A DNA stretch of 64,000 nt. Source: Parcubacteria group bacterium CG10_big_fil_rev_8_21_14_0_10_36_14. GTDB taxonomy: Bacteria > Patescibacteriota > Patescibacteriia > GCA-002772895. How positions within the stretch are numbered: the stretch's first letter is position 1; every line of letters begins with the position of its first letter. The stretch lies in assembly GCA_002772895.1 (NCBI GenBank), contig PFCS01000050.1, positions 6,728 to 70,727 of the forward strand, written 5' to 3'. This document shows, piece after piece, positions 1 through 64,000 of this stretch. The translations under genes were made by a program, and so were the position numbers. Below the pieces are notes generated by a model. The model had not been told where the DNA came from, did not search any database, and saw only the letters and a program-made list of their open reading frames with translations.

Positions 1-1329
1 CAGCTTATCAATCTCATCTAAGTCAAAAACTGGATTATTAACGCCAGCCTCAATCATTGCCTTTACAATCCGTCCGGCCATTGTGCCAACATAAGTTCGA
101 CGATGCCCACGGATTGCCGCTTCATCACGAATTCCACCCAAACTAATTCTGACAAACTTTCTGCCAATCGCTTCAGCAATGCCCTTGGCAATTGATGTCT
201 TGCCTGTTCCCGGAGGTCCGTCAAAACAGAGAATCATTCCACGCTTTTTAGGATTAAGCTTAAAAATTGCCAAAAATTCGATAACTCGCCGCTTGAGCTT
301 TTCCAAACCATAATGATCTCTATCTAAAATTTCCTTTGCCAATTTTAGATCAATAATATCTTCTGTCTTTTTATTCCAAGGATAATCACAAAGCATAATG
401 ATATAATCACGCGAAACGTTAGCCTCCATCATACCCTTCGGCATTTGACTATAACGTTCAAGTTCGCGCTGGGCAACTTTCTCTACCCCAATAGGCATAT
501 CAGCCAGTTCAATGCGCCGGGCAAGTTCTTCCGTATCATCCTCTTCATCTGCACCGGTCGTTTTCCTCAATTCATCCAAAACCTGCCTTTTTTTCTGCAT
601 TAAATGATACTGTCGTTGGCTTTCAATAATACTGTCTTTAACTTTGCCGTCAATTTTTTCATCTACTTCTAATTCAACGAGAGTATTAGAAAAACACTCG
701 TATATCTTTTCAAGAAGCTTGAGCGCACTAAATTCATTGAATAGTTCTCGCTGTTCTTTTGAACTCAAAATATTTGACTTCACAAGCTCATAAATCATAA
801 TGTCTACCATAGTATGGACGTTACTCGCTTGGCTGACTTCTTTGATAATTTGATTTTCTATTTTTCCTAATCTTACAAGCTTTTCCAAGATTTCCTTACA
901 GTCACGAAGTAGCCGTCCCACCAAAAGCGAATCAACACCATACAAATTGTAATACTCTACGTTTACAAAAAAAGGCGCGACTGAACTGGTGAAGCTTTTA
1001 ATATGTACCTTTCTTTCTGTAATAAAAGCGCACTGATATTTTGACCCTTCTTTTTTACACGACATAAGCTTGACTTTTACGCCCAATCCATCAAAGGTTT
1101 CCAAATTTTTAGTAGGATCTTTTTCATCATAAGTCGGAATTAAGACAAACCTTGTATGAAAATCGCTTAATACATTGTTATTTCCCAAGTCTAAGCCACT
1201 TTTTAATACTGCCTTAAAAGTCGCAATATTCACATTGGTTTCAAAAAATATTGCTCTTTGCAATTGATCCACAGGAATAAAATTGGCATTAATAAAAACA
1301 GCAGGGAAAACAGACTTTTGCTTCGTCAT
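1..1329 (-). CDS. lon: ATP-dependent Lon protease, N-terminal 443 codons (LON N-domain plus AAA+ module up to Walker B). The 3' remainder, including the protease domain, lies beyond the window start.
   Basis: Missing from the ORF track because it is partial. Reverse-strand translation from the ATG at 1327-1329 reads MTKQKSVFPAVF... and ends ...ILCFDGPPGTGKTSIAKGIAEAIGRKFVRISLGGIRDEAAIRGHRRTYVGTMAGRIVKAMIEAGVNNPVFDLDEIDKL. Walker A (GPPGTGKTS) and Walker B (DLDEIDK) are in the arrangement diagnostic of Lon. 1329 nt is exactly 443 codons in frame with position 1. Confidence 0.9.
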   Translation of the reverse strand, partial: MTKQKSVFPAVFINANFIPVDQLQRAIFFETNVNIATFKAVLKSGLDLGNNNVLSDFHTRFVLIPTYDEKDPTKNLETFDGLGVKVKLMSCKKEGSKYQCAFITERKVHIKSFTSSVAPFFVNVEYYNLYGVDSLLVGRLLRDCKEILEKLVRLGKIENQIIKEVSQASNVHTMVDIMIYELVKSNILSSKEQRELFNEFSALKLLEKIYECFSNTLVELEVDEKIDGKVKDSIIESQRQYHLMQKKRQVLDELRKTTGADEEDDTEELARRIELADMPIGVEKVAQRELERYSQMPKGMMEANVSRDYIIMLCDYPWNKKTEDIIDLKLAKEILDRDHYGLEKLKRRVIEFLAIFKLNPKKRGMILCFDGPPGTGKTSIAKGIAEAIGRKFVRISLGGIRDEAAIRGHRRTYVGTMAGRIVKAMIEAGVNNPVFDLDEIDKL

Positions 1330-1475
1330 TTTTCACCTCTTCCATTTTCAAAGAGCGGGGCGTTCCTACTTATATATAAACATATTTTAGCTAAATATGC
1401 AAGATAGTTTCTATGATATAATAGAAATAAACGAAATGGCGGACAAATACTCTAAAAATAAGCGTTTTTAGCCCT

Positions 1476-1925
1476 ATGGATCGTAATTACTTAAAAAGCA
1501 ATCACATACTAAAAATAGACCTGAATATTTCAAAAAATGCCAGGCTTTTCGTGAATGCTCTTTTAGAGAGCTCAAATGAATTTGATCGGCAAAGATTTGG
1601 CGAAGCGCTTTTAGATGAGTTGTCCGATTTGGCAAAAATTGATATTGTAGAGCTAAAAATTTCTAACACCAAGCAATACCACAAACGTTACCAAAATAAA
1701 ATAGTATCCAAACAATATGGATACTACAAACCAAATGCTAATTATATATTTATATATAACCGCACGGCCGTACAAGGAAAAAACTTGGCGCCAAAAACAT
1801 TTTTAGATACCCTTCTCCATGAATGGCTACATCATTATGATTTCAAAAAATTGGGATTAAACTCAATCCACAGCTCGGGATTTTATAAGCGCCTCGGTCA
1901 TCTCAAAGAAATGCTAGGGATATAA
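1476..1925 (+). CDS. Hypothetical protein with an HExxH motif (TLLHEWLHHYD); possible small metal-dependent hydrolase.
   Basis: 149-aa ORF, divergent from lon. HEWLH resembles a zincin HExxH signature. No other recognisable family features. Confidence 0.45.
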   Translation: MDRNYLKSNHILKIDLNISKNARLFVNALLESSNEFDRQRFGEALLDELSDLAKIDIVELKISNTKQYHKRYQNKIVSKQYGYYKPNANYIFIYNRTAVQGKNLAPKTFLDTLLHEWLHHYDFKKLGLNSIHSSGFYKRLGHLKEMLGI

Positions 1926-1934
1926 TAATTAGAT

Positions 1935-2846
1935 TTATATTATTATCTTAAACTGCTGGGTTGAAATCTTATTCTCATTCATATCCTCTAATAGTCCTCT
2001 GATTATATATTCTCCTTTTTCTAAATAAAACTTATCAAAACTCCGACGAATATCGTCATAACCCCTTGCAGTCACTTTAAAACTTCTATAAAAAGTATTA
2101 TTTATAAAAATCTTTAACACACCCTGAAACTCACTGCATTGCGGATCACGACGACTAATATGCGCTAAAATACTAGTCTCACCATTTTCAGTCTGGCTAT
2201 AAAAATGCTCAATCCAAATATTATATTTTTTCTCTTCTGCCGTAAGGCTTTCAAGCTCCTTTTTTTCCGAATTTTCTTTTGCTTCTTCAATTTTATCATC
2301 AACCAAGATTGCAGTTTGTTCTATTTTTAAAGTTAATTTTTCATTTGCTTCATCATCCAAATTTTCTATTATTTTTCTTACTTCATCCTTACTTTCTTCT
2401 AATTTGCTTTCAATAATAGACTGAACCGCCTTTGGAGCATTTGCATATGTATCTGCCAAAATCTCTTGCTTTTTTAAAATTGCATCACCCAAATCCTCAG
2501 TCAACTTTGCTGTGTCCCCGCCCTCGCTTTTTAGACTATTTATAAAATTCATCGCATCATAAGAATAGTCATCCCCGGCCTTTAAAGCCTTTTCCACTAA
2601 AGCCATATCTCCTTTTTCAAGCAAAGTTCCGGCTTCGCTTATTTTCTCTCCAATCAACTTTGTCAATTTTTCTACTTTTTCACTTTTTTCCTTAGTTCCC
2701 CAAATATCTATTTTTTCAACTAAAGTATCAAAAAAATATAATGGACTGTCCGGCGTTATGCCAGCATTACTTGCAATTGTCTTTCCGCCATAATATGTTA
2801 CCGAAGCAACTGTTATAATTAAGGCTGCGATTAATAATCGAAACAT
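1935..2846 (-). CDS. Membrane-anchored coiled-coil protein of unknown function.
   Basis: N-terminal hydrophobic segment MFRLLIAALIITVASVTYYGG, followed by a long charged K/E-rich, likely coiled-coil region and a C-terminal ~80-aa globular tail. Confidence 0.5.
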   Translation of the reverse strand: MFRLLIAALIITVASVTYYGGKTIASNAGITPDSPLYFFDTLVEKIDIWGTKEKSEKVEKLTKLIGEKISEAGTLLEKGDMALVEKALKAGDDYSYDAMNFINSLKSEGGDTAKLTEDLGDAILKKQEILADTYANAPKAVQSIIESKLEESKDEVRKIIENLDDEANEKLTLKIEQTAILVDDKIEEAKENSEKKELESLTAEEKKYNIWIEHFYSQTENGETSILAHISRRDPQCSEFQGVLKIFINNTFYRSFKVTARGYDDIRRSFDKFYLEKGEYIIRGLLEDMNENKISTQQFKIII

Positions 2847-2857
2847 AGCTATGCTAA

Positions 2858-4006
2858 TTAATCATAAATAATAGTTTTATACTCCTCAATCAGTTTTTCC
2901 ACTATTTTTTTCCAATTATATTTTTCTTCTGCAAATTGACGAGCTTTTCCTCCCATTCTTTTTCTTAAATTTTCATCAAAAATAATTTTACGAATTTTTT
3001 CTGCCAAATCTTTTGCATCCCCAGGCTCTGCCAAAAATCCATTTTCTCCATCATTTATAATGGTTCTTACTCCAGAAAGGTTTGATGCGATAAGTGAGAT
3101 TCCAGAAGCTCCTGCTTCCAAAAGAACAATGCCAAAAGCCTCTGCCCTATCTATTGACGGCAGAACAAAAACGTCGGCTAAGCGATAATAATCCGGAAGC
3201 TCTGCATCTACAACTCCGCCAGTAAAAATAACTTTTTGCGCAATACCCAAGCCCTCTGCCATATTTTGATAATCCTGCTTGAGATCTCCTTCACCAACTA
3301 TAATTAATCTTATATTTTCGTTATTAATTTCTTTTATTGATTTTAATAAAATCGCAAGACCCTTAAAGTTGTGTGGTTTATCCAGACCTCCGACAAAAAG
3401 AATGACTTTATCATTATTATCAATATAGTATTTTTTCAAAAGATCTTCATTTTTTTCTTTTGGAAAAAACTTTTGAGTATCAACTCCAAATGGCAATTCA
3501 AAAAATTTTTCTCTTTTACTATGAAAATATTTTTTTATGTCAGAACTTTCTACATAATCAAACGAAGAAACAATTATTTTATTCGCGCGCTTGAGGAGTA
3601 AAGGGATAATAAATTTTTTATATAGCTGAAAAATAACCCCTCTATATCCATTACTCACCAAGTCCATATGATAAGTCAAAACCAATTTTTTCTTAGGATG
3701 AAAAATAGAATAAAACCAAACCGGAAAACTCGCGCCTAAGAATGGTAAATGGAGATGAATAATATCAAAATCTTTCAATTCAAAAATTATCTTCGGGATC
3801 AATGCGGCATTGCCAATGCTTAAGACGGAATTTATCCTCTTTACTTTAAAATCCTCATTAAAATCAGGACTGATATTACTGTAATTGGGCGTAAAAATAG
3901 TTATGCGAGCACCTCCCTTTGCCAGCTCACGTGAAAAACCATAAACAGAGTTCCCTATGCCTCCTCTATACGGCGGAAATGTGCAAACGATTTGAGCAAT
4001 TTTCAT
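2858..4006 (-). CDS. Glycosyltransferase, GT4 (GT-B fold).
   Basis: N-terminus MKIAQIVCTFPPYRGGIGNSV and C-terminal EAFGIVLLEAGASGISLIASNLSGVRTIINDGENGFLAEPGD (E-x7-E-type GT4 motif). I trimmed the start from the track's 4042 to the MKIAQI methionine, which removes the 28-nt overlap with the upstream GT2. Confidence 0.8.
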   Translation of the reverse strand: MKIAQIVCTFPPYRGGIGNSVYGFSRELAKGGARITIFTPNYSNISPDFNEDFKVKRINSVLSIGNAALIPKIIFELKDFDIIHLHLPFLGASFPVWFYSIFHPKKKLVLTYHMDLVSNGYRGVIFQLYKKFIIPLLLKRANKIIVSSFDYVESSDIKKYFHSKREKFFELPFGVDTQKFFPKEKNEDLLKKYYIDNNDKVILFVGGLDKPHNFKGLAILLKSIKEINNENIRLIIVGEGDLKQDYQNMAEGLGIAQKVIFTGGVVDAELPDYYRLADVFVLPSIDRAEAFGIVLLEAGASGISLIASNLSGVRTIINDGENGFLAEPGDAKDLAEKIRKIIFDENLRKRMGGKARQFAEEKYNWKKIVEKLIEEYKTIIYD

Positions 4007-4014
4007 ATTTTTTA

Positions 4015-5109
4015 TTATAATATTCTTCGAACCATTCTCCAATATAGAGCAAATATCGGATTAGCGATTTTATTTAAAATCCAATTATCCACATCCTGAA
4101 ATAAAATTTTTCCGACAAAGTATTGGGCAATTTCTTTGTCTGTTGTTTTCCGTAATTTTTGTGTTTGCCTTCTTTTGGCGCAAATTTTTCTCCAATTATT
4201 TGGATACAAAAAATATTCATAAACACGAAGTTTCTCCCGCCAAAAACCGGAAAATAATGAAAAGAAAAATAATCCTACCTCCATAACAATAAACGCCGGA
4301 AAAATTAGAATCAATGTCCAAGCGTTATAATTTTTCAAAACCGTTAGATAACGGTTCCTCTCCATAAAATAATACTTTTTTATTGATTTTGAAAACTCAT
4401 ATTTATGATAAATAGTTGATTCGGGCGCCAAAATATTTTTATATCCTGCCAAGCTTAAGCGCCAGCCCAAATCAGTATCTTCGTGATACATAAAAAACTC
4501 TTCATCAAAATACCCAACTTTTTTCAGCGCTTTCATATTAAAAAGTGTTCCCGCTCCACTTGCATAAGCAATATTTAATTCTTCCTCGCGCGCGTACCAA
4601 TCTAATAAATATTTGTCCGCTTTTTCTTTGCTCCATCCATAGCCATAACAATATCCAAAACCAAGATAGTGTATCGCATTTCCCATTGTATTCATAACAT
4701 TGGGTACAGGAAGTCCTGTGGCATCTTTTGGATATAAATAAATCAACGATTGAACTGAACCTATTTTTTCATCCATTTTTTTAAGCGCATTTTCCAAAAA
4801 ATCAAAATTTACAGCAGTATCCTGATTTAAAAGATATGCATAGTCAAACCCTCTTTCTTCCAAATATTTAAATCCAACATTATTCCCTTCGGCAAAACCA
4901 AGATTTTTATAAGATCGTAAAATAGTCAAATTAGAAAATTGTTTTCCAAACTTTTCTTTTACATAATTCGCGCTCCCATCTGTTGAGGCATTATCAATAA
5001 ATAGAATCAAAAAATTAGGATATTTAACTCGCGATAAAGAAAAAAACAAGTCGTCAAGATATGGGCGACTATTATAGGAAACAATAATTATACCTATCTT
5101 TGGATTCAT
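4015..5109 (-). CDS. Glycosyltransferase family 2 (rhamnosyl/galactosyl-transferase-like).
   Basis: IGIIIVSYNSRPYLDDLFFSL...ILFIDNASTDGS is the classic GT2 N-terminal Rossmann-like signature, with DxD-type acidic residues downstream. Confidence 0.8.
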   Translation of the reverse strand: MNPKIGIIIVSYNSRPYLDDLFFSLSRVKYPNFLILFIDNASTDGSANYVKEKFGKQFSNLTILRSYKNLGFAEGNNVGFKYLEERGFDYAYLLNQDTAVNFDFLENALKKMDEKIGSVQSLIYLYPKDATGLPVPNVMNTMGNAIHYLGFGYCYGYGWSKEKADKYLLDWYAREEELNIAYASGAGTLFNMKALKKVGYFDEEFFMYHEDTDLGWRLSLAGYKNILAPESTIYHKYEFSKSIKKYYFMERNRYLTVLKNYNAWTLILIFPAFIVMEVGLFFFSLFSGFWREKLRVYEYFLYPNNWRKICAKRRQTQKLRKTTDKEIAQYFVGKILFQDVDNWILNKIANPIFALYWRMVRRIL

Positions 5110-5148
5110 AATAAACTTTCGTTTGCTATGCTTATTTTATTAAAAGCG

Positions 5149-5466
5149 CTACTCTTTTTTTGCAAGATTTTCTATTATTTTAGAAATGTCCCTTTCAATC
5201 TTTTCCTGCCTCACGAATAACCTGAATATCATATAAAAAACAAAAATAAGCGAACTATAGACCACAAGATCCGCCCCTCTCCCAATACCCAATTTTTCCG
5301 CCAGAAGACTTGTAATTTGCGGAAGAAGAACGACTGCGCCAACCACCAACCAAAAAATAATCCAAAATAAAAACTCACGCAGACTTATTTTTCGTTCTTT
5401 ATACTTTCGAGCCGTCTGCAAAACTATAAGTACAATAATTATTAATATAACGTACTGAATCAGCAT
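5149..5466 (-). CDS. Small two-TM membrane protein (DUF2304-like), typically co-encoded with GtrB-like GT2.
   Basis: 105 aa with two hydrophobic helices (ILIIIVLIVLQ, FWIIFWLVVGAVVLLPQ) and a charged C-terminal tail; lies immediately downstream of a DPM1/GtrB-like GT2. Confidence 0.55.
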   Translation of the reverse strand: MLIQYVILIIIVLIVLQTARKYKERKISLREFLFWIIFWLVVGAVVLLPQITSLLAEKLGIGRGADLVVYSSLIFVFYMIFRLFVRQEKIERDISKIIENLAKKE

Positions 5467-5468
5467 AA

Positions 5469-6125
5469 TTATTTAAAAATTAAATCAAATAAGATATGGA
5501 AAGCGCCAGAAAGACGCTGACCTTTGCGTTTTGAATAAATCGTATATTTCACGGTAATAGGAAGCTCTTTATAGCTCAATTTTAATCGAGCAATTTCATG
5601 AACAATCTCTGACGCATGAGCCATCCTATCCTGACGGATTTTAATTTGTTCCGCTGCTTTGCGGTTCATTATACGAAAACCATTATGTGTATCCGTTAAT
5701 CTCAGTCCGGTGATAGCGCGAGTAAAAAGAATTGCGGATTTAAGAATTATTTTTTTAAAAAGAGGTATTCTATTCCCAGATAAAAATCTCGAACCTAAAA
5801 CTACGTCACATTTTCCGTTAATTACCGGGTGGCACAATCTTGAAATTTCTTCTGCTTCAAATTGACCATCGGCGTCGTATGTTACGACAACATCTGCGCC
5901 CTGCTTTAGGGCATAATTTATTCCTGTGCGCAGAGCTGCCCCCTGACCTCTATTTAAAATATGACGCAAAACCTTTACACCCGCAATCTCTGCAATTTTG
6001 CTTGTCTTGTCTTTTGAACCATCATCAACGACTACTATATCTTTATAAAACTTTTGCACGTCTCTAATCGTATCTGCAATAACAGACGCTTCATTATAAG
6101 CCGGAATGATGACAAAAGTTTGCAT
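5469..6125 (-). CDS. Polyprenol-phosphate sugar synthase, GT2 (DPM1/GtrB/ArnC-like).
   Basis: MQTFVIIPAYNEASVIADTIRDVQKF...VVVDDGSKDKTSKIAEIAG...VVTYDADGQ are the DPM1/GtrB hallmarks. Start trimmed to MQTFVII (the track start at 6197 would overlap the upstream SDR gene). Confidence 0.8.
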   Translation of the reverse strand: MQTFVIIPAYNEASVIADTIRDVQKFYKDIVVVDDGSKDKTSKIAEIAGVKVLRHILNRGQGAALRTGINYALKQGADVVVTYDADGQFEAEEISRLCHPVINGKCDVVLGSRFLSGNRIPLFKKIILKSAILFTRAITGLRLTDTHNGFRIMNRKAAEQIKIRQDRMAHASEIVHEIARLKLSYKELPITVKYTIYSKRKGQRLSGAFHILFDLIFK

Positions 6126-6132
6126 AGATATT

Positions 6133-7125
6133 CTAAATTCCAAAAAGTTCTTTATGTGCCAATGTGTAATCAACCGTCTTCTTAAGTCCATCTTCAAGGC
6201 GTACTAACGGCAACCACCCTAGCTCTTCTTTTGCTTTTTTAATATCTGGCAAAGCAAGCTCGGTTATAAATGGCAGTTCTTTTTTATAAACTATTTTAGA
6301 ATTTGAACCAGTCAGCTTCATAATTTTTTCTGCGACGCTTACAAGGCTCATATCGACATCAGAACCAATATTTACCGGGCCTATATTACTTTTTGCATCT
6401 ATTAATTTTTCCAAAGCATCAACAACATCGGCAACATAAACCATAGAGGTCTTAAATTTTTCATTTCCATATATTTCTAAGTTTTGATTCTGGGTAGCAG
6501 AAACAATAAAATCAATTATCATTTCTCCATCAAAAAGGCGTTGGCGAGGACCATAAACACGGAAAAGACGAGCAATCTTATAATCGGTTTTATAAACCTG
6601 GTGATATGTTGCTACAATTGTTTCCGCAAAACGCTTTCCTTCATCATAACAAGCGCGAGGAGAAAGATGGTCAACTATGCCTTCGGCATCTTCCAAAACT
6701 TTGCCTGCATTTTTTTCTCTTCCGCCATAAACAACCGATGAAGAAACGTGAACAAATTTTGATTTATATTTCAAAACCATCTCCATTATATTTTTCATTC
6801 CTTTAGCGTTTGCATCGAGTGTACTTATTTTATATTTTTCAAAATTTTTAGCCGATGTCGGACAGGCAAAATTTAAAATAGCGTATAATCCCTTGACATT
6901 AATCTGAAACCTTTGGAGTTCGGTCATTTTTTCTAAATCAAATTCCTGGCTTATGTCATGTTTTATAAACTCAAAATCAGAATTCTGAACCAAATGATTT
7001 ATATTTTTCTCACTGCCGGTAGAAAAATTATCCAAACAGATAACATTATATTTTTTTAGCAATCGTTCACATAAATGCGAACCAACAAATCCGGCTCCGC
7101 CGGCAACAAGCACATTTTTTTTCAT
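6133..7125 (-). CDS. NAD-dependent SDR; UDP-glucuronate decarboxylase (UXS)-like epimerase/dehydratase.
   Basis: MKKNVLVAGGAGFVGSHLCERLLKKYNVICLDNFSTGSEKNINHL parallels the UXS N-terminus. Catalytic Y/K sits in ACYDEGKRFAE (UXS: YDEGKRVAE). RLFRVYGPR parallels RIFNTYGPR. Confidence 0.7.
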   Translation of the reverse strand: MKKNVLVAGGAGFVGSHLCERLLKKYNVICLDNFSTGSEKNINHLVQNSDFEFIKHDISQEFDLEKMTELQRFQINVKGLYAILNFACPTSAKNFEKYKISTLDANAKGMKNIMEMVLKYKSKFVHVSSSVVYGGREKNAGKVLEDAEGIVDHLSPRACYDEGKRFAETIVATYHQVYKTDYKIARLFRVYGPRQRLFDGEMIIDFIVSATQNQNLEIYGNEKFKTSMVYVADVVDALEKLIDAKSNIGPVNIGSDVDMSLVSVAEKIMKLTGSNSKIVYKKELPFITELALPDIKKAKEELGWLPLVRLEDGLKKTVDYTLAHKELFGI

Positions 7126-7163
7126 AAAAATTATTTTTTTATTAAAAAATTAATTAAATTAAC

Positions 7164-9155
7164 TTATCTTGAAATAATATATGCGTTAAATTTTACTTTA
7201 CTGTCTTTTCCAAGCGGATATAGAGTTGCTGTACGATTGAAATACTTATCCCAAATGGATATTTCACTGCCCGTTCTAGTCAATATTTCATATTCATTAT
7301 CATTATCTCTATCTCCGGAAGAAACAAAGTCCGCACCACTAAATCCGGGAGATAATAAACGTCCATTTAATGTATAGGTCTTAACTATTTTACCATTTGT
7401 TAAAACTATTTCCGCCCATCCGTCATTATTCATATCTGCGACTGCCATACTTTTATTATATACATAAACAAATTCTCCTAAAAGTTCGCCTTTATTATTT
7501 AAAGTTTTTATATTATTTCCGATTGCAACAATTATCTCATCTTTTCCATCTTTGTTCATATCGCCCAAAGCTATTTGCGAAGCTATTCCCGCAATATCTA
7601 TCTCTTTACCCGCTTCTATTCCATTTTGATTATATACTCTTACTCTCTTTCCATTCCTCGCCTCCACTGTAATTATTTTTGATTTTCCATTACCGTCTAA
7701 ATCACCAATTGCCACTTTGACACCATTGCGGTTGTTGGTATCATAAGCGAAAAATTGATATTCCAATTCTCCGGATAAATTGAAAATTCGTATATGTGGA
7801 CCACCGCCTGCGCCTGCGCCGGCTACAATTTCTGTCATTCCATCATTATCAACATCTCCCAATGCCAAATTAACTCCGCCTCTAAAGCTAGGGGCAAAAG
7901 CATAAAATTCTTTTTTAACATCCCCTTTTCCGTCTAAAAGCCAAATTTTTGGCTCATCGCCTGGATTAGAACCTAAAACATACTTTACTTCCTGCTCTTT
8001 ATTTAATTCCATTGAAATCGGCTCATATCCTACAGTCTTTGCCACATTCAGTCTTCCGCTTCCCAAAAGTCCTGCAAAATACGGGTTTGCTCCATCAATA
8101 TTATCCGTGCTATTTATCAAAACTTCTGTTATCTCTTTATTTGTATAATTTGGATGAATGGCTTTGATTAAAACAGCAGCGCCACTTACTTGTGGAACTG
8201 ACATTGATGTGCCGTTTAGCTTTCCACCAAAAAATTTATTAAAATCACTATCTTTTGAACTATAAAATAAAGAACTATAGATATCTGTCGCTGGAGCTGA
8301 CAAGTCTATGCAACTTTTTCCATAATTGGAAAATTCTGCGCGTTTATCGTCTTTATCTACTCCGGCAACTCCCAAAACCCAGTTCTCGCCATTCTCACCG
8401 AAACAAACAGGATAAGATTTTATATTATCCAAATTAGTCCCATGATTATTACCGCTTTCATTTCCTGCCGCAGCCACCAATAAAATACCTTGTTGATAAG
8501 CTTTTTTTATTGTTTCTTCCAAATCTCTGGAATACCCCAGTCCGACAAAACTCATATTTATAATGTCTGCTCCATTTTTCATAGCATATTCTATAGCTCT
8601 TTGCACAATAACCGTATCTGACTCACCCAACTCATCAAAAGCCCGTAAAACCATTATTTTTGCCTTCCAAGCAACACCTGCTCCGGCAAAAGCGTTATTG
8701 CCTTCTGCCGCAATTAGACCGGCAACAGCTGTTCCATGATGAATTGCTATTTCTGTATGCCAATTTTCTAATTTTGGTTCTGGCTCATTATCATTTTCTA
8801 TAAAATCCCAGCCCTTTACGTCATCTATATATCCATTATTATCATCATCTAACCCATTCCCCGAAATTTCATTTGGATTTATCCAGATATTATTTTTCAA
8901 ATCCGGATGATCCATTTGAACCCCGGAGTCAATAACGGCAACAACTATGTCATTACTTCCTTGTGTTTCTATCCAAGCATCTGGAGCGCCAATTTTTTGT
9001 AAATGCCACTGATATTCTACTCCTATATCACTAACTGTTAATCCAGCAAGATAAAATTTTGCAGGAGACTCTTCTGCTTGACAAACGGGCGTAAAAAAAC
9101 CAAATACAAAAATAAATAAATGGACAAAAACTAATTTTTTTGAAAAATTATGCAT
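7164..9155 (-). CDS. Secreted subtilisin-like serine protease (S8) with C-terminal FG-GAP/VCBS-type repeats.
   Basis: Signal peptide MHNFSKKLVFVHLFIFVFGFFTPVCQA. Catalytic triad boxes are VAVIDSGV (Asp), HGTAVAGLIAA (His) and GTSMSVPQVSGAA (Ser). The C-terminal half carries repeated GDxDNDGxxEI / GDLDGNGKSKII / GDMNKDGKDEII motifs typical of FG-GAP. Confidence 0.85.
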   Translation of the reverse strand: MHNFSKKLVFVHLFIFVFGFFTPVCQAEESPAKFYLAGLTVSDIGVEYQWHLQKIGAPDAWIETQGSNDIVVAVIDSGVQMDHPDLKNNIWINPNEISGNGLDDDNNGYIDDVKGWDFIENDNEPEPKLENWHTEIAIHHGTAVAGLIAAEGNNAFAGAGVAWKAKIMVLRAFDELGESDTVIVQRAIEYAMKNGADIINMSFVGLGYSRDLEETIKKAYQQGILLVAAAGNESGNNHGTNLDNIKSYPVCFGENGENWVLGVAGVDKDDKRAEFSNYGKSCIDLSAPATDIYSSLFYSSKDSDFNKFFGGKLNGTSMSVPQVSGAAVLIKAIHPNYTNKEITEVLINSTDNIDGANPYFAGLLGSGRLNVAKTVGYEPISMELNKEQEVKYVLGSNPGDEPKIWLLDGKGDVKKEFYAFAPSFRGGVNLALGDVDNDGMTEIVAGAGAGGGPHIRIFNLSGELEYQFFAYDTNNRNGVKVAIGDLDGNGKSKIITVEARNGKRVRVYNQNGIEAGKEIDIAGIASQIALGDMNKDGKDEIIVAIGNNIKTLNNKGELLGEFVYVYNKSMAVADMNNDGWAEIVLTNGKIVKTYTLNGRLLSPGFSGADFVSSGDRDNDNEYEILTRTGSEISIWDKYFNRTATLYPLGKDSKVKFNAYIISR

Positions 9156-9158
9156 AAA

Positions 9159-9845
9159 CTAGTTCTTAGCTGGCTCAACTTTAATTTCTAGTTCTTTAAT
9201 TAAATTTTGATATCCGGTGTTATTTGGATAAGCTTGAGAAAGCATCTTATAGTACTTAAGGGCTTTTTCATATTCTCCTACACTATTCAAATAACTGGCG
9301 TAGCTATTCACTAAATTGCCTCCACTTACAACAGTTACTAGTCCTTTTTCGTAAACAGCCATAACGTCTTCTTTGCTTTTATTCATATATAAACGATAAA
9401 GGTCAGCCAATGCGATATACAGATTTTGCTCTCCAATATCTTGCTCAAGCGCAATTTTCAAATCATTTTCTGCTTTGTCATACTCTTCCAACTCTATATA
9501 AACGTTGGCTTGATTTAAAAATGGTAAATAAGCCTTTGTTCCCCAACGTTTTATAACTTCATCATAAAGCTTTGCGGAACGCCATAAATATTTTTCATCT
9601 TTCAGCACCTCGCCAATTCCTTTCCAGTTAAACGCCAAACTCATCCAACCGTCATAAAAGGTAGGGTCTTTCTTAACTTCTTTTTCACGTTGGACTATAA
9701 GAGCATAAGCATCCTTCGTCTGGGGATTTTCCGATAAGAACTTTGCTTCTTTTTGTTTTTCGAAATACGAATATCCATAAAATCCACCGACCGTCAAAAG
9801 TATGACAATAATCAAAACTATTAATAAAATTAGTACTTTTTTCAT
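9159..9845 (-). CDS. Membrane-anchored TPR-repeat protein.
   Basis: N-terminal TM segment MKKVLILLIVLIIVILLTVGGFYGY, followed by TPR-like helical repeats (e.g. EYEKALKYYKMLSQAYPNN, YDKAENDLKIALEQD). Confidence 0.6.
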   Translation of the reverse strand: MKKVLILLIVLIIVILLTVGGFYGYSYFEKQKEAKFLSENPQTKDAYALIVQREKEVKKDPTFYDGWMSLAFNWKGIGEVLKDEKYLWRSAKLYDEVIKRWGTKAYLPFLNQANVYIELEEYDKAENDLKIALEQDIGEQNLYIALADLYRLYMNKSKEDVMAVYEKGLVTVVSGGNLVNSYASYLNSVGEYEKALKYYKMLSQAYPNNTGYQNLIKELEIKVEPAKN

Positions 9846-9969
9846 AAAAATTTATAAAATTGCCTCTACCGCAAATTTATTATTTACGATTATCGGCTAT
9901 CTTTATGTTACTATTGATTTTTTATTTAAAATAAGCTATTCTAAATAAAGAATATCTATTCATTAGAGT

Positions 9970-11328
9970 ATGCTTATTTTAACTAAAATTAAACAATTAA
10001 CTTTACTTTTTGGCGATTTTTTAATACTTCTCGCTTCTCTTTATTTTACCTTGATTGTCCGCTATAGTCAAACTGGAGCAGTAGATCACTGGCAAGAGCA
10101 TTTTTATCCTTTTGCTATTATTTATTTTATCTGGCTTTTAGTATTTTATTCGCAAAATCTATACAATTTGAATTTCGCTAAAAATAATCTCTTCTTTTTT
10201 AAAACACTTTTTGAAGCATTTTTAATAAATATTTTCATAGCGACTTTTTTCTTTTATTTTACTCCTTTTTTCGGAATTGCGCCGAAAACAAATTTATTCT
10301 TAAACGTCATCTTAGCAGGTTGTCTTGTTTTTGTTTGGCGAGGAATTTTCAACCTTTTTACTGCAAAATATTTATTTGTAAATAAAATTGCTTTTTTGGG
10401 ATACTCTAAAGAGGTGGAAGAACTTGCTAAAGCTTTTGAAGCCGAACCTCAACTTGGATATAAAGCCGTGTGTGTTATTCATGATGAAATAATCAACACG
10501 TTTCTTAAACAAGTATCAATGCATGAGCTTCTAAATAGTGTCAAAGAACTCGGCGTTAATACTGTAGTAATCCACCATGGAAAAAATCTTGATAACGACA
10601 CAGCCAATAAACTCTACAAACTTATTTTCTGTGACTTATCTTTTATTAATTTATTAGATCTCTACGAAGAAATAACCGGCAAGCTTCCCTTGGAAACGCT
10701 CTCTCGAGGATGGTTTCTGGAAAACCTAATGGAATCTGAAAAAAAAATATATGACCGAATAAAAATTTTGGGCGACTTTATTCTAGCTCTTTTCTGTAGC
10801 GTAATACTTATTGTTCTTTTTCCTTTTGTTGCAATAATAACACTACTCATAGATAGGGGTCCTGTCTTTTATTCTCAATATCGCATAGGACGAGGAGGAA
10901 GGCCTTTCAAAATATATAAATTTAGGACAATGATAAAAAATGCTGAAAACGGAAATGCGGTGTTTGCACAAAAATCCGATAGCCGTGTTACGCCTTTTGG
11001 AAAATTTTTGCGAAAAACAAGAATTGACGAACTACCACAAATACTAAATGTTCTACGCGGAGAAATGAGTTTCATCGGACCGCGTCCGGAACGACCAGAA
11101 TTTGTAGAAGAATTATCGCAAAAAGCGTCGTTCTATCCTTTGCGTCATCTTTCAAAACCGGGACTAACCGGTTGGGCGCAAATCAACTATCCTTATGCTG
11201 GTAACATTGAAGAAAATGTAAAAAAATTACAATATGATATATACTATATAAAAAACCGTTCTTTCCTTTTGGATGCAACAATAATTCTCAAAACCTTCAA
11301 CATTATCCTAAGATTTAAAGGAAGATAA
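9970..11328 (+). CDS. Undecaprenyl-phosphate sugar phosphotransferase (WbaP/WcaJ-like 'bacterial sugar transferase'); initiating enzyme.
   Basis: N-terminal multi-TM region. C-terminal catalytic domain reads PFKIYKFRTMIKNAE...RVTPFGKFLRKTRIDELPQILNVLRGEMSFIGPRPERPEF, the canonical PF02397 signature. Confidence 0.85.
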   Translation: MLILTKIKQLTLLFGDFLILLASLYFTLIVRYSQTGAVDHWQEHFYPFAIIYFIWLLVFYSQNLYNLNFAKNNLFFFKTLFEAFLINIFIATFFFYFTPFFGIAPKTNLFLNVILAGCLVFVWRGIFNLFTAKYLFVNKIAFLGYSKEVEELAKAFEAEPQLGYKAVCVIHDEIINTFLKQVSMHELLNSVKELGVNTVVIHHGKNLDNDTANKLYKLIFCDLSFINLLDLYEEITGKLPLETLSRGWFLENLMESEKKIYDRIKILGDFILALFCSVILIVLFPFVAIITLLIDRGPVFYSQYRIGRGGRPFKIYKFRTMIKNAENGNAVFAQKSDSRVTPFGKFLRKTRIDELPQILNVLRGEMSFIGPRPERPEFVEELSQKASFYPLRHLSKPGLTGWAQINYPYAGNIEENVKKLQYDIYYIKNRSFLLDATIILKTFNIILRFKGR

Positions 11329-11354
11329 AAATCAAACTGTAGCCTTGTATTTAC

Positions 11355-12515
11355 ATGCCATATATTCGCTACCTCAACCATCACTTATCACGACAATTAA
11401 ACGAACTATACGTGAGTACGGTTATTTTTTCTTTTGGACAATCAATGATTTTGCTTTTTATACCGATTTATTTATACCAGCTAGGGTATGACGCCAAAAA
11501 AATACTTTTGTTTTTTGCTGTTCATTATTTTATATACAGTATAATATTGCCTTTTTTTGGAAAAATAATTTCTCGAATTGGCTATGAATCATCAATTGGC
11601 TGGTCTATGCCTCTTTATACTATTTTTCTCGTTTCACTTTTCGGAATAAGCCAATTTCCAATACTCTTTTATATCTCCGCAATCGCCTGGGCAATCTATA
11701 AGTCATTGTATTGGCCGGCATTTCATGCTGATTTTACAAATTACGGTAATATTGATGCTGTGGGAGAAGAGATAGGCTCATTAAAAGTTATAGTAGGTAT
11801 CACAAGCATTTTAGGCCCGACGATTGGCGGTTTTATTTTAATGAAAATCGGTTTTAACGCCTTATTTATTATTGTTGTCGCTTTATCTTTTATTTCTATC
11901 ATTCCTCTTTTAATAAGCAAAGAAAAATACGAAAAACAAGAATATTCAATAAAAAGAGTTCTAAAAAAATTCATCTCACCTCTTTACAGAAATGATGTCA
12001 TTGCCAATTTAGGAACCGGGGAAGATGTTATTGCACAATCAATCTGGCCAATATTCCTCTTAACTATATTCACAAATTATGAAGACATAGGAATACTCAC
12101 TACTATCTCTTTATTTATTGCCTTTATAATGATTATTTTTGTAGGAAAACTAGCAAATAAACCAACACGAACCCGCCTAATCAAAACAACTACAGCAATT
12201 GTTTCCCTTGCTTGGTTTGCGCGTATTTTTTCTTTTAACTGGTTATCACTTTTTGCTAGCGATAGTTTATATAAAACTTCAAAAAGGACACTTGATGTGC
12301 CGGTTCAGGCATTAGTTTACAGTCGACCAAATAGAAAACGCCTTTTGAATTATTTAATCTTTCGAGAGATGGCACTTTCATTAGGTAAAACGCTCACAGC
12401 TATATTGGGATTTTTGGTAGTTCTCTTTACAGGAGAAATGATTTTTACTTTTGCGTTGGCTGGAGTTCTTGCATTATTCTATTTTTATTGGACGGATAAA
12501 ATATTAGAAAAATAA
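11355..12515 (+). CDS. Polytopic membrane protein, MFS-transporter-like. A Wzy-like polymerase cannot be excluded.
   Basis: About 10-12 predicted TM helices across 386 aa. Two motif-A-like loops (FGKIISRIGYE and VGKLANKPTRTRL) favour MFS. Confidence 0.45.
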   Translation: MPYIRYLNHHLSRQLNELYVSTVIFSFGQSMILLFIPIYLYQLGYDAKKILLFFAVHYFIYSIILPFFGKIISRIGYESSIGWSMPLYTIFLVSLFGISQFPILFYISAIAWAIYKSLYWPAFHADFTNYGNIDAVGEEIGSLKVIVGITSILGPTIGGFILMKIGFNALFIIVVALSFISIIPLLISKEKYEKQEYSIKRVLKKFISPLYRNDVIANLGTGEDVIAQSIWPIFLLTIFTNYEDIGILTTISLFIAFIMIIFVGKLANKPTRTRLIKTTTAIVSLAWFARIFSFNWLSLFASDSLYKTSKRTLDVPVQALVYSRPNRKRLLNYLIFREMALSLGKTLTAILGFLVVLFTGEMIFTFALAGVLALFYFYWTDKILEK

Positions 12516-12549
12516 TCAGCGGCTAATTCTTATATTCTATTTTTGTATT

Positions 12550-12577
12550 TTTAAAATCCCCTTTCGGGGATTTTAAA
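12550..12577. terminator. Intrinsic terminator hairpin between convergent genes (MFS-like on +, SDR epimerase on -).
   Basis: ttaaaatcccc-tttc-ggggattttaa is a perfect 11-12-bp stem with a 4-nt loop, followed by TTTTT on the plus strand. It sits in the 65-nt gap between the stops at 12515 and 12581. Confidence 0.65.
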
Positions 12578-12580
12578 TTT

Positions 12581-13483
12581 TTATAAATAGATTTCCTTTA
12601 CTCTTCTTATTCCTTCTTCAATGTTTATTCTAGGTTCCCAATCAAGCAACTCTTTTGCTCTTGTTACGTCCGCGATAGTGTCTTGCGGATCACCTTTTCT
12701 TCTTTCCAGGTACACTCTTTCTCCGCCAATCAAATCGGCTATTTTATTAATACTTTGATTATTGGCCGCTCCAATATTTATAACATCGCCTTTTCCAGCT
12801 TTAGAACTCATTGCAGCTTTTAAATTTGCCTCCACTACATCATCAACATAAGTAAAATCACGGGTAATCTCACCATCACCAAAAATAGTAAATGCTTTTC
12901 CCTCTTTTTTTTGTTTTATAAACGTAGCGATTGCAGTTGTATATGCTCCGTGGAAAGCCATCTTTGGACCATAAACATTAAAATAACGTAAGGAAACGCC
13001 CTCTAAACCAAACAGGTCATAAAAATTTTTTATATAAAGCTCTCCAACATATTTCTGCACTCCATACGGACTAAGGGGCGCTACCGGCATACTTTCTTCT
13101 AAGGGCATCTTAGTTTGTGCGCCATATGCAGATGATGATGCTGAATATACAACGCGCTTCAATCCATTTTCTTTGGCCGCCATTAAAACATTAATCGTCG
13201 ACTCAACGTTATTGCGGTTAGTCTCTCTCGGCTTTTCTATTGAAAGGGGCACGCGCGCCAAAGCCGCAAAATGAAAGGCATAATCTACTCCTTTGAAATA
13301 GTGTTTCATTATTTCATAGTCGCAAAGGTCAACTTCATAAAAGCTTGCGCGCGGATCAATATTCTCGCGCACTCCGGTTGATAAATTATCCAATATCAAA
13401 ACTTCGTGCCCAAGATCCAGCGCCTTTTGTGTAAAATTAGATCCGATAAAACCAGCCCCTCCTGTGACTAAAAATTTTGACAT
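12581..13483 (-). CDS. NAD-dependent sugar epimerase, SDR family (GalE/WbpP-like UDP-hexose 4-epimerase).
   Basis: MSKFLVTGGAGFIGSNFTQKALDLGHEVLILDNLSTG is the GxxGxxG Rossmann signature. The YxxxK catalytic region falls around YGVQKYVGE. Length 300 aa. Confidence 0.75.
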   Translation of the reverse strand: MSKFLVTGGAGFIGSNFTQKALDLGHEVLILDNLSTGVRENIDPRASFYEVDLCDYEIMKHYFKGVDYAFHFAALARVPLSIEKPRETNRNNVESTINVLMAAKENGLKRVVYSASSSAYGAQTKMPLEESMPVAPLSPYGVQKYVGELYIKNFYDLFGLEGVSLRYFNVYGPKMAFHGAYTTAIATFIKQKKEGKAFTIFGDGEITRDFTYVDDVVEANLKAAMSSKAGKGDVINIGAANNQSINKIADLIGGERVYLERRKGDPQDTIADVTRAKELLDWEPRINIEEGIRRVKEIYL

Positions 13484-13488
13484 ATTTT

Positions 13489-14280
13489 TTATTTTCCTTC
13501 TTTACCAACTAAATTATTATTAATTTCTTCTACGATTTTTAAAAGTCGTTGCTCCGCACCAAGCCGATCACCAAGCTGAATAAATGCTCTTGTATCTTTT
13601 GGAAGACATTTGCCTCCATAACCACGGTAACCTTTGTGCATTACTTTTAGATGAGAAGGGCCTATTCGCTTATCTGCAGCCGCGCACTCAGAAACTAAAT
13701 CATAGTCGGCATTTAATTTTTCACACACATCATACATCTGATTTGCAAAGATTACCTTTGTAGAAAACCATGTATTATTAAAATATTTTATGAGTTCTGC
13801 AACTTTTGCCGGAACAATCCGTTCAAATGGAGCCAAAGGCAACATAAGTACTATATCTTTCGCAACTGTAAAGCTTTTTTCCGTATAACCCACAATTTGT
13901 CTGTCCGGATAACTCATATCCTGGTCAGCCGTAACTTCAGTTAAAAATTCCGGATTAAATAATATCTTGTGCTGAGGGAATTCTTCCTGTAACATATCGG
14001 TAGAACCGGGTAAAATCGTAGATTTTAAAACAATTATTTTTTCGCCTATTAAGATAGAAAAAGCCTGTCTTACATAGGATAAATCAAAGCCACCCCTTTC
14101 TTCATCATAAGGAGTAGGCACACAAACAAAAATTATATCAGCCTTATTGATTTCTTCTTTTGAGTCTAATCCTCTTGGCGGATCATACAAAATTGGCATC
14201 TCACCATTTTTTTCAAAAAAACGGGCCATAGCTCCTCCAACCATCCCTACACCCATTATTCCAATTTTATAATTTTGCAT
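13489..14280 (-). CDS. UDP-glucose/GDP-mannose dehydrogenase family protein, compact form lacking the C-terminal UDP-binding domain.
   Basis: IGIMGVGMVGGAMA (NAD-binding), ILFNPEFLTEVTADQDMSYPDRQIVG and GYRGYGGKCLPKDTRAF (catalytic Cys box, cf. GGSCFPKD). The ORF is only 263 aa and ends just after the central domain; the next gene starts 6 nt later. Confidence 0.65.
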   Translation of the reverse strand: MQNYKIGIMGVGMVGGAMARFFEKNGEMPILYDPPRGLDSKEEINKADIIFVCVPTPYDEERGGFDLSYVRQAFSILIGEKIIVLKSTILPGSTDMLQEEFPQHKILFNPEFLTEVTADQDMSYPDRQIVGYTEKSFTVAKDIVLMLPLAPFERIVPAKVAELIKYFNNTWFSTKVIFANQMYDVCEKLNADYDLVSECAAADKRIGPSHLKVMHKGYRGYGGKCLPKDTRAFIQLGDRLGAEQRLLKIVEEINNNLVGKEGK

Positions 14281-14320
14281 ATTAATCTCCTAATAATTAA
14301 AAAGTTTAAGCTAAAATCAA

Positions 14321-15001
14321 TTAGTACTCAATATCATTTTTTGAACTCATTAAGCTTACATTAGAAACTTCCATCAAATTTTGTAGTTCTTTTACAAAAT
14401 TTGTAGCTTCTTTATCATCAATAAATCTAATGTTGAATGTGAAATCAAGTGCCTTCCCTTCTCCACGAGTTCCTATGTTTATTATGTTGGCATATTTTAA
14501 ATATTTATCAAAAATCGGCTTATATGCATTATTGTCCGAGGAGCTGTTCAAATTAAACATTAAAACATAATCATAATTCTTCATTGAGCCAAAGTCTATC
14601 TTAGACAAAACTAACACAACAATCATTATAAGAATGGTTGCAATAATAGCAACTGTATAGTTCCCGGTACCGACTGCCATGCCCGTCACTAATGCCCAAA
14701 AAACAAATGCGATGTCTCTAGTTTCTTTAATCGCAGTCCTAAAACGAATAATAGTAAAAGCACCTAATAGAGTAAACGCGGCGGCGATGCTGTTTCCTAT
14801 TACCATCATTACAATAGAGATGAGGATACTCATCAAGATAAGCGTAAATACAAACGAACGCGAATAAGAAAGACCCGAATGTGTCTTTTTGTATACTAGC
14901 GCTATTAGTACCGTTAAACCAAAAGACAATCCAATGTTTACTACAATAGTGATTGGATTAATTGATAAACCCCCTCCTGCTCCTTGTAAAATATCAAACA
15001 T
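14321..15001 (-). CDS. DUF4956-family membrane protein (partner of the VTC-domain protein).
   Basis: Four hydrophobic helices in the N-terminal 140 aa, then a soluble tail. Sequence pattern (FTLLGAFTIIRFRTAI, AFVFWALVTGMAVGTG) and the adjacency to a VTC-domain gene match the known DUF4956/VTC pairing. Confidence 0.6.
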   Translation of the reverse strand: MFDILQGAGGGLSINPITIVVNIGLSFGLTVLIALVYKKTHSGLSYSRSFVFTLILMSILISIVMMVIGNSIAAAFTLLGAFTIIRFRTAIKETRDIAFVFWALVTGMAVGTGNYTVAIIATILIMIVVLVLSKIDFGSMKNYDYVLMFNLNSSSDNNAYKPIFDKYLKYANIINIGTRGEGKALDFTFNIRFIDDKEATNFVKELQNLMEVSNVSLMSSKNDIEY

Positions 15002-15005
15002 ATTT

Positions 15006-15767
15006 TTAGTATTTTAATTGATTATTTTTTTTAATTGTATCTATCCCGTAACAATACTTTGAAAACGCTTCACGATTTAATTCATGCTTTTGGATAACCT
15101 TATGCAACCACCCTGGTAAAATATTATTATACTTTATTTCCATTATTGCTAAATCACGAAAAATTGGATTAAAATTTTTTCTATCTGTAAAACTTCCCGC
15201 GCCAGCCGCTTCAATATCATAGTCAAAGGTTATGCGTAAATTATTATCAAAACGCGAAACTAACGGATTCCTCTTATAGCGAACTAACACTAATGGCAGC
15301 ATTGAATAGCTCCGCTGTCTTACCGTAAATTCTTCAAGAATATCACTATCTCTATCATTTTTTTCAAAATGCAATACCTCACCGCTTATCGCTCTTCTAT
15401 AATTGTCTATGCTTAAAAAAGTTCTATCTTTTACAACGATAGCATCCGACTTCCTTTTAATTTCTAAAAAAATTGTTTGTGGATTATCTAACTGCTCACC
15501 GTAAGTTCTTAAGCGAAGTTTTGCCCTATTTTTCATTCCGCTAATTTTTTCATTGTAGCATCTAAGTGTTGGGCTGTCAAAGTATATACTATTTACAGAA
15601 TACCCATCCTGTCCCAATTCTAAAAATGGATCACGCACTAAATGATTTCTAAGTAGAACGCTATACATTTGACCCATTTCTCTTTTAGGTAAAAAATATT
15701 TAAATTCAAACCTCTGGAATCTATTTTTAATTTTTTGGTTGTCTACACCTACTTCGCTATCGTTCAT
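15006..15767 (-). CDS. VTC-domain (polyphosphate-polymerase-like, CYTH/triphosphate-tunnel fold) protein.
   Basis: RFQRFEFKYFLPKRE...SIYFDSPTLRCYNEKISGMKNRAKLRLRTYGE...FLEIKRKSD matches the VTC-domain pattern (cf. ERHEYKYLI) of alternating charged beta strands. Confidence 0.6.
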   Translation of the reverse strand: MNDSEVGVDNQKIKNRFQRFEFKYFLPKREMGQMYSVLLRNHLVRDPFLELGQDGYSVNSIYFDSPTLRCYNEKISGMKNRAKLRLRTYGEQLDNPQTIFLEIKRKSDAIVVKDRTFLSIDNYRRAISGEVLHFEKNDRDSDILEEFTVRQRSYSMLPLVLVRYKRNPLVSRFDNNLRITFDYDIEAAGAGSFTDRKNFNPIFRDLAIMEIKYNNILPGWLHKVIQKHELNREAFSKYCYGIDTIKKNNQLKY

Positions 15768-16129
15768 ATTATAGATAAAATTTTATCATTTTTAGAATCT
15801 TTGTAATAAATATTTTTTAATTTACGACTCTGATCTATGTCCGGTAAAATAGTTATTTGCGGATTAGCCACAAATACCTGTTCAACCAATAAAGCATCAC
15901 CGTCTCTGTCAATAGAGATACAATTAATATTCATAATTTTTACAATCGGACTTATTAAAATAGCACCTTGGAGTAACGCCCTTCTAATATCGCCATCACT
16001 CACAACTCCAAGTAAAGTATCGTTTGAATCTACAATAAAAGCTGCCCCCTTCTGATTAGAGTTTATTGCCTCCATAGCTTCCATTATATTGGCAGTTTCA
16101 CTAATAACAAGATCGCTATCTTTAAACAT
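15764..16129 (-). CDS. CBS-domain pair protein.
   Basis: 121 aa. ...AAFIVDSNDTLLGVVSDGDIRRAL... and ...LLVEQVFVANPQITILPD... are two CBS-like modules. It overlaps the VTC gene by 4 nt (ATGA). Confidence 0.55.
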   Translation of the reverse strand: MFKDSDLVISETANIMEAMEAINSNQKGAAFIVDSNDTLLGVVSDGDIRRALLQGAILISPIVKIMNINCISIDRDGDALLVEQVFVANPQITILPDIDQSRKLKNIYYKDSKNDKILSII

Positions 16130-16133
16130 AAAA

Positions 16134-17279
16134 TTAAAAAGTTATCCTTTTTATTAAAAGTTTGTCATCTATTTTTAAATTCTTTAAAATATTCACGATA
16201 CGTTCTGACGAAGCACCGTCCCCATATGGGTTCACCGCTTGGGAAACAATCGTTTTAAATTCAGCCGACAATGCTCTTTTTATTGCAGACACTACCTCGT
16301 TGGTATCATAACTAGAATGTATTATATTTGTAGCATACTCGCGACCCAACTGTCGTCTACCTACATTAACTGTTGGCAACTTAAAAACAGGTGATTCGAT
16401 AAGCCCGCTTGAAGAATTGCCTATCATTACTGAGGCAACATTCATAATTCCAGCATATTCTCTCCGAGGTAAATTTCTAAAAATTTTCGTCAAAGGCGAA
16501 CGATTTTTATTTATAACATTGCGCACTTCTTTACTTCCGGCATCAGAATTAGGAAAAATAATTACAACCTGTGCACCAAAAGAATTCACTGCCTGCAAAA
16601 CTTTTACAGTATTCTCTGCAGCACTTGCATATTCTTCGGTTACTGGATGCATAACCAAAAGAAAAATGGGCTTACTTGAATCAAAACCAAATTTGTTAAA
16701 AATTTCTTCTTTTGGAGCAATCTCCGAACCATCAACTAGCTCATCCAACATTGGCGCACCAGTATTATAAACCCTAAAATCCTGTTCCCCGCTTTTAATT
16801 AAGCGATCAGCCGCTTGTTGGCTAGCAGCAAAATGAACGTGCGCATATCTTGCAATTGCATGGCGAGTAGCATCATCAATATTCCCCGATACTTCACCAG
16901 CTTGAATATGCGCAACGGGTATATAGAGATGCGATCCTGTTATAGCCGCCATTAACTGCTCCCCTCTATCACCTGCGAGAAGAATAATATCTGGCTTAAG
17001 ACGATCAATAGCTTCTGGAGCTTGCATCAAAAATACTCCAAGAGATTTTACCATCGTTTGATGATTATAGCCATCAAAAGTATTATGTATTGATTCTGAT
17101 ATTTTAAAACCATCTTTTTTTATTTCTTGCGCACTATATCCGAATTCATGCAAAAGATGCAAATTTGTTATAATAATTTCATATTCTAAATCCGGATCTT
17201 TTTCAATCCTTCTAATAATTGGGCGAATATATCCATATTCTCCTCTTGACCCCGTAATTATAGCTATTTTTCGTGACAT
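16134..17279 (-). CDS. neuC: UDP-N-acetylglucosamine 2-epimerase, hydrolysing type (NeuC/LegG family).
   Basis: MSRKIAIITGSRGEYGYIRPIIRRI...DIILLAGDRGEQLMAAITGSHLYIPVAHIQAGEVSG...HMGNMENA is the NeuC-family (Epimerase_2) pattern. 381 aa. Confidence 0.8.
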   Translation of the reverse strand: MSRKIAIITGSRGEYGYIRPIIRRIEKDPDLEYEIIITNLHLLHEFGYSAQEIKKDGFKISESIHNTFDGYNHQTMVKSLGVFLMQAPEAIDRLKPDIILLAGDRGEQLMAAITGSHLYIPVAHIQAGEVSGNIDDATRHAIARYAHVHFAASQQAADRLIKSGEQDFRVYNTGAPMLDELVDGSEIAPKEEIFNKFGFDSSKPIFLLVMHPVTEEYASAAENTVKVLQAVNSFGAQVVIIFPNSDAGSKEVRNVINKNRSPLTKIFRNLPRREYAGIMNVASVMIGNSSSGLIESPVFKLPTVNVGRRQLGREYATNIIHSSYDTNEVVSAIKRALSAEFKTIVSQAVNPYGDGASSERIVNILKNLKIDDKLLIKRITF

Positions 17280-17282
17280 AAT

Positions 17283-17957
17283 TTATTTCAATAAAAAACG
17301 GGCGATTTCTAGATCAAACAGTGTATTTATATCTACGCCCTCTTTTTCTTCAACTACTATAAATGCACTTTTTCCTCCTAAAATTTTGCCACTTTCCTTT
17401 AAAACGCTTGATTTAATAATATACCCTACTCCCGCCTCTTTGTAAAGTGGATCTCTTTCCTGGCTTCTACGCGAAGCATTAGAAAAAAGCGGCGCCCAGT
17501 GGCTATCTTTATTAATCAGCCAAAAGTAGCTTCTATCTTCAATAACAGTACCTACCGAGTCAAATCCTTCATCAATAACCTTATATATCATCTTCTCAAT
17601 CGTATGCTGTTCTCGCATTGGAGAAGTCGGCTCAAGCAATAAAAGATAATCAAAAATCTCGCCTTTTATTAAAAACTCATCTAAAACATTTATTAAAACC
17701 GGTTCTGTTTTTATCATATCTCCAGACAGCTCTGCTGAACGCTTTAATGCTTCCGCTCCATAAGCGGACGCTATAGACAAAATTTTCTCACTATCTGAAG
17801 AAACAACAATCTTATCAATTATAGAAATTTTTTTAGCTAATTCAACCGAATATGCTAAAAGCGGTTTACCATTCAAATCGATGATATTTTTTTCAAGTAT
17901 TCTTTTTGAGCCTCCACGCGCTGGGATAACAGCAACGATTTTTTTATTTTTATACAT
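17283..17957 (-). CDS. neuA: Acylneuraminate (nonulosonate) cytidylyltransferase, CMP-NulO synthetase (NeuA/LegF family).
   Basis: KIVAVIPARGGSKRILEKNIIDLNGKPLLAYSVELAKK...VVSSDSEKIL is the CTP_transf_3 signature. 224 aa, as for short NeuA/LegF. Confidence 0.8.
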   Translation of the reverse strand: MYKNKKIVAVIPARGGSKRILEKNIIDLNGKPLLAYSVELAKKISIIDKIVVSSDSEKILSIASAYGAEALKRSAELSGDMIKTEPVLINVLDEFLIKGEIFDYLLLLEPTSPMREQHTIEKMIYKVIDEGFDSVGTVIEDRSYFWLINKDSHWAPLFSNASRRSQERDPLYKEAGVGYIIKSSVLKESGKILGGKSAFIVVEEKEGVDINTLFDLEIARFLLK

Positions 17958-17959
17958 AT

Positions 17960-18994
17960 TTACTCCAAATCATTCCATTGCAAAATAGCATTTTTTGCAA
18001 TATCATGTTTAGTTTTACGACCAAACAAACCCTCTGAAAATATTTTATCTAAAAATTTTGCTGGTATGCCTGTACCCGGACGCGCAGCCCTCAAATTATG
18101 CGCACCAACTACTTCTCCGGCTCCTATGTCGTCCTTGGCTATAACGCTGTGATGAGCCCAATCGCGCACGTCCTGCTCTTCTTTGGTTATATTTTTTTCT
18201 GAAAAAAGTGTTTTCTCTACCTTTCTTATTGCGGAGACCAATTCTTTAAATTCTTCCGGATCTAATGACACGAGGTCGTCTGGTCCATGTAAATCACGAA
18301 TTGTAAAATGTTTCTCAATCACTCGCGCACCTAACGCTACTGCAGCTATAGAGCTATAAATTTCTTTAGTATGATCCGAATGACCAATTAAAATTCCAAA
18401 TTCTTTTTCTAAAATATTAATCAAATTCAAATTCAAATGCTCATAGTTAGCAGGATATTCGGATGTGCAGTTGGTTAGAACAAAATCAACACCTTCTTCC
18501 TTAAGTACAGCTACCGTTTCCCTAATTTCATCCATTGTACACATACCAGTTGAAACAATCATCGGTTTTCTCTTCTTGGCTATATGACGAATCATCGTAA
18601 GATTTGTCATTTCACCAGAACCGGTTTTAAATGCTTTAACTCCAATTTCATCCAAAATATCGGATGCTTCAATACAAAAGGGTGTACATAAATATTGTAT
18701 CCCAATTTCATTACAATACTTCATTAATTCTTTGTGCTGTTCTTTTTCACCAATGTTAACTTTCGCCAAAATTTTGTCTAATGACCCTGCCCAAAAATTA
18801 ATAACATTGGGAACCATTTCTATTTCCGGAATATGTAATTGAAATTTGGCAATATCGGCCCCGACATTTTTTGCCATCCTTATAAGCTCCTTAGCATTTT
18901 CCATATTTCCCATATGTTCGCATGCAATTTCAGCTATAACAACAACTGGGGTAGTTTTTCCAATAATAATATTTCCAAATTTTATATCTTTCAT
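17960..18994 (-). CDS. neuB: N-acetylneuraminate (nonulosonic acid) synthase, NeuB/LegI/PseI family, with C-terminal SAF domain.
   Basis: PVVVIAEIACEHMGNMENAKELIRMAKNVGADIAKFQ, ...FKTGSGEMTN..., ...VSTGMCTMDEI... and ...GHSDHT... are NeuB TIM-barrel motifs. C-terminal SAF/antifreeze-like segment reads SVIAKDDIGAGEVVGAHNLRAARPGTGI. 344 aa. Confidence 0.85.
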   Translation of the reverse strand: MKDIKFGNIIIGKTTPVVVIAEIACEHMGNMENAKELIRMAKNVGADIAKFQLHIPEIEMVPNVINFWAGSLDKILAKVNIGEKEQHKELMKYCNEIGIQYLCTPFCIEASDILDEIGVKAFKTGSGEMTNLTMIRHIAKKRKPMIVSTGMCTMDEIRETVAVLKEEGVDFVLTNCTSEYPANYEHLNLNLINILEKEFGILIGHSDHTKEIYSSIAAVALGARVIEKHFTIRDLHGPDDLVSLDPEEFKELVSAIRKVEKTLFSEKNITKEEQDVRDWAHHSVIAKDDIGAGEVVGAHNLRAARPGTGIPAKFLDKIFSEGLFGRKTKHDIAKNAILQWNDLE

Positions 18995-19023
18995 AAATTT
19001 TATATATCCATCTTTTTTAAATA

Positions 19024-19046
19024 AAGCCCCGTCATGGATGGGGCTT
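19024..19046 (-). terminator. Hairpin terminator downstream of the B12-rSAM gene, splitting the long minus-strand run ahead of neuB.
   Basis: aagcccc-gtcatggat-ggggctt is a 7-bp GC-rich stem with a 9-nt loop in the 58-nt gap 18995-19052. The minus-strand read-through is followed by an A/T-rich tract. Confidence 0.45.
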
Positions 19047-19052
19047 AAAAAA

Positions 19053-20657
19053 TTATTTTTTCATCTGGGTTCCAGATAGAATACCTTCGTCCCCATTTAA
19101 TTTTAATTTTCTTACATTATGATAAGTAGGAAAAGCCTCCATTAAAATTCTCCACCGTTTATATAAATCTTCACGCGAACACCATGGTGTATTAATCTGA
19201 ACAACCTCAGGTGTCACGGCAGCATAAGAAACGGTCACTAACGTATCTGTGCTATCAGGAAATACAAGATACCCAAATTTTTCACAAAATTCATAAAGTT
19301 CTGTACCAGGAAGTGGCGTAGTAATCAATGGGGTTATACCCTTAGACCCCATATAATGAAACTTTTCTAAAAATTTTAATGTCTTCTCAAAGCTTCTCTC
19401 GTCTTCACCTTGAATATAAGAGTTCCCTTTACTGTCTCTAAAATAAAACTCTTCGTATTTTGGTACATTTCGATAACTTGATCTTTTTATTTTTCCACCC
19501 GGATAACCAACGATCAAAAAGCAACTGAACGGAAGTTTCGCCTCGTTGCACCAATCAGCTACCTGAAGCGCCTGATCTAAATGTTGAAAAGCATTAAACT
19601 TATTCATGGCTACGAGTATTCGCTCATCACCAGACTCTACTGGCAAATAAAGAATTTCCACTCCTGCTCGCGCTATTGCAAAAACAACTTCTTTGTCCAT
19701 CTTCTCCAACATAACACCATTTGGAAAGGTACATTTCAGATCATGTCCTTTTTCTCGAATTTTTGCAATACCGTCTAAAATTTCGAGAACACGTTTCTTA
19801 TTAAACGTAAAATTATCATCGGCAATCTCTATCCGATTTATGCCAAATTCTTCAATACAAAACCTTATTTCTTTTAATACTCTCTCTGTGGAAAATGCCC
19901 GAAAACGCTGACCCTTTTCTGGAGATGAACAAAATTGGCAATCAAAGGGGCATCCTCTAGAACTAATTAAATGAAGGGTTCTGTCAACTCTATTGCCCCA
20001 TGTAGACAATGTTACATATTCTTCCATGGGTCTAAATCTATAACTTGGAAAAGGTAGCTTATCTATGTCTCTAAATTGCTCTACACGCAAACCCGTATCT
20101 TTAATTGTCCCATCGGGCAAACGACACACTAACCCCGGAATGTTTTCCCAAGGTTCGTCATTCAATATGCGCGTAAAGGCTATTTCACCCTCGCCTCTTA
20201 CCACAATATCAGCTCCCGACTCTTCAATAACCTCTCGTGGCAAAGTAGTTGCCAATACGCCACCGACAACAACTGTTATTTTGGAAAAAATAGATTTTAT
20301 CTTTTTAACCAGCGGATACAAGGCCAATCGAGAATCAGTAAACGGTGCATTAATACCAATAATATCTGTCTCTTTTGGAATACGACCAATAATCCATTCA
20401 TCAGAATGTCCAAAACGCCTAATTGGTTGCTGCCTTAAATTATAAACCTCTTCGCTAATTGCTTCTCCACCCTCCATCATCGGATCAATAAAGGCAATAA
20501 TTAAGTGCCCATTTTCTTCTGCATAAGCACCAACATACCCTAACCCGAGTTGCTGTGATCTAAATTCTACCTCATTGTAAAAGAGCCATGGACAAGCGAT
20601 AAGACATACTTTTTTTCGTAGCAACCTATGTTCTATATTTTCTTCACGCTTTTCCAT
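19053..20657 (-). CDS. B12-binding-domain radical SAM enzyme (class B rSAM; putative methyltransferase).
   Basis: N-terminal cobalamin-binding-like Rossmann segment (KVCLIACPWLFYNEVEF...LGLGYVGAYAEENGH) and radical SAM cluster motif SSRGCPFDCQFCSS. 534 aa. Paralogous to 37111-38520 and 60043-61452. Confidence 0.8.
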   Translation of the reverse strand: MEKREENIEHRLLRKKVCLIACPWLFYNEVEFRSQQLGLGYVGAYAEENGHLIIAFIDPMMEGGEAISEEVYNLRQQPIRRFGHSDEWIIGRIPKETDIIGINAPFTDSRLALYPLVKKIKSIFSKITVVVGGVLATTLPREVIEESGADIVVRGEGEIAFTRILNDEPWENIPGLVCRLPDGTIKDTGLRVEQFRDIDKLPFPSYRFRPMEEYVTLSTWGNRVDRTLHLISSRGCPFDCQFCSSPEKGQRFRAFSTERVLKEIRFCIEEFGINRIEIADDNFTFNKKRVLEILDGIAKIREKGHDLKCTFPNGVMLEKMDKEVVFAIARAGVEILYLPVESGDERILVAMNKFNAFQHLDQALQVADWCNEAKLPFSCFLIVGYPGGKIKRSSYRNVPKYEEFYFRDSKGNSYIQGEDERSFEKTLKFLEKFHYMGSKGITPLITTPLPGTELYEFCEKFGYLVFPDSTDTLVTVSYAAVTPEVVQINTPWCSREDLYKRWRILMEAFPTYHNVRKLKLNGDEGILSGTQMKK

Positions 20658-20761
20658 TGCCTTTCCTCCTCTTTTTTGACCAAGCTGTCAAGACATATTA
20701 CTACATAAAGCTTAACACATTATTAAATTTTAATCAAGAGGGTTAAAAATTAAAAAATAGC

Positions 20762-22132
20762 CTATTTAACTAAAATTTCCAATAAAGAATTGGCAATTCT
20801 TTTATTAGCTTGCCCATCATTTTTATAACATAATTGTTCCACTATCCTTCTTCTTCCTTCACTATGCAGGCTATAATTTTCTAAATATTCATTAATCTGA
20901 TTCTTTAAATCCTCAGGACTACTCACCATGCTAACTCCGCCGGTTTCAACCACGTCATTAAAGTGACTGAAAGAATAAAAATAATTTACCGAATGCCTAA
21001 AATCTGCCTGTGGCACAGCATCAAACGCTATGCTTATAAGTGGCTTATCTAGCATTGATCCGTCCAAAGAAAGCGTTGAACAGGTAGATATTATTACATC
21101 CGAATGATAAAGCATATTAAAAAAATCAATCATTTCTTCTTTTGACGCATCCCACGAATCTAAAAATAGATTTGTTATTCTGTGTTTATTGTCTATATAA
21201 ACAAAATCGTATTTATTAAATTCGAGAAAACGTTTTTTTTCTATGTCCGAATAATGCGGACGGATGACCAAAGAAGCATCGTGCAATAATTCTTTATTTT
21301 TTATAAAATTGCATATTATATTAGCCACTCCCTCATCTGCCCGACCCCAAAGACCTTCTGAACCAAAAAAAATTAATTTTTTATTGGGGTCAAGCCCCTT
21401 TTTTTTAAAAAATTCTTCTCTCAAAATAATTAATTCTTTTTTGGAATAAATATCAAACTGCGGAAATCCTGTAACTAAAATTTTTTCGGCACATATATTC
21501 TGCAAGTTACTAACCGTCTCCTTCATTGATTGATTAAATACTATCATTTTGTCTGGTTCTACCCTAAAAAGCCGACGATCAACCGTATCCCATCCTTTTG
21601 CCATAGCAACTGTTTTTATTTTCTTTTTTTTAGCAATCTTTAGAAAAGCAATATCTACTTTCCCTAAAATAGTAGTAGAAAAAATTAGGTCTGGTTTATA
21701 TTTATCAAAAAAGTGTTCATATTTTTTTTCTTTAAAAAGATAGAGTTCCAGCCATCTAAAAATTTTTTTTAAAACGGTGCTTTGTGATAAAACCCCAAAT
21801 ATACCAGCCTCCAAAAAATATATAATTGTATTTTTACCTTTTTTTTTGTACGTTCCATAACGCGACAATAGCCGCGAACCTTTCGTATAAACAAGATTAT
21901 CAATCAATGGAAGAAAAAATTTTCTTTGTATCCTTGATAACTCACCTTCTCCAGTATTTTCAATAATAATTCTCGAATGATTAAATTCTTCTTTAAGATA
22001 TTGAGGTGCTTCTGAAGGAAGCATCAAAACAATTCTGATATTTTCGTCTCTTAATAAATGATCTATTATTCCTGTTCTTAATATATTTCTCGCAATGATT
22101 CCTCTACTTATAATAATAAAAATTGTTTTCAT
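20762..22132 (-). CDS. CDP-glycerol glycerophosphotransferase family (TagB/TagF-like) protein; putative polyol-/sugar-phosphate transferase.
   Basis: C-terminal HSDVIISTCSTLSLDGSMLDKPLISIAFD parallels the TagF motif DILITDYSS...LLDKPIIFYAYD, and VIRPHYSD parallels the TagF histidine region. 456 aa. Paralog of 25248-26615. Confidence 0.55.
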   Translation of the reverse strand: MKTIFIIISRGIIARNILRTGIIDHLLRDENIRIVLMLPSEAPQYLKEEFNHSRIIIENTGEGELSRIQRKFFLPLIDNLVYTKGSRLLSRYGTYKKKGKNTIIYFLEAGIFGVLSQSTVLKKIFRWLELYLFKEKKYEHFFDKYKPDLIFSTTILGKVDIAFLKIAKKKKIKTVAMAKGWDTVDRRLFRVEPDKMIVFNQSMKETVSNLQNICAEKILVTGFPQFDIYSKKELIILREEFFKKKGLDPNKKLIFFGSEGLWGRADEGVANIICNFIKNKELLHDASLVIRPHYSDIEKKRFLEFNKYDFVYIDNKHRITNLFLDSWDASKEEMIDFFNMLYHSDVIISTCSTLSLDGSMLDKPLISIAFDAVPQADFRHSVNYFYSFSHFNDVVETGGVSMVSSPEDLKNQINEYLENYSLHSEGRRRIVEQLCYKNDGQANKRIANSLLEILVK

Positions 22133-22135
22133 AAA

Positions 22136-22963
22136 TTATTTATACCCTACTAAAAAATGTCCTTGCGACAAAGTATAGTTAGTTTTAAATGGATATTTTA
22201 AGAAAATTTTTCTAATCCAAAGCGTAAAATTATATAATTTTGCGATAGCTTTATCCGTTTTCATAGAAATCGGCACAAATATCGGAAAAGGATTTACGTT
22301 TACCGCATAAACTTTTTTAAAACCCATATTTTTTACCTTTTCAATATAATCTTCCGGCGTATCATTGTTCCGATAATAATCTTTTGGTGGATAGAACTTA
22401 CCGGAAAGTAACCTCAAAAACCACTTATACAAATTATTAATATTTTGTGCTGACCATTTTTCAGGAATATTCAAGTGTATCATTACGCCACCCAATTTTA
22501 ATACGCGATAACCCTCTTTAATCGTTACATCATAATTATCTATATGCTCCAAAAGACCTATTGAATAAACAATGTCAACAGAACTATCCGGCATAGGAAT
22601 GGAATCACTCGAACCAACAAAAAATTCCGCTCGTGCATCATACTTGCTAAAATTTTCTTTTGCTAATTTTATTGCGTCTTCAGATATATCAAGAAGCGCT
22701 ACTTCAATCCCATCGTATTTATTCAAAAATAACGACATCGTTCCACGTCCACATCCAAGCTCTAATCCATTTTTATAATTTTTATCTTTTATTAAATTTT
22801 CAAAAAATTTATAATACCAAAAAAAATTTATCTGCCTCTGCGTTCTCGGTTTCATTCCCTTTGGCACAAACAAACTAAATTCATCATCACTACTCTTTTC
22901 TGATATTAATTTCCACTTATCTTCAAACTTTATACTTTGCATATTTAAATGGTTAAACCCCAA
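22136..22963 (-). CDS. Class I SAM-dependent methyltransferase.
   Basis: Motif I GLELGCGRGTMSLFL, then ...LLDISEDAIKLAKENF... and ...VDIVYSIGLLEHID...LKLGGVMIHLN. Confidence 0.75.
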   Translation of the reverse strand: MGFNHLNMQSIKFEDKWKLISEKSSDDEFSLFVPKGMKPRTQRQINFFWYYKFFENLIKDKNYKNGLELGCGRGTMSLFLNKYDGIEVALLDISEDAIKLAKENFSKYDARAEFFVGSSDSIPMPDSSVDIVYSIGLLEHIDNYDVTIKEGYRVLKLGGVMIHLNIPEKWSAQNINNLYKWFLRLLSGKFYPPKDYYRNNDTPEDYIEKVKNMGFKKVYAVNVNPFPIFVPISMKTDKAIAKLYNFTLWIRKIFLKYPFKTNYTLSQGHFLVGYK

Positions 22964-23675
22964 AAAAGTCTTTTTTATTTTCTCCGATTATTTTTTTGGC
23001 ATTCTTTAGCTCTTCCGGAAAATCAACTTCTAGCCAACCATGCCCGGAGATATCTCCAATTAATATTTCATTGGATTCCGACAGCTTCCGAACAACATCT
23101 TCCACAACCAAATTTTCTTCTCCTTGCGCCAATAGTTCATCTATGCAATTTTTGTATTCATTTAACATAGCAATATCACAATAAGTAAGCCCAACATATC
23201 CGCCATTAAATTTATCAAGTTTTTTAGAAATTTTTTTTAAAATAAAACTTTCATGTTCAACCTTCATATCATCATCTCCTAAGGGACGATCAAAATCACA
23301 GAAAGCCGTAATCCCCTTTAACTGATTTTTTACTTTTTCAGCGATTGCTTTTTTATATATATGATCAGCATTACAAATCAAAAAAGAATTTTCTATTTTT
23401 GGCAAAGCCTTTAACAATGTGTATAAATTACCCTTCAAATATTCCGGATTTTCAATTACCTCCGCTTCACTGTCGTAGCCAATAACCTTTTCTTTCAATT
23501 TTTCATAATCGCATCCGCCAATAATTTTTATTTCATCTGCACCAACCGCACGCAAAAAATCAATAGCATAATGCGCTAAGGGCTTTCCTTCAATTTCTAC
23601 CAACGCCTTTGTTGTACCGGCACCCAGACGTTTACCAATTCCGGCCGCTAAAAGAACACCTGTTAATTTGCTCAT
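22953..23675 (-). CDS. Nucleotidyltransferase (NTP_transferase fold; LicC/MobA-like sugar- or alcohol-phosphate cytidylyl/nucleotidyltransferase).
   Basis: LTGVLLAAGIGKRLGAGTTKALVEIEGKPLAHYAIDFL is the G-x-G-x-R-L nucleotide-binding signature of the sugar-phosphate nucleotidyltransferase family. 240 aa. Confidence 0.7.
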   Translation of the reverse strand: MSKLTGVLLAAGIGKRLGAGTTKALVEIEGKPLAHYAIDFLRAVGADEIKIIGGCDYEKLKEKVIGYDSEAEVIENPEYLKGNLYTLLKALPKIENSFLICNADHIYKKAIAEKVKNQLKGITAFCDFDRPLGDDDMKVEHESFILKKISKKLDKFNGGYVGLTYCDIAMLNEYKNCIDELLAQGEENLVVEDVVRKLSESNEILIGDISGHGWLEVDFPEELKNAKKIIGENKKDFFGV

Positions 23676-24307
23676 ATAATTAAATTGCTAATTTTTTTAA
23701 TAATTGGAATTTCATTATTAAGCGCCTTAAAATCATCTTCTTTAAAAGTTCCGACTTTTCCTATAAAATCAATATTTTCGGCATTTGCTAAAAAATAATC
23801 GTTCAAAGAATCGCCAATAAAGACTATTTTATCTTTCTCTAAGCCCAACTCTTTTATAGTAAAATCAAAATGATTCCTCCCCTTAGCAAAACCGTCTTTA
23901 AAACCTAATGCTAAATCAAAAATACTATGTAAATTATTATTATCAATAAATTTATCAATATTATACTGAAAATTATTTGAAGATATCACCAAGTTATAAT
24001 TAACTTCCTTTAGCTGTTTCAGAGCTTCCAGCGCCCCATCTTCCAATTCAACATCAGATGTTGCGAATAACTTTTGTTCTTCGTATATCGGCGCAACAAT
24101 TTTATTTTTTTCATTTCCCGGAAAAATTATTTCTAATTGTTGATAAAACGGAAAACCACTAGTTTTCAAATACATCTTCCGCGCCTCGCATTTATCCATT
24201 CCGTAATGCTCCGATATAAGGGAGCTCGCTACGTCAGTAAAAATCTGCATCGTATCAGCCAATGTACCGTCAAAATCAAAAATAATTGTATTTTTATTAG
24301 ATAACAT
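23672..24307 (-). CDS. HAD-superfamily hydrolase (phosphatase-like).
   Basis: Motif I IIFDFDGTLADT, motif II LVISSNN, motif III/IV ...KDKIVFIGDSLNDY. Overlaps the NTP-transferase gene by 4 nt (ATGA). Confidence 0.75.
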   Translation of the reverse strand: MLSNKNTIIFDFDGTLADTMQIFTDVASSLISEHYGMDKCEARKMYLKTSGFPFYQQLEIIFPGNEKNKIVAPIYEEQKLFATSDVELEDGALEALKQLKEVNYNLVISSNNFQYNIDKFIDNNNLHSIFDLALGFKDGFAKGRNHFDFTIKELGLEKDKIVFIGDSLNDYFLANAENIDFIGKVGTFKEDDFKALNNEIPIIKKISNLII

Positions 24308-24313
24308 AATTCT

Positions 24314-25237
24314 TTATATTAATTTTGCATTAAGACGTTTTAATGCCCACCTCTCCAAATTCTTGCCATTAATCCCCAACTTAGTGCTTAATGCCACATC
24401 ATAGCCTAATTCTTCTAAAATAGCAATGGTATTCGCATTATAATTTCCATGAGGATAAGAAATGGCATAAATAGGAATGTTTATAATATTTTCTAATATA
24501 TCTTTTGGCTTTTTTATTTCTTCATACATATCGTTTTTCGATAGCTCATCTAAACGTAAATGCCTATCGCCATGCGTCCCGATTGTCATTCCCGCCTCCG
24601 CCATTTCCGCTATTTCGCGTTTATTTAAATAAAGATTTTCGCAAAATTCTCTTTCATCACCTATATATTTCGGAAAAACTGCGCCTAAAAACTCCATCTT
24701 CTTTTCTTCAGGCAAAGTTTGTAAAATAATTTTCAAATTAACCGTAAGCACATCATCATATATATACCTATCGTCTCTTTTTTCTTTATCACTTAAAGCA
24801 AATTCTTTTTGTATCGTTTTATTTTGTTTTTTAATAAACTCATAATATTCTTCCGCTAATCTTTTTGTACCTATTTTAGCAAGTAAAAAATGCACCTTAT
24901 GTACATTGGCTACTTTTCCCTCTAAAGACATCGTGATAGGAAAAAATACACCCTTTATTCCATATTTTTTTAAAATCGGAAAGACACTGTCATAATGATC
25001 ACTCAATCCATCATCAAAAGTAAAAACACACGCCTTTGATGGTAACTCTTTTTGTCCTAATACGGATTGTCGCACGTCTTCTAAAGAAATTATTTCATAT
25101 TCGCTTTTAAATCTTTCAATATGATTCTTAAATAAGTCTGTCCCTATAGCATTTATCTTTGGAAAGGGCGTTTTATCCGCATCTCGCACATAATGATACA
25201 TTATTATAGCCAATTCTTTTTCTTGTCCTTCTTTCAT
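24314..25237 (-). CDS. Polysaccharide deacetylase (NodB-homology, CE4).
   Basis: ACVFTFDDGLSDHYDSVFPILKKYGIKGVFFPIT (NodB motifs 1-2) and GTHGDRH (His motif). Confidence 0.75.
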   Translation of the reverse strand: MKEGQEKELAIIMYHYVRDADKTPFPKINAIGTDLFKNHIERFKSEYEIISLEDVRQSVLGQKELPSKACVFTFDDGLSDHYDSVFPILKKYGIKGVFFPITMSLEGKVANVHKVHFLLAKIGTKRLAEEYYEFIKKQNKTIQKEFALSDKEKRDDRYIYDDVLTVNLKIILQTLPEEKKMEFLGAVFPKYIGDEREFCENLYLNKREIAEMAEAGMTIGTHGDRHLRLDELSKNDMYEEIKKPKDILENIINIPIYAISYPHGNYNANTIAILEELGYDVALSTKLGINGKNLERWALKRLNAKLI

Positions 25238-25247
25238 AAATATTTTT

Positions 25248-26615
25248 TTATAAACTTATTAATGCTTCGGCAATACGTTTTCCTGATTGTCCATCTACCT
25301 TATAACAAAAATTATTCCTCAATTTTTCACGACCCTCGCTTCTTAAGGTGGAATTTTTCAGATATCCATTGATTGCTATCTTCAATTCATTAGGAGATTT
25401 AACAATTTCTATTCCTCCTGAAGCTACAATCGGCTTAAAATGAGTCGAGTCATACCAACGCGCCACCGAACTCCCGTACTCTTTCTTTTTATAGCCATCA
25501 AAAGCTATCCCTACTATCGGCTTGTCGCATACAGCCGCATCAATAGTCAATGTAGAAGAATAATTCATCATTATTGTCATCTGCATCATTAATGCAGAAA
25601 AATATTCCATATGCTCATACGAGTAATCCCAGGAATCGCGAAAAATATTATTTCGTTTAAACCAATGGTCAATGATAATATTTTTTTCTCCTAAAAATTT
25701 TTCAAATTTCTTTTCACCATCTCTTGCTGAAAAATAAGGACGAATAAATAAAATACAATCTTTTTCAAGCTCGCCTTTATTTATCCAGTCCCGAACCATT
25801 TCTGCAATCTCTATATCAGTCGAGGAATATTTGGCATCTGACCCAAGCACTAAAATTTCTTTTTTCGGATCTACGCCTATTTTCTTAAAAAACTCTTCTC
25901 GCGAAAAAGAACTCATCGGCTTAGAATAAACATCAAACTGCGGAATCCCAACAACAAAGATATCGTCACTATCAATATTCTGATACTTTTTTGCTTCTTT
26001 TATAAGACCACTTCCCCATAAAAATAATTTCTCTGGCTTTACTCGAAAGCTCATCTTGGAAAGGTTGTCCCAGCTTTTAGGCATAGCTATAATTTTTACG
26101 CCAAATCTTTTTGCAGCCTTTAACACATAAGAATCAGCATCATCCATGGGATTTGTAGAAAAAACTATATCCGGACTGTATTTCTGAAAAAAAACGTAAT
26201 ACTCCTTACCGGGACAAAAAAGAAAATCAATATAGCGAATTACCTCTTTAATAAATCCAAATTTGGAAAGGGGCTTAAAAAAAATTCTTTTTAATATTCT
26301 ACGCATGGCGCTAGTTTCGCTTTTGTCCATAATGCCATATTTATCACGCAGAACAGTACTCTCATTGTAAACTAAGGCCTTATTGAGACCGGCAAAAAAA
26401 TAATCACGTAGATTCCATTTATGGTTATAAAGCGGTTCAAAAAAAATATTTTCTTCGCCAAACTCCTTCCTAAAGACTTCGTCACTAAAAGCAGGGCTCA
26501 AAATTATAATTTTCCAGCCCTCTTTTTTAAGAATCTCATAAAACTCGTTATGTAAAAAATTCTTTGCGATAGAACCGCGTGAAATAGTTATAAAAATTGT
26601 TTTTTTTGTTTGCAT
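25248..26615 (-). CDS. TagB/TagF-like glycerophosphotransferase-family protein (paralog of 20762-22132).
   Basis: Same length (455 aa) and colinear similarity to the first copy (MQTKKTIFITISRGSIAKNFL vs MKTIFIIISRGIIARNIL; FIRPYFS...; ...MNYSSTLTIDAAVCDKPIVGIAFD). Confidence 0.55.
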   Translation of the reverse strand: MQTKKTIFITISRGSIAKNFLHNEFYEILKKEGWKIIILSPAFSDEVFRKEFGEENIFFEPLYNHKWNLRDYFFAGLNKALVYNESTVLRDKYGIMDKSETSAMRRILKRIFFKPLSKFGFIKEVIRYIDFLFCPGKEYYVFFQKYSPDIVFSTNPMDDADSYVLKAAKRFGVKIIAMPKSWDNLSKMSFRVKPEKLFLWGSGLIKEAKKYQNIDSDDIFVVGIPQFDVYSKPMSSFSREEFFKKIGVDPKKEILVLGSDAKYSSTDIEIAEMVRDWINKGELEKDCILFIRPYFSARDGEKKFEKFLGEKNIIIDHWFKRNNIFRDSWDYSYEHMEYFSALMMQMTIMMNYSSTLTIDAAVCDKPIVGIAFDGYKKKEYGSSVARWYDSTHFKPIVASGGIEIVKSPNELKIAINGYLKNSTLRSEGREKLRNNFCYKVDGQSGKRIAEALISL

Positions 26616-26618
26616 ATT

Positions 26619-27359
26619 TTAAGCAATATCTATTTCATTTTTCCTGCATTCATCACGAAAACAAGTAAATCCTGTCGTTTCGTATTTATAAAGGCCAACG
26701 TCTTTTATTTTGGCACCAAAACACATTTTAAATTTAGCAATCCCCATTTTATTCTTTTCTTTAATACTTATACCACCTAAATCGAAATGCACATATCCTT
26801 TTTCTTTAGCATATTCACAGATTTCATACACTAACCTTCTTGTGGCATACCCAACTATTGCATTTTTTATGTTTTTTTCATTTTCTAATCGCCTTGAAAA
26901 TATTTTTTCAATTCTTAAAAAATTATTATCATCATAACATGTTATGCCCGAGATTGTCTGTCCATCAAAATAAGCTGAAAAAAGTTTAGTTTTCCCAAAT
27001 TGTTCTTTCGGTTCAGGCGCCCAACCGCGAATTAAATCAAACTCCTTACTTAAATTATAAGCCTCTTCCATATTTTCATCTTCTCTCACAAAAGATAGCC
27101 CCTCTATATTTTGTGTTTTTCTAATTTCATTTCGAGTTGTAGAATTAAAACTCTTAAAAATATCTCCCAACCCTTGTTTTAAACTGATAATCGCATCTTG
27201 TTTTTCTTGCATTTCGAATCCAGTCAACGACGGCCCCCTTTCATAGCATACAATATGAAGACAATCAAAATTATCTTTTAAGCTTTGAATTTTTTTAAAA
27301 TTAAATTCATCAAAAATAAATTTTCCGTATCTAAATCCCGACAATGAAACGTCAAGCAT
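26619..27359 (-). CDS. FemAB / GNAT-fold (Acetyltransf_6-like) protein; candidate acyl- or aminoacyl-transferase acting on the glycan.
   Basis: C-terminal HFDLGGISIKEKNKMGIAKFKMCFGAKI resembles the FemAB-family ...GLYRFKKGFGG... box. 246 aa is short for a full FemX. Confidence 0.4.
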   Translation of the reverse strand: MLDVSLSGFRYGKFIFDEFNFKKIQSLKDNFDCLHIVCYERGPSLTGFEMQEKQDAIISLKQGLGDIFKSFNSTTRNEIRKTQNIEGLSFVREDENMEEAYNLSKEFDLIRGWAPEPKEQFGKTKLFSAYFDGQTISGITCYDDNNFLRIEKIFSRRLENEKNIKNAIVGYATRRLVYEICEYAKEKGYVHFDLGGISIKEKNKMGIAKFKMCFGAKIKDVGLYKYETTGFTCFRDECRKNEIDIA

Positions 27360-27370
27360 ACTATTTAAAA

Positions 27371-28747
27371 TTAATGTTTGCTTATTGACAATGGTTTTTT
27401 CCTAAAAATTATAAAAAATCTATTTATCATTTCCATAATTATTACTTTATCCGTTTCGTCAACTGAAAAAAACGATTTCCATCCTATAGTTTTCAGTCCG
27501 TATTTTTTTCTTAGATATATTTCCCGTATTATTGAAACAATAAATATTGTTATAATTGCTTCTATTATTGTACCAATAATACCAAATCGTAACATAAGAA
27601 CGGGTGACAAAATAAAAGTTAACAAGAAAGATATCACCGCACATAAAAACATAAATTTTTGTTCACGATAAGCAAATAAAATAGGCGTTTGCGATATTGA
27701 AAAAGCATTAAATAAAAGACGTAAAACCAAAAGATTAAAAAGCGGTATTGCAATAATATATTTTGGAAAAACATACGGTATAAGAGGAGAGATGACAACA
27801 TAGGAGCTAATTATCATCAAAATATACAAAACTAAAGAATATTTTGTAGCCTTTTGCAATATTTTTTTTAAAACGACTACATCGTGCAACTTTCTGGCAA
27901 TAATCGGAAAGATTACTGTCCCAAGCGGAATAAGCGAGGCGAGAACTGAATATAAATTTTGCGCAAGTGCCAGATAGCCGACCGCCTCGGTAGAAATTAT
28001 AACTTTTACCAACCAAAATTTTATTGTATTTGTAGAACTGGAAATAACGTTATTTGCAATCTGCCATTTACCATGAGCTCTAAAAATTTCATATATAAAC
28101 CTCATTTTTTCCATTGGAATATCTCTAAATAACAATAAAGTTTTCTTAAATTGTGGCAAACTAATAATTGCGGCAAAAAAGGTCCCAAAAATATAACAAA
28201 GAATCAGTGTAATAATATTTAATTTTCCAAACAATAAAAAAATGATAATAAAAATAAATTTTACAACAACTTCCGATATATTAGTTATTGATAAAAGCTT
28301 GAATCTTTCATTAATTTGTATAAGTAGAGAAGATATACCGCGCATATATTGCGCCAATGTCAATAACACCACCAGCCAAAAATATTGTTCGGCTATCATG
28401 CTATAATCCGATTTTAAATACGCCTTAATGATAAATAATACCAATAGCATTATAAAAAGTAGCCCTGCCCTTAATATCCAAAAATTATAAAGCAAACTTT
28501 TTGCTCTTGAGAGATTATTTTCGCCAAAATTTCTGGAAACATCAGATAAGACAAGGCTATCTATACCCATATTTGACCAAGCACCCAAAAGCCCGGCCAA
28601 AGACATAATTAGCGTAAAAATTCCATAGTCATGAACACTTACAACCCTTACGACAATAAGGATGGTAAAAAAAGAAAAAATGCGCATCAAAACATTTGCC
28701 GCACTAAGCACCATTGTTCCGGATATTATTTTTTCTCTAATGTCCAT
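27371..28747 (-). CDS. Polysaccharide/oligosaccharide flippase (Wzx-like, MOP superfamily).
   Basis: 458 aa and about 12 TM helices. N-terminus SGTMVLSAANVLMRIFSFFTILIVVRVVSVHDYGIFTLIMSL is typical of Polysacc_synt (PF01943) proteins. Confidence 0.75.
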   Translation of the reverse strand: MDIREKIISGTMVLSAANVLMRIFSFFTILIVVRVVSVHDYGIFTLIMSLAGLLGAWSNMGIDSLVLSDVSRNFGENNLSRAKSLLYNFWILRAGLLFIMLLVLFIIKAYLKSDYSMIAEQYFWLVVLLTLAQYMRGISSLLIQINERFKLLSITNISEVVVKFIFIIIFLLFGKLNIITLILCYIFGTFFAAIISLPQFKKTLLLFRDIPMEKMRFIYEIFRAHGKWQIANNVISSSTNTIKFWLVKVIISTEAVGYLALAQNLYSVLASLIPLGTVIFPIIARKLHDVVVLKKILQKATKYSLVLYILMIISSYVVISPLIPYVFPKYIIAIPLFNLLVLRLLFNAFSISQTPILFAYREQKFMFLCAVISFLLTFILSPVLMLRFGIIGTIIEAIITIFIVSIIREIYLRKKYGLKTIGWKSFFSVDETDKVIIMEMINRFFIIFRKKPLSISKH

Positions 28748-29636
28748 AAATCTTCTTTTTTATTTGCTTGAATAAATCAATTAATTTTCTTTGTTTAATG
28801 TAAAAATATACTTGACGATAACTGCCCGGTTCCCAAAAAGCGTCTTCTCCAACATCTGGATAGTTCGCATCCTGTGGCGCAATTAGTACTTGCAAACGGT
28901 ATCTTTTATTTTTATTTATTTTAATTATTTTAAAATTATTTTTAGATACTAAATATTTGAAAGTTTTCGGAGAATAACTAAAAGGATGCATATAATTAAA
29001 GAATGCATTAACTGGTTTTTTAAAAGATGATACATTAGGTATCTCTATATATACAACTCCTTTTTCTGATAACAGGCCTCTAAATTGCTTTAACTTTTCT
29101 AAAGGATCGACAAAATGTTCAAAAACATGATGCAATATCAAAATATTAAATTTATCTTGACTCAGCTTATAATAATCGTCAAAAAGTCCATTGAAAACAT
29201 TTATATCTAATTTTTTACTTACGACTTCTGAAAATAATTTTGAAGGATCTATTGCTTGTACTGTACATCCACCATTCTTTTTTAAATAATGTGAAATCTG
29301 CCCAGTAGTGCACCCTATATCCAAAACCGTCCTCTCCTCTCCTAAATAATCTTTTATAAATTCGTATACCGTTCTGCCTTTTTCGTTATCTTTAAAATCA
29401 AGTAACTTACTAATTTTATCTAAATATTGAAGGCCATAACAGTTTCTTTCATATTCATTATAGATATCCGCATATTCTTCCATGCTGGGTTGTGGATTTA
29501 AAAATACCAACCCGCACTTCTTGCAAATTACATTGTTAAACTTAATGGGTGATGCGCCTTTTTCTAAAATACCCCATGTGCTTATAATTTTGAAATTTCG
29601 GTCGTCACACAATGGACATCGTGATATATCATTCAT
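28737..29636 (-). CDS. Class I SAM methyltransferase with N-terminal Cys4 zinc ribbon (TylC3-like N-terminus); putative sugar C-/O-methyltransferase.
   Basis: CPLCDDRNFKII...VICKKCGLVFLNPQP (C-x2-C-x~27-C-x2-C), then motif I LDIGCTTGQISHYLKKNGG and ...HHVFEHFVDPLEKL...GVVYIEIPNV. Paralogs at 41269-42219 and 44185-45120. Confidence 0.7.
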   Translation of the reverse strand: MNDISRCPLCDDRNFKIISTWGILEKGASPIKFNNVICKKCGLVFLNPQPSMEEYADIYNEYERNCYGLQYLDKISKLLDFKDNEKGRTVYEFIKDYLGEERTVLDIGCTTGQISHYLKKNGGCTVQAIDPSKLFSEVVSKKLDINVFNGLFDDYYKLSQDKFNILILHHVFEHFVDPLEKLKQFRGLLSEKGVVYIEIPNVSSFKKPVNAFFNYMHPFSYSPKTFKYLVSKNNFKIIKINKNKRYRLQVLIAPQDANYPDVGEDAFWEPGSYRQVYFYIKQRKLIDLFKQIKKKIYGH

Positions 29637-29637
29637 T

Positions 29638-30342
29638 TTATTTTTTTTGTTGCATTAAAAATTCCGCGAACTCAAAATCAATTGGTGCGTTTATATCAAC
29701 AGAACGCTCTTCTGACATAATATAAGCACGACTGTCCTTACCAAATAAATCTCCTCGCATTATTAAATCTGTTCGCGTCAAATAAATAGCGCAATTTCTT
29801 TTATAAACGTTTTTTAATGATTGACGAGATGCGCTTTTGTTTCCTTCGTCTTCCATTAAAGGAAAAATTTTATCGCCATCTAAAACCTTCAATTTTGCAA
29901 TCGACATATCTTCCATTTTTTTCATTCCCATAACAGAATCCGCGTCCGTTTCAACTATTTTTTCTATTGACATGTCAATATCTTCTGCTGTGCGAAGTGG
30001 ACTTGTAGGCTGTAAAATCATTACATAATCAAAGGTTCTATCTTCATTTTCTTGGAGCCATTTTACAACGTGCTGAATTACAGGAATGCTTTTTGCATTG
30101 TCGGTCGCCAATTCATCAGGTCTCATAAATGGCACAAGCGCACCATATTCGCGCGAAATTCCAGCAATCTCACTATCGTCGGTTGAAACCAAAAAATAAT
30201 CCAAACATTTGCTATTTTTAGCCGCCTCTATCGTATAGGCAATAAGCGGTTTTCCCGCCAACTCTTTTATATTTTTCCGTGGTATTCCTTTAGACCCTCC
30301 ACGTGCTGTAATTACAGCTAAAATTGTCTTATTTTTGAACAT
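29638..30342 (-). CDS. neuA: Second acylneuraminate/nonulosonate cytidylyltransferase (NeuA/LegF family).
   Basis: TILAVITARGGSKGIPRKNIKELAGKPLIAYTIEAAKNSK...LVSTDDSEIAGISREYGA is the CTP_transf_3 signature. 234 aa. Confidence 0.8.
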   Translation of the reverse strand: MFKNKTILAVITARGGSKGIPRKNIKELAGKPLIAYTIEAAKNSKCLDYFLVSTDDSEIAGISREYGALVPFMRPDELATDNAKSIPVIQHVVKWLQENEDRTFDYVMILQPTSPLRTAEDIDMSIEKIVETDADSVMGMKKMEDMSIAKLKVLDGDKIFPLMEDEGNKSASRQSLKNVYKRNCAIYLTRTDLIMRGDLFGKDSRAYIMSEERSVDINAPIDFEFAEFLMQQKK

Positions 30343-30399
30343 ATTATAATAATGTAGTATTCATATGATATTCTTATAAAATACACTAATCTGACCAAT

Positions 30400-30428
30400 T
30401 TGACAAGAAATTTATATAGGTGTAAATT
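30400..30428 (+). promoter_or_regulatory. Candidate sigma70-like promoter for the second neuC-like gene (TTGACA-N17-TAAATT).
   Basis: ttgaca at 30400-30405, a 17-nt spacer, taaatt at 30423-30428, and the ATG at 30455. It lies in the 112-nt divergent intergenic region. The -10 element is weak. Confidence 0.3.
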
Positions 30429-30454
30429 TATATTATATAATAACATCAAAAATT

Positions 30455-31648
30455 ATGCAAAATAAGCGAAAAATTGCCGTTTTAATCATCAACCGAGCCA
30501 ATTATGGCCGCCTAAAACCGGTGTTAAGAGCAATTCAAGAACATCCGGACTTAGAATTGCAATTAATAGTCGGCTCATCAATGTTGCTTTACAGATTTGG
30601 AAATGACATTGATTATATTGAGCGAGACGGCTTTAAAATTTCAGCTAAATTCAACATGATTATTGAAGGTGGCACACCAACAACAATGGCCCAATCTGCC
30701 GGTTTAGGGCTTATGAATTTGCCAACTATCCTAGAACAACTTAATCCTGATATTTTTTTAGTTAATGCAGACCGATTTGAAATTCTGCCAGCCGCTATTG
30801 CCGCCGCATATATGAACATCACCTTAGCACATACTTTGGGCGGAGAAATAACCGGCACAATTGACGAATCTGTGCGCCATGCGGTTACAAAACTGGCGCA
30901 TATTCATTTCGCTGCGCATAAACCGGCGGCAGAAAGAATTGCCAGCATGGGCGAAGATCCAAATAATATATTTATAGTCGGAAACCCTTCTTTGGATATT
31001 GCAAAAACAATCTCTGAAAAAATAAATATTGAAAAGTTTATAGATATTAGTCGAGGTACAGGATCCCCAATAGATTTTTCTAAACCATATATTCTTTGCT
31101 ATCAACATCCAGTAACTACCGAATATCAAGATGCATATAAACAAATTATTACTACTCTTGAAGCGTTGAGAAATATAAATATACAAACAATCATGCTTTG
31201 GCCAAATCCTGACGCCGGTACAGATATGCTTTCAAAAGGAATTAGAGTATTTAGAGAAAAAAATCCGGAATCACTAATCCACTTTTACAGAAGCTTTGCC
31301 AATGAAGATTATTTGAGCTTAATAAAAAACGCCTCCTGCATTGTCGGTAACTCATCATCAGCAATAATGGAAGGCGGATTTTTCGGTACACCCGCAGTAA
31401 ATATCGGCACCCGTCAGCAAGGACGCGAGAAATGTATCAACGTTGTAAATACAGGATATAGTAGAGAAGAAATAGAAAACGCCATAAAAGGACAGCTGGC
31501 ATACGGAAAATATAATCCCGATTATTTTTTCGGCGACGGACAGAGCGCCAAGCGTATTGCCGAAATTCTAGCAAACCATAACGTCCAGATACAAAAACAA
31601 TTTAATAAAGAAAAGGGCTTTCACTTGATAAAAAACTATATTAATTAA
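30455..31648 (+). CDS. neuC: Second UDP-GlcNAc 2-epimerase, hydrolysing type (NeuC/LegG family).
   Basis: KIAVLIINRANYGRLKPVLRAI...DIFLVNADRFEILPAAIAAAYMNITLAHTLGGEITG...HAVTKLAHIHF is colinear with the first NeuC-like copy. 397 aa. Confidence 0.8.
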   Translation: MQNKRKIAVLIINRANYGRLKPVLRAIQEHPDLELQLIVGSSMLLYRFGNDIDYIERDGFKISAKFNMIIEGGTPTTMAQSAGLGLMNLPTILEQLNPDIFLVNADRFEILPAAIAAAYMNITLAHTLGGEITGTIDESVRHAVTKLAHIHFAAHKPAAERIASMGEDPNNIFIVGNPSLDIAKTISEKINIEKFIDISRGTGSPIDFSKPYILCYQHPVTTEYQDAYKQIITTLEALRNINIQTIMLWPNPDAGTDMLSKGIRVFREKNPESLIHFYRSFANEDYLSLIKNASCIVGNSSSAIMEGGFFGTPAVNIGTRQQGREKCINVVNTGYSREEIENAIKGQLAYGKYNPDYFFGDGQSAKRIAEILANHNVQIQKQFNKEKGFHLIKNYIN

Positions 31649-31676
31649 AACATCCTGCGATATCGCAGGATGTTTT
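31647..31676. terminator. Perfect 30-bp palindrome; bidirectional intrinsic terminator shared by convergent neuC-like (+) and 2-hydroxyacid dehydrogenase (-) genes.
   Basis: aaaacatcctgcgat|atcgcaggatgtttt. Both stop codons (TAA at 31646-31648 on +, TAA encoded at 31675-31677 on -) overlap the stem ends. A-tract upstream and T-tract downstream. Confidence 0.7.
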
Positions 31677-32625
31677 ATAATATTTTTTTCACTTTCTCAG
31701 CAATGAAAATTTCCGTATTTTTCATTGAGTCATAAGTTGCACCACCGATGTGCGGAACAATTATTAGATTATTATGCGACTTAGTATATTCAAGAAGCAA
31801 ATTACCTTTTAAAAATTCTCCACCAGCGGTTTCTTCTGCCATAACATCAAGCCCTGCTCCGGCAATTTTCTTGGCCTTTAAGGCATTTAAAAGCGCGCTT
31901 TCATTTATAATTTTTCCCCGCGAAGTGTTTACTAGATATGCGCTTTCTTTCATCATCTTAAATTCCCGTTCACCTATTAAATCAACCGTCTCTTCATCCA
32001 AAGGCACATGCACGCTAATAAAATCAGCCCGCGACAGAAGCTCTTCAAAAATTGCTGACTCTGCCGCGCCACGCTCAATTTCCTCTTGGTTAACATACGG
32101 ATCATAGGCAACAACATTCATAAAAAACGCATTTCCATATTGAGCAATAATTTTTCCTAGCCGTCCAAAACCAATTATTCCTAAAGTTTTACCACGCAGC
32201 TCTATACCCTTAAAACTATCACGGTCCCAATTTTCTTTTTTCACCGACTCATATGCATCAGGTATATGCCGGATTAAAGCCAAGAACAGTCCCCAAGACA
32301 ATTCTGCAGTAGCTGTTATTGTATTTAAAAATTCCGTCTCCCCCTTTAAGCTTGCAACTTGCACGCCATGCTTCCCTGCCTCTTTCATATCAATATGGTC
32401 CAGCCCGGTTGTCGGACAAGCAATAATTTTTAAATCTTCCGCTGCATCTAAAATCTCTTTATCAATTTTATGTTCTAAACGGATAACTAAAATATCAGCG
32501 TCTTTTACGCCTGCCAGTAATTCACCTCGCGATAATTTCTTTTCTGCAAAAACATCTCCCACCTCTTGATAAATTGCAAGCGCCTCCTTACTGTAATCGC
32601 CGGGTTCACTAATTAAAATTTTCAT
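31675..32625 (-). CDS. D-isomer-specific 2-hydroxyacid dehydrogenase (SerA/GhrB/PdxB-like, NAD-binding).
   Basis: GKTLGIIGFGRLGKIIAQYG (GxGxxG), ...ISVHVPLDEETVDLIGEREFKMMKESAYLVNTSRGKIINESALLNALK...GAGLDV is the D-2-HADH catalytic domain pattern. Confidence 0.8.
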   Translation of the reverse strand: MKILISEPGDYSKEALAIYQEVGDVFAEKKLSRGELLAGVKDADILVIRLEHKIDKEILDAAEDLKIIACPTTGLDHIDMKEAGKHGVQVASLKGETEFLNTITATAELSWGLFLALIRHIPDAYESVKKENWDRDSFKGIELRGKTLGIIGFGRLGKIIAQYGNAFFMNVVAYDPYVNQEEIERGAAESAIFEELLSRADFISVHVPLDEETVDLIGEREFKMMKESAYLVNTSRGKIINESALLNALKAKKIAGAGLDVMAEETAGGEFLKGNLLLEYTKSHNNLIIVPHIGGATYDSMKNTEIFIAEKVKKIL

Positions 32626-35312
32626 AAGTTTGTAATTTTAGACAAAACGTCAGTCGCTATATCCTGACCATTATTTTCAAAAGTATTCTTTCCAAGCTTT
32701 GGAAATCCTCCGCCAAAAAATTCTTTCTTCTGATAGACGGATATTCCCGTCTGGTTGCCGGAAATTATATTGTCATATATTTTTGGTTCAGACAAGTCTT
32801 TCACAGCAATACCCATAACGCATCCATTAAGCTTATTACTAAAAATATCCGGATTAGAGTTTTCTCCCAAACTGATGCATTTATCGCCTGAACTTTTTAC
32901 TTCATTATTCGATATTTCCACGCTGGAACCGGAAATATCAATTCCGTCATTACCGTTACCATCAAAAATGTTGTCATAGATCTTACCACTTATAAAATCG
33001 CCGTCCAAACCGTCAAATCCATTTTTATAAAAATAAGAGTCCACTATTTCTACTTTTGCATTTTTAACATTCAATCCGTCATCCCCGCCGGCATATTTAA
33101 ATTGACAATTTTTTATTGAGATATCCGAACTGTGGCTTGCCAGGGCACCGGAAAAATGAATTCCATTTACGCGAGTATCCCCGCCATATTCAAATTCAAC
33201 ATATTCAAATTCACTCTTCTCCGGCACATCCACTATGCCAAAATTTCCCCAATAATCGTTGGAGTTCGCCGATAAAAATTTAATCGGATAGTCCTTACTT
33301 CCTTTAGCAATAACTGGGCTATAAGAACCGATTGATACTCCTTTTGCCATATAAAAAATTGCACCCGGCTCTATTTTTAGATGAATCCCCTTCGGGACTA
33401 TTAGCGTTTTATTAATATAATACGTACCCGCCGAAACATATGCGTCTCCATTTCCCGTAGCTTTAAACGAAGGATTTTTAGATATAAACTCATTAAGAGA
33501 TAGGTTGATATCATCTAAATTATTAAAATTACTATTATCTATATAAATTACTTCCGAACCCACTTTTTTACCGGTTAAAGAATTATCCAGCTCCATGTCA
33601 ACCGCAAAATCATCCGAATAAAATCCGGTTCCAATGCCTGCGGTAAAAAATATTTTATGGGTTACAGGCTGTAGAATAAAGCCTGTTCTTACATATTCAT
33701 CGTCATACTTATCAGCAGGAGGAACAAGTTTGGAAGATAGCACTATTTTCTGTTCTCCAAATTTAGCTTCTCCGTCCTTGTTAACAGTGTCTTTTTCTAA
33801 AAGAATATCGGCCGAGGTTAATTTTCCATCCATATCGCTGTCATAATAAGCGCTTACCAGAAAACCAGGAACAAGCCCGCTTATTTTTATTTCTTTTATC
33901 GTCATATCCACCGCGCTGTTTACCGTTATATCAGCCTCTGCAATTTCATAGTTTAAGAATGAATTTTTGTTATAGATAACCTTTGTAAAGGCTTCCGATT
34001 TTTTAAGATATTCTTTTATGAAATTAAAATTACTTTCTATCAAGCTCCTTGTTTCCTTATAACCCTTGATAAAAGTGCTATTTGAAAAATTCTTTTTCGA
34101 ATCCTTAAAAAATTCAATGCGGACGCTGTTGTATAAATCATCTATAAACTTTAAATCATCTTTAAGATTATCTTTGTCGCTAACATAATCCCAAGCCCTT
34201 TGGTTTATTTCAGTGGCAAAATCTGGAGATTCTAAAACGCGCGTTATAAGAGGATTAAAGAAAAGATAAGGAGAACCGATTGAAGCCAGGTCATTTCCCT
34301 CTGATTGCCAAGTAAAAAATTTAAATTTTCCATTTGTATTATCATAATACAAGTTCATGTTATGTCTCCAGTCCTCATGATTTCCACCAATTAAAAGTGT
34401 GTGCAAATACCACTCCATAAAACTTTTCTTATCTACAATATTAAAAATATTGTCATGAAATTCTTCTTGGTCTGCCTGGTTTACTAAATATGTAAGGCGA
34501 GCAATTGCCACGTAATTATCCGGTCTCTCGCCCGGATCAGCAACTCTTTTATCCCAATAATAAGGATCTTCAAAAATATATTTTTCATTTATATACCTTT
34601 CCGTAAAAAAATCAGTATCTCCAGAAAGTTTGTTTGTTTCCAGAAACTCTTTGCTCCATTGATTTATCTTATAATAAACTCCATATGCCTTGCCATTTAT
34701 CCTAAGCAACACAAAATCGCTGTCCAACACCTTTAATCCAATCTTTTCCGCTCTATAGTTATTGAACGGTTCAAGTAAATCACCGCCCACAATAAGATTT
34801 ATCGCACTCGTCCCTTCAAAAATCGCAGAATCACTAAATCTTATGCGCCATGATTTTTTATCATATCTCCAATGAAAATCAGAATTGCCTCTATATCTTA
34901 CCTCAACATTATAACTCTTACCCCCATATGAAAACTTGGCATTTATATACTTTTGATTTTCCTCAACAAACATCGCACCTTCTTCGGTTGGCAACGAATC
35001 ATTTATTTTCTTCCAATCTTTCTCGTCTATTATCAAATCGTAAACAGGCAGGTCTGGTTTCTTAAAAGAATAAATCAAATACGGCGCATCTTGGATCTTG
35101 CGCACAATTTTATCGGCCCATTTTGAATAAGGTGCTGGAAGTATGCTAAAAAGATATCTTTTTTTAATGCCATAATCATAAAAAAGAGATACAAGCACAA
35201 CCAAAACAATCAGATTGGCCACAAAAAGGCACCTGAAAAATATCTTTCTAAATACAGGGCTTCTTAATTTGTTATTTAATAACTTTATATATCTTAATAT
35301 CATCTGAATCAT
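32622..35312 (-). CDS. Large membrane-anchored/secreted protein: N-terminal CotH-family (atypical kinase) domain fused to a C-terminal right-handed parallel beta-helix (pectate-lyase/NosD-like) repeat domain.
   Basis: N-terminal TM segment (FFRCLFVANLIVLVVLVSLF). CotH-like core reads FSYGGKSYNVEVRYRGNSDFHWRYDKKSWRIRFSD...INLIVGGDLLEPFNNYRAEKIGLKV...LRINGKAYGVYY. C-terminal beta-helix repeats read NGFDGLDGDFISGKIYDNIFDGNGNDGIDISGSSVEISNNEV...GISVY. Paralog at 55840-58659. Confidence 0.65.
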   Translation of the reverse strand: MIQMILRYIKLLNNKLRSPVFRKIFFRCLFVANLIVLVVLVSLFYDYGIKKRYLFSILPAPYSKWADKIVRKIQDAPYLIYSFKKPDLPVYDLIIDEKDWKKINDSLPTEEGAMFVEENQKYINAKFSYGGKSYNVEVRYRGNSDFHWRYDKKSWRIRFSDSAIFEGTSAINLIVGGDLLEPFNNYRAEKIGLKVLDSDFVLLRINGKAYGVYYKINQWSKEFLETNKLSGDTDFFTERYINEKYIFEDPYYWDKRVADPGERPDNYVAIARLTYLVNQADQEEFHDNIFNIVDKKSFMEWYLHTLLIGGNHEDWRHNMNLYYDNTNGKFKFFTWQSEGNDLASIGSPYLFFNPLITRVLESPDFATEINQRAWDYVSDKDNLKDDLKFIDDLYNSVRIEFFKDSKKNFSNSTFIKGYKETRSLIESNFNFIKEYLKKSEAFTKVIYNKNSFLNYEIAEADITVNSAVDMTIKEIKISGLVPGFLVSAYYDSDMDGKLTSADILLEKDTVNKDGEAKFGEQKIVLSSKLVPPADKYDDEYVRTGFILQPVTHKIFFTAGIGTGFYSDDFAVDMELDNSLTGKKVGSEVIYIDNSNFNNLDDINLSLNEFISKNPSFKATGNGDAYVSAGTYYINKTLIVPKGIHLKIEPGAIFYMAKGVSIGSYSPVIAKGSKDYPIKFLSANSNDYWGNFGIVDVPEKSEFEYVEFEYGGDTRVNGIHFSGALASHSSDISIKNCQFKYAGGDDGLNVKNAKVEIVDSYFYKNGFDGLDGDFISGKIYDNIFDGNGNDGIDISGSSVEISNNEVKSSGDKCISLGENSNPDIFSNKLNGCVMGIAVKDLSEPKIYDNIISGNQTGISVYQKKEFFGGGFPKLGKNTFENNGQDIATDVLSKITNL

Positions 35313-37104
35313 ATACTTTTATTAACCAGTCTTCGCCTTCCAGACTGCTATTTTTTATAAAATCATAAATGCCTTCACTTTTATAGGCACCAAAATACAA
35401 ATAATCAATCTTATATTTATTGATCAAATAATGGATATTGCGCGGATACGCCATATACAATTTCGATATGTCGCCAAGCTTTTCCGCAATAAGCTTTTCT
35501 GCTGTTTTCTCATATTCTGGATCTTTTTTGAATTGGCTACCAATTCTTGTATCACTAAAATAATCTCCAAATAAATACAGCGAATCTTTATTTATTATCC
35601 CATCAAAAACATCTTGCGAAACATTAAACAGCTTATGGACAATAATCCACCGGTCATAAAGCTCTTCGGAAGATCCAGGAAACATCATTGGGTCTCCGTA
35701 CATTACTTTGCCAGAAGTATATACGGGCACCAAAAAATTTATAAAAAGCGACGGAGAAACAACGACCGCATCTTTTTCTATATTTTTATCCATCCATTCC
35801 AGCGAATTACTAATATTTTTAGGGATAGTATGAGCCGGATAATCCATTATCCCCCTATATATATTTACATGAACTGCGCGTGCTGTTATTATAAGCGCCA
35901 ACAAAATAAAACATCCGGTCACAATCTTTCGCCTCGTCGGATATTTCGCTTCCAACCACTTATATAAAGTATAGGCAAAGGCTATCCAAGCCAAAGCAAA
36001 TCCGTAATAAAATTGATGGTAATACCAATTTGTAGCAAAAGGCGAATATCCTCCAAAAAGCTGGATATTAAGCAGGAATATTGGCGCCAATGCAAAGCCT
36101 ATTAAATATATGGCAGTCTTTTTTTCTTTTATTGTTTTCCAAATAAGCAAAGCAAAAGCAACATACAGTAGATATTCGAAAACATGCCGTCCCAAGCGGA
36201 GCGTCCTGCCAAATTCGCCCCCTAAACGCAAGAATATGTCCGTTGACCACGGAAGGGACTTAAGAGCAAAGAAATTAAAGAAAAATAGCGATGAAATCAG
36301 CATGGCCAGCATTAAAATCCAAAAAATTCTTTTTGCCACCAAATGGTCTTTAAATAATAAAAATAATATCATCATTATCCCCAAAGCAGTCCAAATGTAC
36401 ATAGCGCTTGTTGGAAAAAAATAAACGAGCAAACCACTAAATATTCCGGCTAAGGCTATATACAACTTCTTTCCTTTTGTTATGGCTAAATATGTAAAAA
36501 GAAAGGTTAGAGAAAAAGGAATAAGCCCCGGCAATACCGATACGCTGTCATATTTATTCGTAAGGATGTGGATTGGCGGGCTACCCAAAAAAGTCAGCGT
36601 TCTTACAGAAATCTTTATCTGCTCCAATGTAATGGGAAATATCAGATAAAAAATATTTGCGGCTGAAGTAAAAACAAGAGAAGAAAAAATGCTAAAATAT
36701 CGGTTGCCGGTTATATTTTTTATAATCAAATAAAAAATTAAAAAGGTAAAAAAACCCACAATAAAATATCCCACCAAATAAAGATACTGCAGGGAGCCAA
36801 ATAGAGCAACCAGAGGAAAAAGAAGCCATGCATTATAATATGTACTCCAAAGCGCAGGCGCGTGCATATACTCATATGTTGCGCCGTCAGACCCCAGCCA
36901 ATGCCCATCCAAAAGATCCCTTATTTGCGGAGCAATAAAAGTGATTGGATCAGGCGCTCCTGGCACAAAATCACTATAAGGTAAACCATATTCTTTCAAT
37001 TTGAAAAAAGCTGACGCTTTAGTTAAATCAAAAATACAACCCGCAACTATGGCGGATAATAATACTGCTACTATAAGTAATGTCTTTTTCTTTTTTTTAT
37101 CCAT
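35272..37104 (-). CDS. Large polytopic membrane protein with C-terminal extracytoplasmic domain; candidate GT-C-fold glycosyl/oligosaccharyl transferase or polymerase.
   Basis: 610 aa, more than 12 predicted TM helices, then a ~200-aa soluble C-terminal domain (YPAHTIPKNISNSLEWMDKNIEKDAVVVSP...). No diagnostic motif recognised. Overlaps the downstream gene by 41 nt. Confidence 0.45.
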   Translation of the reverse strand: MDKKKKKTLLIVAVLLSAIVAGCIFDLTKASAFFKLKEYGLPYSDFVPGAPDPITFIAPQIRDLLDGHWLGSDGATYEYMHAPALWSTYYNAWLLFPLVALFGSLQYLYLVGYFIVGFFTFLIFYLIIKNITGNRYFSIFSSLVFTSAANIFYLIFPITLEQIKISVRTLTFLGSPPIHILTNKYDSVSVLPGLIPFSLTFLFTYLAITKGKKLYIALAGIFSGLLVYFFPTSAMYIWTALGIMMILFLLFKDHLVAKRIFWILMLAMLISSLFFFNFFALKSLPWSTDIFLRLGGEFGRTLRLGRHVFEYLLYVAFALLIWKTIKEKKTAIYLIGFALAPIFLLNIQLFGGYSPFATNWYYHQFYYGFALAWIAFAYTLYKWLEAKYPTRRKIVTGCFILLALIITARAVHVNIYRGIMDYPAHTIPKNISNSLEWMDKNIEKDAVVVSPSLFINFLVPVYTSGKVMYGDPMMFPGSSEELYDRWIIVHKLFNVSQDVFDGIINKDSLYLFGDYFSDTRIGSQFKKDPEYEKTAEKLIAEKLGDISKLYMAYPRNIHYLINKYKIDYLYFGAYKSEGIYDFIKNSSLEGEDWLIKVYDSDDIKIYKVIK

Positions 37105-37110
37105 ACTGCT

Positions 37111-38520
37111 CTACTTTGTTGGGCGCAAATAATTAAAAACTCGCTTTAATATAAGCTTCAAATGCGCGGGCGATCTTAAATCCCGTAAAACGTTAAAAAC
37201 AATTCTTGGCCTTAACCAAAACCCCAAAAAAATCTTCCTATGCCATTTTTTTAAAGTTTCTCTACTAATACCCTTTGGACAAACAGTAATATTATCAAAG
37301 CGTATCTTGTCCCAATCAACGCCATCAATCCGCCCACTTTCTTTGAGCCATGTATACATTTCCGATCCTGGGAGTGGAAGATAAAAATTAAACCCAGCCC
37401 TATCCAGCATAAGCTTTCTAGAAAATTCATAAGTTTGCCTCAAATCATCCTCATTTTCCTCGGGATAACCGATTATAAAAGCACCACCAGTCCTAAATCC
37501 CATTTTTCTAATGGCTTTTATTCTTTCTTCAACCATTTCTTTTTTTATGTGCTTATTCATATGGTCCATAATCCTCTGGGAACCAGACTCAATTCCTACA
37601 TGAATTGCATAAAACCCAGCTTTTTTCATTAATTTCAAAAGCTCGTCATCCAGCGTGTCCAAGCGAAGACCATTTGCACCAAAAAGCGAAATATTAAAAT
37701 TATTAGCCACTATTTTCTCAAGTACCTCTACTGCACGCGCCCTATGGGCTGTAAAATTATCATCCATAATATGAAATTCCTTGATACCATATTTTTCTAT
37801 CGCCCATTTCATTTCCTCTATAATATTATCCGCGCTTCTCATCCTCATATTTCTACCAACCACCGACTTTGAGGCGCAAAAAGTACAATTATAAGGGCAT
37901 CCTCGCGAAGTTACCAAATAGCCGATAGGGAGCTGTTTAAAGAAACTTCCGGCTGGTGCCTCGGGATATTCACCGGGTGGCATAAAGTCCCACGCCGGAA
38001 ACGGAAGACTATCTAGGTCTTCTTCAAAATAAACGGGATTAAAAAAAACTTCCCCTTCGCTTCTATAAACAAGTCCGGGAATATGGCTTAGGGGTATGTC
38101 TTTATTTTGAAATAATTTTTCAAGGAGCATCTTTAGACCTTTTTCTCCTTCACCCTTAAAAGCAAAGTCAATTTTATCAAAGTAGCCCATCAATTCTTTT
38201 GAATCTATAGCTGAAGCATGCGGACCACCAATTACCACAAGGACTTCTGGATTAGCTTCTTTTGCTACATTAATTTGCTCTTTTACTATTTTTATATTGT
38301 TTGAATACACCGTAACCCCTATGACATCCGGCTTTTTTTCCAAAACATATTCTTTAAATTTTTCTGGCGATACTTGTTTTAGGGTACAATCAAGAATTTC
38401 AATATTACTCCATCCATCTTTTCTTAAATATGAAGCAAGATAGCCCAAAGAAAGAGGCGGAGTTATTGCATAACCAAGAGTGCTAAAGGGTTTAACAAAT
38501 AAAATTTTCTGCTCTTTCAT
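37111..38520 (-). CDS. B12-binding-domain radical SAM enzyme (class B rSAM), paralog 2.
   Basis: N-terminal B12-binding-like region (ILFVKPFSTLGYAITPPLSLGYLASYLRKDG) and cluster motif TSRGCPYNCTFCAS. 469 aa. Confidence 0.8.
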   Translation of the reverse strand: MKEQKILFVKPFSTLGYAITPPLSLGYLASYLRKDGWSNIEILDCTLKQVSPEKFKEYVLEKKPDVIGVTVYSNNIKIVKEQINVAKEANPEVLVVIGGPHASAIDSKELMGYFDKIDFAFKGEGEKGLKMLLEKLFQNKDIPLSHIPGLVYRSEGEVFFNPVYFEEDLDSLPFPAWDFMPPGEYPEAPAGSFFKQLPIGYLVTSRGCPYNCTFCASKSVVGRNMRMRSADNIIEEMKWAIEKYGIKEFHIMDDNFTAHRARAVEVLEKIVANNFNISLFGANGLRLDTLDDELLKLMKKAGFYAIHVGIESGSQRIMDHMNKHIKKEMVEERIKAIRKMGFRTGGAFIIGYPEENEDDLRQTYEFSRKLMLDRAGFNFYLPLPGSEMYTWLKESGRIDGVDWDKIRFDNITVCPKGISRETLKKWHRKIFLGFWLRPRIVFNVLRDLRSPAHLKLILKRVFNYLRPTK

Positions 38521-38529
38521 AAAAAATCA

Positions 38530-39258
38530 TTACTTTTTAAATTTATTTATTACCATTCCGTACTCTTTTAGAGTTTTAATTAAATTCATCTTACTCTTCC
38601 CTTTTTTTAATCCGTAATTATAAACAAGAGGGCATTCATCAATTTTCTTAACAAATTTTCTTAATTTTAATAAAATCTCTAAATTGGCCGCAAAAGAATT
38701 TGTAGTAATAAAATTATTCCCATAAAATGCCAATGCTTTTTTTAGAATTTCTGCCCGATACGCGCGATAAAAAATAGAATAGTCCGTCACATTTGGCAAG
38801 TGGACCAATAACTTGACAATACTATTTACTACATTGCTACCAATGGTGCGGTACAACGGAAAGTTTTTATAACTTCCGCCCGCTATGTAGCGGGAACCTA
38901 TAACTATATCGCTTCCTAAATTTATTTTTTCTATCATCTCAGGCATTAAGGAAAGCTTACTCGTATTATCCGCTTCCATAATCAAAACGATATCGTCGTC
39001 CTCCGCATTAACACAAGCCGCCGTAATACCATCAAAAAAAGTCCTTGGTACGCCCAAATTTTTAGCGTGAACAAGAATTTCTAAATCCATCTGATTTTTA
39101 AAATTCATTGCTAGTTCTTTTGTTTTATCCGTGCTTCCATCGTCAACTAAAATTACTTTTTTATCAAAAATTAATTTTATATTCTTAATGCTAGACAATA
39201 AATCAACGACATTCTCGTCCTCATTATAGGCAGGGATAATTATAAATATTTTTTTCAT
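38530..39258 (-). CDS. Polyprenol-phosphate sugar synthase, GT2 (DPM1/GtrB-like).
   Basis: KIFIIIPAYNEDENVVDLLSSI...VILVDDGSTDKTKELA...VLIMEADNT are DPM1 hallmarks. 242 aa. It lies immediately downstream of the B12-rSAM gene (9-nt gap). Confidence 0.8.
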   Translation of the reverse strand: MKKIFIIIPAYNEDENVVDLLSSIKNIKLIFDKKVILVDDGSTDKTKELAMNFKNQMDLEILVHAKNLGVPRTFFDGITAACVNAEDDDIVLIMEADNTSKLSLMPEMIEKINLGSDIVIGSRYIAGGSYKNFPLYRTIGSNVVNSIVKLLVHLPNVTDYSIFYRAYRAEILKKALAFYGNNFITTNSFAANLEILLKLRKFVKKIDECPLVYNYGLKKGKSKMNLIKTLKEYGMVINKFKK

Positions 39259-39328
39259 ACTAAATAATCAAAATTAAATTTTTCACTCGCACCTTGACAA
39301 TATGGCAACAAAATGTCTAATTCGGTTG

Positions 39329-40351
39329 CTATTTTTTAAAAAAATGTATATTATCTTTAATCCACTTATATAAAATATCAATTCCATCCTCATAATTAGT
39401 TATCGGTTCCCATCCCAAATTCAATTTAAGTTTAGAATTGTCACTTATAAAAATCTTCTGATCACCAATACGCATTTCTCCATGACCAAAATTCAGTTTT
39501 GTCCCCATTTTTTCTTCCAGTAGTCTAACAAAGCTAACTAAAGATAACGAATTTTCCACTCCTCCGCCAATGTTATAAATTTGTCCTGCAGTTATATTAA
39601 TATTTTTGATCGCCATATCATATGCCCTGATTAGATCATCAACAAATAATATATCTCGTACCTGAAAACCATCGCCATATATCATCATTGGTTGATCGGT
39701 CATAGCCACAATAATAAACCAAGCGACCCAGCCTTGATCTTCTTTGCCAAATTGACGATAACCATAAATACAGGACTGCCTAAAAACAACTGTCCGTAAA
39801 TTAAATATTCTGGAATAATCTCTAAAATATTGATCTGCCGAGCCCTTTGAACATCCATAAGGCGAATGAAAATCTAAAGGATACTCCTCTTTTATACCCC
39901 TTGGATAATCAGTGAGTTTGTAAGCATCACCGCTTAACTCAATCTTTTCATTTTCCATTCCACCATAAACCTTATTTGTTGAAGAATATATAATAACTGG
40001 ATTCTGAGCTGAAATCCTTACTGCTTCAAGAAGATTAAAGGCGCCTAGTGCATTACTTTCAAAATCTTCTCGCGGATTCAAAACTGATGAAGTAACTGCT
40101 ACTTGAGCGGCTAAATGTAGAACTACATCAAACCGATAATCAGAAAAAAGATGACTTAGTTCTTCAAAATTTCGAACATCGCCTTTAATAAATTTAAATT
40201 GCCCAAAAGTTTTTAACCATTCAAGATTTTTTTCAACCCCTACTCGACAAAGGTTATCAAAAATGACGACGTCGTGTCCGTCAAGTATAAATTTTTTAGC
40301 AGCATTTGAACCAATAAATCCCGCTCCGCCGGTAATTAATATTTTACTCAT
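39329..40351 (-). CDS. NAD-dependent SDR epimerase, CDP-paratose/tyvelose 2-epimerase-like.
   Basis: MSKILITGGAGFIGSNAAKKFILDGHDVVIFDNLCRVGVEKNLEWL closely parallels the RfbE/CDP-tyvelose-2-epimerase N-terminus (…FDNLSRKGAxxNLxWL). 340 aa. Confidence 0.7.
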   Translation of the reverse strand: MSKILITGGAGFIGSNAAKKFILDGHDVVIFDNLCRVGVEKNLEWLKTFGQFKFIKGDVRNFEELSHLFSDYRFDVVLHLAAQVAVTSSVLNPREDFESNALGAFNLLEAVRISAQNPVIIYSSTNKVYGGMENEKIELSGDAYKLTDYPRGIKEEYPLDFHSPYGCSKGSADQYFRDYSRIFNLRTVVFRQSCIYGYRQFGKEDQGWVAWFIIVAMTDQPMMIYGDGFQVRDILFVDDLIRAYDMAIKNINITAGQIYNIGGGVENSLSLVSFVRLLEEKMGTKLNFGHGEMRIGDQKIFISDNSKLKLNLGWEPITNYEDGIDILYKWIKDNIHFFKK

Positions 40352-41154
40352 AACTTTTTTGCTGTAATCGTATAATTAGTGCCATTGTTAAGTCCAGCTT
40401 CGTGCTGCTTTGTCCTTTTAATTATTGCCTTTAGCATGCTTTTGTTTGAAGAGCTAAACGGAACATATCCGATTGTTTTTATAAAAAATTGTTGAAGGGC
40501 TGAAAGTGGCATTAAAACGTCATACCACTTCATATGCTTTGGCGAATGAGTATATTTTATTTCCACCACTTCAAAACCGGCTGATTTTAAAAGCTCTTCC
40601 CATCTTTCTTTTGTAAACAGGTTATAATGCTTAAAAATCTTATTTACAGAATTCATATAAGCCTTAGCCAAAAAACCAAGCCCTAGCTTGTTAAAAATTT
40701 TTGGATAAAATAAATCCGTCATATAAAAATTAGAGTGTGTGGTAAAAAAGAACACGCCTCTCGGAGCCAACACCCTGTACGCCTCTCTTACTGTTTCTTC
40801 CACCGCGGGAATATGTTCTATGACGCAATTTGATATCGCCATACTAAAACGGTTGTCTGGAAAAAGCATTTTATGCGAAGGGACACATTTTACTTCCTTA
40901 TATATACCGGATTTCTCCGCTCCTCGGCATGCACTCTCAGATATGTCCAGTCCATAAATTTCCCTGAGCACACCTTTGTCTTCCTGTTCTTTGCCCTCTA
41001 AAATCATTTTCAAAAAACTGCCATCGCCACAGCCTAAATCAAGCATCGGATAAGAAAAATCCTTACCAACCATTTCAGTATATTCCCACACCCTGCAAAG
41101 CGCATGGGAAATAGAATATTTTTTCGATGCTTTATTATAAAAATTATCAAGCAT
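40348..41154 (-). CDS. Class I SAM-dependent methyltransferase.
   Basis: LDLGCGDGSFLKMI (motif I), ...GLDISESA... and ...SNCVIEHIP...LAPRGVFFFTT. Overlaps the SDR gene by 4 nt. Confidence 0.75.
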   Translation of the reverse strand: MLDNFYNKASKKYSISHALCRVWEYTEMVGKDFSYPMLDLGCGDGSFLKMILEGKEQEDKGVLREIYGLDISESACRGAEKSGIYKEVKCVPSHKMLFPDNRFSMAISNCVIEHIPAVEETVREAYRVLAPRGVFFFTTHSNFYMTDLFYPKIFNKLGLGFLAKAYMNSVNKIFKHYNLFTKERWEELLKSAGFEVVEIKYTHSPKHMKWYDVLMPLSALQQFFIKTIGYVPFSSSNKSMLKAIIKRTKQHEAGLNNGTNYTITAKKL

Positions 41155-41180
41155 ATCTACGCATAAATACTATATTATAG

Positions 41181-41209
41181 TATCAATATTAATTATAATA
41201 TCAATATTA
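41181..41209. promoter_or_regulatory. Direct 11-mer repeat (tatcaatatta x2, 18-bp spacing) in the 114-nt intergenic region upstream of the minus-strand methyltransferase gene; candidate regulator-binding site.
   Basis: tatcaatatta occurs at 41181-41191 and 41199-41209, within one of the few intergenic gaps over 100 nt in the long minus-strand run. Confidence 0.2.
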
Positions 41210-41268
41210 CCCGATTTATCAAAAAATGTAAAGAATTGCTAAGATATTTTAGCCAAATTTAGCAAAAA

Positions 41269-42219
41269 TTATATTTTTTTAAGCAATCTGTTTATCGCCC
41301 TAGAAAGCTTTAGCCTCAATCTAGCCGGCAACCAGAAAAAAAGCCTATCCCGCAACCTCCTAAAAAGGGAAAATTTATTTTCAATTTCTTTCACATATTC
41401 TACCACTTTACGATAATCGTCTTTTTTAAATACAATGCCTTTTTCGGCAGGGCTAGAAGATATTATCATTTCCATTCCGCCAGGAAAAGCCGCACGATTG
41501 CTGAATTTTATAATTTTAAATCCAGACTTTTCTAAAACCTTACCGATAGTATATAAAGAATAGCTGAAAGGGTGACCTATTTGAAAAAATACATCAGGCC
41601 GCTTTTTGACGTTCAGTATATTAGGCACGCCAATATAAACTTTTCCGGAATCTTTTAATATGCTTTTGATGAATTCCAGCTTTTCTAAAGGATCGGGGAA
41701 ATGCTCAAAGGTATGGTGCATGGCAATAAAATCAAACTTGTTTTTGTTTTCCGGTTGGCTGGCAAAATCATCAAAATTGATATTCAAGAGGTTTAAATTA
41801 TAATATTTTTTTCCGGCTTCAACATCAAGTTGCGAAAGCTCTATACCCCAAATATTACAATGTTTCTTCTCTTGTATTATATGGAGAAGCGTCCCAAACC
41901 CACATCCGATGTCCAAAACATTATCTCCCTCTTTTAGATACTCTTCCAAAAAATCATATACTTTTCCCTTTAAGCGCAAATTGCTTTCTTGTTTTTCCGC
42001 AAACTGCGATACATCTTTCAAGCCATGGCTATCGCGTAGAAATTCTTCTTTATGGAATTCTAAATATTCCTCCTCCGAGGGGCGTGGATTTATATAGACA
42101 AGCGAACAATTCTTGCAGATAACATTAATTAAACCTTTACTTAGATTTCCCTTCGTATAAATCGTCTCAGTATTATCTTCTCCGCAAAGCGGACATTTTA
42201 TATAAATATTTTGCTGCAT
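41269..42219 (-). CDS. Zinc-ribbon-containing class I SAM methyltransferase (paralog 2 of 28737-29636).
   Basis: CPLCGEDNTETIY...VICKNCSLVYINPRP, LDIGCGFGTLLHIIQEKKHC, ...HHTFEHFPDPLEKL...GKVYIGVPNI. Confidence 0.7.
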   Translation of the reverse strand: MQQNIYIKCPLCGEDNTETIYTKGNLSKGLINVICKNCSLVYINPRPSEEEYLEFHKEEFLRDSHGLKDVSQFAEKQESNLRLKGKVYDFLEEYLKEGDNVLDIGCGFGTLLHIIQEKKHCNIWGIELSQLDVEAGKKYYNLNLLNINFDDFASQPENKNKFDFIAMHHTFEHFPDPLEKLEFIKSILKDSGKVYIGVPNILNVKKRPDVFFQIGHPFSYSLYTIGKVLEKSGFKIIKFSNRAAFPGGMEMIISSSPAEKGIVFKKDDYRKVVEYVKEIENKFSLFRRLRDRLFFWLPARLRLKLSRAINRLLKKI

Positions 42220-42224
42220 ATTTT

Positions 42225-44066
42225 TTATAGATAATTTCTAGCCCAGACTTGAAATGTCATAAGCGACCATATAGTATTCAATCCATACTCTTTTTTATCA
42301 ATATGATTATTTAGTATATCATTTATTACCTCCCAATTAAATAACTCTGCAGTTTTTGAAGAATAACCGGGAGAAAGAATCTCACAGACCATCGGTTTCA
42401 AATCAGTACGCAACCACTTTGCCGCAGGCGAGAAAAATCCTCGCTTCCTCTCTTCTAAAACAAACTCCGGCAGAATATCCGCAAAGGCATTTTTTAAACA
42501 TTTTTTTCCTTGATATCTACTATTTAATTTATATTTTGACGGTATCCTAAAAGCTAGCTCCACAAGTTCTTTATCTAAAAAAGGCACTCTTTCTTCAAGT
42601 CCGTGAGCCATTGTCAGTTTATCACTACGAATAAGTGACTCATCCGGAAGCCAAGTTTTTAAATCAGTCAATATCATTTGATTAACGTTATCTTTTACAC
42701 TTTTTTCAAAATACCTGGTATAAGCATTCCTTACAGAATAAGCATTATTGAAATCATTATTTAAAAATCTTGATATAACATCTTCTTTCTGCGCCATAAA
42801 AAGCCAAAAACGGTCCAATCCGTGTTCACTAGATAACTTTTTTGCCAACTCTTCTTTACCAAAAATTCCTCCGATAGATTGAACAATTTTTTTATTCATT
42901 AACAACGGGAAAAACATTCGCGCTCTTTCTATAAAATAGTTATAATAATACCTATCATAACCCCCAAAAGTTTCATCTCCCCCGTCTCCCCCTAAAACAA
43001 CTGCGACCTGATTTTTTGCTTCTTTCGCAAGAATATAAGTTGCTACTTGGATATGATTGGAGACCGGTTCATCCATAGCAATAATACAATTTTCAAAATT
43101 ATCCTTAACGTCTTTTGCCGTAATAGTAATTGGAGTATGCGCTGTATTAAAATACTCGGCAGTTTTTTTCGCTAAGTTAAAATCCGCATTAAATTTTTCT
43201 TTTTCAATCTCTGTTTCAAATCCAACTGAAAATGTTTTTATCGGTCCCTTTGCGCTCTTTGTCATTGCCGCGCAAATAATACTTGAATCAAGCCCGCCTG
43301 AAAGAAAAAGTCCAACCGGCCTATCAGAAATAAGCTGACGTTCTACTGCACGTTCCACTTGTTCTCTAATCAATATCCGTAGATCAGCCTCACTCTCTTT
43401 TAGATATGTCCCCTCTTCTAAATCGTAATAACTTTCTATTTTTAAATTATTATCCTTTACAATTGCGAAATGTCCGGGCTGTAATTTCATAATTCCTTGC
43501 CACATCGTTTCTGGACCTAAGCAATATAAAAAACGCAAGTATTTGTTCAATGCATCAATATTTAAATCTTTCCTTACATTTTCATATTCCAAAATTGCTT
43601 TTACTTCTGATGAAAAAATAAATTTTCTATTGTTATGCCAGTAATATAGTGGCTTTACGCCAGATTGATCACGCGCCAAAAAAAGCTCTTTCTTTTGCTT
43701 ATCCCAAATAGCAAAAGAAAAAATTCCATTAAATTTTTTCAGCGCATCTTCCCCCCATTTTATAAAACTGTATAGAACAACCTCCGTATCGGAATCAGAT
43801 TTAAAATTAAATTCTAATAATTCTTTTTTTATTTCTTTAAAATTATATAACTCGCCGTTATAGGTAATAACAAATCTTCCATCAGCGCTCTTCATTGGCT
43901 GACTGGCCTTATCACTCAAATCAATAATAGCTAACCGCCTATGTCCTAAAGAAATATTTTCATCCAAAAAAATACCCCCGCCGTCAGGTCCGCGGTGAGT
44001 AATTTTTGTATTCATCTTTTTTATCAAGTCTTCGTCGCGCCAATTAAAACCGTTTATTCCACACAT
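42225..44066 (-). CDS. asnB: Asparagine synthetase B-type glutamine amidotransferase (AsnB/WbpS-like); putative glycan carboxyl amidation.
   Basis: Class II amidotransferase N-terminus MCGINGF (Cys2 nucleophile; start trimmed to this Met), ...HRGPDGGGIF...GHRRLAIIDL... and the PP-loop SGGLDSS. Confidence 0.85.
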   Translation of the reverse strand: MCGINGFNWRDEDLIKKMNTKITHRGPDGGGIFLDENISLGHRRLAIIDLSDKASQPMKSADGRFVITYNGELYNFKEIKKELLEFNFKSDSDTEVVLYSFIKWGEDALKKFNGIFSFAIWDKQKKELFLARDQSGVKPLYYWHNNRKFIFSSEVKAILEYENVRKDLNIDALNKYLRFLYCLGPETMWQGIMKLQPGHFAIVKDNNLKIESYYDLEEGTYLKESEADLRILIREQVERAVERQLISDRPVGLFLSGGLDSSIICAAMTKSAKGPIKTFSVGFETEIEKEKFNADFNLAKKTAEYFNTAHTPITITAKDVKDNFENCIIAMDEPVSNHIQVATYILAKEAKNQVAVVLGGDGGDETFGGYDRYYYNYFIERARMFFPLLMNKKIVQSIGGIFGKEELAKKLSSEHGLDRFWLFMAQKEDVISRFLNNDFNNAYSVRNAYTRYFEKSVKDNVNQMILTDLKTWLPDESLIRSDKLTMAHGLEERVPFLDKELVELAFRIPSKYKLNSRYQGKKCLKNAFADILPEFVLEERKRGFFSPAAKWLRTDLKPMVCEILSPGYSSKTAELFNWEVINDILNNHIDKKEYGLNTIWSLMTFQVWARNYL

Positions 44067-44184
44067 TTTATTTTTTTGCAATTAAATATAAAATATCTCT
44101 CCTTGCCGAAAAAATTTCCGACTTTATTAAGATTCAATTTTTTAAAAACTACCTTTATATTATTTTAAACACAAATAGAATAGT

Positions 44185-45120
44185 TTACTTCTTCTGTAAT
44201 ATTCTTTGTGAAATAAATTTTAAAATTTTTTTAGTGTATGCGGGAATTACATAAAAAGAATCAGAAATTATCCTTTTTCTAATATATTTTTTAATTTCTT
44301 TATAAGAATTCTCGTTTTCTAAATTTAATTCTAAAATATTACTTTCTATTCTAGTAGCAATTACTTGAATACGAGAGGGTTTTTTAACATTCCTACTAAT
44401 TATTTTAAACCCACCATTTTTTAAAACCCTACTTAATGTAGCTGGCGAATAATTGTAATAATGCCAAAAATCGAAAAAATGCCTTACTCGCCGCTCAAAA
44501 TTTAGAATATTCGGAACTTCTATATATAAAAATCCATTCAGATTTAAAAAAGTACTAATCTTTTTTAATATTTGGACTGGCTCAGAAAAATGTTCAAAAA
44601 CATGATGCATTAAGATAATATCAAATTTTTCCGCGCCTCTTTCTTTATCATAAAATTCCTCAAAAGTGCCATGATAAATATCAAGACCATACTTGGCTAT
44701 CGCGTAACAGGCTGAAGTAGCCGGCTCTATCCCCTTAGTTTTGCAACCATAGCTATTTTTAATGTCTTTCAAAAATAAACCAAAACCGGAACCGATTTCC
44801 AATACATTATATTCTGGTTTTAAAAATTTTGATAAAAAAGTCAAATTAATATTTTCACCCTTATTCTTTTCCAATACGTGTTGCATATATTCTTCTATCT
44901 TTTCTTCAGTATCTAACGCGAAACAACTGGCAACATAATTTTCTTTAGAAAAACCCATTACATCATTCGGCGCCTTTCTCGGATTTATATAAACTAAGCC
45001 ACACTCTTTGCAAATAACATTATTAAACTTCACAAGCTTTTCCCCTCTTTTAAAAATACCCTTATTGTAAATAAGCTCCGAACTACTATCGTTACAAATC
45101 GCACAAGTTATTTTTTTCAT
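44185..45120 (-). CDS. Zinc-ribbon-containing class I SAM methyltransferase (paralog 3).
   Basis: CAICNDSSSELIY...VICKECGLVYINPRK, LEIGSGFGLFLKDI, ...HHVFEHFSEPVQIL...GFLYIEVPNI. Confidence 0.7.
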   Translation of the reverse strand: MKKITCAICNDSSSELIYNKGIFKRGEKLVKFNNVICKECGLVYINPRKAPNDVMGFSKENYVASCFALDTEEKIEEYMQHVLEKNKGENINLTFLSKFLKPEYNVLEIGSGFGLFLKDIKNSYGCKTKGIEPATSACYAIAKYGLDIYHGTFEEFYDKERGAEKFDIILMHHVFEHFSEPVQILKKISTFLNLNGFLYIEVPNILNFERRVRHFFDFWHYYNYSPATLSRVLKNGGFKIISRNVKKPSRIQVIATRIESNILELNLENENSYKEIKKYIRKRIISDSFYVIPAYTKKILKFISQRILQKK

Positions 45121-45171
45121 AATTTATGATTTTACAAAAATTCTCTTGAAACTCCACCTATTCCACGCGCC

Positions 45172-45918
45172 TTATTTCTTTGTAATTAAATATAGAGTGT
45201 CTCTTCTCGATTGAAAAATCTCTGACAATAACCAACTTAAAAATTTTGGAAATTTTTTAAAATTAAACATCCATTGTTTTTTAAAATAAGTATTATGCAT
45301 ATGGACTTCCATGTCTTTAAATCCAACAATCTTTGCCATTTTCTTTAATTCATCCGCAGTAAATTCTCTAGTATGTCCATACGGCTGACCGTTCACGAAA
45401 AAATCATCAAAATCCCAATATACGCTTTTTCCAAACAAAAATCTTGCTTGTTTTAAAAAAGTCGCCAAATTAGGAGTTGATAAAACCAAGATCCCGCCCG
45501 GCTTAAGAGTTTTATATATTTTTTCTAAAAATCTTTTTTGACTATAGCCTAAATGTTCTATAACGTTTTCAGAAATAATCGCATCATAAGTTCCCTCTTC
45601 TAAACTACAATCAAAAAGATCTTCCACTTTTATATCCAATCCAAACTTTTGCCACAAGTCTTCTACGCCCTCTATCCCCCATTCTTCCAAAATGTACTTA
45701 TCAATCCCACTTGTTTTTGCTCCTAATAAATTTAAGGTATGTACCAAGATACCGAGACCACTTCCAACTTCTAATATTTTTTTATTTTCAAAACTACCCA
45801 TCCTTTCCTTGAATAAAGACAGTGTATTCAAGTGCTCCTTCTCCTCTTTTTTCCATCTTTTAGAAAGAGGCGATAAATCATGATACGATTTTTCTAATTT
45901 TATTTTAAAATCTTCCAT
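45172..45918 (-). CDS. Class I SAM-dependent methyltransferase.
   Basis: ILEVGSGLGILVHTL (motif I), ...AIISENVIEHLG...LKPGGILVLSTPN. Confidence 0.75.
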   Translation of the reverse strand: MEDFKIKLEKSYHDLSPLSKRWKKEEKEHLNTLSLFKERMGSFENKKILEVGSGLGILVHTLNLLGAKTSGIDKYILEEWGIEGVEDLWQKFGLDIKVEDLFDCSLEEGTYDAIISENVIEHLGYSQKRFLEKIYKTLKPGGILVLSTPNLATFLKQARFLFGKSVYWDFDDFFVNGQPYGHTREFTADELKKMAKIVGFKDMEVHMHNTYFKKQWMFNFKKFPKFLSWLLSEIFQSRRDTLYLITKK

Positions 45919-45919
45919 A

Positions 45920-46924
45920 TTAATTTCCTGCTTTTATATATTCTCCCATTTTTTTAACAAGCGACTCTAAAGAATGATTTTCTTTAACAATTTTGCGCGA
46001 TTCTTCTATCGATAAAAAATTAATATTTTTTATATATTCTGCAATCGCTTCCGGCGTTTCTTCTTTTGGAAAATCCGGTAATCCAATCGCTCTGGCATTG
46101 TTTGACGTTGTTACTACTTGCAGTCCGGCAAGCATCGCCTCTATCATTGTTTTATCAATAGTTTCTAAAGCCATATTTACCATAATCTGATATTGAGGAT
46201 ATATTTTTAAAAGTTCGGGCATTGGCACAGAACCCATCAGTTTTACCCTATCTACAAGATTTAATTCTTTAATTAAATCCTTTATTTCTTTTGCATAGTT
46301 ATCCTCTAATTCACGACCATAAACTGTTAGGGTGTATTCATCAGGTAAAAATTTTAGCGCTTTTATTACCAAGTCGAGACGTTTTGAGCGACATACCCTG
46401 TGTATCGATAAGAGTTCTGTCTTTGCCCTTCTCTCGTTCTGAGGCGTAGCATTAAAATCCCAAAAACGCATGTCTATCCCATGTCCAGTAACTATCTTTT
46501 TAGGATCTCCTTCATACTGAGGCATACTATTTTTTGTTGCGCAAAAAAGACGTTTACAAAGCCAATGACTAACTCGTAAAGGAAAATGCATTGTATAATG
46601 GGTGTACCATAAATAAACAGGGGTATTTTTTATCCGCCAAAATAAAGCACCGGGTACAATCCATTTTGGATTCATATGAACAAATACCCTATCATAATCA
46701 AGGCTTAAAATAAGTTTTAAAAATATCAGCATTGACTTAAACTTACTAAATCCTTTTTCACGGCCTAAAGAATAAACTGGAAAATTGTCAGTATAAACCT
46801 CTTTCTCATGACAAATAACACTTATGTCAAAGCCTTGGCGTATAAACTCTTTCACCCAAAGAGAAGCGAATGCAAAATCATCATCTCGCTCATGTATCTT
46901 TGTGGTTATAAATAAAAGTTTCAT
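45920..46924 (-). CDS. Glycosyltransferase, GT-B fold (GT4/GT1-like).
   Basis: C-terminal half ...LLSIHRVCRSKRLDLVIKALKFLPDEYTLTVYG...MIEAMLAGLQVVTT matches GT4 C-domain topology. 334 aa. Confidence 0.65.
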   Translation of the reverse strand: MKLLFITTKIHERDDDFAFASLWVKEFIRQGFDISVICHEKEVYTDNFPVYSLGREKGFSKFKSMLIFLKLILSLDYDRVFVHMNPKWIVPGALFWRIKNTPVYLWYTHYTMHFPLRVSHWLCKRLFCATKNSMPQYEGDPKKIVTGHGIDMRFWDFNATPQNERRAKTELLSIHRVCRSKRLDLVIKALKFLPDEYTLTVYGRELEDNYAKEIKDLIKELNLVDRVKLMGSVPMPELLKIYPQYQIMVNMALETIDKTMIEAMLAGLQVVTTSNNARAIGLPDFPKEETPEAIAEYIKNINFLSIEESRKIVKENHSLESLVKKMGEYIKAGN

Positions 46925-48009
46925 ATATTAAGATGTTCGGCTAATATGCCCATTATCCTTTTGCTTGCATTACCATCCCAGCCCATTATTTCTCCTTCTC
47001 TTTTTTTCCACTCACCATTCAAAACTCTTCCCACAGCTTCAAATATTTTTTCTTTATCTCTTCCCACAACTTCATTTGTTCCAAGTTCGCAAGTTACCGG
47101 TCTTTCTGTTTCTTCGCGTAAAGTAATACATGGCACATTAAAAATAGTCGTCTCTTCCTGTATTCCGCCGGAATCAGTTAAAACGAATTCGGCATTTTTT
47201 TGTAAATTTATGAAATCCAAATATGGTTGAGGTCCTAGAATAGTAAAATTTGCAGTCAAATTAAAATCTTTTAACGCTTTTTCTGTTCTAGGATGAAGCG
47301 GACAAATAACGGGTATACTTTTATTTATTTCATTGATAGCAAAAAGTAATTCTGCCAGATGTTTACCATCGCTTACGTTTTCCGTGCGATGCAAAGTTAA
47401 CAAAGCATAACCTTTCGGAGTTAAAGAATTTTTCACAAGAGCATCAGACCTCTCAGATAAATCACCAAAATGTAAAAGTGTATCAATCATCACGTTACCA
47501 CTAAAAAATACTTTATCCTCTGTAATGCCCTCTGCTTTCAAATTATTAACAGCGCTATTTTCGGTTACAAAAAGAAAATCTGACAGATGGTCTGTCATAA
47601 CTCTATTTGCTTCTTCCGGCATTTTCCAATTAAAACTACGGAGTCCTGCTTCAACGTGGGCGACTGGAACATTTTCACTGGCTCCAGCCAAGGCTCCTGC
47701 TAAAGTAGAATTAACATCTCCGACAACAACTATCAAATCCGGTTTTAATGCTCTGATATATAAAGAAAGCATTTTTAAGGTCTTACCGATCTGCTCCCTT
47801 CTCGATCCAGAGCCTATGCCCAAGTTTGCCAAAGGTCTTGGCATTTTGAACTCTCTAAAAAATACTTCCGAAAGTTCGTCATCATAATGCTGTCCCGTAT
47901 GTATTATTCCTATTTGCAACTTATCCGCATATAAAGAAGCCGCCCTTGTAAGGGCAGATATCTTCATAAAATTAGGTCTGGCTCCAGCTATAAATAGGAT
48001 TTTCTTCAT
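46921..48009 (-). CDS. wecB: UDP-N-acetylglucosamine 2-epimerase, non-hydrolysing (WecB/MnaA family).
   Basis: MKKILFIAGARPNFMKISALTRAA...IHTGQHYDDELSEVFF...DLIVVVGDVNSTLAGALAGASENVPVAHVEAGLRSFN is the WecB signature. 362 aa. Confidence 0.85.
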   Translation of the reverse strand: MKKILFIAGARPNFMKISALTRAASLYADKLQIGIIHTGQHYDDELSEVFFREFKMPRPLANLGIGSGSRREQIGKTLKMLSLYIRALKPDLIVVVGDVNSTLAGALAGASENVPVAHVEAGLRSFNWKMPEEANRVMTDHLSDFLFVTENSAVNNLKAEGITEDKVFFSGNVMIDTLLHFGDLSERSDALVKNSLTPKGYALLTLHRTENVSDGKHLAELLFAINEINKSIPVICPLHPRTEKALKDFNLTANFTILGPQPYLDFINLQKNAEFVLTDSGGIQEETTIFNVPCITLREETERPVTCELGTNEVVGRDKEKIFEAVGRVLNGEWKKREGEIMGWDGNASKRIMGILAEHLNI

Positions 48010-48070
48010 AATTCGAAAAAATTATTATTATAATATAATAGAGGAAAAAGGGCAAAAAGTCAATATTTGT

Positions 48071-49198
48071 CTAATTTTCCACAAATTTTAAAATATTTTC
48101 CGCTCTATTATCCCAAGAAAACCATTTTGCGAATGTCTCAGTATCTCTTACCGAGCCTGAATACTTTTCATAATTTGATAATACTTCTTCTATCTTATTA
48201 CTCAAATCATCTGGATTGTCCGGTTCAAAAAAAACAACCTCTTTTTCACTCACCACCTCCCTTATGGATGGTAAATCAGACGCAATCACCGGTTTACCAG
48301 AAGCCATATATTCAAAAAGTTTTAGAGGTGAAGTCTCGCGTAAAGAAATACGTTCTCTGGCAGTATTTGGCAAAACTAAAACATCTGACGCTCTTAAAAA
48401 ATAAGGTATCTTTTTATATTCTTGGTGCCCTAATATCAAAGTAGCATCATCGTTACCAAAATCTTCACGAAATTTTTTTTCATCTTCCCTTGTGCCACCA
48501 ACAAAGACAGTCAAAACATCTCTGCTCATTTTTCTTGCCGCCTTCCCAAGTGTTTCCGCCCCCTTCCAAGAATACAGGTGTCCTGTATATAAAACTATTT
48601 TTTTATCTTCTGGTAAATTCAATATCTTTCTGGCTTCAGCTTTATTTTCTTTAATATTGAAAAAATCAAAATCAACTCGATTTGTTGCTACTAATATTTT
48701 TCCTTCATTAATGCCAAAGCTATTTATCAACTCCTGCTTTTTAAAAGCGTTAGTTGTGATAAATTTATAAATTTTTTTAAATGCAAATCTTGTTATTTGA
48801 TGCTGATTTGGAGAATCGTGTATTTCATACACTACTTTTTTTCCAAATAAAGATAGAAAAAAGCTTGACCAAAAATCACGGCTAAAAAATAAATCAGCTT
48901 GAGAAAAAGCCAATCTTAAAGAAACAAAAATCGCAAAAGAAATATTCTGAAAATAAAAGGCAGCTCTACCAAAAAGCCATTGCATCGGCAAAAAATCCAA
49001 AGAAAATATTTTTTTAATTTTAAAATTCTTTTCTACACCATAAAAATCAAATGGATTTTTTTTAATATAATTAATCCGCCAAGGCGACCACAAAACAACC
49101 TGGTGCTTTTTGCCCCAGGCCTCGCACATTTTCATAATTTGTCCGCCATGCGCCTTTTCGGTCGGCATCCTGACATTAGCGATATAAAAAATCTTCAT
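48071..49198 (-). CDS. Glycosyltransferase, GT4.
   Basis: ...VLYTGHLYSWKGAETLGKAARKM... and ...LFEYMASGKPVIASDLPSIREVV...FFEPDNPDDL (the E-x7-E region). Confidence 0.8.
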   Translation of the reverse strand: MKIFYIANVRMPTEKAHGGQIMKMCEAWGKKHQVVLWSPWRINYIKKNPFDFYGVEKNFKIKKIFSLDFLPMQWLFGRAAFYFQNISFAIFVSLRLAFSQADLFFSRDFWSSFFLSLFGKKVVYEIHDSPNQHQITRFAFKKIYKFITTNAFKKQELINSFGINEGKILVATNRVDFDFFNIKENKAEARKILNLPEDKKIVLYTGHLYSWKGAETLGKAARKMSRDVLTVFVGGTREDEKKFREDFGNDDATLILGHQEYKKIPYFLRASDVLVLPNTARERISLRETSPLKLFEYMASGKPVIASDLPSIREVVSEKEVVFFEPDNPDDLSNKIEEVLSNYEKYSGSVRDTETFAKWFSWDNRAENILKFVEN

Positions 49199-49208
49199 TT
49201 TGATTATA

Positions 49209-49943
49209 TTATAATTTTCTTATTCGTTTCCATTGCCTCAACATTTTATATATCCATATCATAAAAAATCCCGATGCGTAAAAATATAAATACCAGTCTA
49301 TATGCCCTATGAGAACGGCTATAATAAGCACAAAAAACATTCCCGTGCCGGTAAAAAAATTTCTGTATATTAAATAAAATATGTTTGTGGGTGCCTTTTT
49401 ATACTGGAGCCAACCGTAAGTCTTGCCTTGTTTTTCCGCGACAATCCTCTGCATTGCGTCATACCTAAACTCCGCAAGCCGAAATAAAAGCTTTGATACA
49501 GTCGCTATAAGGGTGGCTATTAAAGGCAGACGGTTTCCAAGAATCAATGACTGGCCGATACCTATCGGCAAAAAATAAAAGGCATACATTATGTCATGAC
49601 TTACCGGCTCTACATAAGCGCCACCTATATTTCCTCCTTGAGCGGATTTTTTATAGCGCGCAACTTCGCCGTCACAAGCATCCAATATGAATGATATGAA
49701 CATCAAAATAAGTCCAATTATATAAAAATTCACTCTTCCAAAAATAAATAGTGACACTCCTGACAAATAAAAAATAGTTCCAAGCGCTGTAATCTGATTT
49801 GGTGTAATAGGTGTATGGATAAAAACATGGGTAAAATAAATAGAAAAAATCCTGTTTATCCTACCCTCAATGCTTTGTGTTTGCCATGAAGGCGCGTATT
49901 CTGATTTTTGGCAAATCTTTCTAAGTTCTTTTATTCCCGACAT
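49209..49943 (-). CDS. CDP-alcohol phosphatidyltransferase-family membrane enzyme.
   Basis: LDACDGEVARYKKSAQGG...D matches the CDP-OH_P_transf D-x2-DG-x2-AR...G...D...D signature. About 6 TM helices. Confidence 0.6.
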   Translation of the reverse strand: MSGIKELRKICQKSEYAPSWQTQSIEGRINRIFSIYFTHVFIHTPITPNQITALGTIFYLSGVSLFIFGRVNFYIIGLILMFISFILDACDGEVARYKKSAQGGNIGGAYVEPVSHDIMYAFYFLPIGIGQSLILGNRLPLIATLIATVSKLLFRLAEFRYDAMQRIVAEKQGKTYGWLQYKKAPTNIFYLIYRNFFTGTGMFFVLIIAVLIGHIDWYLYFYASGFFMIWIYKMLRQWKRIRKL

Positions 49944-49954
49944 AAAAAAATAGA

Positions 49955-50572
49955 TTATTTTTTTAAAAGATAAAAATGTTTTGTCGGCACATCATATGGC
50001 GTAAAACTTTTTTCTATTTTCCAGCCTGTCGCTTTTATCCGACTCTCTACCCGCTTTAACGGATATCTTCTTCTACCCGGCTCCCAATAGTGCTGACCGT
50101 CAAATTTATGCGCTTTCATTGCCGGCATTTTTAAAAATAATTTTAACGGCGGTAAAAACGGTTTTTTCAAATAAAAATTACAAAGTGTTCTCCTTGCATC
50201 AGGAAGAGAAATAATCGCCCATTTTTTGGAAACCCTTGCCATTTCTTTAAGGCAAGCGTCAAATTTTTCAAACGGCAAATGTTCCAAAACCTCAGCCGCC
50301 AGCACGCAATCAACCGTTTCTCCTTCCATTGGTATTTTTTCTACCGACCCGACAAAATCCGGTTCAAGTCCTTTGTCTATATCCAGAGCCAAAACCGATT
50401 TGCCGGCTTTTTTTAAATAATCCTTTACAATCCCATTACCAATGCCAACTTCCAAAACAGACCTTGCGTCTATCTCTAATGCTAAATCTATCTGATACCA
50501 ATAAGAAAGCCATCGTGCCTTATGGTTATAGCGTCTATTAAAATAATGATTTTTTTCTACTTGCAAATCCAT
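49955..50572 (-). CDS. Class I SAM-dependent methyltransferase.
   Basis: VLEVGIGNGIVKDYLKKAGKSVLALDID and ...VDCVLAAEVLEHLPFEKF... Confidence 0.7.
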   Translation of the reverse strand: MDLQVEKNHYFNRRYNHKARWLSYWYQIDLALEIDARSVLEVGIGNGIVKDYLKKAGKSVLALDIDKGLEPDFVGSVEKIPMEGETVDCVLAAEVLEHLPFEKFDACLKEMARVSKKWAIISLPDARRTLCNFYLKKPFLPPLKLFLKMPAMKAHKFDGQHYWEPGRRRYPLKRVESRIKATGWKIEKSFTPYDVPTKHFYLLKK

Positions 50573-50575
50573 GAG

Positions 50576-51679
50576 TTACTTTTGATATAATTCTTTTAAA
50601 AGTCCGGCAACATATTTTATCTGTTCTTCTCTAAGTTCAGGATACATCGGCAAAGACAAAATCTTCTTCGCAAGCCCTTCCGAAACCGGATAATCGCCAT
50701 TCTTCCAACCAAAATCTGCATAAGCTTCTTGCAAATGTACCGGTATTGGATAATGAATTCCGGAAAAAACATCATGCTTTTTTAAATAATCCACAAGCTC
50801 ATCTCTTTTTTCCGTCAAAATCACAAATAAATGATAATTATGCTTATTGTATTCTTCTTCTTTAATTATTTCCACTGGCAAGCCCGATAGATTCTCTCTA
50901 TATAATCTTGCATTTTTTCTTCTGGATTCTATCCAATTGTCCAGATACTTAAGCTTTAAACCTAAAACAGCACCCTGAAAGCCACTCATTCTAAAATTCC
51001 CCCCGATTACGCTATGTTTATATTTCTCCAGCGCACCATGATCGCGGATTAATTTTACTTTGCTTATTAAATCGGCATTATTTGAAGCAACTGCTCCGCC
51101 TTCTCCATATGCGCCAAGATTTTTTCCCGGATAAAAGCTAAAAGCACCCACATCGCCTATCGTACCGGCTTTCTTACCTTTATATTCGGCCCCATGAGCC
51201 TGACAAGCATCTTCTATCACAAATAATCCGCGTTCTTTCGCAATTCTTAAAATTTCATCCATATCGGCACACTGGCCGTATAAGTGAACAGGTATAATTG
51301 CTTTTGTTTTTTCTGTAATAGTACTCTCTAATTGTGAAACGTCCATAAGCGCGCTTTCTTTGCAAACATCAACAAAAACAGGTTTTGCACCGGTTAAGGA
51401 CACTGCCTCGGCTGTAGCTATAAAAGTATTCGGAACGGTTATTACTTCGTCTTCCGGACCTATACCTAACGCGCGTAAAGCGCAATAAAGGGCTGACGTA
51501 CCGGAATTTACACATGCCACGGCTTGCGCCCCCAGATAATCGGCAAAATCCCTTTCAAAATTAAAAACTGCCGGACCTTGAATAAAAGCGCAAGAATCTA
51601 AGATACCCTCCAATGCGCTTTTTATTTCCCCTTTCATCGGTTGATACTGTGCCTCTAAGTCTATAAATGGTACTTTCAT
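50576..51679 (-). CDS. PLP-dependent sugar aminotransferase, DegT/DnrJ/EryC1/StrS family (WbpE/ArnB-like).
   Basis: MKVPFIDLEAQYQPMKGEIKSALEGIL...AVACVNSGTSALYCALRALGIGPEDEVITVPNTFIATAEAV...AIIPVHLYGQ...FSFYPGKNL (catalytic Lys region). Start trimmed to MKVPFIDL. Confidence 0.85.
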   Translation of the reverse strand: MKVPFIDLEAQYQPMKGEIKSALEGILDSCAFIQGPAVFNFERDFADYLGAQAVACVNSGTSALYCALRALGIGPEDEVITVPNTFIATAEAVSLTGAKPVFVDVCKESALMDVSQLESTITEKTKAIIPVHLYGQCADMDEILRIAKERGLFVIEDACQAHGAEYKGKKAGTIGDVGAFSFYPGKNLGAYGEGGAVASNNADLISKVKLIRDHGALEKYKHSVIGGNFRMSGFQGAVLGLKLKYLDNWIESRRKNARLYRENLSGLPVEIIKEEEYNKHNYHLFVILTEKRDELVDYLKKHDVFSGIHYPIPVHLQEAYADFGWKNGDYPVSEGLAKKILSLPMYPELREEQIKYVAGLLKELYQK

Positions 51680-51687
51680 ATATTTTA

Positions 51688-52473
51688 TTATTTTTTTATG
51701 GCGTCTTTTGATAAAATCAAATGATAGCGCACAAACCTCCAAATAAATTTAATAGGTAAACTGTCTTTCGGATGCATAATTTTATCATATAGCGACTTTC
51801 GTAATATGTTTAGAGCTTTTAAAAAATTTATTACCGCTACTCTTGATCCTTTTCTAAAACCCAAACCGCTTCTTTTCTTTTTCATTATACTTAAATAATT
51901 ATTATCTTTTATAATACACTCATCATAAGTAGGCCATCCGCTTATTGCAGTTGATTTTAGATATACACTTTTTACATTTTCGGGAATTATCAGTGTTTCA
52001 TGAACAACTTTCTTGGGGTCAAAATGAATTCCGGTTTTAAGGTTAAACAACCTAGGATAATAATCCGGCATGAAAAAAGCGTATTTTATGATGCGTCCGC
52101 TTTTTAACAAAGGAGAACGTTGGATACATCCGATAATATTTTCATCCTCGGATTCGATAAAGCTGCTAATCTCATTTTCAAGCTCCGAAGTTATATATTC
52201 ATCAGAGTCTATGTCAAAAATCCAGTCATAGCGGGCAAAGGACAGTGCCCTATTCCTCATCTCGGCAAAATTTGAAATACGCACATTAGGCTCATTGGTA
52301 TCAACTTGCTTATAAACTGGGATATTATATTTTTTTGCTATTTCAAGGGTTTTATCCGTGCTGTTTCCATCAACAAGGTACACGTCATCAAAATTTATCA
52401 GGCTAGAAAGCAAACGCTCAAGCGTCTCCTCGTTATTTAATGTCAAAATTGGTACTGAACAAGCTATTTTCAT
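51688..52473 (-). CDS. Glycosyltransferase family 2-like protein.
   Basis: MKIACSVPILTLNNEETLERLLSSL...VYLVDGNSTDKTLEIAKKY...DIDSDE is a GT2-type N-terminal fold with a DxD/DxSDE motif. Start trimmed to MKIACS. Confidence 0.55.
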   Translation of the reverse strand: MKIACSVPILTLNNEETLERLLSSLINFDDVYLVDGNSTDKTLEIAKKYNIPVYKQVDTNEPNVRISNFAEMRNRALSFARYDWIFDIDSDEYITSELENEISSFIESEDENIIGCIQRSPLLKSGRIIKYAFFMPDYYPRLFNLKTGIHFDPKKVVHETLIIPENVKSVYLKSTAISGWPTYDECIIKDNNYLSIMKKKRSGLGFRKGSRVAVINFLKALNILRKSLYDKIMHPKDSLPIKFIWRFVRYHLILSKDAIKK

Positions 52474-53189
52474 AAAGTTGCAAAGACATAAATTTCTGCA
52501 CACAATTCTGCAGGAATATCTTTACTTACATTATACAAAGCGCTAATCATTTTTGGCTCTAATCCATTCAATTGACTATTAGATAACATCTTAAGAAAAA
52601 AACCGCCTTTTTTCTTTATTTGCCAACCAGCACCTTCAATATCAGCAACAAGGCTCTTCATGTCATAAATTCTCTGATGACAAAACTTTATATCGCGTTC
52701 ATTAAATTCATATAAATTTTCTAACATACCCATTTCCTTTCCGATTTGACGATGAAGAGATTGTGCATTTGGAACATTAATATATATCATACCATCTTCT
52801 TTAATTAAATTTTTATATTTTTTTAATAACTCTACAGGCTCATCAACTTCGTGCAACATACTAGAAAAAATAATTGCATCATATTTTTTATTCGATTCGA
52901 AATCAATAAATAGCGAATGATTAAATTTAATGGCTTCTGCCTTAGCTCCTAATTTTTTTTTCGTTGCTAAAATATAATGTTCGCCGCCTTCTACAACCTC
53001 TAAGGATTTACTAATTTCTAAAAGATTCTTAGTCATTAATCCGTTTGCGCACCCAAGCTCTAATGCATCTCCTAAATTTGGATAATTTTCTTGTAAACAT
53101 CTAAAACGAAAATCAATAAAATAGCGATCAAAATCAACTTCCGTATTATAACACCCTGCATATTTATTTATTGAATCTTTAGTCTGCAT
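52470..53189 (-). CDS. Class I SAM-dependent methyltransferase.
   Basis: ALELGCANGLMTKNLLEI (motif I), ...AIIFSSMLHEVDEPVELL...GMIYINVPN. Confidence 0.75.
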   Translation of the reverse strand: MQTKDSINKYAGCYNTEVDFDRYFIDFRFRCLQENYPNLGDALELGCANGLMTKNLLEISKSLEVVEGGEHYILATKKKLGAKAEAIKFNHSLFIDFESNKKYDAIIFSSMLHEVDEPVELLKKYKNLIKEDGMIYINVPNAQSLHRQIGKEMGMLENLYEFNERDIKFCHQRIYDMKSLVADIEGAGWQIKKKGGFFLKMLSNSQLNGLEPKMISALYNVSKDIPAELCAEIYVFATL

Positions 53190-53190
53190 A

Positions 53191-54708
53191 TTATTTTATC
53201 CATTTTTCTTCTGGATGGTCATTTCTATTTTTTTTAGTTTGGGTTATTTCAATAAAATATTCCGGCAAGCGCACTCCGCATCCTTCCCTATACAAGGATC
53301 GTAAAGCTCCGTAAATATAATTTAAATGGCGCTCATTTAAGTTCTGATGGATTGGGAAAAAACATGCGTTATTATGATAATAAGCTCCGCATTCAATTCC
53401 AAAATGCCTGAGCCTGCCACTTACTTCAAGCATTTTTTCGTGGCTTCCAACCCTCAACATCAGCGCTGCCGGCACTTCGCCCAACTTTAATTCAAAAAAA
53501 GTTTCGAAACCTTCTTCTTTTGCCAGCTTTTCTAAATATCTATAATTATACAACCTCTTTTCCGCCGCTTCATCTTCTCCTTTTATAAATGCGGAAAGTT
53601 GTTCTTTTATTACCTCCCTTTTCTTAACGTCCAAACAATAAAAATTATCCCATATTTCCTTATCACTAAAGGACACGCCGACTAAAATACCTCCGTATTG
53701 GACGGGAAAAAATTTTGGAAAAGAATAAATTACATAATCGCCATATTGCCCGGCATCTCCGCTATTCCATGCATATGCACAGTCCTCAATAAGAGGCCAG
53801 CCATGTTCTTTGCACATTTGTTTTATCTCTTTTCGTTTGGGATGCAAAAAACCAAACTCATGTATTAAAATAACCGCTTTTGTCTTACTGGATATTTTGC
53901 GCGACCAGGAACATACCTCTTCTACGGTTGTGGAAACTCCGATAGACAAATAAGGTGATCCTGTTGTCGTGGTAATGAATACCTCATCATCCTGTTTTAG
54001 TCCTAAATATTTTAATACTGCAAAGATAGCATACTTTCCGCGAGGAAAATATGTAAAAGGCTTATGATCAAATTTTTCGCCAAGCTTTTTATCGACATCA
54101 ATACCGTTATCAGGCATTGACCCAAGACTACTGGTATCAAAAGGGGTTATGTCTATTTGGGGGATTAAGTCGGGCGCATGGAAAATAGTAGGATACTCGT
54201 ATGTCGCCCAATTTTTAAAAAACTCTTGCAAGGATGGCTTAAAAGAACACCCTATATCAAGATATCTAAATTTTGAGTTATGGTATTGCTCTACAATATT
54301 CCATATCATCAAACTAGGAATCCCAAACTTTTTTGCCTCTTCATTGGCGCCATTAAACCATAAAAATAATATATTATCCACTTCGCCGACAATCGTTCCT
54401 GCAACAAATTTACCATTTAAATAAGCAAACCATCCGCGCCAATTATCTTTAAACCCCCCTCCACCTAAATTCAAATCTGAATCTTGCGGATTGTACCATA
54501 CTGTCCGAAAGAGGTCTATGTCGCTTTTTGTACCTGCAACTTTTTTTATTTCCAAACCGCTTAAATTTTTGGCCTTTACTATTGAGCGCTTTGCTCTGCG
54601 AGAAATCCTATCCCAAGCCAGCTCTTTATTCAGAATTAAAGAGCTACCAAAAGACAGACAGTCCTTTCCAATATATTTTTTTTGGAATATATCGCGCTTG
54701 CCGGGCAT
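53191..54708 (-). CDS. Two-domain protein: N-terminal FemAB/GNAT-like (Acetyltransf_6-type) domain fused to a C-terminal DegT-like PLP-fold (aminotransferase-like) domain.
   Basis: N-terminal FVAGTIVGEVDNILFLWFNGANEEAKKFGIPSLMIWNIVEQY...RYLDIGCSFKPSLQEFFKNWATYEY is FemAB-like. C-terminal GKYAIFAVLKYLGLKQDDEVFITTTTGSPYLSIGVSTTVEEV...KTKAVILIHEFGF...LIEDCAYAWNSG...YGDYVIYSFPKFFPVQYGGILVG parallels DegT motifs (DEVI, TKAIipVHlyG, IEDaAqA, SFxxxK). Confidence 0.45.
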   Translation of the reverse strand: MPGKRDIFQKKYIGKDCLSFGSSLILNKELAWDRISRRAKRSIVKAKNLSGLEIKKVAGTKSDIDLFRTVWYNPQDSDLNLGGGGFKDNWRGWFAYLNGKFVAGTIVGEVDNILFLWFNGANEEAKKFGIPSLMIWNIVEQYHNSKFRYLDIGCSFKPSLQEFFKNWATYEYPTIFHAPDLIPQIDITPFDTSSLGSMPDNGIDVDKKLGEKFDHKPFTYFPRGKYAIFAVLKYLGLKQDDEVFITTTTGSPYLSIGVSTTVEEVCSWSRKISSKTKAVILIHEFGFLHPKRKEIKQMCKEHGWPLIEDCAYAWNSGDAGQYGDYVIYSFPKFFPVQYGGILVGVSFSDKEIWDNFYCLDVKKREVIKEQLSAFIKGEDEAAEKRLYNYRYLEKLAKEEGFETFFELKLGEVPAALMLRVGSHEKMLEVSGRLRHFGIECGAYYHNNACFFPIHQNLNERHLNYIYGALRSLYREGCGVRLPEYFIEITQTKKNRNDHPEEKWIK

Positions 54709-54709
54709 A

Positions 54710-55717
54710 TTACCTATTGCGTTTTAATATTTTTTGAGTAGCCTCCAAAATACGGACCACCTCATAGCCTTCTTCTCCGCCGGTTAAAGAAGGTTTGCCA
54801 TTCACCGCGCAATCCGCAAAATGGCTTATTTCTATAGCTAGTGCTTCGGACCGTTCCAATGCCGGAATATAGACATCACCGCTCCTGTATATTACGTCAC
54901 TTGGTGTCTCACTTTTAAAATCCAAGTCTGCTCCATGATCATACACCTTGACTTTTTCAGTTGGTTCTATATCGTTATATAAAACCATTTTTTTGCTTCC
55001 GCCAATCAACATTTTTCTTATTTTAACCGGTGAGAGCCATCCTATGTGTATGTGCGCCATGGTCCCAGAAGGATATTCCAAATGAATATGCGCCATTTCC
55101 TCTACTGGATTTTCTCTGTTCTGCGTAACATAACTTTTCCCAAAAGCCGCCACAGACATAGGCTTTTCCTTTAAAATATAATTAAAAATCGAAAGATCAT
55201 GAACTGCCAAGTCATAAATGACATTTACATCCGGCTGTATAAGCCCGAGATTAATCCTTTCGGAATCAATATACCTTATTTCTCCCAATTCATCAGCATT
55301 AATAAGCTCCTTTATTTTCCTGACAGCGCCAGTATAAATAAACGTATGGTCAACATGAAGTAATAAATTATTTTTCTTTGCCAATTCAATCAATTCTCTT
55401 GCTTCGGCGGATGTTTCAGTCATAGGCTTTTCAACAAAAACATGCTTACTCGACTCCAAAGCACGTTTGGCTAGCTTATAATGGCTCACAACCGGCGTTG
55501 CTATAAAAACAGCTTCAATATCTTTTGCCTTAAATATGTCTTCGGAATCACAAGTGGTTTTTATAAATGGAAAATTACTTCTTGCCCTTTCCAAAAGCCT
55601 GAGGTCCAAATCACATACATAGACCAAAGAAACGCTTGCGGACGAAGCTGCATTTCGTATCAAGTTTTTTCCCCAGTAACCTGCGCCAATAATTGCTATT
55701 TTTAACGGGTATTCCAT
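54710..55717 (-). CDS. Gfo/Idh/MocA-family NAD(P)-dependent sugar dehydrogenase (WbpB/WlbA-like UDP-sugar 3-dehydrogenase).
   Basis: LKIAIIGAGYWGKNLIRN (Rossmann) and ...HVFVEKPMTET... (the EKP motif of the Gfo/Idh/MocA family). 335 aa. Confidence 0.8.
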   Translation of the reverse strand: MEYPLKIAIIGAGYWGKNLIRNAASSASVSLVYVCDLDLRLLERARSNFPFIKTTCDSEDIFKAKDIEAVFIATPVVSHYKLAKRALESSKHVFVEKPMTETSAEARELIELAKKNNLLLHVDHTFIYTGAVRKIKELINADELGEIRYIDSERINLGLIQPDVNVIYDLAVHDLSIFNYILKEKPMSVAAFGKSYVTQNRENPVEEMAHIHLEYPSGTMAHIHIGWLSPVKIRKMLIGGSKKMVLYNDIEPTEKVKVYDHGADLDFKSETPSDVIYRSGDVYIPALERSEALAIEISHFADCAVNGKPSLTGGEEGYEVVRILEATQKILKRNR

Positions 55718-55839
55718 ATTTTATGTTAAAATTATATACATATACCTTACTCTATAATATATAGAGCGTCAAATATGATAATTTGAAAAAATATGAAAAT
55801 AGTGGTAAATAGATACAAGGTCAATACAGCCACAAAATT

Positions 55840-58659
55840 ATGCTCAAAATAATAATTGAAAAGCACAAAAAGAAACTGCTGGCATGCGCGGTGTTATTTA
55901 TTATCGGTATTTTATCTGCCAATTTATTTTTCTTGGGAATATATATAAGAAACAACAAAAATATCTTGATTTTTGATTCTGCAGTACAATATCTCCTACC
56001 TGTTTATCGATTTATGCGCAAAAGTTATAATAACGCGATAAATACGTTCTATCTGCCAAAAACAATAGGGGCATCGGAAATACCCCACTACAAATTGACG
56101 ATTAAAAAAAATCAGCTGGAAAAATTAAATAAAAATTTGCCTGAGTCGATATCCGATGCCGTTTTTAGCGGAAGTGTTTTCTTGGAGGACGAATATAAGA
56201 AAACAGTGCCCGCAATCTTTTCTTATGGTGACAAAAAATACGAAGTAGAGGTACATTACCGAGGTGACAACCCAAACCATTGGACCAAAGAAAAAAAATC
56301 TTGGCAAATAATATTCAGCCAGGAAAACTTATTTAACGGCCAAGAAGTGTTAAAACTTATATTGCCCATAGACCGAGGTTATCTTGCGGAGGCTCTAAAT
56401 GCTTATCGGGCAAAAAAAATGGGTCTATTGGTGCCTGCGGACAATTTTGTAAATTTAGAAATAAATAAAAAAAATGCTGGCGTATATTACCAAGTCGAAG
56501 ATTGGTCAAAAGGATTTTTGGAAAAACAACAAGTGCCGGCCGACTCCAGTATTTATACGACCAATGACGGTCTTATTAGCCTCAGAAAAGAAGAAAACCG
56601 CCAAGATACATCAGCCTTTGAAGATATAAATCTTTGGAAAAAAAATATATCTGATAAATTATTTACTTATAATAATTTTTCAGATATAAAAAAACTGGTC
56701 GAAATACTGCAAAGCCAAAATAAAGACGAAGCATACAAAATATTGCCACAAATACTTGATATGGAAAAGTTTTACAGCTGGACTAACGTTGCCCTATTGG
56801 TTTCAGGAGGCCATCAGGGAGGTAAAGGCAATATGCGTCTATACTTTAACAATAGTAGCGGAAAATTTGAACCAATCCCTTGGGATGTAACAATAAGAGA
56901 TAGCGATGCGCTTTTTGAAGACTGGCAAAGTATCATCAATAACTTTATATATTCAAATAAAAAATTATTTTTTGAACAAAAAAAATCCCTGTGGAATTAT
57001 TTAAGTAACGAAGATAATTTAAAAGACGACCTAAGCTTTTATGATAAACTTTATGAAACAACACGCCCAGCTTTTTACGATGATTGGATAAAAGTAGACA
57101 ATAATTTAACCTTTGATAAAAAAATAAAAGAAATGCGCGATATTATTAAAAATAGGTTTAGTAATCTAAAAGATCTTTATAAAATTGATAATTCAAGCAT
57201 GATTATAAATTATGACTCCGATATAAATCTGATAACGGCAACGACTAAAGCGGATAATTTCGCCGGCATAATGCTAAAAAGCCTTAAACTACCGACAGAC
57301 GACAATATGTTTGTTGAAGCATTTGATGATTCCAATAATAATCTTAAACTTGATAAGGACGATAAAATCATAAAAACCGGCTACATCAATAAAAATGACA
57401 ACACAATAAAAGATATTAATAAATTAATTTATGATAAAGATGAAGTGGCCATATTCATAAAAATTATTCCTTATGGAACACAGCAAAACGGCTTAAATCT
57501 TAAAAATGTAAAAATAAAATTTGACAATGCAATCACCAAAAAAGATATTGATATAAAAAGCATAGTCTTATCAGACGACACCTCTTTTAATTATCTTCCC
57601 AAGACTATCTATAGTCCTCGGCAATTTGTAAACGAAAATCCCATATTTAAAACAGATGGAGAAAAAATATTTCTACCCGCTGGCTCTTATACCATCACAA
57701 AAAATATAATAATTCCGCAAAAATCCCAGTTGATAATACAGCCTGGCGTTGTCCTAACCTTTTATCCAAAAATATCACTCATATCTTACAGCCCTGTTTC
57801 GGCAATTGGCTATTCCGATAGTCCTATTATATTCCAATCCGCCTATCAAGGGCAACCGTGGGGATCTTTTGGCATAGTTAATACCGAGAAAGAAAAAAAC
57901 AAGCTACAATTTATAAATATATCCGGTGGTGGGAGTTCTTATATAAACGGTATTTTCTTTAGTGGAATGTTATCAGCCTACCATGCCGACCTTGAATTAA
58001 GCGATAGTTTAATTCAAAACAGCTCATCGGATGACGGCGCAAATGCAAAGTACGGAAATGTGGTAATAAAAAATAACAGATTTATAAAAAATAGTGCGGA
58101 CGGCTTGGATATAGACTACGCAAAAGGAGAGATAAGTAATAATTATTTTAGTAGCAATGGCAATGACGGCATAGATATCTCCGGTTCTTCAATCAGTATT
58201 AAAAATAATACAATACTTGCATCAGGGGACAAATGTATAAGCGTAGGAGAGAATTCAAAAGAGCCGGTTATTTTTAATAATATTTTAAATGGATGTAATA
58301 TAGGAATAGAATCAAAAGATTTATCAACCCCGGTTATTTTGAATAATGTCATTATAAATAATAATATAGGCATAAATGCCTATAGAAAAAAAGAGATTTT
58401 TGGTGGCGGATTTGGAAAAATATATAACAATATTATCTGGGACAATAAAGAAAATATAAAAACGGATGAATACTCACAATTCGAAGCTGATTACAACGAC
58501 ATTGAAACCAACTATTCAGGAGAGTATAACTTTTATGAAGAGCCATCTGAAAATTATTATAAACCGGGTTTAGAAAATTATCACGGTAAAGGAAACCGGG
58601 ACATTCTAAAAAAATATCTTGAAATTAATCTTGAGGAAGCTCCGGTAGGGCTAATGTAA
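55840..58659 (+). CDS. CotH-family domain fused to a right-handed beta-helix repeat domain (paralog of 32622-35312), membrane-anchored/secreted.
   Basis: TM anchor LLACAVLFIIGILSANLFFL. CotH-like FSYGDKKYEVEVHYRGDNPNHWTKEKKSWQIIFSQENLF...LKLILPIDRGYLAEALNAYRAKKMGL. Beta-helix repeats ...DGLDIDYAKGEISNNYFSSNGNDGIDISGSSISIKNN...NIGINAY... are colinear with the other copy. Confidence 0.65.
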   Translation: MLKIIIEKHKKKLLACAVLFIIGILSANLFFLGIYIRNNKNILIFDSAVQYLLPVYRFMRKSYNNAINTFYLPKTIGASEIPHYKLTIKKNQLEKLNKNLPESISDAVFSGSVFLEDEYKKTVPAIFSYGDKKYEVEVHYRGDNPNHWTKEKKSWQIIFSQENLFNGQEVLKLILPIDRGYLAEALNAYRAKKMGLLVPADNFVNLEINKKNAGVYYQVEDWSKGFLEKQQVPADSSIYTTNDGLISLRKEENRQDTSAFEDINLWKKNISDKLFTYNNFSDIKKLVEILQSQNKDEAYKILPQILDMEKFYSWTNVALLVSGGHQGGKGNMRLYFNNSSGKFEPIPWDVTIRDSDALFEDWQSIINNFIYSNKKLFFEQKKSLWNYLSNEDNLKDDLSFYDKLYETTRPAFYDDWIKVDNNLTFDKKIKEMRDIIKNRFSNLKDLYKIDNSSMIINYDSDINLITATTKADNFAGIMLKSLKLPTDDNMFVEAFDDSNNNLKLDKDDKIIKTGYINKNDNTIKDINKLIYDKDEVAIFIKIIPYGTQQNGLNLKNVKIKFDNAITKKDIDIKSIVLSDDTSFNYLPKTIYSPRQFVNENPIFKTDGEKIFLPAGSYTITKNIIIPQKSQLIIQPGVVLTFYPKISLISYSPVSAIGYSDSPIIFQSAYQGQPWGSFGIVNTEKEKNKLQFINISGGGSSYINGIFFSGMLSAYHADLELSDSLIQNSSSDDGANAKYGNVVIKNNRFIKNSADGLDIDYAKGEISNNYFSSNGNDGIDISGSSISIKNNTILASGDKCISVGENSKEPVIFNNILNGCNIGIESKDLSTPVILNNVIINNNIGINAYRKKEIFGGGFGKIYNNIIWDNKENIKTDEYSQFEADYNDIETNYSGEYNFYEEPSENYYKPGLENYHGKGNRDILKKYLEINLEEAPVGLM

Positions 58660-58673
58660 AACAAAAAACAACC

Positions 58674-58704
58674 AGAAATGCCACTATTTTTTAGTGGCAT
58701 TTTT
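58674..58704. terminator. Intrinsic terminator hairpin between convergent genes (CotH paralog on +, GT-C membrane protein on -).
   Basis: aaatgccacta-ttttt-tagtggcattt is an 11-bp perfect stem, extendable by G-U and A-T pairs, with a 5-nt loop and a T-tract downstream on +. The minus-gene stop codon (cta at 58684-58686) lies inside the left arm. Confidence 0.65.
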
Positions 58705-60033
58705 TATTTTATAAGCAAACCCATAGACTCCTAGGGCAATATATATGTATATGTACGGATTGACTGGTTGCCGGAAACGGGAATAAGACGCTACGCCTGT
58801 CGCCAGGACAAAATAATAAATTAAAAAAAGAAGGAATACCGCACTTATTCTATTGTCCTTGAAGCCAAATATCCAATAAAGCACACCAAACAAAGCGAAT
58901 AAATTCAGTATCAAAAGTATTGCCTTGCCACCCAAAAATATGACCCCGCCAACTCCCCTATATTGTAGTACGGGAATTTTTAAAATATCTTTCCAGGAAT
59001 AAAACCAAGTTTCAAAAACTACTCTTTGCTGTTCAAGCGGTGGATATATAGCAGCGGCTGTAGTAAAATAACTATCACCCAGAAAAAAAGGAATCATATT
59101 TGATAAATGAACCTCCATAAAAGCAATGGGATGAGCGGCAATGTACTTTAAAGTAACTAATTTTAGATCATTCATTTTTATGTCACCTATTTCTGCCACA
59201 TTATCACCGACATTTAAATATGTCATCGTCAAATATTTTCTAAAAGCTACGGTTTTGCTTGCTGAAGATAAATCAAAAGTATTAAATAAAACTTTATTCC
59301 TTGCGGCCCAGGGAGAGATCAAAATTATAAATGCTGCAACCATCAACAATATGGCAACAAAATAGCGGAAAAAAGAGCAAAAATTTATTTTTTTAATTAC
59401 TGCTAAGGAAAAAATTACAAAAACTAATAAAATAAATTGCGCGACCGGTCTCACATAATTAAGACATGCCAATAACGCGCCTGTCACAAGAAAAGCTAAA
59501 GGGTTGACCTGGCGGTTTATGAGAATCTTTTTTACAAAAATATAAACGCTAACTACCAATATAAAAGTAAACAATGTCTCGCTAAGCAACTGATTATTCC
59601 AATAAATCACAGCTGGTTCGCACGCATATATGGCCGCCGCTAACAGAGCTATTGATTTTTTTCGCAAGAGCAAAATACACAACTTATAAATAATAACTAT
59701 AACAAAAAGCGCAAGTAAATCTTGGAATAAAACTGTGGGCCAGGCTACGGGAATAAAACGGTAAAAAATAGAAATAACAAAGGGATAGCCCGGCGTCCTA
59801 AAAAACTCATTCTCAAAAGGGGACGTTTCGTTTCTTGAAAAAACACTATGTTCAGATAGATTCTTTGCCAGTGTCAGATACTGCTCAGAATCCTCGCTGT
59901 TATGAGGATAAAAACCCTTATCTCCGAAATTATGTAAAATAAACCCAAAAAAAATTATGCGCAAAATGAGAGCCACCGCTAAAACAAGTAGCAAGCCTCT
60001 ATTTTTCTTAATGAATTTTTTAATTCTAAGCAT
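58684..60033 (-). CDS. GT-C-fold membrane glycosyltransferase, GT39/PMT/ArnT-like (polyprenyl-phosphate-sugar dependent).
   Basis: N-terminus LLLVLAVALILRIIFFGFILHNFGDKGFYPHNSEDSEQYLTLAKNL is the characteristic first TM plus acidic loop-1 (D-E) region of PMT/ArnT-type enzymes. About 11 TM helices, 449 aa. Confidence 0.6.
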   Translation of the reverse strand: MLRIKKFIKKNRGLLLVLAVALILRIIFFGFILHNFGDKGFYPHNSEDSEQYLTLAKNLSEHSVFSRNETSPFENEFFRTPGYPFVISIFYRFIPVAWPTVLFQDLLALFVIVIIYKLCILLLRKKSIALLAAAIYACEPAVIYWNNQLLSETLFTFILVVSVYIFVKKILINRQVNPLAFLVTGALLACLNYVRPVAQFILLVFVIFSLAVIKKINFCSFFRYFVAILLMVAAFIILISPWAARNKVLFNTFDLSSASKTVAFRKYLTMTYLNVGDNVAEIGDIKMNDLKLVTLKYIAAHPIAFMEVHLSNMIPFFLGDSYFTTAAAIYPPLEQQRVVFETWFYSWKDILKIPVLQYRGVGGVIFLGGKAILLILNLFALFGVLYWIFGFKDNRISAVFLLFLIYYFVLATGVASYSRFRQPVNPYIYIYIALGVYGFAYKIKNATKK

Positions 60034-60042
60034 AATAGATGC

Positions 60043-61452
60043 TTATTTAAACTTCATTTGGGTTGACGGCACTTTGGCACCTCTACCAAAACCCAAAATC
60101 CACTTAATAAAAAATTTTGATATTGCTTTTATCGTATTCAAATCGTAAACGCCTATTTTATAAAAACGCCTCAAAATATATTTTGGACGAAAATAAAATG
60201 TTTTAAATGCTTTTTTATAAAATTCTTCCACTTTTTCCGAAGCAACGGTAGGCAATTCCATAATTGACTGAGAAAAATTATATTGGGTCCAATCCTCCGT
60301 TTTTAAATACCCCTCTTCTTTTGCCCAGTAGTACATTTCTGTCCCAGGATAAGGCGTGGCAATATTAAAAACCGCTAAATCAGGATCGAGCTCCACGGCG
60401 TAATTTAAAGTTTTTTGCATTGTTTCTTCTGTCTCTCCCGGATTGCCAAACATAAAAGCCAACCTACAATTAATCCCAACTTCTTTCGTCATTTTTACGA
60501 CTTCCTCAACGCGTGGCAAATTTATACGTTTCCGAATATTTAATAAAATTTGCGGGTCAGCCGACTCAACACCATACATTATTTGATGGCAACCTGCCTT
60601 TTTTAAAATATCCAAAGTTTCTCTATCCACACAATCAACACGCGAAAAACAAGACCATGATATATTAACCTTTTCTGCGATAACCAGTTCACAAAATTCT
60701 TTTATATTTCTTTTCACCGCAGTAAAAGTATCATCGTAAAAAGATATTTCTCGAATTCCATGGTTTTTTTGTAATAATTTTATTTCATCTAAAAGACGAC
60801 GCGCTGTAAAATATCTTATTCGCGGACCAAAGTTCTGATAACAATAGGTACATGTACCCGGGCAACCTCTCGTCGCTATAAAACCAAAAGCCGGCAATCG
60901 TTTGTATGCTCCTAGGGCTGGATGATACTTTTCCATCGGTAAAAGATGAGTAGGGAGAAATGGTAAAATATCCAAATCTACTAAAAATGGGCGTCTTTCA
61001 TTATGGATAATTTGCTGATCTTTTTTATAAGATAATCCCAAAATTTCGCTCAAGGATTTACCGAAAACAAGCTCGTTCATAGCAAATTCTCCTTCATCAC
61101 GAATAACATAATCTACAAAATCATTCGATAAAACCTCGTCAGGTCTTAATGTGGAATGGACTCCACCAAAAACAATTTTGCTATCTGGAAAAATTTCTTT
61201 ACAAATTTTAGCGCTTTCCAAAGCATTATTTATAATTCTAGTTGTGCCGGTAAGACCAATAAAATCCGGCTTTTCTTTTAATCCTTCTAAACGCAGTTTC
61301 AACAACTCTGCCGTCAATTGTTCTGCACGCGCATCTATCATAATAACTTTTCGTGGCCCTTTTCCAAAAGAACTCCCGCAACTGACAATAAACCTATGGA
61401 TGGGTAGCACGGATTTATAATTGACCATGCACTTATATTGTCTATAATCCAA
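60043..61452 (-). CDS. B12-binding-domain radical SAM enzyme (class B rSAM), paralog 3.
   Basis: ...DFIGLTGTTRIINNALESAKICKE... (B12-binding-like region) and cluster motif ATRGCPGTCTYCYQ. 469 aa. The precise start is uncertain (alternative internal Met codons exist). Confidence 0.75.
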   Translation of the reverse strand: MDYRQYKCMVNYKSVLPIHRFIVSCGSSFGKGPRKVIMIDARAEQLTAELLKLRLEGLKEKPDFIGLTGTTRIINNALESAKICKEIFPDSKIVFGGVHSTLRPDEVLSNDFVDYVIRDEGEFAMNELVFGKSLSEILGLSYKKDQQIIHNERRPFLVDLDILPFLPTHLLPMEKYHPALGAYKRLPAFGFIATRGCPGTCTYCYQNFGPRIRYFTARRLLDEIKLLQKNHGIREISFYDDTFTAVKRNIKEFCELVIAEKVNISWSCFSRVDCVDRETLDILKKAGCHQIMYGVESADPQILLNIRKRINLPRVEEVVKMTKEVGINCRLAFMFGNPGETEETMQKTLNYAVELDPDLAVFNIATPYPGTEMYYWAKEEGYLKTEDWTQYNFSQSIMELPTVASEKVEEFYKKAFKTFYFRPKYILRRFYKIGVYDLNTIKAISKFFIKWILGFGRGAKVPSTQMKFK

Positions 61453-61482
61453 GGAGGATTAATTAATAATACCTTCATAGCT

Positions 61483-62178
61483 TTAATCAAAAAAATTAAA
61501 TTTTATAATACACCACAGGGCGCTAATAGCATCTTTCCAATTTATTTTTTTTCCCTCTTCATATGTCCTACCTGAATAGGAAATACCTACCTCATATATA
61601 CGAAATTTATTTTTTGCAATCTTGGCTGTGATTTCTGGTTCAAATCCAAAACGATTTGATTGTAAAGTAGGACCTATTGTTTCTATTACTTTTTTTACAA
61701 AAACCTTATAACACGTTTCCATGTCAGTTAAAGTTAGATTGGTAAACATATTTGAAAGAAGTGTTAAAAATTTATTTCCCAATAAGTGCCAAAAATATAA
61801 AACACGATGGCTTCCTCCGCCAATAAAACGCGAACCATAAACAACATCTGCCCGCCCTGATAAAATCGGCTCCAAAAGTTTTGGATATTCCCCCGGGCTA
61901 TACTCTAAATCAGCATCTTGAATTAAAAATATATCTCCGGTTGCCTCTTTGAAACCGCGTCTCAAAGCAGCGCCCTTACCCTGGTTCTTTTCTTGATAGA
62001 AAACCCTGTATCTATTCTCTAAACTCTTCAAAATATCACGCGTACTATCAGTTGAAAAATCATCAATTAAAACTGTCTCTTTTTCTATGTCCCCCAAATC
62101 CACAGCATCAATCCTCTCTAATATTTTGAGAATTGTTTTTTCTTCATTATAAATTGGAACAATTATTGATAATTTCAT
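61483..62178 (-). CDS. Polyprenol-phosphate sugar synthase, GT2 (DPM1/GtrB-like).
   Basis: [23 protein letters not shown]...[15 protein letters not shown]...[12 protein letters not shown] are DPM1 hallmarks. It lies directly downstream of a B12-rSAM gene, the same arrangement as 37111-39258. Confidence 0.8.
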
Positions 62179-62185
62179 AAAAATA

Positions 62186-63277
62186 TTATTGAATTTTATT
62201 CCATATTTCTTTTATTTTATTTAAATATTCTTCTTTTGTTAATAATATATTTTCTATCACTAGTCTAGCATTTTGCGCTAACCGATTGGCAAGCCCTCTG
62301 TCTTTTGCCAATCTTAATATTGCCTCCTTCAATGCTTCTTTATCATTTACCGGAACAACGAGCCCAGATTCTTCATTTTTTATTACCTCATCAGCCAGAC
62401 CAACATCCGTCATTATAATCGGCAAGCCACAAAAAACCGCCTCTATCACAGCCCTTCCCCAACCCTCATAAAGTGACGAATGAACAAAAATATCTGCTTC
62501 TCCGTAATATTTATCCAAATTTGTTTGATATCCGATAAAAGCAACGCTTTCTCCAAGTTGTAAATTGCGAACTAAAAGTTGTAAACTTTTTTTAAGCCAA
62601 CCCTCACCAGCAATAATAAGTTTTGCATTTGGTAGTTGCTTTTTTATTTCCGCAAACGCTTCTATAAGCTGTTTATGATTTTTAACAGGCACTAAATTTC
62701 CAACCGATAAAATAATAAAATCATTATTATCTTTCTGGGTTTTTATCAATTCTTTTCTTTCCGTAAAAATCGGAACAGTAGTAATATTTTTATTTATTTC
62801 TTCAATTGATCTTCTAATTCTTTCACTAACAACACGAACAAAAGTCGCTCGTCTTAAAATAAATTTTCCCAAATACCATCTAAAACGATTTAATAATCTT
62901 TCGTTTTTCCAATATTTATTTCCATACAAATCACCATGAAGCTGAACTTCCAGCCCAATTTTATATTTTTGCGCTAAAAGCCAGCCAATAAAACCCGTCT
63001 CAAACGGATCTTGAGATGTAATCACCCACTCATCTTTTACGCTTAAAATTTTACTCCCTATATTTTTTGCTTTCAATAAAGCAGCTAATCTATTACCAGA
63101 AGTCGGATAAACGAATATATTTTTATCCAGATTGTTTTTTTCCCCTGATTTACCCAAAATAATTATATGTAGCTCGTCGCAAATAGAGCCGTAATCCCTC
63201 ATTCGGCCAGCTGAACTTGAATTTTTGTCTAAAATTGAACCATCTAAGCTCAACATTAAAATCTTCATAATTGACAA
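62186..63277 (-). CDS. Glycosyltransferase, GT4.
   Basis: ...[27 protein letters not shown]... and ...[46 protein letters not shown] (E-x7-E). Confidence 0.8.
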
Positions 63278-63325
63278 ATTGGTCTTATTATATTAACATA
63301 ATATAATTATATATTCAATGTTTAT

Positions 63326-64000
63326 ATGAATAAAACACCGCATAATTGCCTAAATAACGATAAAATTTTTATTATAGCCGAAGCAGGCAAAAATTTTATA
63401 CAGACAGAAAATGGCCGTCCCATATCGGAATACCTGGAAAACGCCAAAAAACTAGTACTGGAAGCTAAAAAAGCCGGAGCTGATGCCATAAAATTCCAAA
63501 CGCATAATGTTTACGATGAACAGCTTGATATAAATGTGATTTCATCACATTTTAAGAGTTCTGACCGCTATTCATGGGTAACTCGTAATACACTTGCAAC
63601 GCCCATGGAATTTTGGACGGAATTAAAAAACTTTTGCGACAAAATCGGAATTATCTTTTTTTCTACGCCAATGTCAAGAGGCGCAGCAAAAAAAATTAAT
63701 CACTTAATACCCTTTTGGAAGGTGGGATCAGGCGATATCCTAGACTTTGTAATGCTCGATTATCTTGCAGACACTAAAAAACCAATTATCCTTTCGTCGG
63801 GAATGAGCACACTTGAAGAAACCGACTTAGCAATTAATTTTTTAAAAAAACGAGGTGCAGAAATACATCTTTTGCATTGCGTTTCCAAATATCCGTGCGC
63901 GCCCGAGGATCTAAAATTAAATACAATCCCCTTCTTGAATGAAAGATATGGCATTAGAACCGGATTTTCCGACCATTCTTTAAATATTACTTCCGTGCTT
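63326..64000 (+). CDS. neuB: Second N-acetylneuraminate/nonulosonate synthase (NeuB/LegI/PseI family), 5' partial; continues beyond window end.
   Basis: Missing from the ORF track because it is partial. Translation from the ATG at 63326 reads MNKTPHNCLNNDKIFIIAEAGKNFIQTENG...ADAIKFQTHN...IPFWKVGSGDILD...ILSSGMSTLEE...IHLLHCVSKYPCAPEDLKLNTIPFL...GFSDHSLNITSV. The IAEAG, KFQ, KVGSGD, SSGM, LHCVSxYP and GxSDHS boxes are NeuB signatures. Confidence 0.8.
   Translation, partial: MNKTPHNCLNNDKIFIIAEAGKNFIQTENGRPISEYLENAKKLVLEAKKAGADAIKFQTHNVYDEQLDINVISSHFKSSDRYSWVTRNTLATPMEFWTELKNFCDKIGIIFFSTPMSRGAAKKINHLIPFWKVGSGDILDFVMLDYLADTKKPIILSSGMSTLEETDLAINFLKKRGAEIHLLHCVSKYPCAPEDLKLNTIPFLNERYGIRTGFSDHSLNITSVL

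Follow-up and report, generated by a model that had tools for sequence, protein, structure and literature searches.

Two CotH-fold/beta-helix proteins of a Parcubacteria bacterium have a substituted catalytic aspartate and belong to a family linked to polyphosphate-polymerase genes

ORF A and ORF B, two proteins encoded in a 64,000-nucleotide stretch of Parcubacteria DNA (the window), join a CotH-type kinase fold to a beta-sandwich and a right-handed beta-helix, and in both proteins the catalytic aspartate of the kinase fold is replaced. Most of their relatives are encoded together with a VTC-type polyphosphate polymerase and a DUF4956 membrane protein. Elsewhere a family gene lies directly beside the polyphosphate-polymerase pair, so the probable role of ORF A and ORF B is the handling of phosphate or polyphosphate on a surface sugar polymer. 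The fuller reading that we tentatively favor makes them extracytoplasmic, non-canonical phosphate- or polyphosphate-handling enzymes acting on a surface glycopolymer that the beta-helix holds or cuts. They are probably not ordinary ATP kinases. CotH-family proteins that are secreted or surface-located occur widely among bacteria and fungi, and the only CotH-family activity known to us is that of the intracellular spore-coat kinase of Bacillus. A kinase fold located outside the cell raises the question of where its phosphate donor would come from.

Both ORFs of about 900 residues were found where the first-pass annotation had placed them (Table 1). ORF B is identical in sequence to a protein annotated as hypothetical (locus tag COU51_04135) in a Parcubacteria group MAG. 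The public gene call for ORF A (P0137, 866 aa) starts at a GTG at 35222, and the ATG-start form is absent from the public gene index because that call takes the downstream GTG. Each protein has a single hydrophobic segment, located at the N terminus (aa 24-42 in ORF A, aa 13-31 in ORF B) and preceded by five to six Lys/Arg residues, in agreement with the membrane or signal anchor suggested earlier. The fusion of CotH and beta-helix domains was confirmed by HMM search. CotH PF08757 matches ORF A with E = 1.6e-13 (51.4 bits) and ORF B with E = 3.4e-19 (70.0 bits), against a gathering cut-off of 23.8 bits, and Beta_helix PF13229 matches ORF A with E = 1e-12 and ORF B with E = 2.3e-12, both above the gathering score. 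Fold matches give the two proteins the CotH atypical-kinase fold, and profile and fold comparisons both place the second domain among the right-handed parallel beta-helices of the CASH superfamily (PF13229). The CotH and beta-helix turn motifs quoted in the first-pass annotation are present in both proteins; ORF A carries FSYGGKSYNVEVRYRGNSDFHW..KKSW, ORF B carries FSYGDKKYEVEVHYRGDNPNHW..KKSW, and NGNDGIDISGSS is common to the two. The sole match in PHROGs was a short tail-spike match in ORF A.

Table 1. Features of the window, numbered from its first letter
Feature	Position	Strand	Remarks
ORF A, CotH-fold/beta-sandwich/beta-helix protein	32622..35312	minus	896 aa
ORF A N-terminal membrane anchor	35181..35243	minus	about aa 24-44, 6 Lys/Arg ahead; predicted from hydropathy and the positive-inside rule
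ORF A CotH-fold domain	34017..34949	minus	aa 122-432
ORF A beta-sandwich linker	33528..34007	minus	aa 436-595; poorly conserved; placed by alignment to the ORF B model
ORF A right-handed beta-helix	32631..33518	minus	aa 599-894; DDG, DGLD, NDGID and GDKC rungs
ORF B, CotH-fold/beta-sandwich/beta-helix protein	55840..58659	plus	939 aa
ORF B N-terminal membrane anchor	55876..55944	plus	aa 13-35; KHKKK ahead
ORF B CotH-fold domain	56203..57177	plus	aa 122-446
ORF B beta-sandwich linker	57178..57594	plus	aa 447-585
ORF B right-handed beta-helix	57595..58494	plus	aa 586-885
VTC-domain protein, triphosphate-tunnel polyphosphate-polymerase type	15006..15767	minus	253 aa; no membrane segment
DUF4956/MgtC-like membrane protein	14321..15001	minus	5 predicted helices and a C-terminal ACT-like domain
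GT2, ORF A cassette	38530-39258	minus	cassette within 35272..39258
B12-binding radical SAM, ORF A cassette	37111-38520	minus	
10-segment membrane protein, ORF A cassette	35272-37104	minus	
GT2, paralogous ORF B cassette	61483-62178	minus	cassette within 58684..62178
B12-binding radical SAM, ORF B cassette	60043-61452	minus	
9-segment membrane protein, ORF B cassette	58684-60033	minus	449 aa; weak PMT_2 match
Two-way terminator-like hairpin	58674..58704		13-bp stem; between convergent ORF B and the 449-aa membrane-protein gene

The catalytic Asp228 and the metal-binding Asp251 (PWD motif) of B. subtilis CotH (PMC7821199) were mapped onto the family by their 23-residue spacing, and three alignment methods agree on the register of the site. 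The position equivalent to Asp228 is Gln326 in ORF B and Glu313 in ORF A; among 173 relatives it is Gln in 127 and Asp in one, and the His beside it is near-invariant (153/173). Asp251 corresponds to D349 in ORF B and is kept in 154/173 relatives. It is replaced by Gln336 in ORF A and likewise replaced in P0128, a relative of ORF A (49% identical). The site reads H325-Q326...N331 and W348-D349 in ORF B, which keeps K152-K153-S154, and H312-E313...N318 and W335-Q336 in the variant ORF A. Two invariant His residues, H147 and H325, are specific to the subfamily, and the Lys, Asn and Asp are retained. The first-pass annotation suggested checking whether the kinase catalytic residues are intact; the catalytic-loop Asp of an active Bacillus-type CotH kinase is missing from both copies and the metal-binding Asp from ORF A. 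Gln is the same substitution that inactivates B. subtilis CotH (D228Q; PMC7821199), so the CotH domain may be catalytically dead. The CotH domains of ORF A and ORF B are assigned to a distinct aspartate-less subtype, named HQ after the His-Gln at the catalytic-loop position. Roughly 40% of the subfamily lacks a beta-helix altogether, yet these members retain the HQ site and their linkage to VTC. The Bacillus spore-coat Ser/Thr kinase (PF08757; PDB 5JD9/5JDA), with its catalytic Asp in place of the His-Gln of ORF B and the His-Glu of ORF A, also differs in acting in the mother-cell cytoplasm, whereas ORF A and ORF B are membrane-anchored and predicted to be extracellular. Unlike it, they carry a fused beta-sandwich and beta-helix, and the organisms of their family are not spore formers.

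At 45% identity between the two proteins, the beta-helix is their best-conserved part, and 44 of its 299 columns reach at least 90% conservation. Along successive rungs of the ORF B domain run ten invariant Asp/Glu and five invariant Lys. The top structural neighbors are AlgG, AlgE4, K1 lyase, capsule depolymerases, PL6 lyases and GH28 enzymes, and PfbA and pertactin-like adhesins are also among the neighbors. Identity of the ORF A and ORF B domains to AlgG/AlgE4, PL6 lyases, GH28 and phage capsule depolymerases is just 10-17%. Profile searches reached the generic Beta_helix, NosD and Pect-lyase_RHGA_epim models and no family-specific one. The best PDB profile match is 1rmg (E 0.07), and NDGIDisGS and GDKC align weakly (E 0.07) with the catalytic motifs DGID and KDEC of rhamnogalacturonase A. 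Among the GH28 motifs (NTDGxD, G/QDDC, GHG and RIK), NDGID is present, GDKC replaces GDDC, and GHG and RIK were not found. The catalytic motif of the mannuronan C5-epimerases AlgG and AlgE is DPH(D/E); neither ORF A nor ORF B contains it, even though these enzymes head the fold matches.

The VTC protein of the window, a PF09359 match (E 2e-40), has the basic tunnel motifs, and its gene directly precedes the DUF4956 gene with a 4-nt gap. Related loci were retrieved using a 12-sequence alignment. A CotH(-beta-helix) gene occurs together with VTC and DUF4956 genes in 20 of the 25 distinct loci, usually with the pair directly after the CotH gene, and the three are immediately adjacent in 14 loci. 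Co-occurrence approached from the DUF4956 side was 3/3. The pair was not found within the available sequence of loci L010 and L021. VTC is a conserved operon partner of the CotH family, and DUF4956 a conserved partner of VTC. All three components are present in the window in a non-contiguous arrangement, with the CotH genes 17 and 40 kb from the one VTC-DUF4956 pair (14321-15767).

The same CotH/polyphosphate polymerase/DUF4956 (/DUF4832) module occurs in the same order in Gram-positive Pel loci such as S. intermedius SIR_1594-1591 (PMC7112168, PMC12345266). The Pel-locus CotH protein is secreted or surface-located and is followed by a beta-sandwich, as in the CPR (Patescibacteria) family, and the module adjoins an exopolysaccharide locus in both cases. 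The glycan-active partner is a separate hydrolase in Pel loci and the fused beta-helix in the CPR proteins, and in the window the triad is dispersed. SIR_1594 is reported to have the kinase catalytic residues, in contrast to the CPR subfamily without the Asp (PMC7112168, PMC12345266). The window showed no pel genes, and the module is not attached to a pelDEADAFG operon; a Pfam scan of all 54 window ORFs of at least 150 aa returned no PelD, PelE or PelG families. The published claim that restricts the triad to Pel loci (PMC7112168, PMC12345266) is contradicted by these CPR loci. A Clostridium perfringens plasmid CotH/VTC locus was sought as a further comparison, and tblastn against the plasmid collection gave two Bacillales records only.

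With the yeast VTC complex (Vtc4 and a membrane channel), the window VTC protein shares PF09359, the basic tunnel motifs and an adjoining membrane-protein gene, but its catalytic domain is not fused to membrane helices. The DUF4956 protein has no detectable fold match to the yeast channel and resembles MgtC with an ACT domain. NCBIfam relates it to MgtC, its sequence has no match in the PDB, and a Foldseek search of the PDB with its AF2 model (pLDDT 75) gave ACT-like/ribosomal-protein-S6-like matches to the C-terminal domain only and no VTC membrane channel. Since DUF4956 matches only ACT-like folds and MgtC and not the VTC channel, polyphosphate export stays a proposal, and the S. intermedius authors suggest that polyphosphate may remain cytoplasmic (bioRxiv 10.1101/2024.04.20.589940).

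The window locus contains a Wzx-type flippase, TagF-like enzymes, NeuB and many GT2/GT4 genes. A CotH copy stands at the end of each copy of a duplicated cassette encoding a GT2, a B12-binding radical SAM protein and a polytopic membrane protein. The label 'GT-C glycosyltransferase' is tentative because the sole support is a PMT_2 match of the 449-aa membrane protein below the cut-off (E 8e-4). No homologues of either polytopic membrane protein were found in the related loci, even at E 0.01. Over their whole length ORF A and ORF B share 35% protein identity (E 6e-129) with 50% codon-aligned nucleotide identity, and sequence comparison marks them as anciently diverged paralogues. Several diverged copies per genome are seen in the window and also in the related locus L027. 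The family occurs mostly in CPR genomes.

The two copies had been described as a large inverted repeat around a central island, with nucleotide alignment suggested as a check for recent duplication or inversion. The repeat stands at the protein level, with the copies on opposite strands; at the DNA level it reduces to the strand difference of old paralogues. Between ORF A and ORF B megablast gave no match, and the best blastn segment spans 74 nt at 73%. They share no exact word longer than 12 nt, and scanning 30-64 kb for repeats gave just short AT-rich chance matches. A DNA-level duplication or inversion substrate was rejected on these grounds, as there is no DNA similarity between the genes to serve for inversion. 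Recent duplication was also rejected, because relatives in other genomes are closer (49% for ORF A, 47% for ORF B) than the two are to each other. GC content is even across the window, so there is no island in the compositional sense, and a tRNA scan found no tRNA.

In the reading that we favor, ORF A and ORF B would be single-pass membrane proteins with their bulk outside the cytoplasm, and the CotH-VTC-DUF4956 module is embedded in cell-surface glycopolymer loci. The cytoplasmic VTC enzyme would convert ATP to polyphosphate, and VTC and DUF4956 could together deliver polyphosphate or its phosphoryl groups to the membrane surface. In the CotH domain the putative phosphate/Mg-binding Lys, Asn and Asp are kept and the general-base Asp is exchanged for His-Gln; this domain may bind that phosphate donor outside the cell and would transfer or tether phosphate or polyphosphate to the surface glycopolymer. 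The groove of the beta-helix would hold, and possibly trim, this polymer. A more specific version makes HQ CotH a new kind of kinase-fold enzyme that is extracellular, uses polyphosphate made and exported by VTC and DUF4956 instead of ATP as its donor, and phosphorylates a cell-wall glycopolymer bound by the beta-helix or links polyphosphate covalently to it; as a complete scheme we regard it as rather unlikely.

The strong conservation of the beta-helix, its invariant charged rungs, its polysaccharide-enzyme neighbors and the weak rhamnogalacturonase A alignment are also consistent with a beta-helix that is itself an epimerase, lyase or hydrolase trimming, modifying or releasing the polymer of its own locus, with the Asp-less CotH domain a non-catalytic pseudokinase used for binding or as a scaffold. 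This arrangement parallels the Gram-positive Pel loci, where CotH, VTC and DUF4956 come with a glycoside hydrolase as a separate protein; the glycoside hydrolase of the Firmicutes module, SIR_1591, is active (PMC12345266). We hold it to be possible but doubtful. The CotH domain is equally constrained, and the gain of H147 and H325 with retention of Lys, Asn and Asp is unlike a decaying site. The second GH28 acid is Lys in the GDKC motif and the AlgG-type DPH is missing, the members without a beta-helix still have the HQ site and are linked to VTC, and the partnership with VTC-DUF4956 would be left unexplained.

The first-pass annotation proposed an extracytoplasmic glycan kinase or glycan-binding module. 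The CotH fold, the glycan locus and the beta-helix agree with that proposal, but the missing catalytic Asp in both copies disfavors an ATP kinase. A classical ATP-dependent enzyme would phosphorylate a surface-glycan sugar or a surface protein presented by the beta-helix, and the true CotH fold, the KKS Lys, catalytic-loop Asn and PWD Asp of ORF B and the glycan-locus setting fit this activity; some atypical kinases do tolerate unusual catalytic loops. It is nonetheless quite unlikely. The proteins are predicted to lie outside the membrane, where to our knowledge bacteria have no ATP pool, and ORF A is without the metal-binding Asp. Fam20B and POMK-type glycan kinases have a catalytic Asp and draw on lumenal ATP; ORF A and ORF B resemble Fam20B and POMK in concept only, as a kinase fold on glycans outside the cytosol, and gave no sequence or fold match to Fam20/Fam20B. 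The general-base Asp is gone from both copies and from 172/173 relatives, and its replacement by Gln abolishes B. subtilis CotH activity (PMC7821199). A role as a surface adhesin or host-attachment protein of an episymbiotic CPR cell, in which both domains merely bind the surface of a partner cell, is improbable as well. Mucorales CotH invasins bind partner-cell surfaces, as do beta-helix adhesins such as PfbA, and the large size, predicted surface anchor and several diverged copies of these proteins suit such a role, as do the PfbA and pertactin-like neighbors of the beta-helix and the host-attached life common in CPR bacteria (PMC11665869). The close operon association with genes for a cytoplasmic polyphosphate polymerase and for glycan synthesis argues against it, and the conservation of charged residues is of the buried-site type and not that of variable adhesin surfaces.

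Three handles bear on the donor question: the subfamily-wide replacement of the general-base Asp by Gln with a conserved His alongside, the almost constant partnership of the gene with a polyphosphate polymerase and a membrane protein, and the fusion or adjacency to a beta-helix of the polysaccharide-enzyme type. Together they lead to a testable hypothesis of polyphosphate-dependent modification of a surface glycopolymer. The CotH-VTC-DUF4956 module, first noticed in Gram-positive Pel loci, is extended beyond them into ultrasmall bacteria. If the CotH domain is inert, the automatic label 'CotH kinase family protein' on these genes overstates what is known. If the polyphosphate-donor reading is true, it would explain the donor supply of many secreted bacterial CotH 'kinases' and would establish a bacterial equivalent of the eukaryotic VTC synthase-translocase.

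ORF A and ORF B, the two ~900-residue proteins of the window, exceed the curated Pfam cut-offs for CotH (E = 1.6e-13 and 3.4e-19, respectively) and Beta_helix (1e-12 and 2.3e-12). Overlapping NosD and Pect-lyase_RHGA_epim matches were also obtained, and the proteins align over their full length with 35% identity (E = 6e-129). The AlphaFold2 model of ORF B, built with 28 family sequences, was confident (mean pLDDT 88). A Parcubacteria group MAG encodes a protein, annotated as hypothetical, that is 100% identical to ORF B, which assigns the window to a CPR/Patescibacteria bacterium. Each N-terminus has one hydrophobic segment with 5-6 Lys/Arg ahead of it, and by the positive-inside rule the remaining ~850 residues would lie outside the membrane. 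These results confirm the coordinates, strands, domains and membrane anchors assigned in the first-pass annotation and identify both proteins as CotH and beta-helix superfamily members by profile and fold. With ATG 35312 as its start, ORF A shares 41 nt with the upstream gene. The public gene call (GTG 35222, 866 aa) would drop the Lys/Arg-rich N-terminal tail, and the family's usual positively charged N-terminus agrees with the longer form; the aligned protein P0137 is ORF A itself with its start taken at the downstream GTG.

D228Q and D251A each inactivate Bacillus subtilis CotH (PMC7821199). Bacillus cereus CotH has a sole Asp pair with the same 23-residue spacing, D224/D247 (NFDGFVHN...PWD), and phmmer, MAFFT and hhalign agree in aligning its F223-D224...N229...W246-D247 with H325-Q326...N331...W348-D349 of ORF B and H312-E313...N318...W335-Q336 of ORF A. 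The catalytic Asp is Gln326 in ORF B and Glu313 in ORF A, and as judged from these alignments neither protein has the catalytic residue required of an active Bacillus-type kinase. HMMER was run in full against 1.84 billion representative proteins and returned 2001 CotH relatives at E ≤ 1e-3, of which 227 reached E ≤ 1e-30. The best of these were combined with the hits of the search that gave the ORF B-identical protein into a 173-sequence subfamily alignment, where the catalytic-Asp position is Gln in 127/173 sequences and Asp in 1/173. The preceding residue is His in 153/173, the catalytic-loop Asn is present in 168/173 and the PWD Asp in 154/173, and an additional His-Trp pair lies N-terminal to the KKS motif in ~163/173. 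The alignment thus indicates that the normal state of this HQ (His-Gln) subfamily is the same substitution that kills the Bacillus kinase. ORF A and its relative P0128 form a small clade with Glu at the first position and Gln at the second, and the acid appears to have shifted in this clade. Columns at least 90% conserved number 30/317 in the CotH domain and 44/299 in the beta-helix, and conservation of the anchor and linker is low. The surroundings of the CotH site are strongly conserved with newly gained invariant histidines, which points more to altered chemistry or ligand binding than to decay.

Across nine aligned beta-helix regions, ten acidic positions (Asp/Glu) and five Lys are invariant and lie on successive rungs, in the motifs DDGxNxK, DxxDxD, NDGIDxSGS, GDKCxSxGE, KDxS and YxKK; the beta-helix likely has a charged substrate groove. 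A PDB profile search with the beta-helix gave only a weak match to rhamnogalacturonase A (E = 0.07), which pairs NDGID and GDKC with the enzyme's DGID and KDEC active-site rungs. The position of the second GH28 acid is Lys in both ORFs and the DPH epimerase motif is absent from them, so membership in either enzyme family is unsupported. Subfamily proteins range from ~430 to 970 residues and consist of a lone CotH domain, of CotH with a beta-sandwich, or of CotH with both a beta-sandwich and a beta-helix. L015, a locus of a Patescibacteria genome, encodes the beta-helix (569 aa) and CotH (588 aa) in two neighboring genes ahead of VTC-DUF4956, which supports functional coupling of the two domains.

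PF09359 is the domain that polymerizes polyphosphate in the yeast VTC complex. A VTC (PF09359) gene and then a DUF4956 gene directly follow the CotH-beta-helix gene on the same strand in 4/4 homologue loci first examined. A species-representative genome scan gave 20 further loci. By tblastn and phmmer, 20 of the 25 distinct loci have VTC and DUF4956, always as a pair. Twenty-two loci were reached from CotH; in these, the pair is directly after CotH in 14 and within 10 kb in 3, contig ends are too near to judge in 3, and it is absent from the available sequence of L010 and L021 only. The order CotH, VTC, DUF4956 recurred in 3/3 loci found independently from three DUF4956 homologues. The VTC proteins contain basic tunnel motifs, which we take to be equivalent to the Vtc4 catalytic residues. 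The window's pair, with 4 nt between the genes, is separated from ORF A by 17 kb and from ORF B by 40 kb; in most related genomes it is directly 3' of CotH. A B12-radical SAM gene is near the triad in 9/25 loci and a GT2 gene in 8/25. L015 (5493-16865) reads PMT_2 membrane glycosyltransferase, a 588-aa protein without a Pfam match, beta-helix, CotH, VTC, DUF4956, ABC exporter; the module has flanking ABC exporters in L003 and L004 too, and flanking TagF-like genes in L003 and L028. Some genomes carry more than one CotH paralogue or copy of the module: L027 (555-6678) has a 556-aa CotH directly ahead of a 965-aa CotH-beta-helix gene, and Parcubacteria MAG SURF_57 has the module on two contigs (L025, L026).

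CotH, polyphosphate polymerase and DUF4956, with a DUF4832 glycoside hydrolase, have been described as accessory to the Pel loci of Gram-positive bacteria (PMC7112168). In S. intermedius, deletion of the CotH gene lowers Pel and aggregation and deletion of the DUF4956 gene raises Pel; the authors state that they encountered the triad only in Pel loci and reported the CotH catalytic residues to be present (PMC12345266; bioRxiv 10.1101/2024.04.20.589940), whereas the HQ subfamily lacks the catalytic Asp. Our literature searches found no paper linking CotH to CPR bacteria and no characterized bacterial VTC homologue.

Nearly all genes of the window are on the minus strand, and together they make up a single large surface-glycopolymer locus. 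It encodes a Bac_transf initiating transferase, a Wzx-type flippase, several GT2 and GT4 enzymes, aminotransferases, at least nine methyltransferases, a CDP-alcohol phosphatidyltransferase and two nonulosonic-acid gene sets (NeuB, cytidylyltransferases, 2-epimerases). The two TagF-like paralogues suggest a teichoic-acid-like phosphodiester polymer. Each of two GT2/radical SAM/membrane-protein cassettes has a CotH copy at its end. Their radical SAM proteins are 31% identical and their GT2s 28%; the membrane proteins have no detectable similarity to each other and no detectable homologues in related loci. The GT2s best match polyprenyl-phosphate sugar transferases (AglJ, ArnC, PpgS, dolichyl-phosphate hexose transferase), all under cut-offs, and the 449-aa membrane protein matches PMT_2 weakly, a pairing that faintly resembles the usual two-step sugar addition outside the membrane. 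A hairpin that looks like a two-way terminator follows ORF B, which also has its own AT-rich 122-nt upstream spacer and is therefore probably a single-gene transcription unit.

Features of the window and parts of the ORF B model
Feature	Position	Strand	Description
ORF A	32622-35312	minus	896 aa
ORF B	55840-58659	plus	939 aa
ORF B model parts (AlphaFold2)	~aa 122-446; 447-585; 586-885		N-terminal helix, then CotH; beta-sandwich; beta-helix, ~12 rungs
VTC gene	15006-15767		E 2e-40
DUF4956 gene	14321-15001		E 1.7e-16
Nonulosonic-acid genes	16134-18994, 29638-31648, 46921-48009		one NeuB, two cytidylyltransferases, three UDP-GlcNAc 2-epimerase paralogues
UDP-GlcNAc 2-epimerase	30455-31648	plus	among the window's few plus-strand genes
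TagF-like CDP-glycerol glycerophosphotransferases	20762-22132, 25248-26615		two paralogues, 36% identical
Class-I SAM methyltransferases	22136-22963, 28737-29636, 40348-41154, 41269-42219, 44185-45120, 45172-45918, 49955-50572, 52470-53189		unusually many, dispersed through the glycan locus; several paralogous (32-35% identity)
GT2/B12-binding radical SAM/polytopic membrane protein cassettes	35272-39258; 58684-62178
B12-binding radical SAM genes	19053-20657, 37111-38520, 60043-61452		three in one locus; best NCBIfam matches P-methyltransferase families (Sden_1168, PhpK), HpnJ, BchE, all far under cut-off
Hairpin	58674-58704		13-bp stem, T-runs on both strands; between convergent ORF B and 449-aa membrane-protein gene
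UDP-glucose/GDP-mannose dehydrogenase-family ORF	13489-14280		263 aa; N-terminal and central domains, C-terminal domain absent and no fragment encoding it nearby
FemAB/Acetyltransf_6-like part plus DegT-type aminotransferase domain	53191-54708		505 aa; possible fusion of a sugar aminotransferase with an acyl/aminoacyl transferase
Subtilase (Peptidase_S8) fused to FG-GAP repeats	7164-9155		adjoins TPR protein at glycan-locus edge

The two CotH copies had also been described as a large protein-level inverted repeat, with nucleotide alignment suggested as a check for recent duplication or inversion potential. The opposite strands and protein-level paralogy stand, with no DNA-level repeat beneath them: megablast of ORF A against ORF B gave no match, blastn gave at best a 74-nt stretch at 73%, and no exact word longer than 12 nt is common to both. 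Nucleotide identity over the codon alignment is 50%, with 53% third-position identity at identical residues, and a repeat scan of window 30-64 kb gave short AT-rich matches only. Closest relatives elsewhere (49% for ORF A to P0128, 47% for ORF B to P0002/P0003) exceed the 35% between the copies. GC content is flat across the window. ORF A and ORF B are old paralogues; the lack of meaningful DNA similarity rules out an inversion substrate and, with the closer relatives in other genomes, recent duplication.

These data lead us to favor, tentatively, a polyphosphate-handling function in which VTC and DUF4956 supply polyphosphate and the CotH/beta-helix proteins act on the glycopolymer. VTC would make polyphosphate, DUF4956 would couple it to the membrane, and the CotH domain would use or bind it outside the membrane and act on glycopolymer held by the beta-helix. 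Polyphosphate export is the weakest link, because the DUF4956 model (pLDDT 75; five helices and an ACT-like domain) showed no match to the yeast VTC channel and the relative given for DUF4956 by NCBIfam is MgtC. An active beta-helix beside a dead CotH module would fit the groove and the lost Asp, and is somewhat less likely given the conserved CotH site. The extracytoplasmic glycan kinase proposed at first pass keeps its CotH and beta-helix folds and its glycan-locus setting but not the Bacillus-type catalytic residue, and a classical ATP kinase is improbable. An adhesin, conceivable for an anchored protein predicted to lie mostly outside the membrane, has a similarly slim chance beside the recurrent VTC/DUF4956 operon.

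The HQ-type CotH proteins form a previously undescribed subtype that is widespread, lacks the catalytic Asp and is tied to a polyphosphate-polymerase module. The subtype gives the loosely framed "secreted kinase" question a concrete hypothesis that can be tested.

Follow-up and report, generated by a model that had tools for sequence, protein, structure and literature searches.

Two modules of GT2 glycosyltransferase, B12-binding-domain radical SAM and polytopic membrane protein genes in a Parcubacteria group bacterium: a possible route for tailoring lipid-linked sugars

The window analyzed here is a 64,000-nucleotide stretch of contig PFCS01000050.1 from Parcubacteria group bacterium CG10_big_fil_rev_8_21_14_0_10_36_14. 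It contains two three-gene modules, A and B. All module genes are on the minus strand, and the order is therefore GT2-family glycosyltransferase, radical SAM (rSAM) protein, polytopic membrane protein. Module A consists of GT2-A (38530-39258; 242 aa), a DPM1/ArnC-like protein predicted to be a polyprenyl-phosphate sugar synthase, rSAM-A (37111-38520; 469 aa), a radical SAM protein with a B12-binding domain, and MemA (35272-37104; 610 aa), a polytopic protein that is probably a GT-C-like, polyprenyl-phosphate-sugar-dependent transferase. Intergenic gaps are 9 nt (GT2-A/rSAM-A) and 6 nt (rSAM-A/MemA). Module B consists of GT2-B (61483-62178; 231 aa, DPM1/AglJ-like), rSAM-B (60043-61452; 469 aa, also with a B12-binding domain) and MemB (58684-60033; 449 aa), assigned to the GT39/PMT_2 (ArnT/PMT-like) GT-C glycosyltransferases, with gaps of 30 nt and 9 nt. 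The rSAM-B gene has a TTG start, the exact position of which is uncertain because its homologues align from residues 12-38. A bidirectional terminator-like hairpin with an 11-13 bp stem (58674-58704), found by consensus scan only, lies between the convergent MemB and CotH-B genes and is probably the end of the module B transcription unit.

Directly upstream of GT2-A, on the same strand, is a gene for an SDR-type NDP-sugar epimerase/dehydratase (39329-40351). It matches PF16363 and PF01370 and falls under the cut-offs for dTDP-glucose dehydratase and GalE. It overlaps by 4 nt with a class-I SAM methyltransferase gene (40348-41154, minus strand; Methyltransf_23/11 match). Both are tentative members of module A, the former as a possible nucleotide-sugar supplier and the latter as a second tailoring activity. 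A GFO_IDH_MocA gene (54710-55717) also lies near the modules. The modules belong to a locus for cell-surface sugars, and their gene context is glycan biosynthesis only. A third B12-binding-domain rSAM paralogue, rSAM-C (19053-20657, minus strand; 534 aa), is outside any GT2/GT-C cassette. It has a TagB/F-like glycerophosphotransferase on one side and NeuB, NeuA and NeuC on the other, and it is a singleton in clustering.

These five GT2 and rSAM reading frames had been reported at the same positions in an earlier note, as had rSAM/GT2 gaps of 9-30 nt and the location of rSAM-C directly before NeuB, NeuA and NeuC, and all of this is borne out. The note had placed rSAM upstream of GT2; the minus strand reverses this order. 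It had also described a two-gene unit and missed the third, polytopic gene, the GT-C-type partner on which the logic of the cassette depends. The term repeated module overstates how close the copies are. The identity between rSAM-A and rSAM-B is 31%, that between GT2-A and GT2-B is 28%, and no similarity between MemA and MemB is detectable by comparison (rSAM-A and rSAM-C are 25% identical). Judged by these identities, modules A and B are old paralogues and not a recent repeat.

All three rSAM proteins have class B features, with a PF02310 B12-binding domain followed by a PF04055 Radical_SAM domain and a CxxxCxxC motif, and this agrees with the class assignment in the earlier note. The PF02310 scores are 68.5 (rSAM-A), 46.1 (rSAM-B) and 54.1 bits (rSAM-C) against a cut-off of 32.1, and the PF04055 scores are 103, 94.1 and 68.7 bits, respectively. 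Each protein contains a single CxxxCxxC motif, beginning at residue 208 in rSAM-A (C208-x3-C212-x2-C215), 197 in rSAM-B and 236 in rSAM-C. With five cysteines in total, rSAM-A has no auxiliary cluster. The rSAM proteins are without a TM segment, and their C-terminal tails are strongly basic (net charge +12 in the last 50 aa of rSAM-A and +11 in the rSAM-B tail). With their PF02310 domains, the three are candidate cobalamin-binding proteins. The window contains no cobalamin riboswitch, and to our knowledge CPR bacteria are generally without cobalamin synthesis.

The AF2 model of rSAM-A (pLDDT 91) superposes on MgmA, TsrM, OxsB, TokK and CysS, and the top Foldseek matches are MgmA (9ccb), AprD4 (6fd2), TsrM and OxsB. 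AprD4 gives the highest TM-score (TMq 0.74), and methylases match equally well. AprD4 is also the best PDB match of rSAM-B (E 1e-25). In sequence, only the radical SAM core aligns with AprD4 (residues 168-401 and 193-395), whereas the MgmA match to rSAM-A starts at residue 96 and covers more of the N-terminal domain. AprD4 and ArsL have a similar domain, yet bind no cobalamin (PMC12931638).

More than 3800 rSAM-A homologues are found at E<=1e-20. None of the rSAM proteins reaches the cut-off of a curated NCBIfam family. For rSAM-A, the Sden_1168 P-methyltransferase (197 bits; cut-off 575), BchE (189) and HpnJ (166) models are in a near tie, and other methylase models score lower (MgmA family, 144 against 360; PhpK, 142 against 600; HpnR, 99 against 650). 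rSAM-B scores below rSAM-A on the methylase families. Its best match is HpnJ (TIGR03471; cut-off 577.6) with 256 bits and E 5e-76 over nearly the full length, and rSAM-C has 95 bits for this model. The BchE model (TIGR02026; cut-off 481) gives 206 bits for rSAM-B and 69 for rSAM-C, and the AprD4 model (NF033070; cut-off 500) gives 86, 106 and 66 bits for rSAM-A, rSAM-B and rSAM-C. There are also matches to rSAM_ladder_B12 (113-115 bits) and ApyD (172 and 154 bits). The GenK, GenD1, MoeK5 and Fom3 families are not among the reported NCBIfam matches, and among 28 clade members compared with methylase families none scores better than E 1e-66. No PEP mutase or phosphonate genes are found within the window and no hopanoid genes are found among its annotated open reading frames. 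By these profile scores, the nearest curated families mix methylases (Sden_1168, MgmA) with non-methylases (HpnJ, BchE, AprD4). The methylating role proposed in the earlier note was thus an assumption, as no curated cut-off is reached and the best families of rSAM-B, HpnJ and then BchE, are both non-methylating. Clustering with BchE-like non-methylating clades, which the note had named as a refutation of its reading, applies in part to rSAM-B.

GT2-A and GT2-B match PF00535 with 75.6 and 119 bits. The best solved relative of both is the Pyrococcus dolichol-phosphate mannose synthase 5mlz (E 3e-23 and 2e-24, respectively), and the next PDB relatives are ArnC and GtrB for GT2-A and ArnC for GT2-B. 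The top NCBIfam models are all under cut-off and comprise ArnC, PpgS, AglJ and Dol-P hexose transferase for GT2-A and AglJ (104 bits), PgfS and Dol-P hexose transferase for GT2-B. HpnI is not among the NCBIfam matches of either protein. The acidic motif reads DAD in GT2-B (QDADLEY) and EAD in GT2-A (MEADNTS). Both proteins are without a TM segment, as is human DPM1. The two are predicted to be DPM1/GtrB/ArnC-type polyprenyl-phosphate glycosyltransferases, in line with their earlier description as DPM1/GtrB-like, and we infer the lipid acceptor.

MemA has about 10 hydrophobic segments and no Pfam, NCBIfam or PDB match. It has 708 relatives among 1.84e9 representatives. The long relatives carry N-terminal fusions to GT2 (5), GtrA_DPMS_TM (2), a class-I methyltransferase (2) or GT1 (1). 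A GT2::MemA-like fusion (L085:8416-10983; hhalign E 8e-92) lies beside the closest rSAM-A homologue, and its GT2 domain is 31% identical to GT2-A. Comparison of MemA with the PMT_2 profile gives a weak match (hhalign, prob 46%, E 2e-4), and its AF2 model is unusable for a fold search (pLDDT 43). The acidic residues D52 and E78, in the segment after the first hydrophobic helix, are near-invariant. The fusions and the weak profile match suggest that MemA probably belongs to an unclassified GT-C-like family. The PMT_2 score of MemB (20.1 bits) is under the 26.1 cut-off. PF13231 is present in its homologues (33-56% identity), two of which have the source name glycosyltransferase family 39 protein. 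When MemB and the PMT_2 proteins neighboring rSAM-B relatives are combined in one profile, the sole PDB match is yeast Pmt2 (6p25; E 1e-3). By homology, MemB is a GT39/PMT_2 GT-C transferase.

In close orthologues of rSAM-A, rSAM-B and MemB, the GT2 and rSAM genes are adjacent, mostly together with a GT-C-type partner and often with 4-nt overlaps. The three loci with the closest rSAM-A homologues (52-54% identity) are arranged as PMT_2/MT - rSAM - GT2::MemA-like fusion - MT/PMT_2 with 4-nt overlaps (L085), rSAM-GT2 (L086) and GT2-rSAM-PMT_2-MT with a 4-nt overlap (L087), where MT is a methyltransferase. The order GT2-rSAM-PMT_2 is kept by MemB orthologues in L090, L163 (PMT_2-GT2-rSAM-PMT_2-GT2-MT) and L164 (GT2-rSAM-PMT_2). 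GT2-B orthologues (170-360 bits) adjoin rSAM-B relatives. Metagenomic relatives of rSAM-B repeatedly have GT2-B-like and polytopic genes (where tested, PMT_2 or STT3) nearby in varying order, and a GT2 lies within three genes in 9/14 relatives scoring >=400 bits. The 77 species-level rSAM-A relatives span Omnitrophota and Aminicenantes to Nanoarchaeota; in 23 of them both a GT2 and a polytopic protein are found within three genes.

Across phyla, the positions flanking the rSAM are enriched about 4-fold in GT2 and polytopic/GT-C genes (OR about 4; Fisher p 6e-4 to 2e-5), measured against a small background of 275 genes at a distance of at least four positions in the same glycan-rich loci. The GT-C proteins beside the relatives are of the PMT_2 and STT3 types, with a weak YfhO-like match below threshold. 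Next to rSAM-B relatives, class-I methyltransferases are enriched 13-fold (p 5e-9), and methyltransferase fusions occur with GT2 (L037), with PMT_2 (L085, L089) and with MemA-like proteins. In two loci (L065, L066) the rSAM is fused to two GT4 modules; together with the L037 fusion, this connects the rSAM group with sugar chemistry. SDR genes precede GT2-rSAM in three further loci (L087, L026, L030). A GT2 is at a flanking position in just about 20-30% of relatives. No GT2 or polytopic neighbor is found in L091 and L092, which contain close rSAM-B relatives, and no rSAM is adjacent to a MemB relative of 35% identity (L165) or to the MemA relatives of L088 and L089. Tandem arrays of 3-5 rSAM paralogues without GT2 are present in L055, L059 and L133-L136. 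The GT2/rSAM linkage is real and beyond chance, and it is frequent but not universal. The coupling is conserved in both related and unrelated genomes, so that the refuting condition named in the earlier note, absence of the adjacency from related genomes, does not hold. What the analysis shows directly is which domains are present, how the genes are ordered and that their linkage is conserved and enriched.

The pairing of a GT2-type synthase with a GT-C-fold transferase is the same as in known three-component systems (GtrA/GtrB/GtrC, CsbB/GtcA/YfhO, PgfS/PgfM and the GT136 system), and the MemA-family fusions to GT2 or GtrA and the PMT_2 assignment of MemB add to the likeness. In those systems auxiliary enzymes can diversify the sugar, as the rSAM would here. 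As described, they contain no B12-binding-domain rSAM, whereas in both modules one lies between GT2 and GT-C, and no flippase gene was identified inside modules A and B. The ArnC-ArnD-ArnT pathway and DprE1/DprE2 with the arabinosyltransferases load a sugar on polyprenyl phosphate, modify it on the cytoplasmic side and transfer it outside by a GT-C enzyme. ArnC is among the best matches of both GT2s, and the order in L087 (UDP-glucose dehydrogenase - SDR - GT2 - rSAM - PMT_2) resembles the Arn arrangement. The tailoring enzyme in the Arn and DprE pathways is a deformylase or an oxidoreductase pair, in contrast to the radical enzyme here, and their sugars and acceptors are known.

MoeK5 methylates a sugar of a lipid-phosphoglycerate-linked intermediate. 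GenK, GenD1, MoeK5 (listed as a Csp3-methylase) and Fom3 are cobalamin-dependent rSAM C-methylases (PMC12931638) with the same two-domain architecture and carbohydrate substrates, but they belong to antibiotic secondary metabolism. In the HpnI/HpnK/HpnJ route to bacteriohopanetetrol cyclitol ether and in the calditol synthase (Cds) route, a hexose is first attached to a lipid by a glycosyltransferase and then reworked by an rSAM (PMC13459092). HpnJ is a class-B-type rSAM, as in the modules, but these routes build on a hopanoid or GDGT and not on polyprenyl phosphate, their head group is a final product and no donor, and they have no GT-C partner. In three-component systems with auxiliary epimerases, a polyprenyl-phosphoribose synthase acts with a MATE flippase and GT136 (PMC11127046). 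Tailoring of a sugar on a lipid thus has precedent in HpnI/HpnK/HpnJ, calditol synthase, ArnD, DprE1/E2, MoeK5 and the auxiliary epimerases. The earlier note had not recognized the pathway as a described one, and no description of the combination of GT2, B12-domain rSAM and GT-C was found in the literature.

We favor, with slightly less than even confidence, a reading of each module as a three-component cassette for extracytoplasmic glycosylation, of the Gtr/Arn type, in which the rSAM tailors the polyprenyl-phosphate sugar before it is flipped and transferred. We infer the substrate, the stage of rSAM action, the chemistry and the acceptor. By homology, the DPM1-like GT2 would load a monosaccharide from a nucleotide sugar onto polyprenyl phosphate at the cytoplasmic face. 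The rSAM would be tethered to the membrane through C-terminal helices that are very basic and rich in aromatic residues, and it would abstract a hydrogen from the lipid-linked sugar and modify that sugar with its anomeric phosphate retained. For this step, cobalamin-dependent C-methylation would be the single most likely chemistry, with radical epimerization and AprD4-like deoxygenation as alternatives. An rSAM needs the cytoplasm for SAM and reductant, and GT-C enzymes act outside; the rSAM step would for this reason precede flipping of the tailored donor across the membrane. Outside the membrane, MemB or MemA would then pass the altered sugar on to a glycan or protein of the cell envelope, as suggested by family and fusions. 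A second, conventional methylation may come from the class-I methyltransferases that accompany GT2 or GT-C or are fused to them.

The same cassette could also operate with the rSAM acting earlier, on the nucleotide sugar, for example by C-methylating, epimerizing or deoxygenating an SDR-made NDP-hexose that the GT2 then loads, and the data are compatible with either stage. The SDR genes that often precede GT2-rSAM, including that at 39329-40351, are consistent with this, as are the lack of a TM segment in the rSAM and the L065/L066 fusions to GT4 enzymes, which are Leloir, nucleotide-sugar-using glycosyltransferases. It is nonetheless unlikely, as the rSAM gene sits between GT2 and GT-C and not amid nucleotide-sugar genes, the methyltransferase fusions to GT2, GT-C and MemA-like proteins point to membrane tailoring, and the basic C-terminal tails suggest membrane association. 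We know of no B12-domain rSAM that acts on a nucleotide sugar, which also counts against it. If the sugar is lipid-linked, the Rossmann domain may be structural only and the reaction a cobalamin-independent, AprD4-like 1,2-diol dehydration to a deoxy sugar, or a radical epimerization. Cobalamin synthesis is not expected in CPR bacteria, and possible redox partners are nearby (the SDR, 39329-40351, and GFO_IDH_MocA, 54710-55717). AprD4 itself ranks first or nearly first among the solved relatives, has a Rossmann-like domain at its N-terminus and acts on a sugar without binding cobalamin (PMC12931638). That sugar, however, is a soluble pseudodisaccharide, the AprD4 alignment is restricted to the radical SAM core, and both module rSAMs miss the NCBIfam AprD4 cut-off by a wide span. 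The B12-binding domain is above the gathering threshold in all three rSAM proteins and cobalamin-binding MgmA matches rSAM-A equally well. Cobalamin-independent chemistry is on this evidence quite improbable.

A HpnJ/calditol-synthase-like ring contraction would convert a lipid-linked hexose to a carbocyclic head group, and the product would be a membrane lipid and not a glycosyl donor. HpnJ is the top curated family for rSAM-B, and an rSAM is described as reworking a GT-made lipid-linked hexose only in HpnI-HpnK-HpnJ and Cds (PMC13459092). The scores of the module rSAMs do not reach half of the HpnJ cut-off (578), no shc, hpnH, hpnG or HpnK-type deacetylase gene adjoins the modules, and the GT2s are DPM1-like with no HpnI among their NCBIfam matches. 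From glycosyl-transfer chemistry, such a product would lose its anomeric centre and would be no donor for GT-C proteins, the most conserved neighbors, and we consider ring contraction very unlikely. There is a similarly slim chance that the rSAM is a mere co-resident of large glycan loci, that its position beside GT2 and GT-C has no mechanistic meaning, and that its substrate is the tail of the polyprenyl or of a membrane lipid, an acceptor protein or peptide, or some unrelated metabolite. Lipid tails are modified by many class-B-type rSAMs, including HpnP/R, GDGT-modifying and ladderane family proteins (PMC13459092). The rSAM_ladder_B12 matches and those to peptide-modifying ApyD fit this picture, as do the absence of a flanking GT2 in most relatives and the tandem rSAM arrays. 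However, close orthologues retain the trio, with stop and start codons that overlap, the trio turns up again in distant phyla with its genes rearranged, and the enrichment persists against the same-locus background. A GT2::MemA fusion adjoins an rSAM-A orthologue, rSAM-GT4 fusions exist, and no precursor-peptide-like or lipid-synthesis genes flank the modules.

The recurrence of the trio in many uncultured bacteria and archaea suggests a so far undescribed route of altering a sugar on its lipid carrier. The broader proposal, which we hold slightly more tentatively than the tailoring cassette itself, is that class-B-type rSAMs carry out radical chemistry on polyprenyl-phosphate monosaccharides, for example C-methylation to a branched-chain sugar, and that GT-C enzymes, including the new, unclassified MemA family, install the product on the cell envelope, as a widespread, undescribed branch of prokaryotic glycobiology. 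If true, this branch would extend across CPR bacteria, DPANN archaea, Omnitrophota, Elusimicrobia and others, and the surface glycans of genome-reduced symbionts would depend on scavenged cobalamin.

The five ORFs on which the earlier note was based are all present: the glycosyltransferases GT2-A (38530-39258) and GT2-B (61483-62178), and the radical SAM (rSAM) proteins rSAM-A (37111-38520), rSAM-B (60043-61452) and rSAM-C (19053-20657). All three rSAM proteins match PF02310 and PF04055 above the gathering thresholds and contain exactly one CxxxCxxC motif, as proposed. The start codon of rSAM-B is TTG and its exact start is uncertain. Both GT2s are DPM1/GtrB-like, with Pyrococcus dolichol-phosphate mannose synthase as the closest relative, followed by ArnC and GtrB. 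Their best NCBIfam matches are all polyprenyl-phosphate glycosyltransferases, with no equivalog cut-off reached. The intergenic gaps of 9 and 30 nt within the pairs are correct, and rSAM-C lies directly before NeuB, NeuA and NeuC. The order rSAM then GT2 is reversed: the genes are on the minus strand, and GT2 is therefore upstream of rSAM. The GT2/rSAM pairs hold, but not as two-gene units. Each pair is directly followed by a polytopic membrane protein, MemA (35272-37104, 610 aa) in module A and MemB (58684-60033, 449 aa) in module B. The earlier observation is real, yet mis-oriented and incomplete.

There are two modules, as described, but their likeness was overstated. rSAM-A and rSAM-B are 31% identical, rSAM-A and rSAM-C 25%, and GT2-A and GT2-B 28%. 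Similarity between MemA and MemB is not detectable. These values indicate an ancient repeat and exclude a recent tandem duplication of the module.

The window is a single long envelope-glycan locus with a G+C content of 29-38% and nearly all genes on the minus strand. Several groundwater metagenome contigs carry the same locus, and rSAM-A has an identical counterpart, annotated as a hypothetical protein, in a MAG of 'Parcubacteria group bacterium CG10_big_fil_rev'. The envelope genes include an initiating phosphoglycosyl transferase, a Wzx flippase, GT1 and GT2 transferases, aminotransferases, two NeuB-type nonulosonic-acid blocks and two TagB/F-like glycerophosphotransferases. Genes for class-I SAM methyltransferases are unusually dense at 22136-63277, where at least nine are present (starts at 22136, 28737, 40348, 41269, 44185, 45172, 49955 and 52470, with further ones in flanking blocks). 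A third lipid-sugar-synthase set, without rSAM, is found at 5149-7125 (minus strand). It contains an SDR epimerase/dehydratase (6133-7125), a 242-aa GT2 that scores 212 bits against the model of PpgS, a polyprenyl-phospho-GalNAc synthase, and a 105-aa DUF2304 membrane protein (5149-5466). A CBS-domain protein, a VTC-domain protein and a DUF4956 protein follow NeuC in the same orientation (14321-16129, minus strand) and include a polyphosphate-related pair within the glycan locus. The Rfam scan of the window recovered no cobalamin riboswitch and no other RNA, and match counts in the promoter scan were no higher than in shuffled controls.

Two CotH-domain genes are also present in the window. 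One is directly downstream of MemA (32622-35312, minus strand), and the other, CotH-B (55840-58659, plus strand), is convergent with MemB. Both are full-length paralogues, 35% identical over ~900 aa, in which a TM segment at the N-terminus is combined with a CotH kinase-like and a right-handed beta-helix/NosD domain. Between MemB and CotH-B, at 58674-58704, a perfect hairpin of 11-13 bp is accompanied by T-runs on both strands and resembles a bidirectional terminator. CotH/beta-helix proteins were not found beside rSAM relatives in other genomes and are excluded as conserved cassette partners. The pairing may therefore be confined to this lineage, and the two proteins could be acceptors or extracellular enzymes.

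Placement of the rSAM proteins relative to characterised class B enzymes was judged by HMM scores, as a proxy for phylogeny. None of the three reaches a curated NCBIfam cut-off. rSAM-B scores 256 bits against HpnJ (cut-off 578) and 206 against BchE. rSAM-A scores 197 bits against the Sden_1168 P-methylase, 189 against BchE, 172 against ApyD, 166 against HpnJ and 144 against the MgmA family, and 28 members of its clade show the same near-tie, none of them reaching a cut-off. The best curated match of rSAM-C is the Sden_1168 P-methyltransferase (149 bits, cut-off 575). Among proteins of known structure, MgmA and AprD4 are the closest by sequence. The structural model of rSAM-A (pLDDT 91) matches MgmA (E 2e-26) and AprD4 (E 7e-26, with the highest TM-score), as well as TsrM, OxsB, TokK and CysS. 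This tie between MgmA and AprD4 means that the model does not discriminate a methylase from a non-methylase. Recent reviews credit enzymes of this architecture with methylation, with ring contraction (OxsB, HpnJ), with cyclisation (BchE) and with forming thioethers, and AprD4 and ArsL do not bind cobalamin (PMC12931638, PMC13459092). For these reasons methylation, the commonest activity of the class, remains only a candidate chemistry here, and to call these proteins methylases, as had been done, goes too far, since no methylase-family cut-off is reached.

The last 50 residues carry a net charge of +12 in rSAM-A, +11 in rSAM-B and +4 in rSAM-C. The tails of rSAM-A and rSAM-B are also rich in aromatic residues, a composition compatible with anchoring at the membrane interface. 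rSAM-C has a TagB/F-like glycerophosphotransferase on one side and NeuB/NeuA/NeuC on the other, and it differs from rSAM-A and rSAM-B in both context and sequence cluster. Its substrate may be a nonulosonic acid or a substituent linked by a phosphodiester.

MemB has a sub-threshold match to PMT_2. PF13231 is present in homologues that share 33-56% identity with it, two of which are annotated as GT39 at source. A profile of MemB and the PMT_2 neighbours of rSAM-B relatives has yeast Pmt2 as its only PDB match. On this evidence, MemB is a predicted ArnT/PMT-type GT-C transferase.

MemA has no relative in Pfam, NCBIfam or the PDB, including in profile searches against the PDB, and its AlphaFold model, built from four sequences, is unusable (pLDDT 43). 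An exhaustive HMMER search recovered 708 representative relatives, including P0156-P0304. The longer ones are N-terminal fusions to GT2 (five), a GtrA/DPMS flippase domain (two), a class-I methyltransferase (two) or GT1 (one). One GT2::MemA-like fusion of 855 aa overlaps the closest rSAM-A homologue (52% identity, locus L085) by 4 nt. It shares 31% identity with GT2-A in its GT2 part and 38% with MemA in its MemA-like part (hhalign E 8e-92). With more sequences in the MemA profile, a weak alignment to the PMT_2 core emerges (probability 46%). Two acidic residues of MemA, D52 and E78, which come after its first hydrophobic helix, are conserved. Mainly because of the GT2, GtrA and methyltransferase fusions, MemA is probably an unclassified, GT-C-like consumer of a polyprenyl-phosphate sugar, and its relatives are a candidate new family of GT-C-like transferases. 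Two MemA homologues adjoin Wzx without an rSAM gene. A role for MemA as a Wzy-like polymerase of the downstream Wzx/nonulosonic-acid block is set aside as the main reading by the GT2::MemA and GtrA::MemA fusions, and because a GT2::MemA fusion also abuts the closest rSAM-A homologue.

The linkage of GT2, rSAM and GT-C genes is conserved in close homologues. Among those of rSAM-A, the gene order is GT2-rSAM-PMT_2-methyltransferase in L087, rSAM-GT2 in L086, and PMT_2/methyltransferase, rSAM, GT2::MemA, methyltransferase/PMT_2 in L085. The loci of two MemB orthologues have the order PMT_2-GT2-rSAM-PMT_2-GT2-methyltransferase (L163, 56% identity) and GT2-rSAM-PMT_2 with two more rSAM genes (L164, 49%). 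The neighbourhood of an Uhrbacteria MemB relative at 35% identity has no rSAM gene. Around metagenomic rSAM-B relatives (37-73% identity), genes resembling GT2-B (170-360 bits) and genes for polytopic proteins recur, with their order shuffled. Seven of the ten polytopic neighbours tested are PMT_2 and one is STT3/AglB. The GT-C types found beside relatives are PMT_2 and STT3, plus a weak YfhO-like match that falls below threshold.

The rSAM-A survey covers 77 species-level relatives from Aminicenantes, Omnitrophota, Elusimicrobia, Planctomycetota, Nanoarchaeota, Bathyarchaeia and other taxa. The flanking position is occupied by a GT2 in 16 of these and by a polytopic protein in 21, and both are within three genes of the rSAM gene in 23. 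At the flanking position, GT2 and polytopic proteins show ~4-fold enrichment over a background of genes from the same loci that lie at least four positions away (p 6e-4 to 2e-5). In the rSAM-B set, the enrichment of class-I methyltransferases is 13-fold (p 5e-9). When 171 rSAM ORFs are clustered at ~34% identity, rSAM-A and rSAM-B fall into different clusters, both of which show the association, and rSAM-C is a singleton.

Gene fusions are also present. Methyltransferases are fused to PMT_2-type GT-C proteins (L085:4622-6961, L085:10980-13256 and L089:3353-5656) and to a GT2 (L037:4409-5839), which implies that methylation is coupled to the lipid-linked sugar machinery. In two mutually unrelated hosts, a Parcubacteria MAG and an Alphaproteobacteria MAG, an rSAM and two GT4/GT1 modules form a single ORF (L065:6001-9717, 1238 aa; L066:6001-9720, 1239 aa). 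Conservation in close homologues, enrichment, occurrence in both rSAM clusters and these fusions indicate that the adjacency is functional and not coincidental, and bear out the coupling first suggested from the window. It is a frequent theme, not a universal rule: two rSAM-B relatives at 52-56% identity (L091:6001-7224 and L092:6001-7236) have no GT2, methyltransferase or polytopic neighbour, and their adjacent ORFs encode 312 and 739 aa.

In another relative, an rSAM is fused to a FemAB/GNAT-like domain (L036:2009-4432). Three to five paralogous B12-binding rSAM genes occur in tandem in L055, L059 and L133-L136 (also L028 and L074), some without a nearby GT2. These arrays suggest iterative or combinatorial radical tailoring.

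The favoured reading is a three-component pathway of the Gtr/Arn kind, with the rSAM enzyme proposed to modify a polyprenyl-phosphate sugar. The rSAM gene is flanked by those of the lipid-sugar synthase and the lipid-sugar consumer, and the stop and start codons of adjoining genes often overlap. The main alternative, less probable but compatible with the sequence data, is that the enzyme acts on a nucleotide sugar, before GT2. The gene position, together with the methyltransferases fused to GT2, GT-C and MemA-like proteins, points instead to tailoring at the membrane, on the lipid-linked monosaccharide, and the basic tails fit membrane association. Radical SAM enzymes require cytoplasmic SAM and reductant, and GT-C enzymes work at the outer face, so the rSAM step would have to precede flipping. 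The rSAM product would still have to serve as the glycosyl donor for GT-C. For this reason, C-methylation, epimerisation or deoxygenation, which would leave the anomeric phosphate in place, are more plausible than an HpnJ/Cds-type ring contraction of the lipid-linked sugar, although rSAM-B scores highest against HpnJ.

Known tailoring of lipid-carried sugars includes deformylation by ArnD, epimerisation by DprE1/E2 and the action of three-component auxiliary epimerases. ArnC/ArnD/ArnT and DprE1/E2 are among the systems closest to these cassettes. Also close are three-component glycosylation systems with auxiliary epimerases (PMC11127046), HpnI/HpnK/HpnJ and calditol synthase (PMC13459092), and class B methylases that act on sugars, among them GenK and MoeK5 (PMC12931638). 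In none of these do all three cassette components, the polyprenyl-phosphate sugar synthase, the rSAM and the GT-C, occur together. The pathway had been taken to be undescribed, and in a literature search of incomplete coverage no paper was found in which a radical SAM enzyme appears alongside both a GT-C and a polyprenyl-phosphate sugar synthase, and none returned on dolichol and glycosyltransferases mentioned a B12-binding radical SAM enzyme.

The B12-binding-domain rSAM group is very large and mostly without assigned function. For at least two rSAM clades, with thousands of members, the reproducible linkage to genes of the lipid-linked monosaccharide branch in envelope glycosylation offers a substrate hypothesis that can be tested. 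If these enzymes act on polyprenyl-phosphate sugars, radical chemistry would join the few known routes of on-carrier sugar tailoring. Uncultured lineages of CPR and DPANN, whose envelopes are almost uncharted, would then be expected to carry unusual surface sugars (C-methylated, deoxygenated or epimerised).

Follow-up and report, generated by a model that had tools for sequence, protein, structure and literature searches.

The genes considered here resemble several described systems. The NDP-hexose C-3-methyltransferases of the TylC3/TcaB9/KijD1/MtmC type belong to antibiotic deoxysugar clusters and end in a nucleotide-binding domain (Pfam PF08484) which, according to structural work on TcaB9, reportedly holds the dTDP moiety. 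The amidotransferases WbpS, WbqG and PGN_1234 make uronamides (PMC7468200, PMC6025236). The O-glycan cluster of Tannerella forsythia unites wzx, pse genes, gtfs, three methyltransferase genes (mtfJ/O/Y), asnB, wecC and wecB; its product contains a 4-O-methyl-ManNAc-uronamide residue, at once O-methylated and amidated (PMC6120980). In an established mechanism, a GT-A Und-P-sugar synthase is paired with a GT-C transferase, as in the Pgf, GtrB/PgtC2 and ArnC/ArnT systems (PMC12041528).

We analyzed a 64,000-nucleotide stretch of DNA (hereinafter the window) from a tiny groundwater bacterium of the Parcubacteria (CPR), which gives over 60 kb of its genome to glycan synthesis and tailoring. The CPR/Patescibacteria live attached to other cells, and to our knowledge almost nothing is known of their surface chemistry.

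A composite tailoring block in a surface-glycan locus

The preliminary description of the window had singled out a four-gene block of the order Zn-ribbon methyltransferase, AsnB, Zn-ribbon methyltransferase and methyltransferase, and all four ORFs are present as described on the minus strand, separated by intergenic gaps of 5, 103 and 51 bp. The same gene order recurs in nine contigs assembled independently from several samples in ENA and JGI; therefore, the block is not an assembly artefact. Pfam recognizes class I methyltransferase domains in three of the four block proteins and a GATase_7 plus an Asn_synthase domain in the fourth. The block and the genes relevant to its interpretation are the following:

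28737..29636, minus strand: ZnR-MT3, third Zn-ribbon paralog, 299 aa; overlaps the Wzx flippase gene (27371-28747)
35272..37104, minus strand: 610-aa membrane protein with 10 TM helices, of an unannotated family; putative GT-C-like partner of ZnR-MT1
38530..39258, minus strand: small GT2 of the polyprenyl-phosphate-sugar synthase type (NCBIfam matches below cut-off)
40348..41154, minus strand: MT-a, 268-aa class I SAM methyltransferase downstream of ZnR-MT1; its last 4 bp are shared with the beginning of an epimerase/dehydratase gene (39329-40351)
41269..42219, minus strand: ZnR-MT1, short Zn-ribbon class I SAM methyltransferase, 316 aa
42225..44066, minus strand: AsnB-family glutamine-dependent amidotransferase, 613 aa (Pfam GATase_7, Asn_synthase)
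44185..45120, minus strand: ZnR-MT2, another short methyltransferase with a Zn ribbon (311 aa), inserted in the WecB-GT4-MT-b-AsnB cassette
45172..45918, minus strand: MT-b, class I SAM methyltransferase without a Zn ribbon, 248 aa (Pfam Methyltransf_23/11)
45920..46924, minus strand: GT4-family (Glycos_transf_1) glycosyltransferase, cassette member (Pfam)
46921..48009, minus strand: WecB-type non-hydrolysing UDP-GlcNAc 2-epimerase, first gene of the cassette (TIGR00236, 304.9 bits against a cut-off of 210)
48071..49198, minus strand: GT4 glycosyltransferase, conserved upstream partner of ZnR-MT1 orthologs
58684..60033, minus strand: 449-aa protein with 9 TM helices, homologous to PMT_2 (GT-C) domains by BLAST

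Of the window's 54 ORFs with a length of 150 aa or more, eight code for class I methyltransferases (22136, 28737, 40348, 41269, 44185, 45172, 49955, 52470) and three for B12-binding radical SAM (rSAM) proteins (19053, 37111, 60043), precisely the numbers counted previously. However, the proposal drawn from them, that the encoded glycan might carry up to eleven methyl-type modifications, over-reads the data because it assumes a single glycan and one methyl per enzyme, while genes for several pathways lie in the window (one for nonulosonic acid, a TagF-like one and two GT2-rSAM-GT-C modules); moreover, the B12-rSAM enzymes are only putative methylases, and T. forsythia needs two methyltransferase genes for one methyl group (PMC6120980). 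The block is genuine, though a rather ordinary set of sugar-decorating genes, and is best explained as one composite tailoring segment within a very large locus for cell-surface glycans.

Anatomy and kinship of the Zn-ribbon methyltransferases

The three window proteins with an N-terminal CxxC...CxxC motif (28737-29636, 41269-42219 and 44185-45120) are, as had been proposed, paralogs, with pairwise identities of 32–35%. The four cysteines are invariant in an alignment of 30 diverse homologs; hence, the motif is no chance pattern. In ZnR-MT1 the predicted ribbon (Cys9/12/35/38) is followed by a Rossmann domain (100-254) and two basic amphipathic helices (269-315), at which the protein ends; this tail bears a charge of +9, and nowhere else in the protein is the hydrophobic moment as high. 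The SAM domains of the short forms are matched by Pfam Methyltransf_23/11/12/25.

Both fold and profile comparisons lead to the sugar C-3-methyltransferases. The top 18 Foldseek matches of a short Zn-ribbon methyltransferase are MtmC, KijD1 and TcaB9 (E 6e-16 to 7e-14 over 320-334 aligned columns), the family profile matches TcaB9 with E 1.4e-17 and aligns with MtmC across residues 7-255, Zn ribbon included, and a phmmer search with ZnR-MT2 recovers MtmC (4rv9) with E 1.2e-5. Against a canonical long form (L034), hhalign gives 97.9%, pairing residues 7-263 with 11-268 and aligning both CxxC pairs. The alignment ends at residue 268 of the long form, about where its PF08484 domain (253-410) begins; in this control protein PF08421 scores 76 bits and PF08484 198 bits. 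In the Zn-ribbon methyltransferases a Pfam search yields no match to PF08484, and PF08421 is matched neither by the full proteins at E<=0.01 nor by the isolated N-termini at E<=10. Thus, the likeness of the ribbon to that of TylC3, as originally suggested, is borne out by hhalign and profile alignment but not by PF08421, and the proposed Pfam check of both domains is negative even at E<=10, while the loss of the usual C-terminal domain holds, homology stopping where PF08484 starts.

By these comparisons the Zn-ribbon methyltransferases are shortened relatives, by common ancestry, of the TylC3/TcaB9 NDP-hexose C-3-methyltransferases. They share with TylC3, TcaB9, KijD1 and MtmC the N-terminal four-cysteine predicted zinc ribbon, the helical linker and the class I SAM domain, and the two active-site histidines align along with both CxxC pairs: the invariant H173 and H216 of the family correspond to H181 and H225 of TcaB9. 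In contrast, E224 and Y222 of TcaB9 are not kept, the family having G/A and F in their place. The sequence of the methyltransferase domain is nearer to the uncharacterized methyltransferases 3cc8, 3dli and 3l8d than to TcaB9; as these also possess the histidine pair, it does not fix the chemistry. The short forms further differ in being about 100 residues shorter, in having the two basic amphipathic helices instead of PF08484, in belonging to surface-glycan loci of many phyla rather than antibiotic deoxysugar clusters, and in showing fusions to GT-C, GT4, NTP-transferase or rSAM domains.

This short family is very large, with 18,933 clusters at E<=1e-30, and no characterized member was found among these roughly 19,000 sequence clusters. 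At 24 of the 27 loci, from many phyla, a short Zn-ribbon methyltransferase has glycan genes nearby (GT1, GT2, epimerase, DegT, Wzx or Bac_transf), so that the family does not side with ubiquinone or tRNA methyltransferases, a grouping that would have spoken against a role in glycan tailoring. The family connects antibiotic deoxysugar C-methyltransferases with surface-glycan methylation, two fields usually studied apart.

AsnB and its conserved cassette

The mechanically called AsnB ORF (42225-44081) spans 618 aa from a TTG; translation almost certainly begins with the ATG at 44066, which gives an N-terminus of MCGINGF and a protein of 613 aa, the length called in other assemblies. The motifs are intact, namely the Ntn Cys2 (MCGI) and the PP-loop SGGLDSS, Pfam scores are 146 bits for PF13537 and 298 bits for PF00733, and the best PDB matches are 7ylz and 1ct9. 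The protein passes the asparagine synthase model TIGR01536 (470 bits, cut-off 267) and falls below the cut-off of TIGR03108 (eps_aminotran_1; 464.1 bits against 816.9), yet its alignment with the latter runs from end to end (7-613 with 2-624 of 628) and covers the C-terminal extension. Judged by these motifs and scores, it is an AsnB-family (class II/Ntn) glutamine-dependent amidotransferase, WbpS-like yet under that family's cut-off. It shares with WbpS, WbqG and PGN_1234 the Ntn-Cys glutaminase, the PP-loop synthetase and the C-terminal extension, and, like theirs, its gene lies in a glycan cluster beside a WecB/WbpI-type epimerase. However, no intact uronate-forming dehydrogenase (WbpA, WbpO or WecC) was found in the window or the syntenic locus L090; the window has a single NDP-sugar dehydrogenase (13489-14280), and this one is truncated. 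Accordingly, of the earlier label AsnB/WbpS-type, the amidotransferase stands, whereas the WbpS assignment falls short on score and on the missing dehydrogenase.

The neighborhood of AsnB recurs. In another genome (GCA_022012845.1; L087/L090) a contiguous cassette codes for WecB (85% identity), GT4 (83%), MT-b (80%) and AsnB (85%), with ZnR-MT2 absent between the last two in both loci and MT-b directly upstream of AsnB, with no gap, in L087. Hence, the flanking of AsnB by two Zn-ribbon methyltransferases, correctly seen in the window, is not a fixed unit. Going by this synteny, the conserved unit is WecB-GT4-MT-b-AsnB, with ZnR-MT2 as an insertion, and ZnR-MT1 belongs to a second conserved set comprising the GT4 at 48071, ZnR-MT1 and the 610-aa membrane protein. 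Outside close relatives, AsnB is near a short Zn-ribbon methyltransferase at just 3 of 27 loci; it adjoins ZnR-MT1 orthologs in L086 and is one gene away in L001.

The T. forsythia cluster brings the same gene kinds together: common to it and the window are WecB, GT-B transferases, several SAM methyltransferases, a nonulosonic acid pathway, Wzx and an AsnB homolog of ~605-613 aa (PMC6120980). Its methyltransferases reach only 90, 167 and 213 aa and lack the Zn ribbon of ZnR-MT1/2/3, its wecC has no intact counterpart here, and its host belongs to the Bacteroidota rather than the CPR. We posit that the cassette makes a UDP-ManNAc-type donor through WecB, transfers the residue through GT4 and methylates it through MT-b, and that AsnB might convert a carboxylate of the glycan to a carboxamide, adenylating it at the expense of ATP for attack by glutamine-derived ammonia.

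Membrane partners and the probable site of methylation

All three Zn-ribbon methyltransferase subfamilies are found elsewhere fused to GT-C-type membrane proteins. ZnR-MT1 orthologs are fused to the 610-aa family (L006/P0061, P0055) and to PMT_2 (P0057), a ZnR-MT2 ortholog (47.5%) to a PMT_2 GT-C domain (P0120), and a ZnR-MT3 ortholog (52%) C-terminally to a PMT_2 GT-C domain (L003:5652-7955, P0074). Gene order conveys related associations: in L006 and L088 a homolog of the GT4 at 48071-49198 (37-56% identity) immediately precedes the ZnR-MT1 ortholog, and this type of GT4 is fused to ZnR-MT1 in P0060; a GT1 gene directly precedes the ortholog in L002; in L002 and L005 the next gene downstream of the ZnR-MT1 ortholog is a member of the 610-aa family; and the ZnR-MT3-Wzx adjacency is kept in L006 and L089.

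The 610-aa protein has no Pfam or NCBIfam match and no significant PDB match, its sole PDB profile match being AftA at a non-significant E of 9.2, and its AF2 model (pLDDT 53) is too poor for use. Its 10 TM helices, invariant acidic residues in the first loop and fusions to GT2 in L002 and L006 are suggestive of a GT-C-like enzyme. The 449-aa protein (58684-60033) itself has no Pfam match but is recovered by BLAST with the membrane halves (Pfam PMT_2) of P0057, P0120 and P0074 (E 4e-15 to 4e-29). The GT2 at 38530 matches in NCBIfam only ArnC, PpgS, AglJ, Dol-P-hexose transferase and PgfS, all below cut-off. In the Arn pathway the lipid-linked sugar is modified before transfer. As in the Pgf, GtrB/PgtC2 and ArnC/ArnT systems, small ArnC/PgfS-like GT2 genes of the window adjoin polytopic membrane proteins, one of them PMT_2-like (PMC12041528); unlike in those systems, the tailoring enzymes are SAM methyltransferases and B12-rSAM proteins, the methyltransferases are sometimes fused to GT-C, and the 610-aa partner is not of a recognized GT-C family.

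These recurring GT-C fusions offer a concrete, testable hypothesis for the site and substrate of the Zn-ribbon methyltransferases. We infer that ZnR-MT1/2/3 are SAM-dependent glycan methyltransferases, probably located at the membrane, where they would act on its cytoplasmic face to methylate, most likely on oxygen, polyprenyl-linked sugars or oligosaccharides, which would then be exported and transferred by Wzx/GT-C-type machinery. The strongly basic, amphipathic tail of ZnR-MT1 speaks for a membrane location, and the short, weakly basic one of ZnR-MT3 counts against it. Taken as a whole, a composite tailoring segment with AsnB amidation in the cassette and membrane-face methylation of lipid-linked glycans is the reading that we favor with moderate confidence.

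It is unlikely that the enzymes are instead true TylC3-like NDP-hexose C-3-methyltransferases, which would make cytoplasmic branched-chain sugar nucleotides and manage to bind the nucleotide even though PF08484 is missing. Although TcaB9, KijD1 and MtmC are the nearest fold and profile matches, both catalytic histidines, H181 and H225, have invariant equivalents, and an SDR (39329-40351) nearby weakly resembles dTDP-glucose 4,6-dehydratase (197 bits against a cut-off of 365), the absence of the entire NDP-binding domain and the repeated fusions to polytopic GT-C proteins and GT4 argue against such C-methylation, as do the lost equivalents of E224 and Y222 and the want of a clear paired 4-keto-sugar pathway for each paralog. 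If they were ordinary O-methyltransferases on NDP-sugars, the block would be just another tailoring cluster. We likewise give little credence to methylation of a polymer's non-sugar substituents, whether carboxylates or amino or phospho head groups; examples would be choline-like groups formed by N-methylating phosphoethanolamine or aminoethylphosphonate, methyl esters, and methyl-phosphate caps. TagF-like glycerophosphotransferases, a CDP-alcohol phosphatidyltransferase, cytidylyltransferases and phosphodiesterases in the window and related loci speak for it, as do two L005 proteins, a PEP mutase and a probable phosphonopyruvate decarboxylase (TPP-dependent; PF02776/PF02775), and the precedent of Haloferax AglP, which methyl-esterifies a lipid-linked hexuronic acid. 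However, domain searches found no PEP mutase in the window, the likeness to PMTs goes no further than the general class I fold, sugar methyltransferases are the strongest specific relatives, and no methyltransferase is tied to a particular head group.

For AsnB, the scores against the two TIGRFAM models and the lack of an intact uronate dehydrogenase in the window and L090 would suit a housekeeping asparagine synthetase placed among glycan genes incidentally. We consider this very improbable in view of the 85% identical AsnB abutting MT-b within the same cassette in another genome, the 5 bp separating AsnB from ZnR-MT1, its renewed proximity to ZnR-MT1 orthologs in L086 and L001, and the C-terminal extension of the 613-aa protein, aligned end to end by TIGR03108. 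Further, known WbpS enzymes carry the same annotation (PMC7468200).

Beyond the favored membrane-face methylation of lipid-linked glycans, we tentatively raise the possibility that the Zn-ribbon methyltransferases are a large uncharacterized family in which the TylC3-like nucleotide-binding domain was swapped for a membrane-binding tail. Such enzymes might methylate polyprenyl-phosphate-linked sugars at the inner membrane face and hand them to dedicated GT-C transferases, including a new, unannotated 610-aa GT-C-like family common in the CPR, along a widespread and undescribed route to methylated surface glycans. The fusions flag this membrane protein family as a candidate glycosyltransferase.

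The gene block and its zinc-ribbon methyltransferases

The four ORFs of the preliminary description are all present on the minus strand, and a further paralog lies elsewhere in the window:

41269-42219, minus strand: zinc-ribbon methyltransferase ZnR-MT1, 316 aa, class I methyltransferase domain (Pfam)
42225-44081, minus strand: AsnB homolog (mechanical ORF), GATase_7 and Asn_synthase (Pfam)
44185-45120, minus strand: zinc-ribbon methyltransferase ZnR-MT2, 311 aa, class I methyltransferase domain (Pfam)
45172-45918, minus strand: MT-b, plain class I methyltransferase, 248 aa, class I methyltransferase domain (Pfam)
28737-29636: third zinc-ribbon paralog ZnR-MT3, 299 aa, from the all-against-all comparison

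In general type this block is familiar, a segment for glycan tailoring, and we regard our overall explanation of it as reasonably probable. What is new is a variant among its enzymes: TylC3-like proteins without the NDP-binding domain, which are abundant in nature and repeatedly fused to GT-C-type membrane proteins. The gene order of the window, which derives from a Parcubacteria group (CPR) bacterium, was independently assembled in nine contigs from several samples. A promoter and terminator scan did not rise above shuffled expectation, and therefore we claim no operon boundaries.

The all-against-all comparison bears out the proposed paralogy of the three zinc-ribbon proteins, which display 32–35% mutual identity and a common N-terminal CxxC...CxxC. 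Their N-termini had been likened to that of TylC3-type NDP-sugar C-methyltransferases, with the usual C-terminal domain of that family missing. Neither the zinc domain (PF08421) nor the C-terminal domain (PF08484) of that family matches the full proteins, or their isolated N-termini even at E<=10; we do not treat this negative search as decisive, because profile–profile and fold comparisons are positive. The confident AlphaFold model of a zinc-ribbon methyltransferase (pLDDT 92.4, pTM 0.90) displays a small β-ribbon, a helical linker, a Rossmann domain and two long C-terminal helices. Its top 18 Foldseek matches in the PDB are MtmC, KijD1 and TcaB9 (E of 6e-16 to 7e-14 over 320–334 aligned columns), with generic methyltransferases ranking after these at about 1e-11 and about 200 columns. 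The family profile matches TcaB9 at 1.4e-17, and its alignment to MtmC begins at residue 7, thereby covering the ribbon. The four cysteines, H173 and H216 are invariant across 30 diverse homologs, the two histidines falling on H181 and H225 of TcaB9, for which mutants H181N, E224Q, H225N, Y222F and Y76F have been deposited according to the PDB entry titles. We take the domain roles and catalytic residues of TcaB9 from these titles and as general background.

A canonical long form from a Levyibacteriota genome (417 aa; PF08421 76 bits, PF08484 198 bits) provides a direct comparison: hhalign aligns the short family to it with 97.9% probability, including both CxxC pairs, and the alignment stops at the start of PF08484. 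The absence of the C-terminal domain is thus borne out. The TylC3 likeness holds for the zinc ribbon and SAM domain, by fold, profile and hhalign, but does not extend to a Pfam match; the short proteins are therefore relatives of the TylC3 family rather than members in the Pfam sense. No characterised member of the short family was found.

The family profile has as many as 18,933 matching cluster representatives at E<=1e-30. Of the best 150, most measure 290–350 aa and match from the ribbon onward. Related loci were sought with an alignment of 11 closer sequences, and since the search patterns were generic methyltransferase motifs, only 27 of the retrieved loci hold true zinc-ribbon forms. These span CPR, Nitrospirota, Elusimicrobia, Planctomycetota, several Proteobacteria, Acidobacteriota and others. 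In 24 of the 27, genes for a glycosyltransferase, sugar epimerase/dehydratase, DegT aminotransferase, Wzx or Bac_transf lie near the methyltransferase. The alternative that these enzymes group with ubiquinone or tRNA methyltransferases is accordingly not what we find: they are glycan-cluster enzymes. The weak NCBIfam matches to UbiG, MetW, CmoB and similar models are far below cut-offs; they reflect generic class I similarity and do not speak for quinone or tRNA substrates.

Composite make-up of the block and the role of AsnB

Comparison with related loci shows a composite block. In another Parcubacteria genome (GCA_022012845.1; loci L087/L090), WecB (85% identity), GT4 (83%), MT-b (80%) and AsnB (85%) are contiguous, ZnR-MT2 is absent between MT-b and AsnB, and the nearby ZnR-MT1-like gene is only 41% identical. 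An Uhrbacteria locus (L006) has the order methyltransferase, GT4 (like 48071), a fusion of ZnR-MT1 to the 610-aa membrane protein family, epimerase, GT2, ZnR-MT3, Wzx and CotH, and wholly lacks the WecB-GT4-MT-b-AsnB cassette. These loci thus define two conserved units, namely the cassette and a set comprising GT4 (48071), ZnR-MT1 and the 610-aa protein, and in the window genome ZnR-MT2 is inserted into the cassette. The absence of ZnR-MT2 from the former loci and of the entire cassette from the latter rules out ZnR-MT1-AsnB-ZnR-MT2 as a fixed three-gene unit. AsnB does recur beside ZnR-MT1 orthologs in some CPR contigs, directly in L086 and with one gene between in L001; outside close relatives, it lies near the methyltransferase in only 3 of 27 loci. 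The L086 pair (Logan SRR22388041 contig, 1-7139; AsnB 66% identical) follows an O-carbamoyltransferase (Carbam_trans_N/C), an SGNH/GDSL protein and an OTCase-like carbamoyltransferase; together they have the look of a further dense tailoring block whose chemistry differs.

The mechanical AsnB ORF begins with TTG; an ATG at 44066 gives MCGINGF, placing the nucleophile cysteine at position 2 as Ntn amidotransferases need, and gene callers in other assemblies start at the same ATG to yield 613 aa. The protein has the Ntn cysteine, an SGGLDSS PP-loop and the full-length AsnB architecture. It had been assigned to an AsnB/WbpS type: its alignment to the WbpS-family model TIGR03108 runs from end to end, yet the score of 464 stays below the cut-off of 816.9. 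With 470 bits it clears the generic asparagine synthase model. Among solved structures, a hydroxyamidotransferase (7ylz) and E. coli AsnB are the nearest to it. A housekeeping role is possible, though unlikely since the gene is conserved inside the cassette. We also considered that AsnB might form acetamidino groups on nonulosonic acids, as proposed in PMC6120980.

WbpS, WbqG and PGN_1234 act on acetamido-uronic acids, turning them into uronamides (PMC7468200, PMC6025236). The Tannerella forsythia O-glycan cluster is a close functional precedent for the cassette: in it wecB, wecC and asnB occur together with three mtf genes, a nonulosonic acid pathway and wzx, and its product is 4-O-methyl-ManNAc-uronamide (PMC6120980). 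The substrate is where this reading is weakest: no intact NDP-sugar dehydrogenase was found in the window or in L090. The sole one in the window (13489-14280, minus strand; 263 aa) covers only positions 70–295 of a 413-position model, so that both ends are missing, and is probably a gene remnant; the relatives L003 and L089 have a complete dehydrogenase fused to a cytidylyltransferase of the 29638 type (680–682 aa). For AsnB as an amidotransferase of the cassette, a gene elsewhere may supply the carboxylate, or the group may sit on a different residue, e.g., a nonulosonic acid from the NeuB/NeuC genes of the window.

Membrane-protein fusions and proposed mode of action

About 30 of the best 150 family members exceed 500 aa, and for each of the three zinc-ribbon subfamilies of the window, fusions to polytopic membrane proteins exist elsewhere. 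Orthologs of ZnR-MT1 (42–49% identity, end to end) are fused to the 610-aa, 10-TM family, for example in L006/P0061 and P0055. A ZnR-MT1 ortholog is joined to a PMT_2 (GT-C) domain in P0057, a ZnR-MT2 ortholog (47.5%) to PMT_2 in P0120, and in L003/P0074 a PMT_2 domain precedes a ZnR-MT3 ortholog (52%). The 449-aa membrane protein of the window (58684-60033) is homologous to these PMT_2 halves (E of 4e-15 to 4e-29). Further partners include a GT4 like 48071-49198 (P0060), a nucleotidyltransferase (P0086), a radical SAM/SPASM enzyme (P0106) and more methyltransferase copies. One 2793-aa protein (P0063) combines several class I methyltransferase domains, one of the zinc-ribbon type, with TPR repeats, two GT2 domains and one GT1 domain.

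The 610-aa protein (35272-37104, minus strand) has no Pfam or NCBIfam match, no significant match in a PDB profile search and only about four homologs in two word-indexed searches; its AF2 model (pLDDT 53) is too poor for fold comparison. Family members lie directly downstream of ZnR-MT1 orthologs (L002, L005), are fused to GT2 in other CPR genomes (L002:2541-5165, L006:888-3443) and share invariant acidic residues D66, D73 and E78 in the first loop. We regard it as a candidate for a new GT-C-like family. In the window it belongs to one of two paralogous four-gene modules (pairs 28%, 31% and 35% identical):

Module 1, 32622-39258, minus strand: GT2 (38530), B12-binding radical SAM protein (37111), polytopic membrane protein (35272, 610 aa), CotH-kinase/β-helix protein (32622)
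Module 2, 55840-62178: GT2 (61483), B12-binding radical SAM protein (60043), PMT_2-like membrane protein (58684), CotH/β-helix protein (55840, plus strand)

The small GT2 (38530-39258) resembles only polyprenyl-phosphate-sugar synthases (ArnC, PpgS, AglJ, PgfS), and GT-A Und-P-sugar synthases feeding GT-C transferases are an established scheme (PMC12041528). The modules suggest that a lipid-linked sugar is synthesised, tailored by radical SAM enzymes and transferred by a GT-C enzyme, possibly to, or next to, the large secreted CotH/β-helix proteins.

The ZnR-MT1 tail is strongly basic (net +9), and nowhere else in the protein is the helical hydrophobic moment as high. Together, this amphipathic tail, the fusions and the missing nucleotide-binding domain suggest that the zinc-ribbon enzymes would act at the cytoplasmic membrane face on polyprenyl-linked intermediates rather than free NDP-sugars. 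Of C-, N- and O-methylation, we rate the last as most likely, since it is the form usual in glycans and fits a histidine base. Coupling of lipid-linked methylation to GT-C transfer is a more specific idea, which we rate as less likely than not.

Tailoring load and other pathways of the window

The annotation of all 54 ORFs of at least 150 aa, part of them assigned by paralogy, recovers exactly the eight class I methyltransferases counted earlier, plus three B12-binding radical SAM proteins. The suggested total of about eleven methyl groups on one glycan is unjustified for three reasons: the window holds several pathways (NeuC/NeuA/NeuB-like genes, a pair of TagF-like glycerophosphotransferases accompanied by cytidylyltransferases, Wzx, an initiating Bac_transf, and the two paralogous modules described above); the B12-binding radical SAM proteins, which had been counted as methylases, reach the P-methyltransferase, BchE and HpnJ models only at scores well under the cut-offs; and in T. 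forsythia one methyl group requires two methyltransferase genes (PMC6120980).

A nonulosonic (sialic-like) acid pathway in this CPR genome (16134-18994 and 29638-30342, minus strand; 30455-31648, plus strand) comprises a NeuC-like protein, a CMP-sugar synthetase-like protein, NeuB, a second NeuC above its equivalog cut-off (373 bits vs 236) and a second cytidylyltransferase. A polyphosphate-related pair, a VTC-domain protein and a DUF4956 membrane protein, lies inside the glycan locus (14321-15767, minus strand). No NCBIfam model matches the 505-aa protein at 53191-54708 (minus strand), in which a FemAB-like GNAT domain (Acetyltransf_6) is joined to a partial DegT-like region. Its neighbours are a UDP-GlcNAc 3-dehydrogenase-like GFO oxidoreductase (54710) and a NodS-like methyltransferase (52470), a setting that hints at a 3-amino-3-N-acyl sugar. 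L005 (Logan SRR22388118, 1-17014) is a related CPR contig in which orthologs of ZnR-MT1 and ZnR-MT3, along with three members of the 610-aa family, adjoin two Phosphodiest genes, a CTP-transferase::PEP mutase fusion and what is probably a phosphonopyruvate decarboxylase (a TPP-dependent enzyme, PF02776/PF02775), suggesting phosphonate-decorated glycans.
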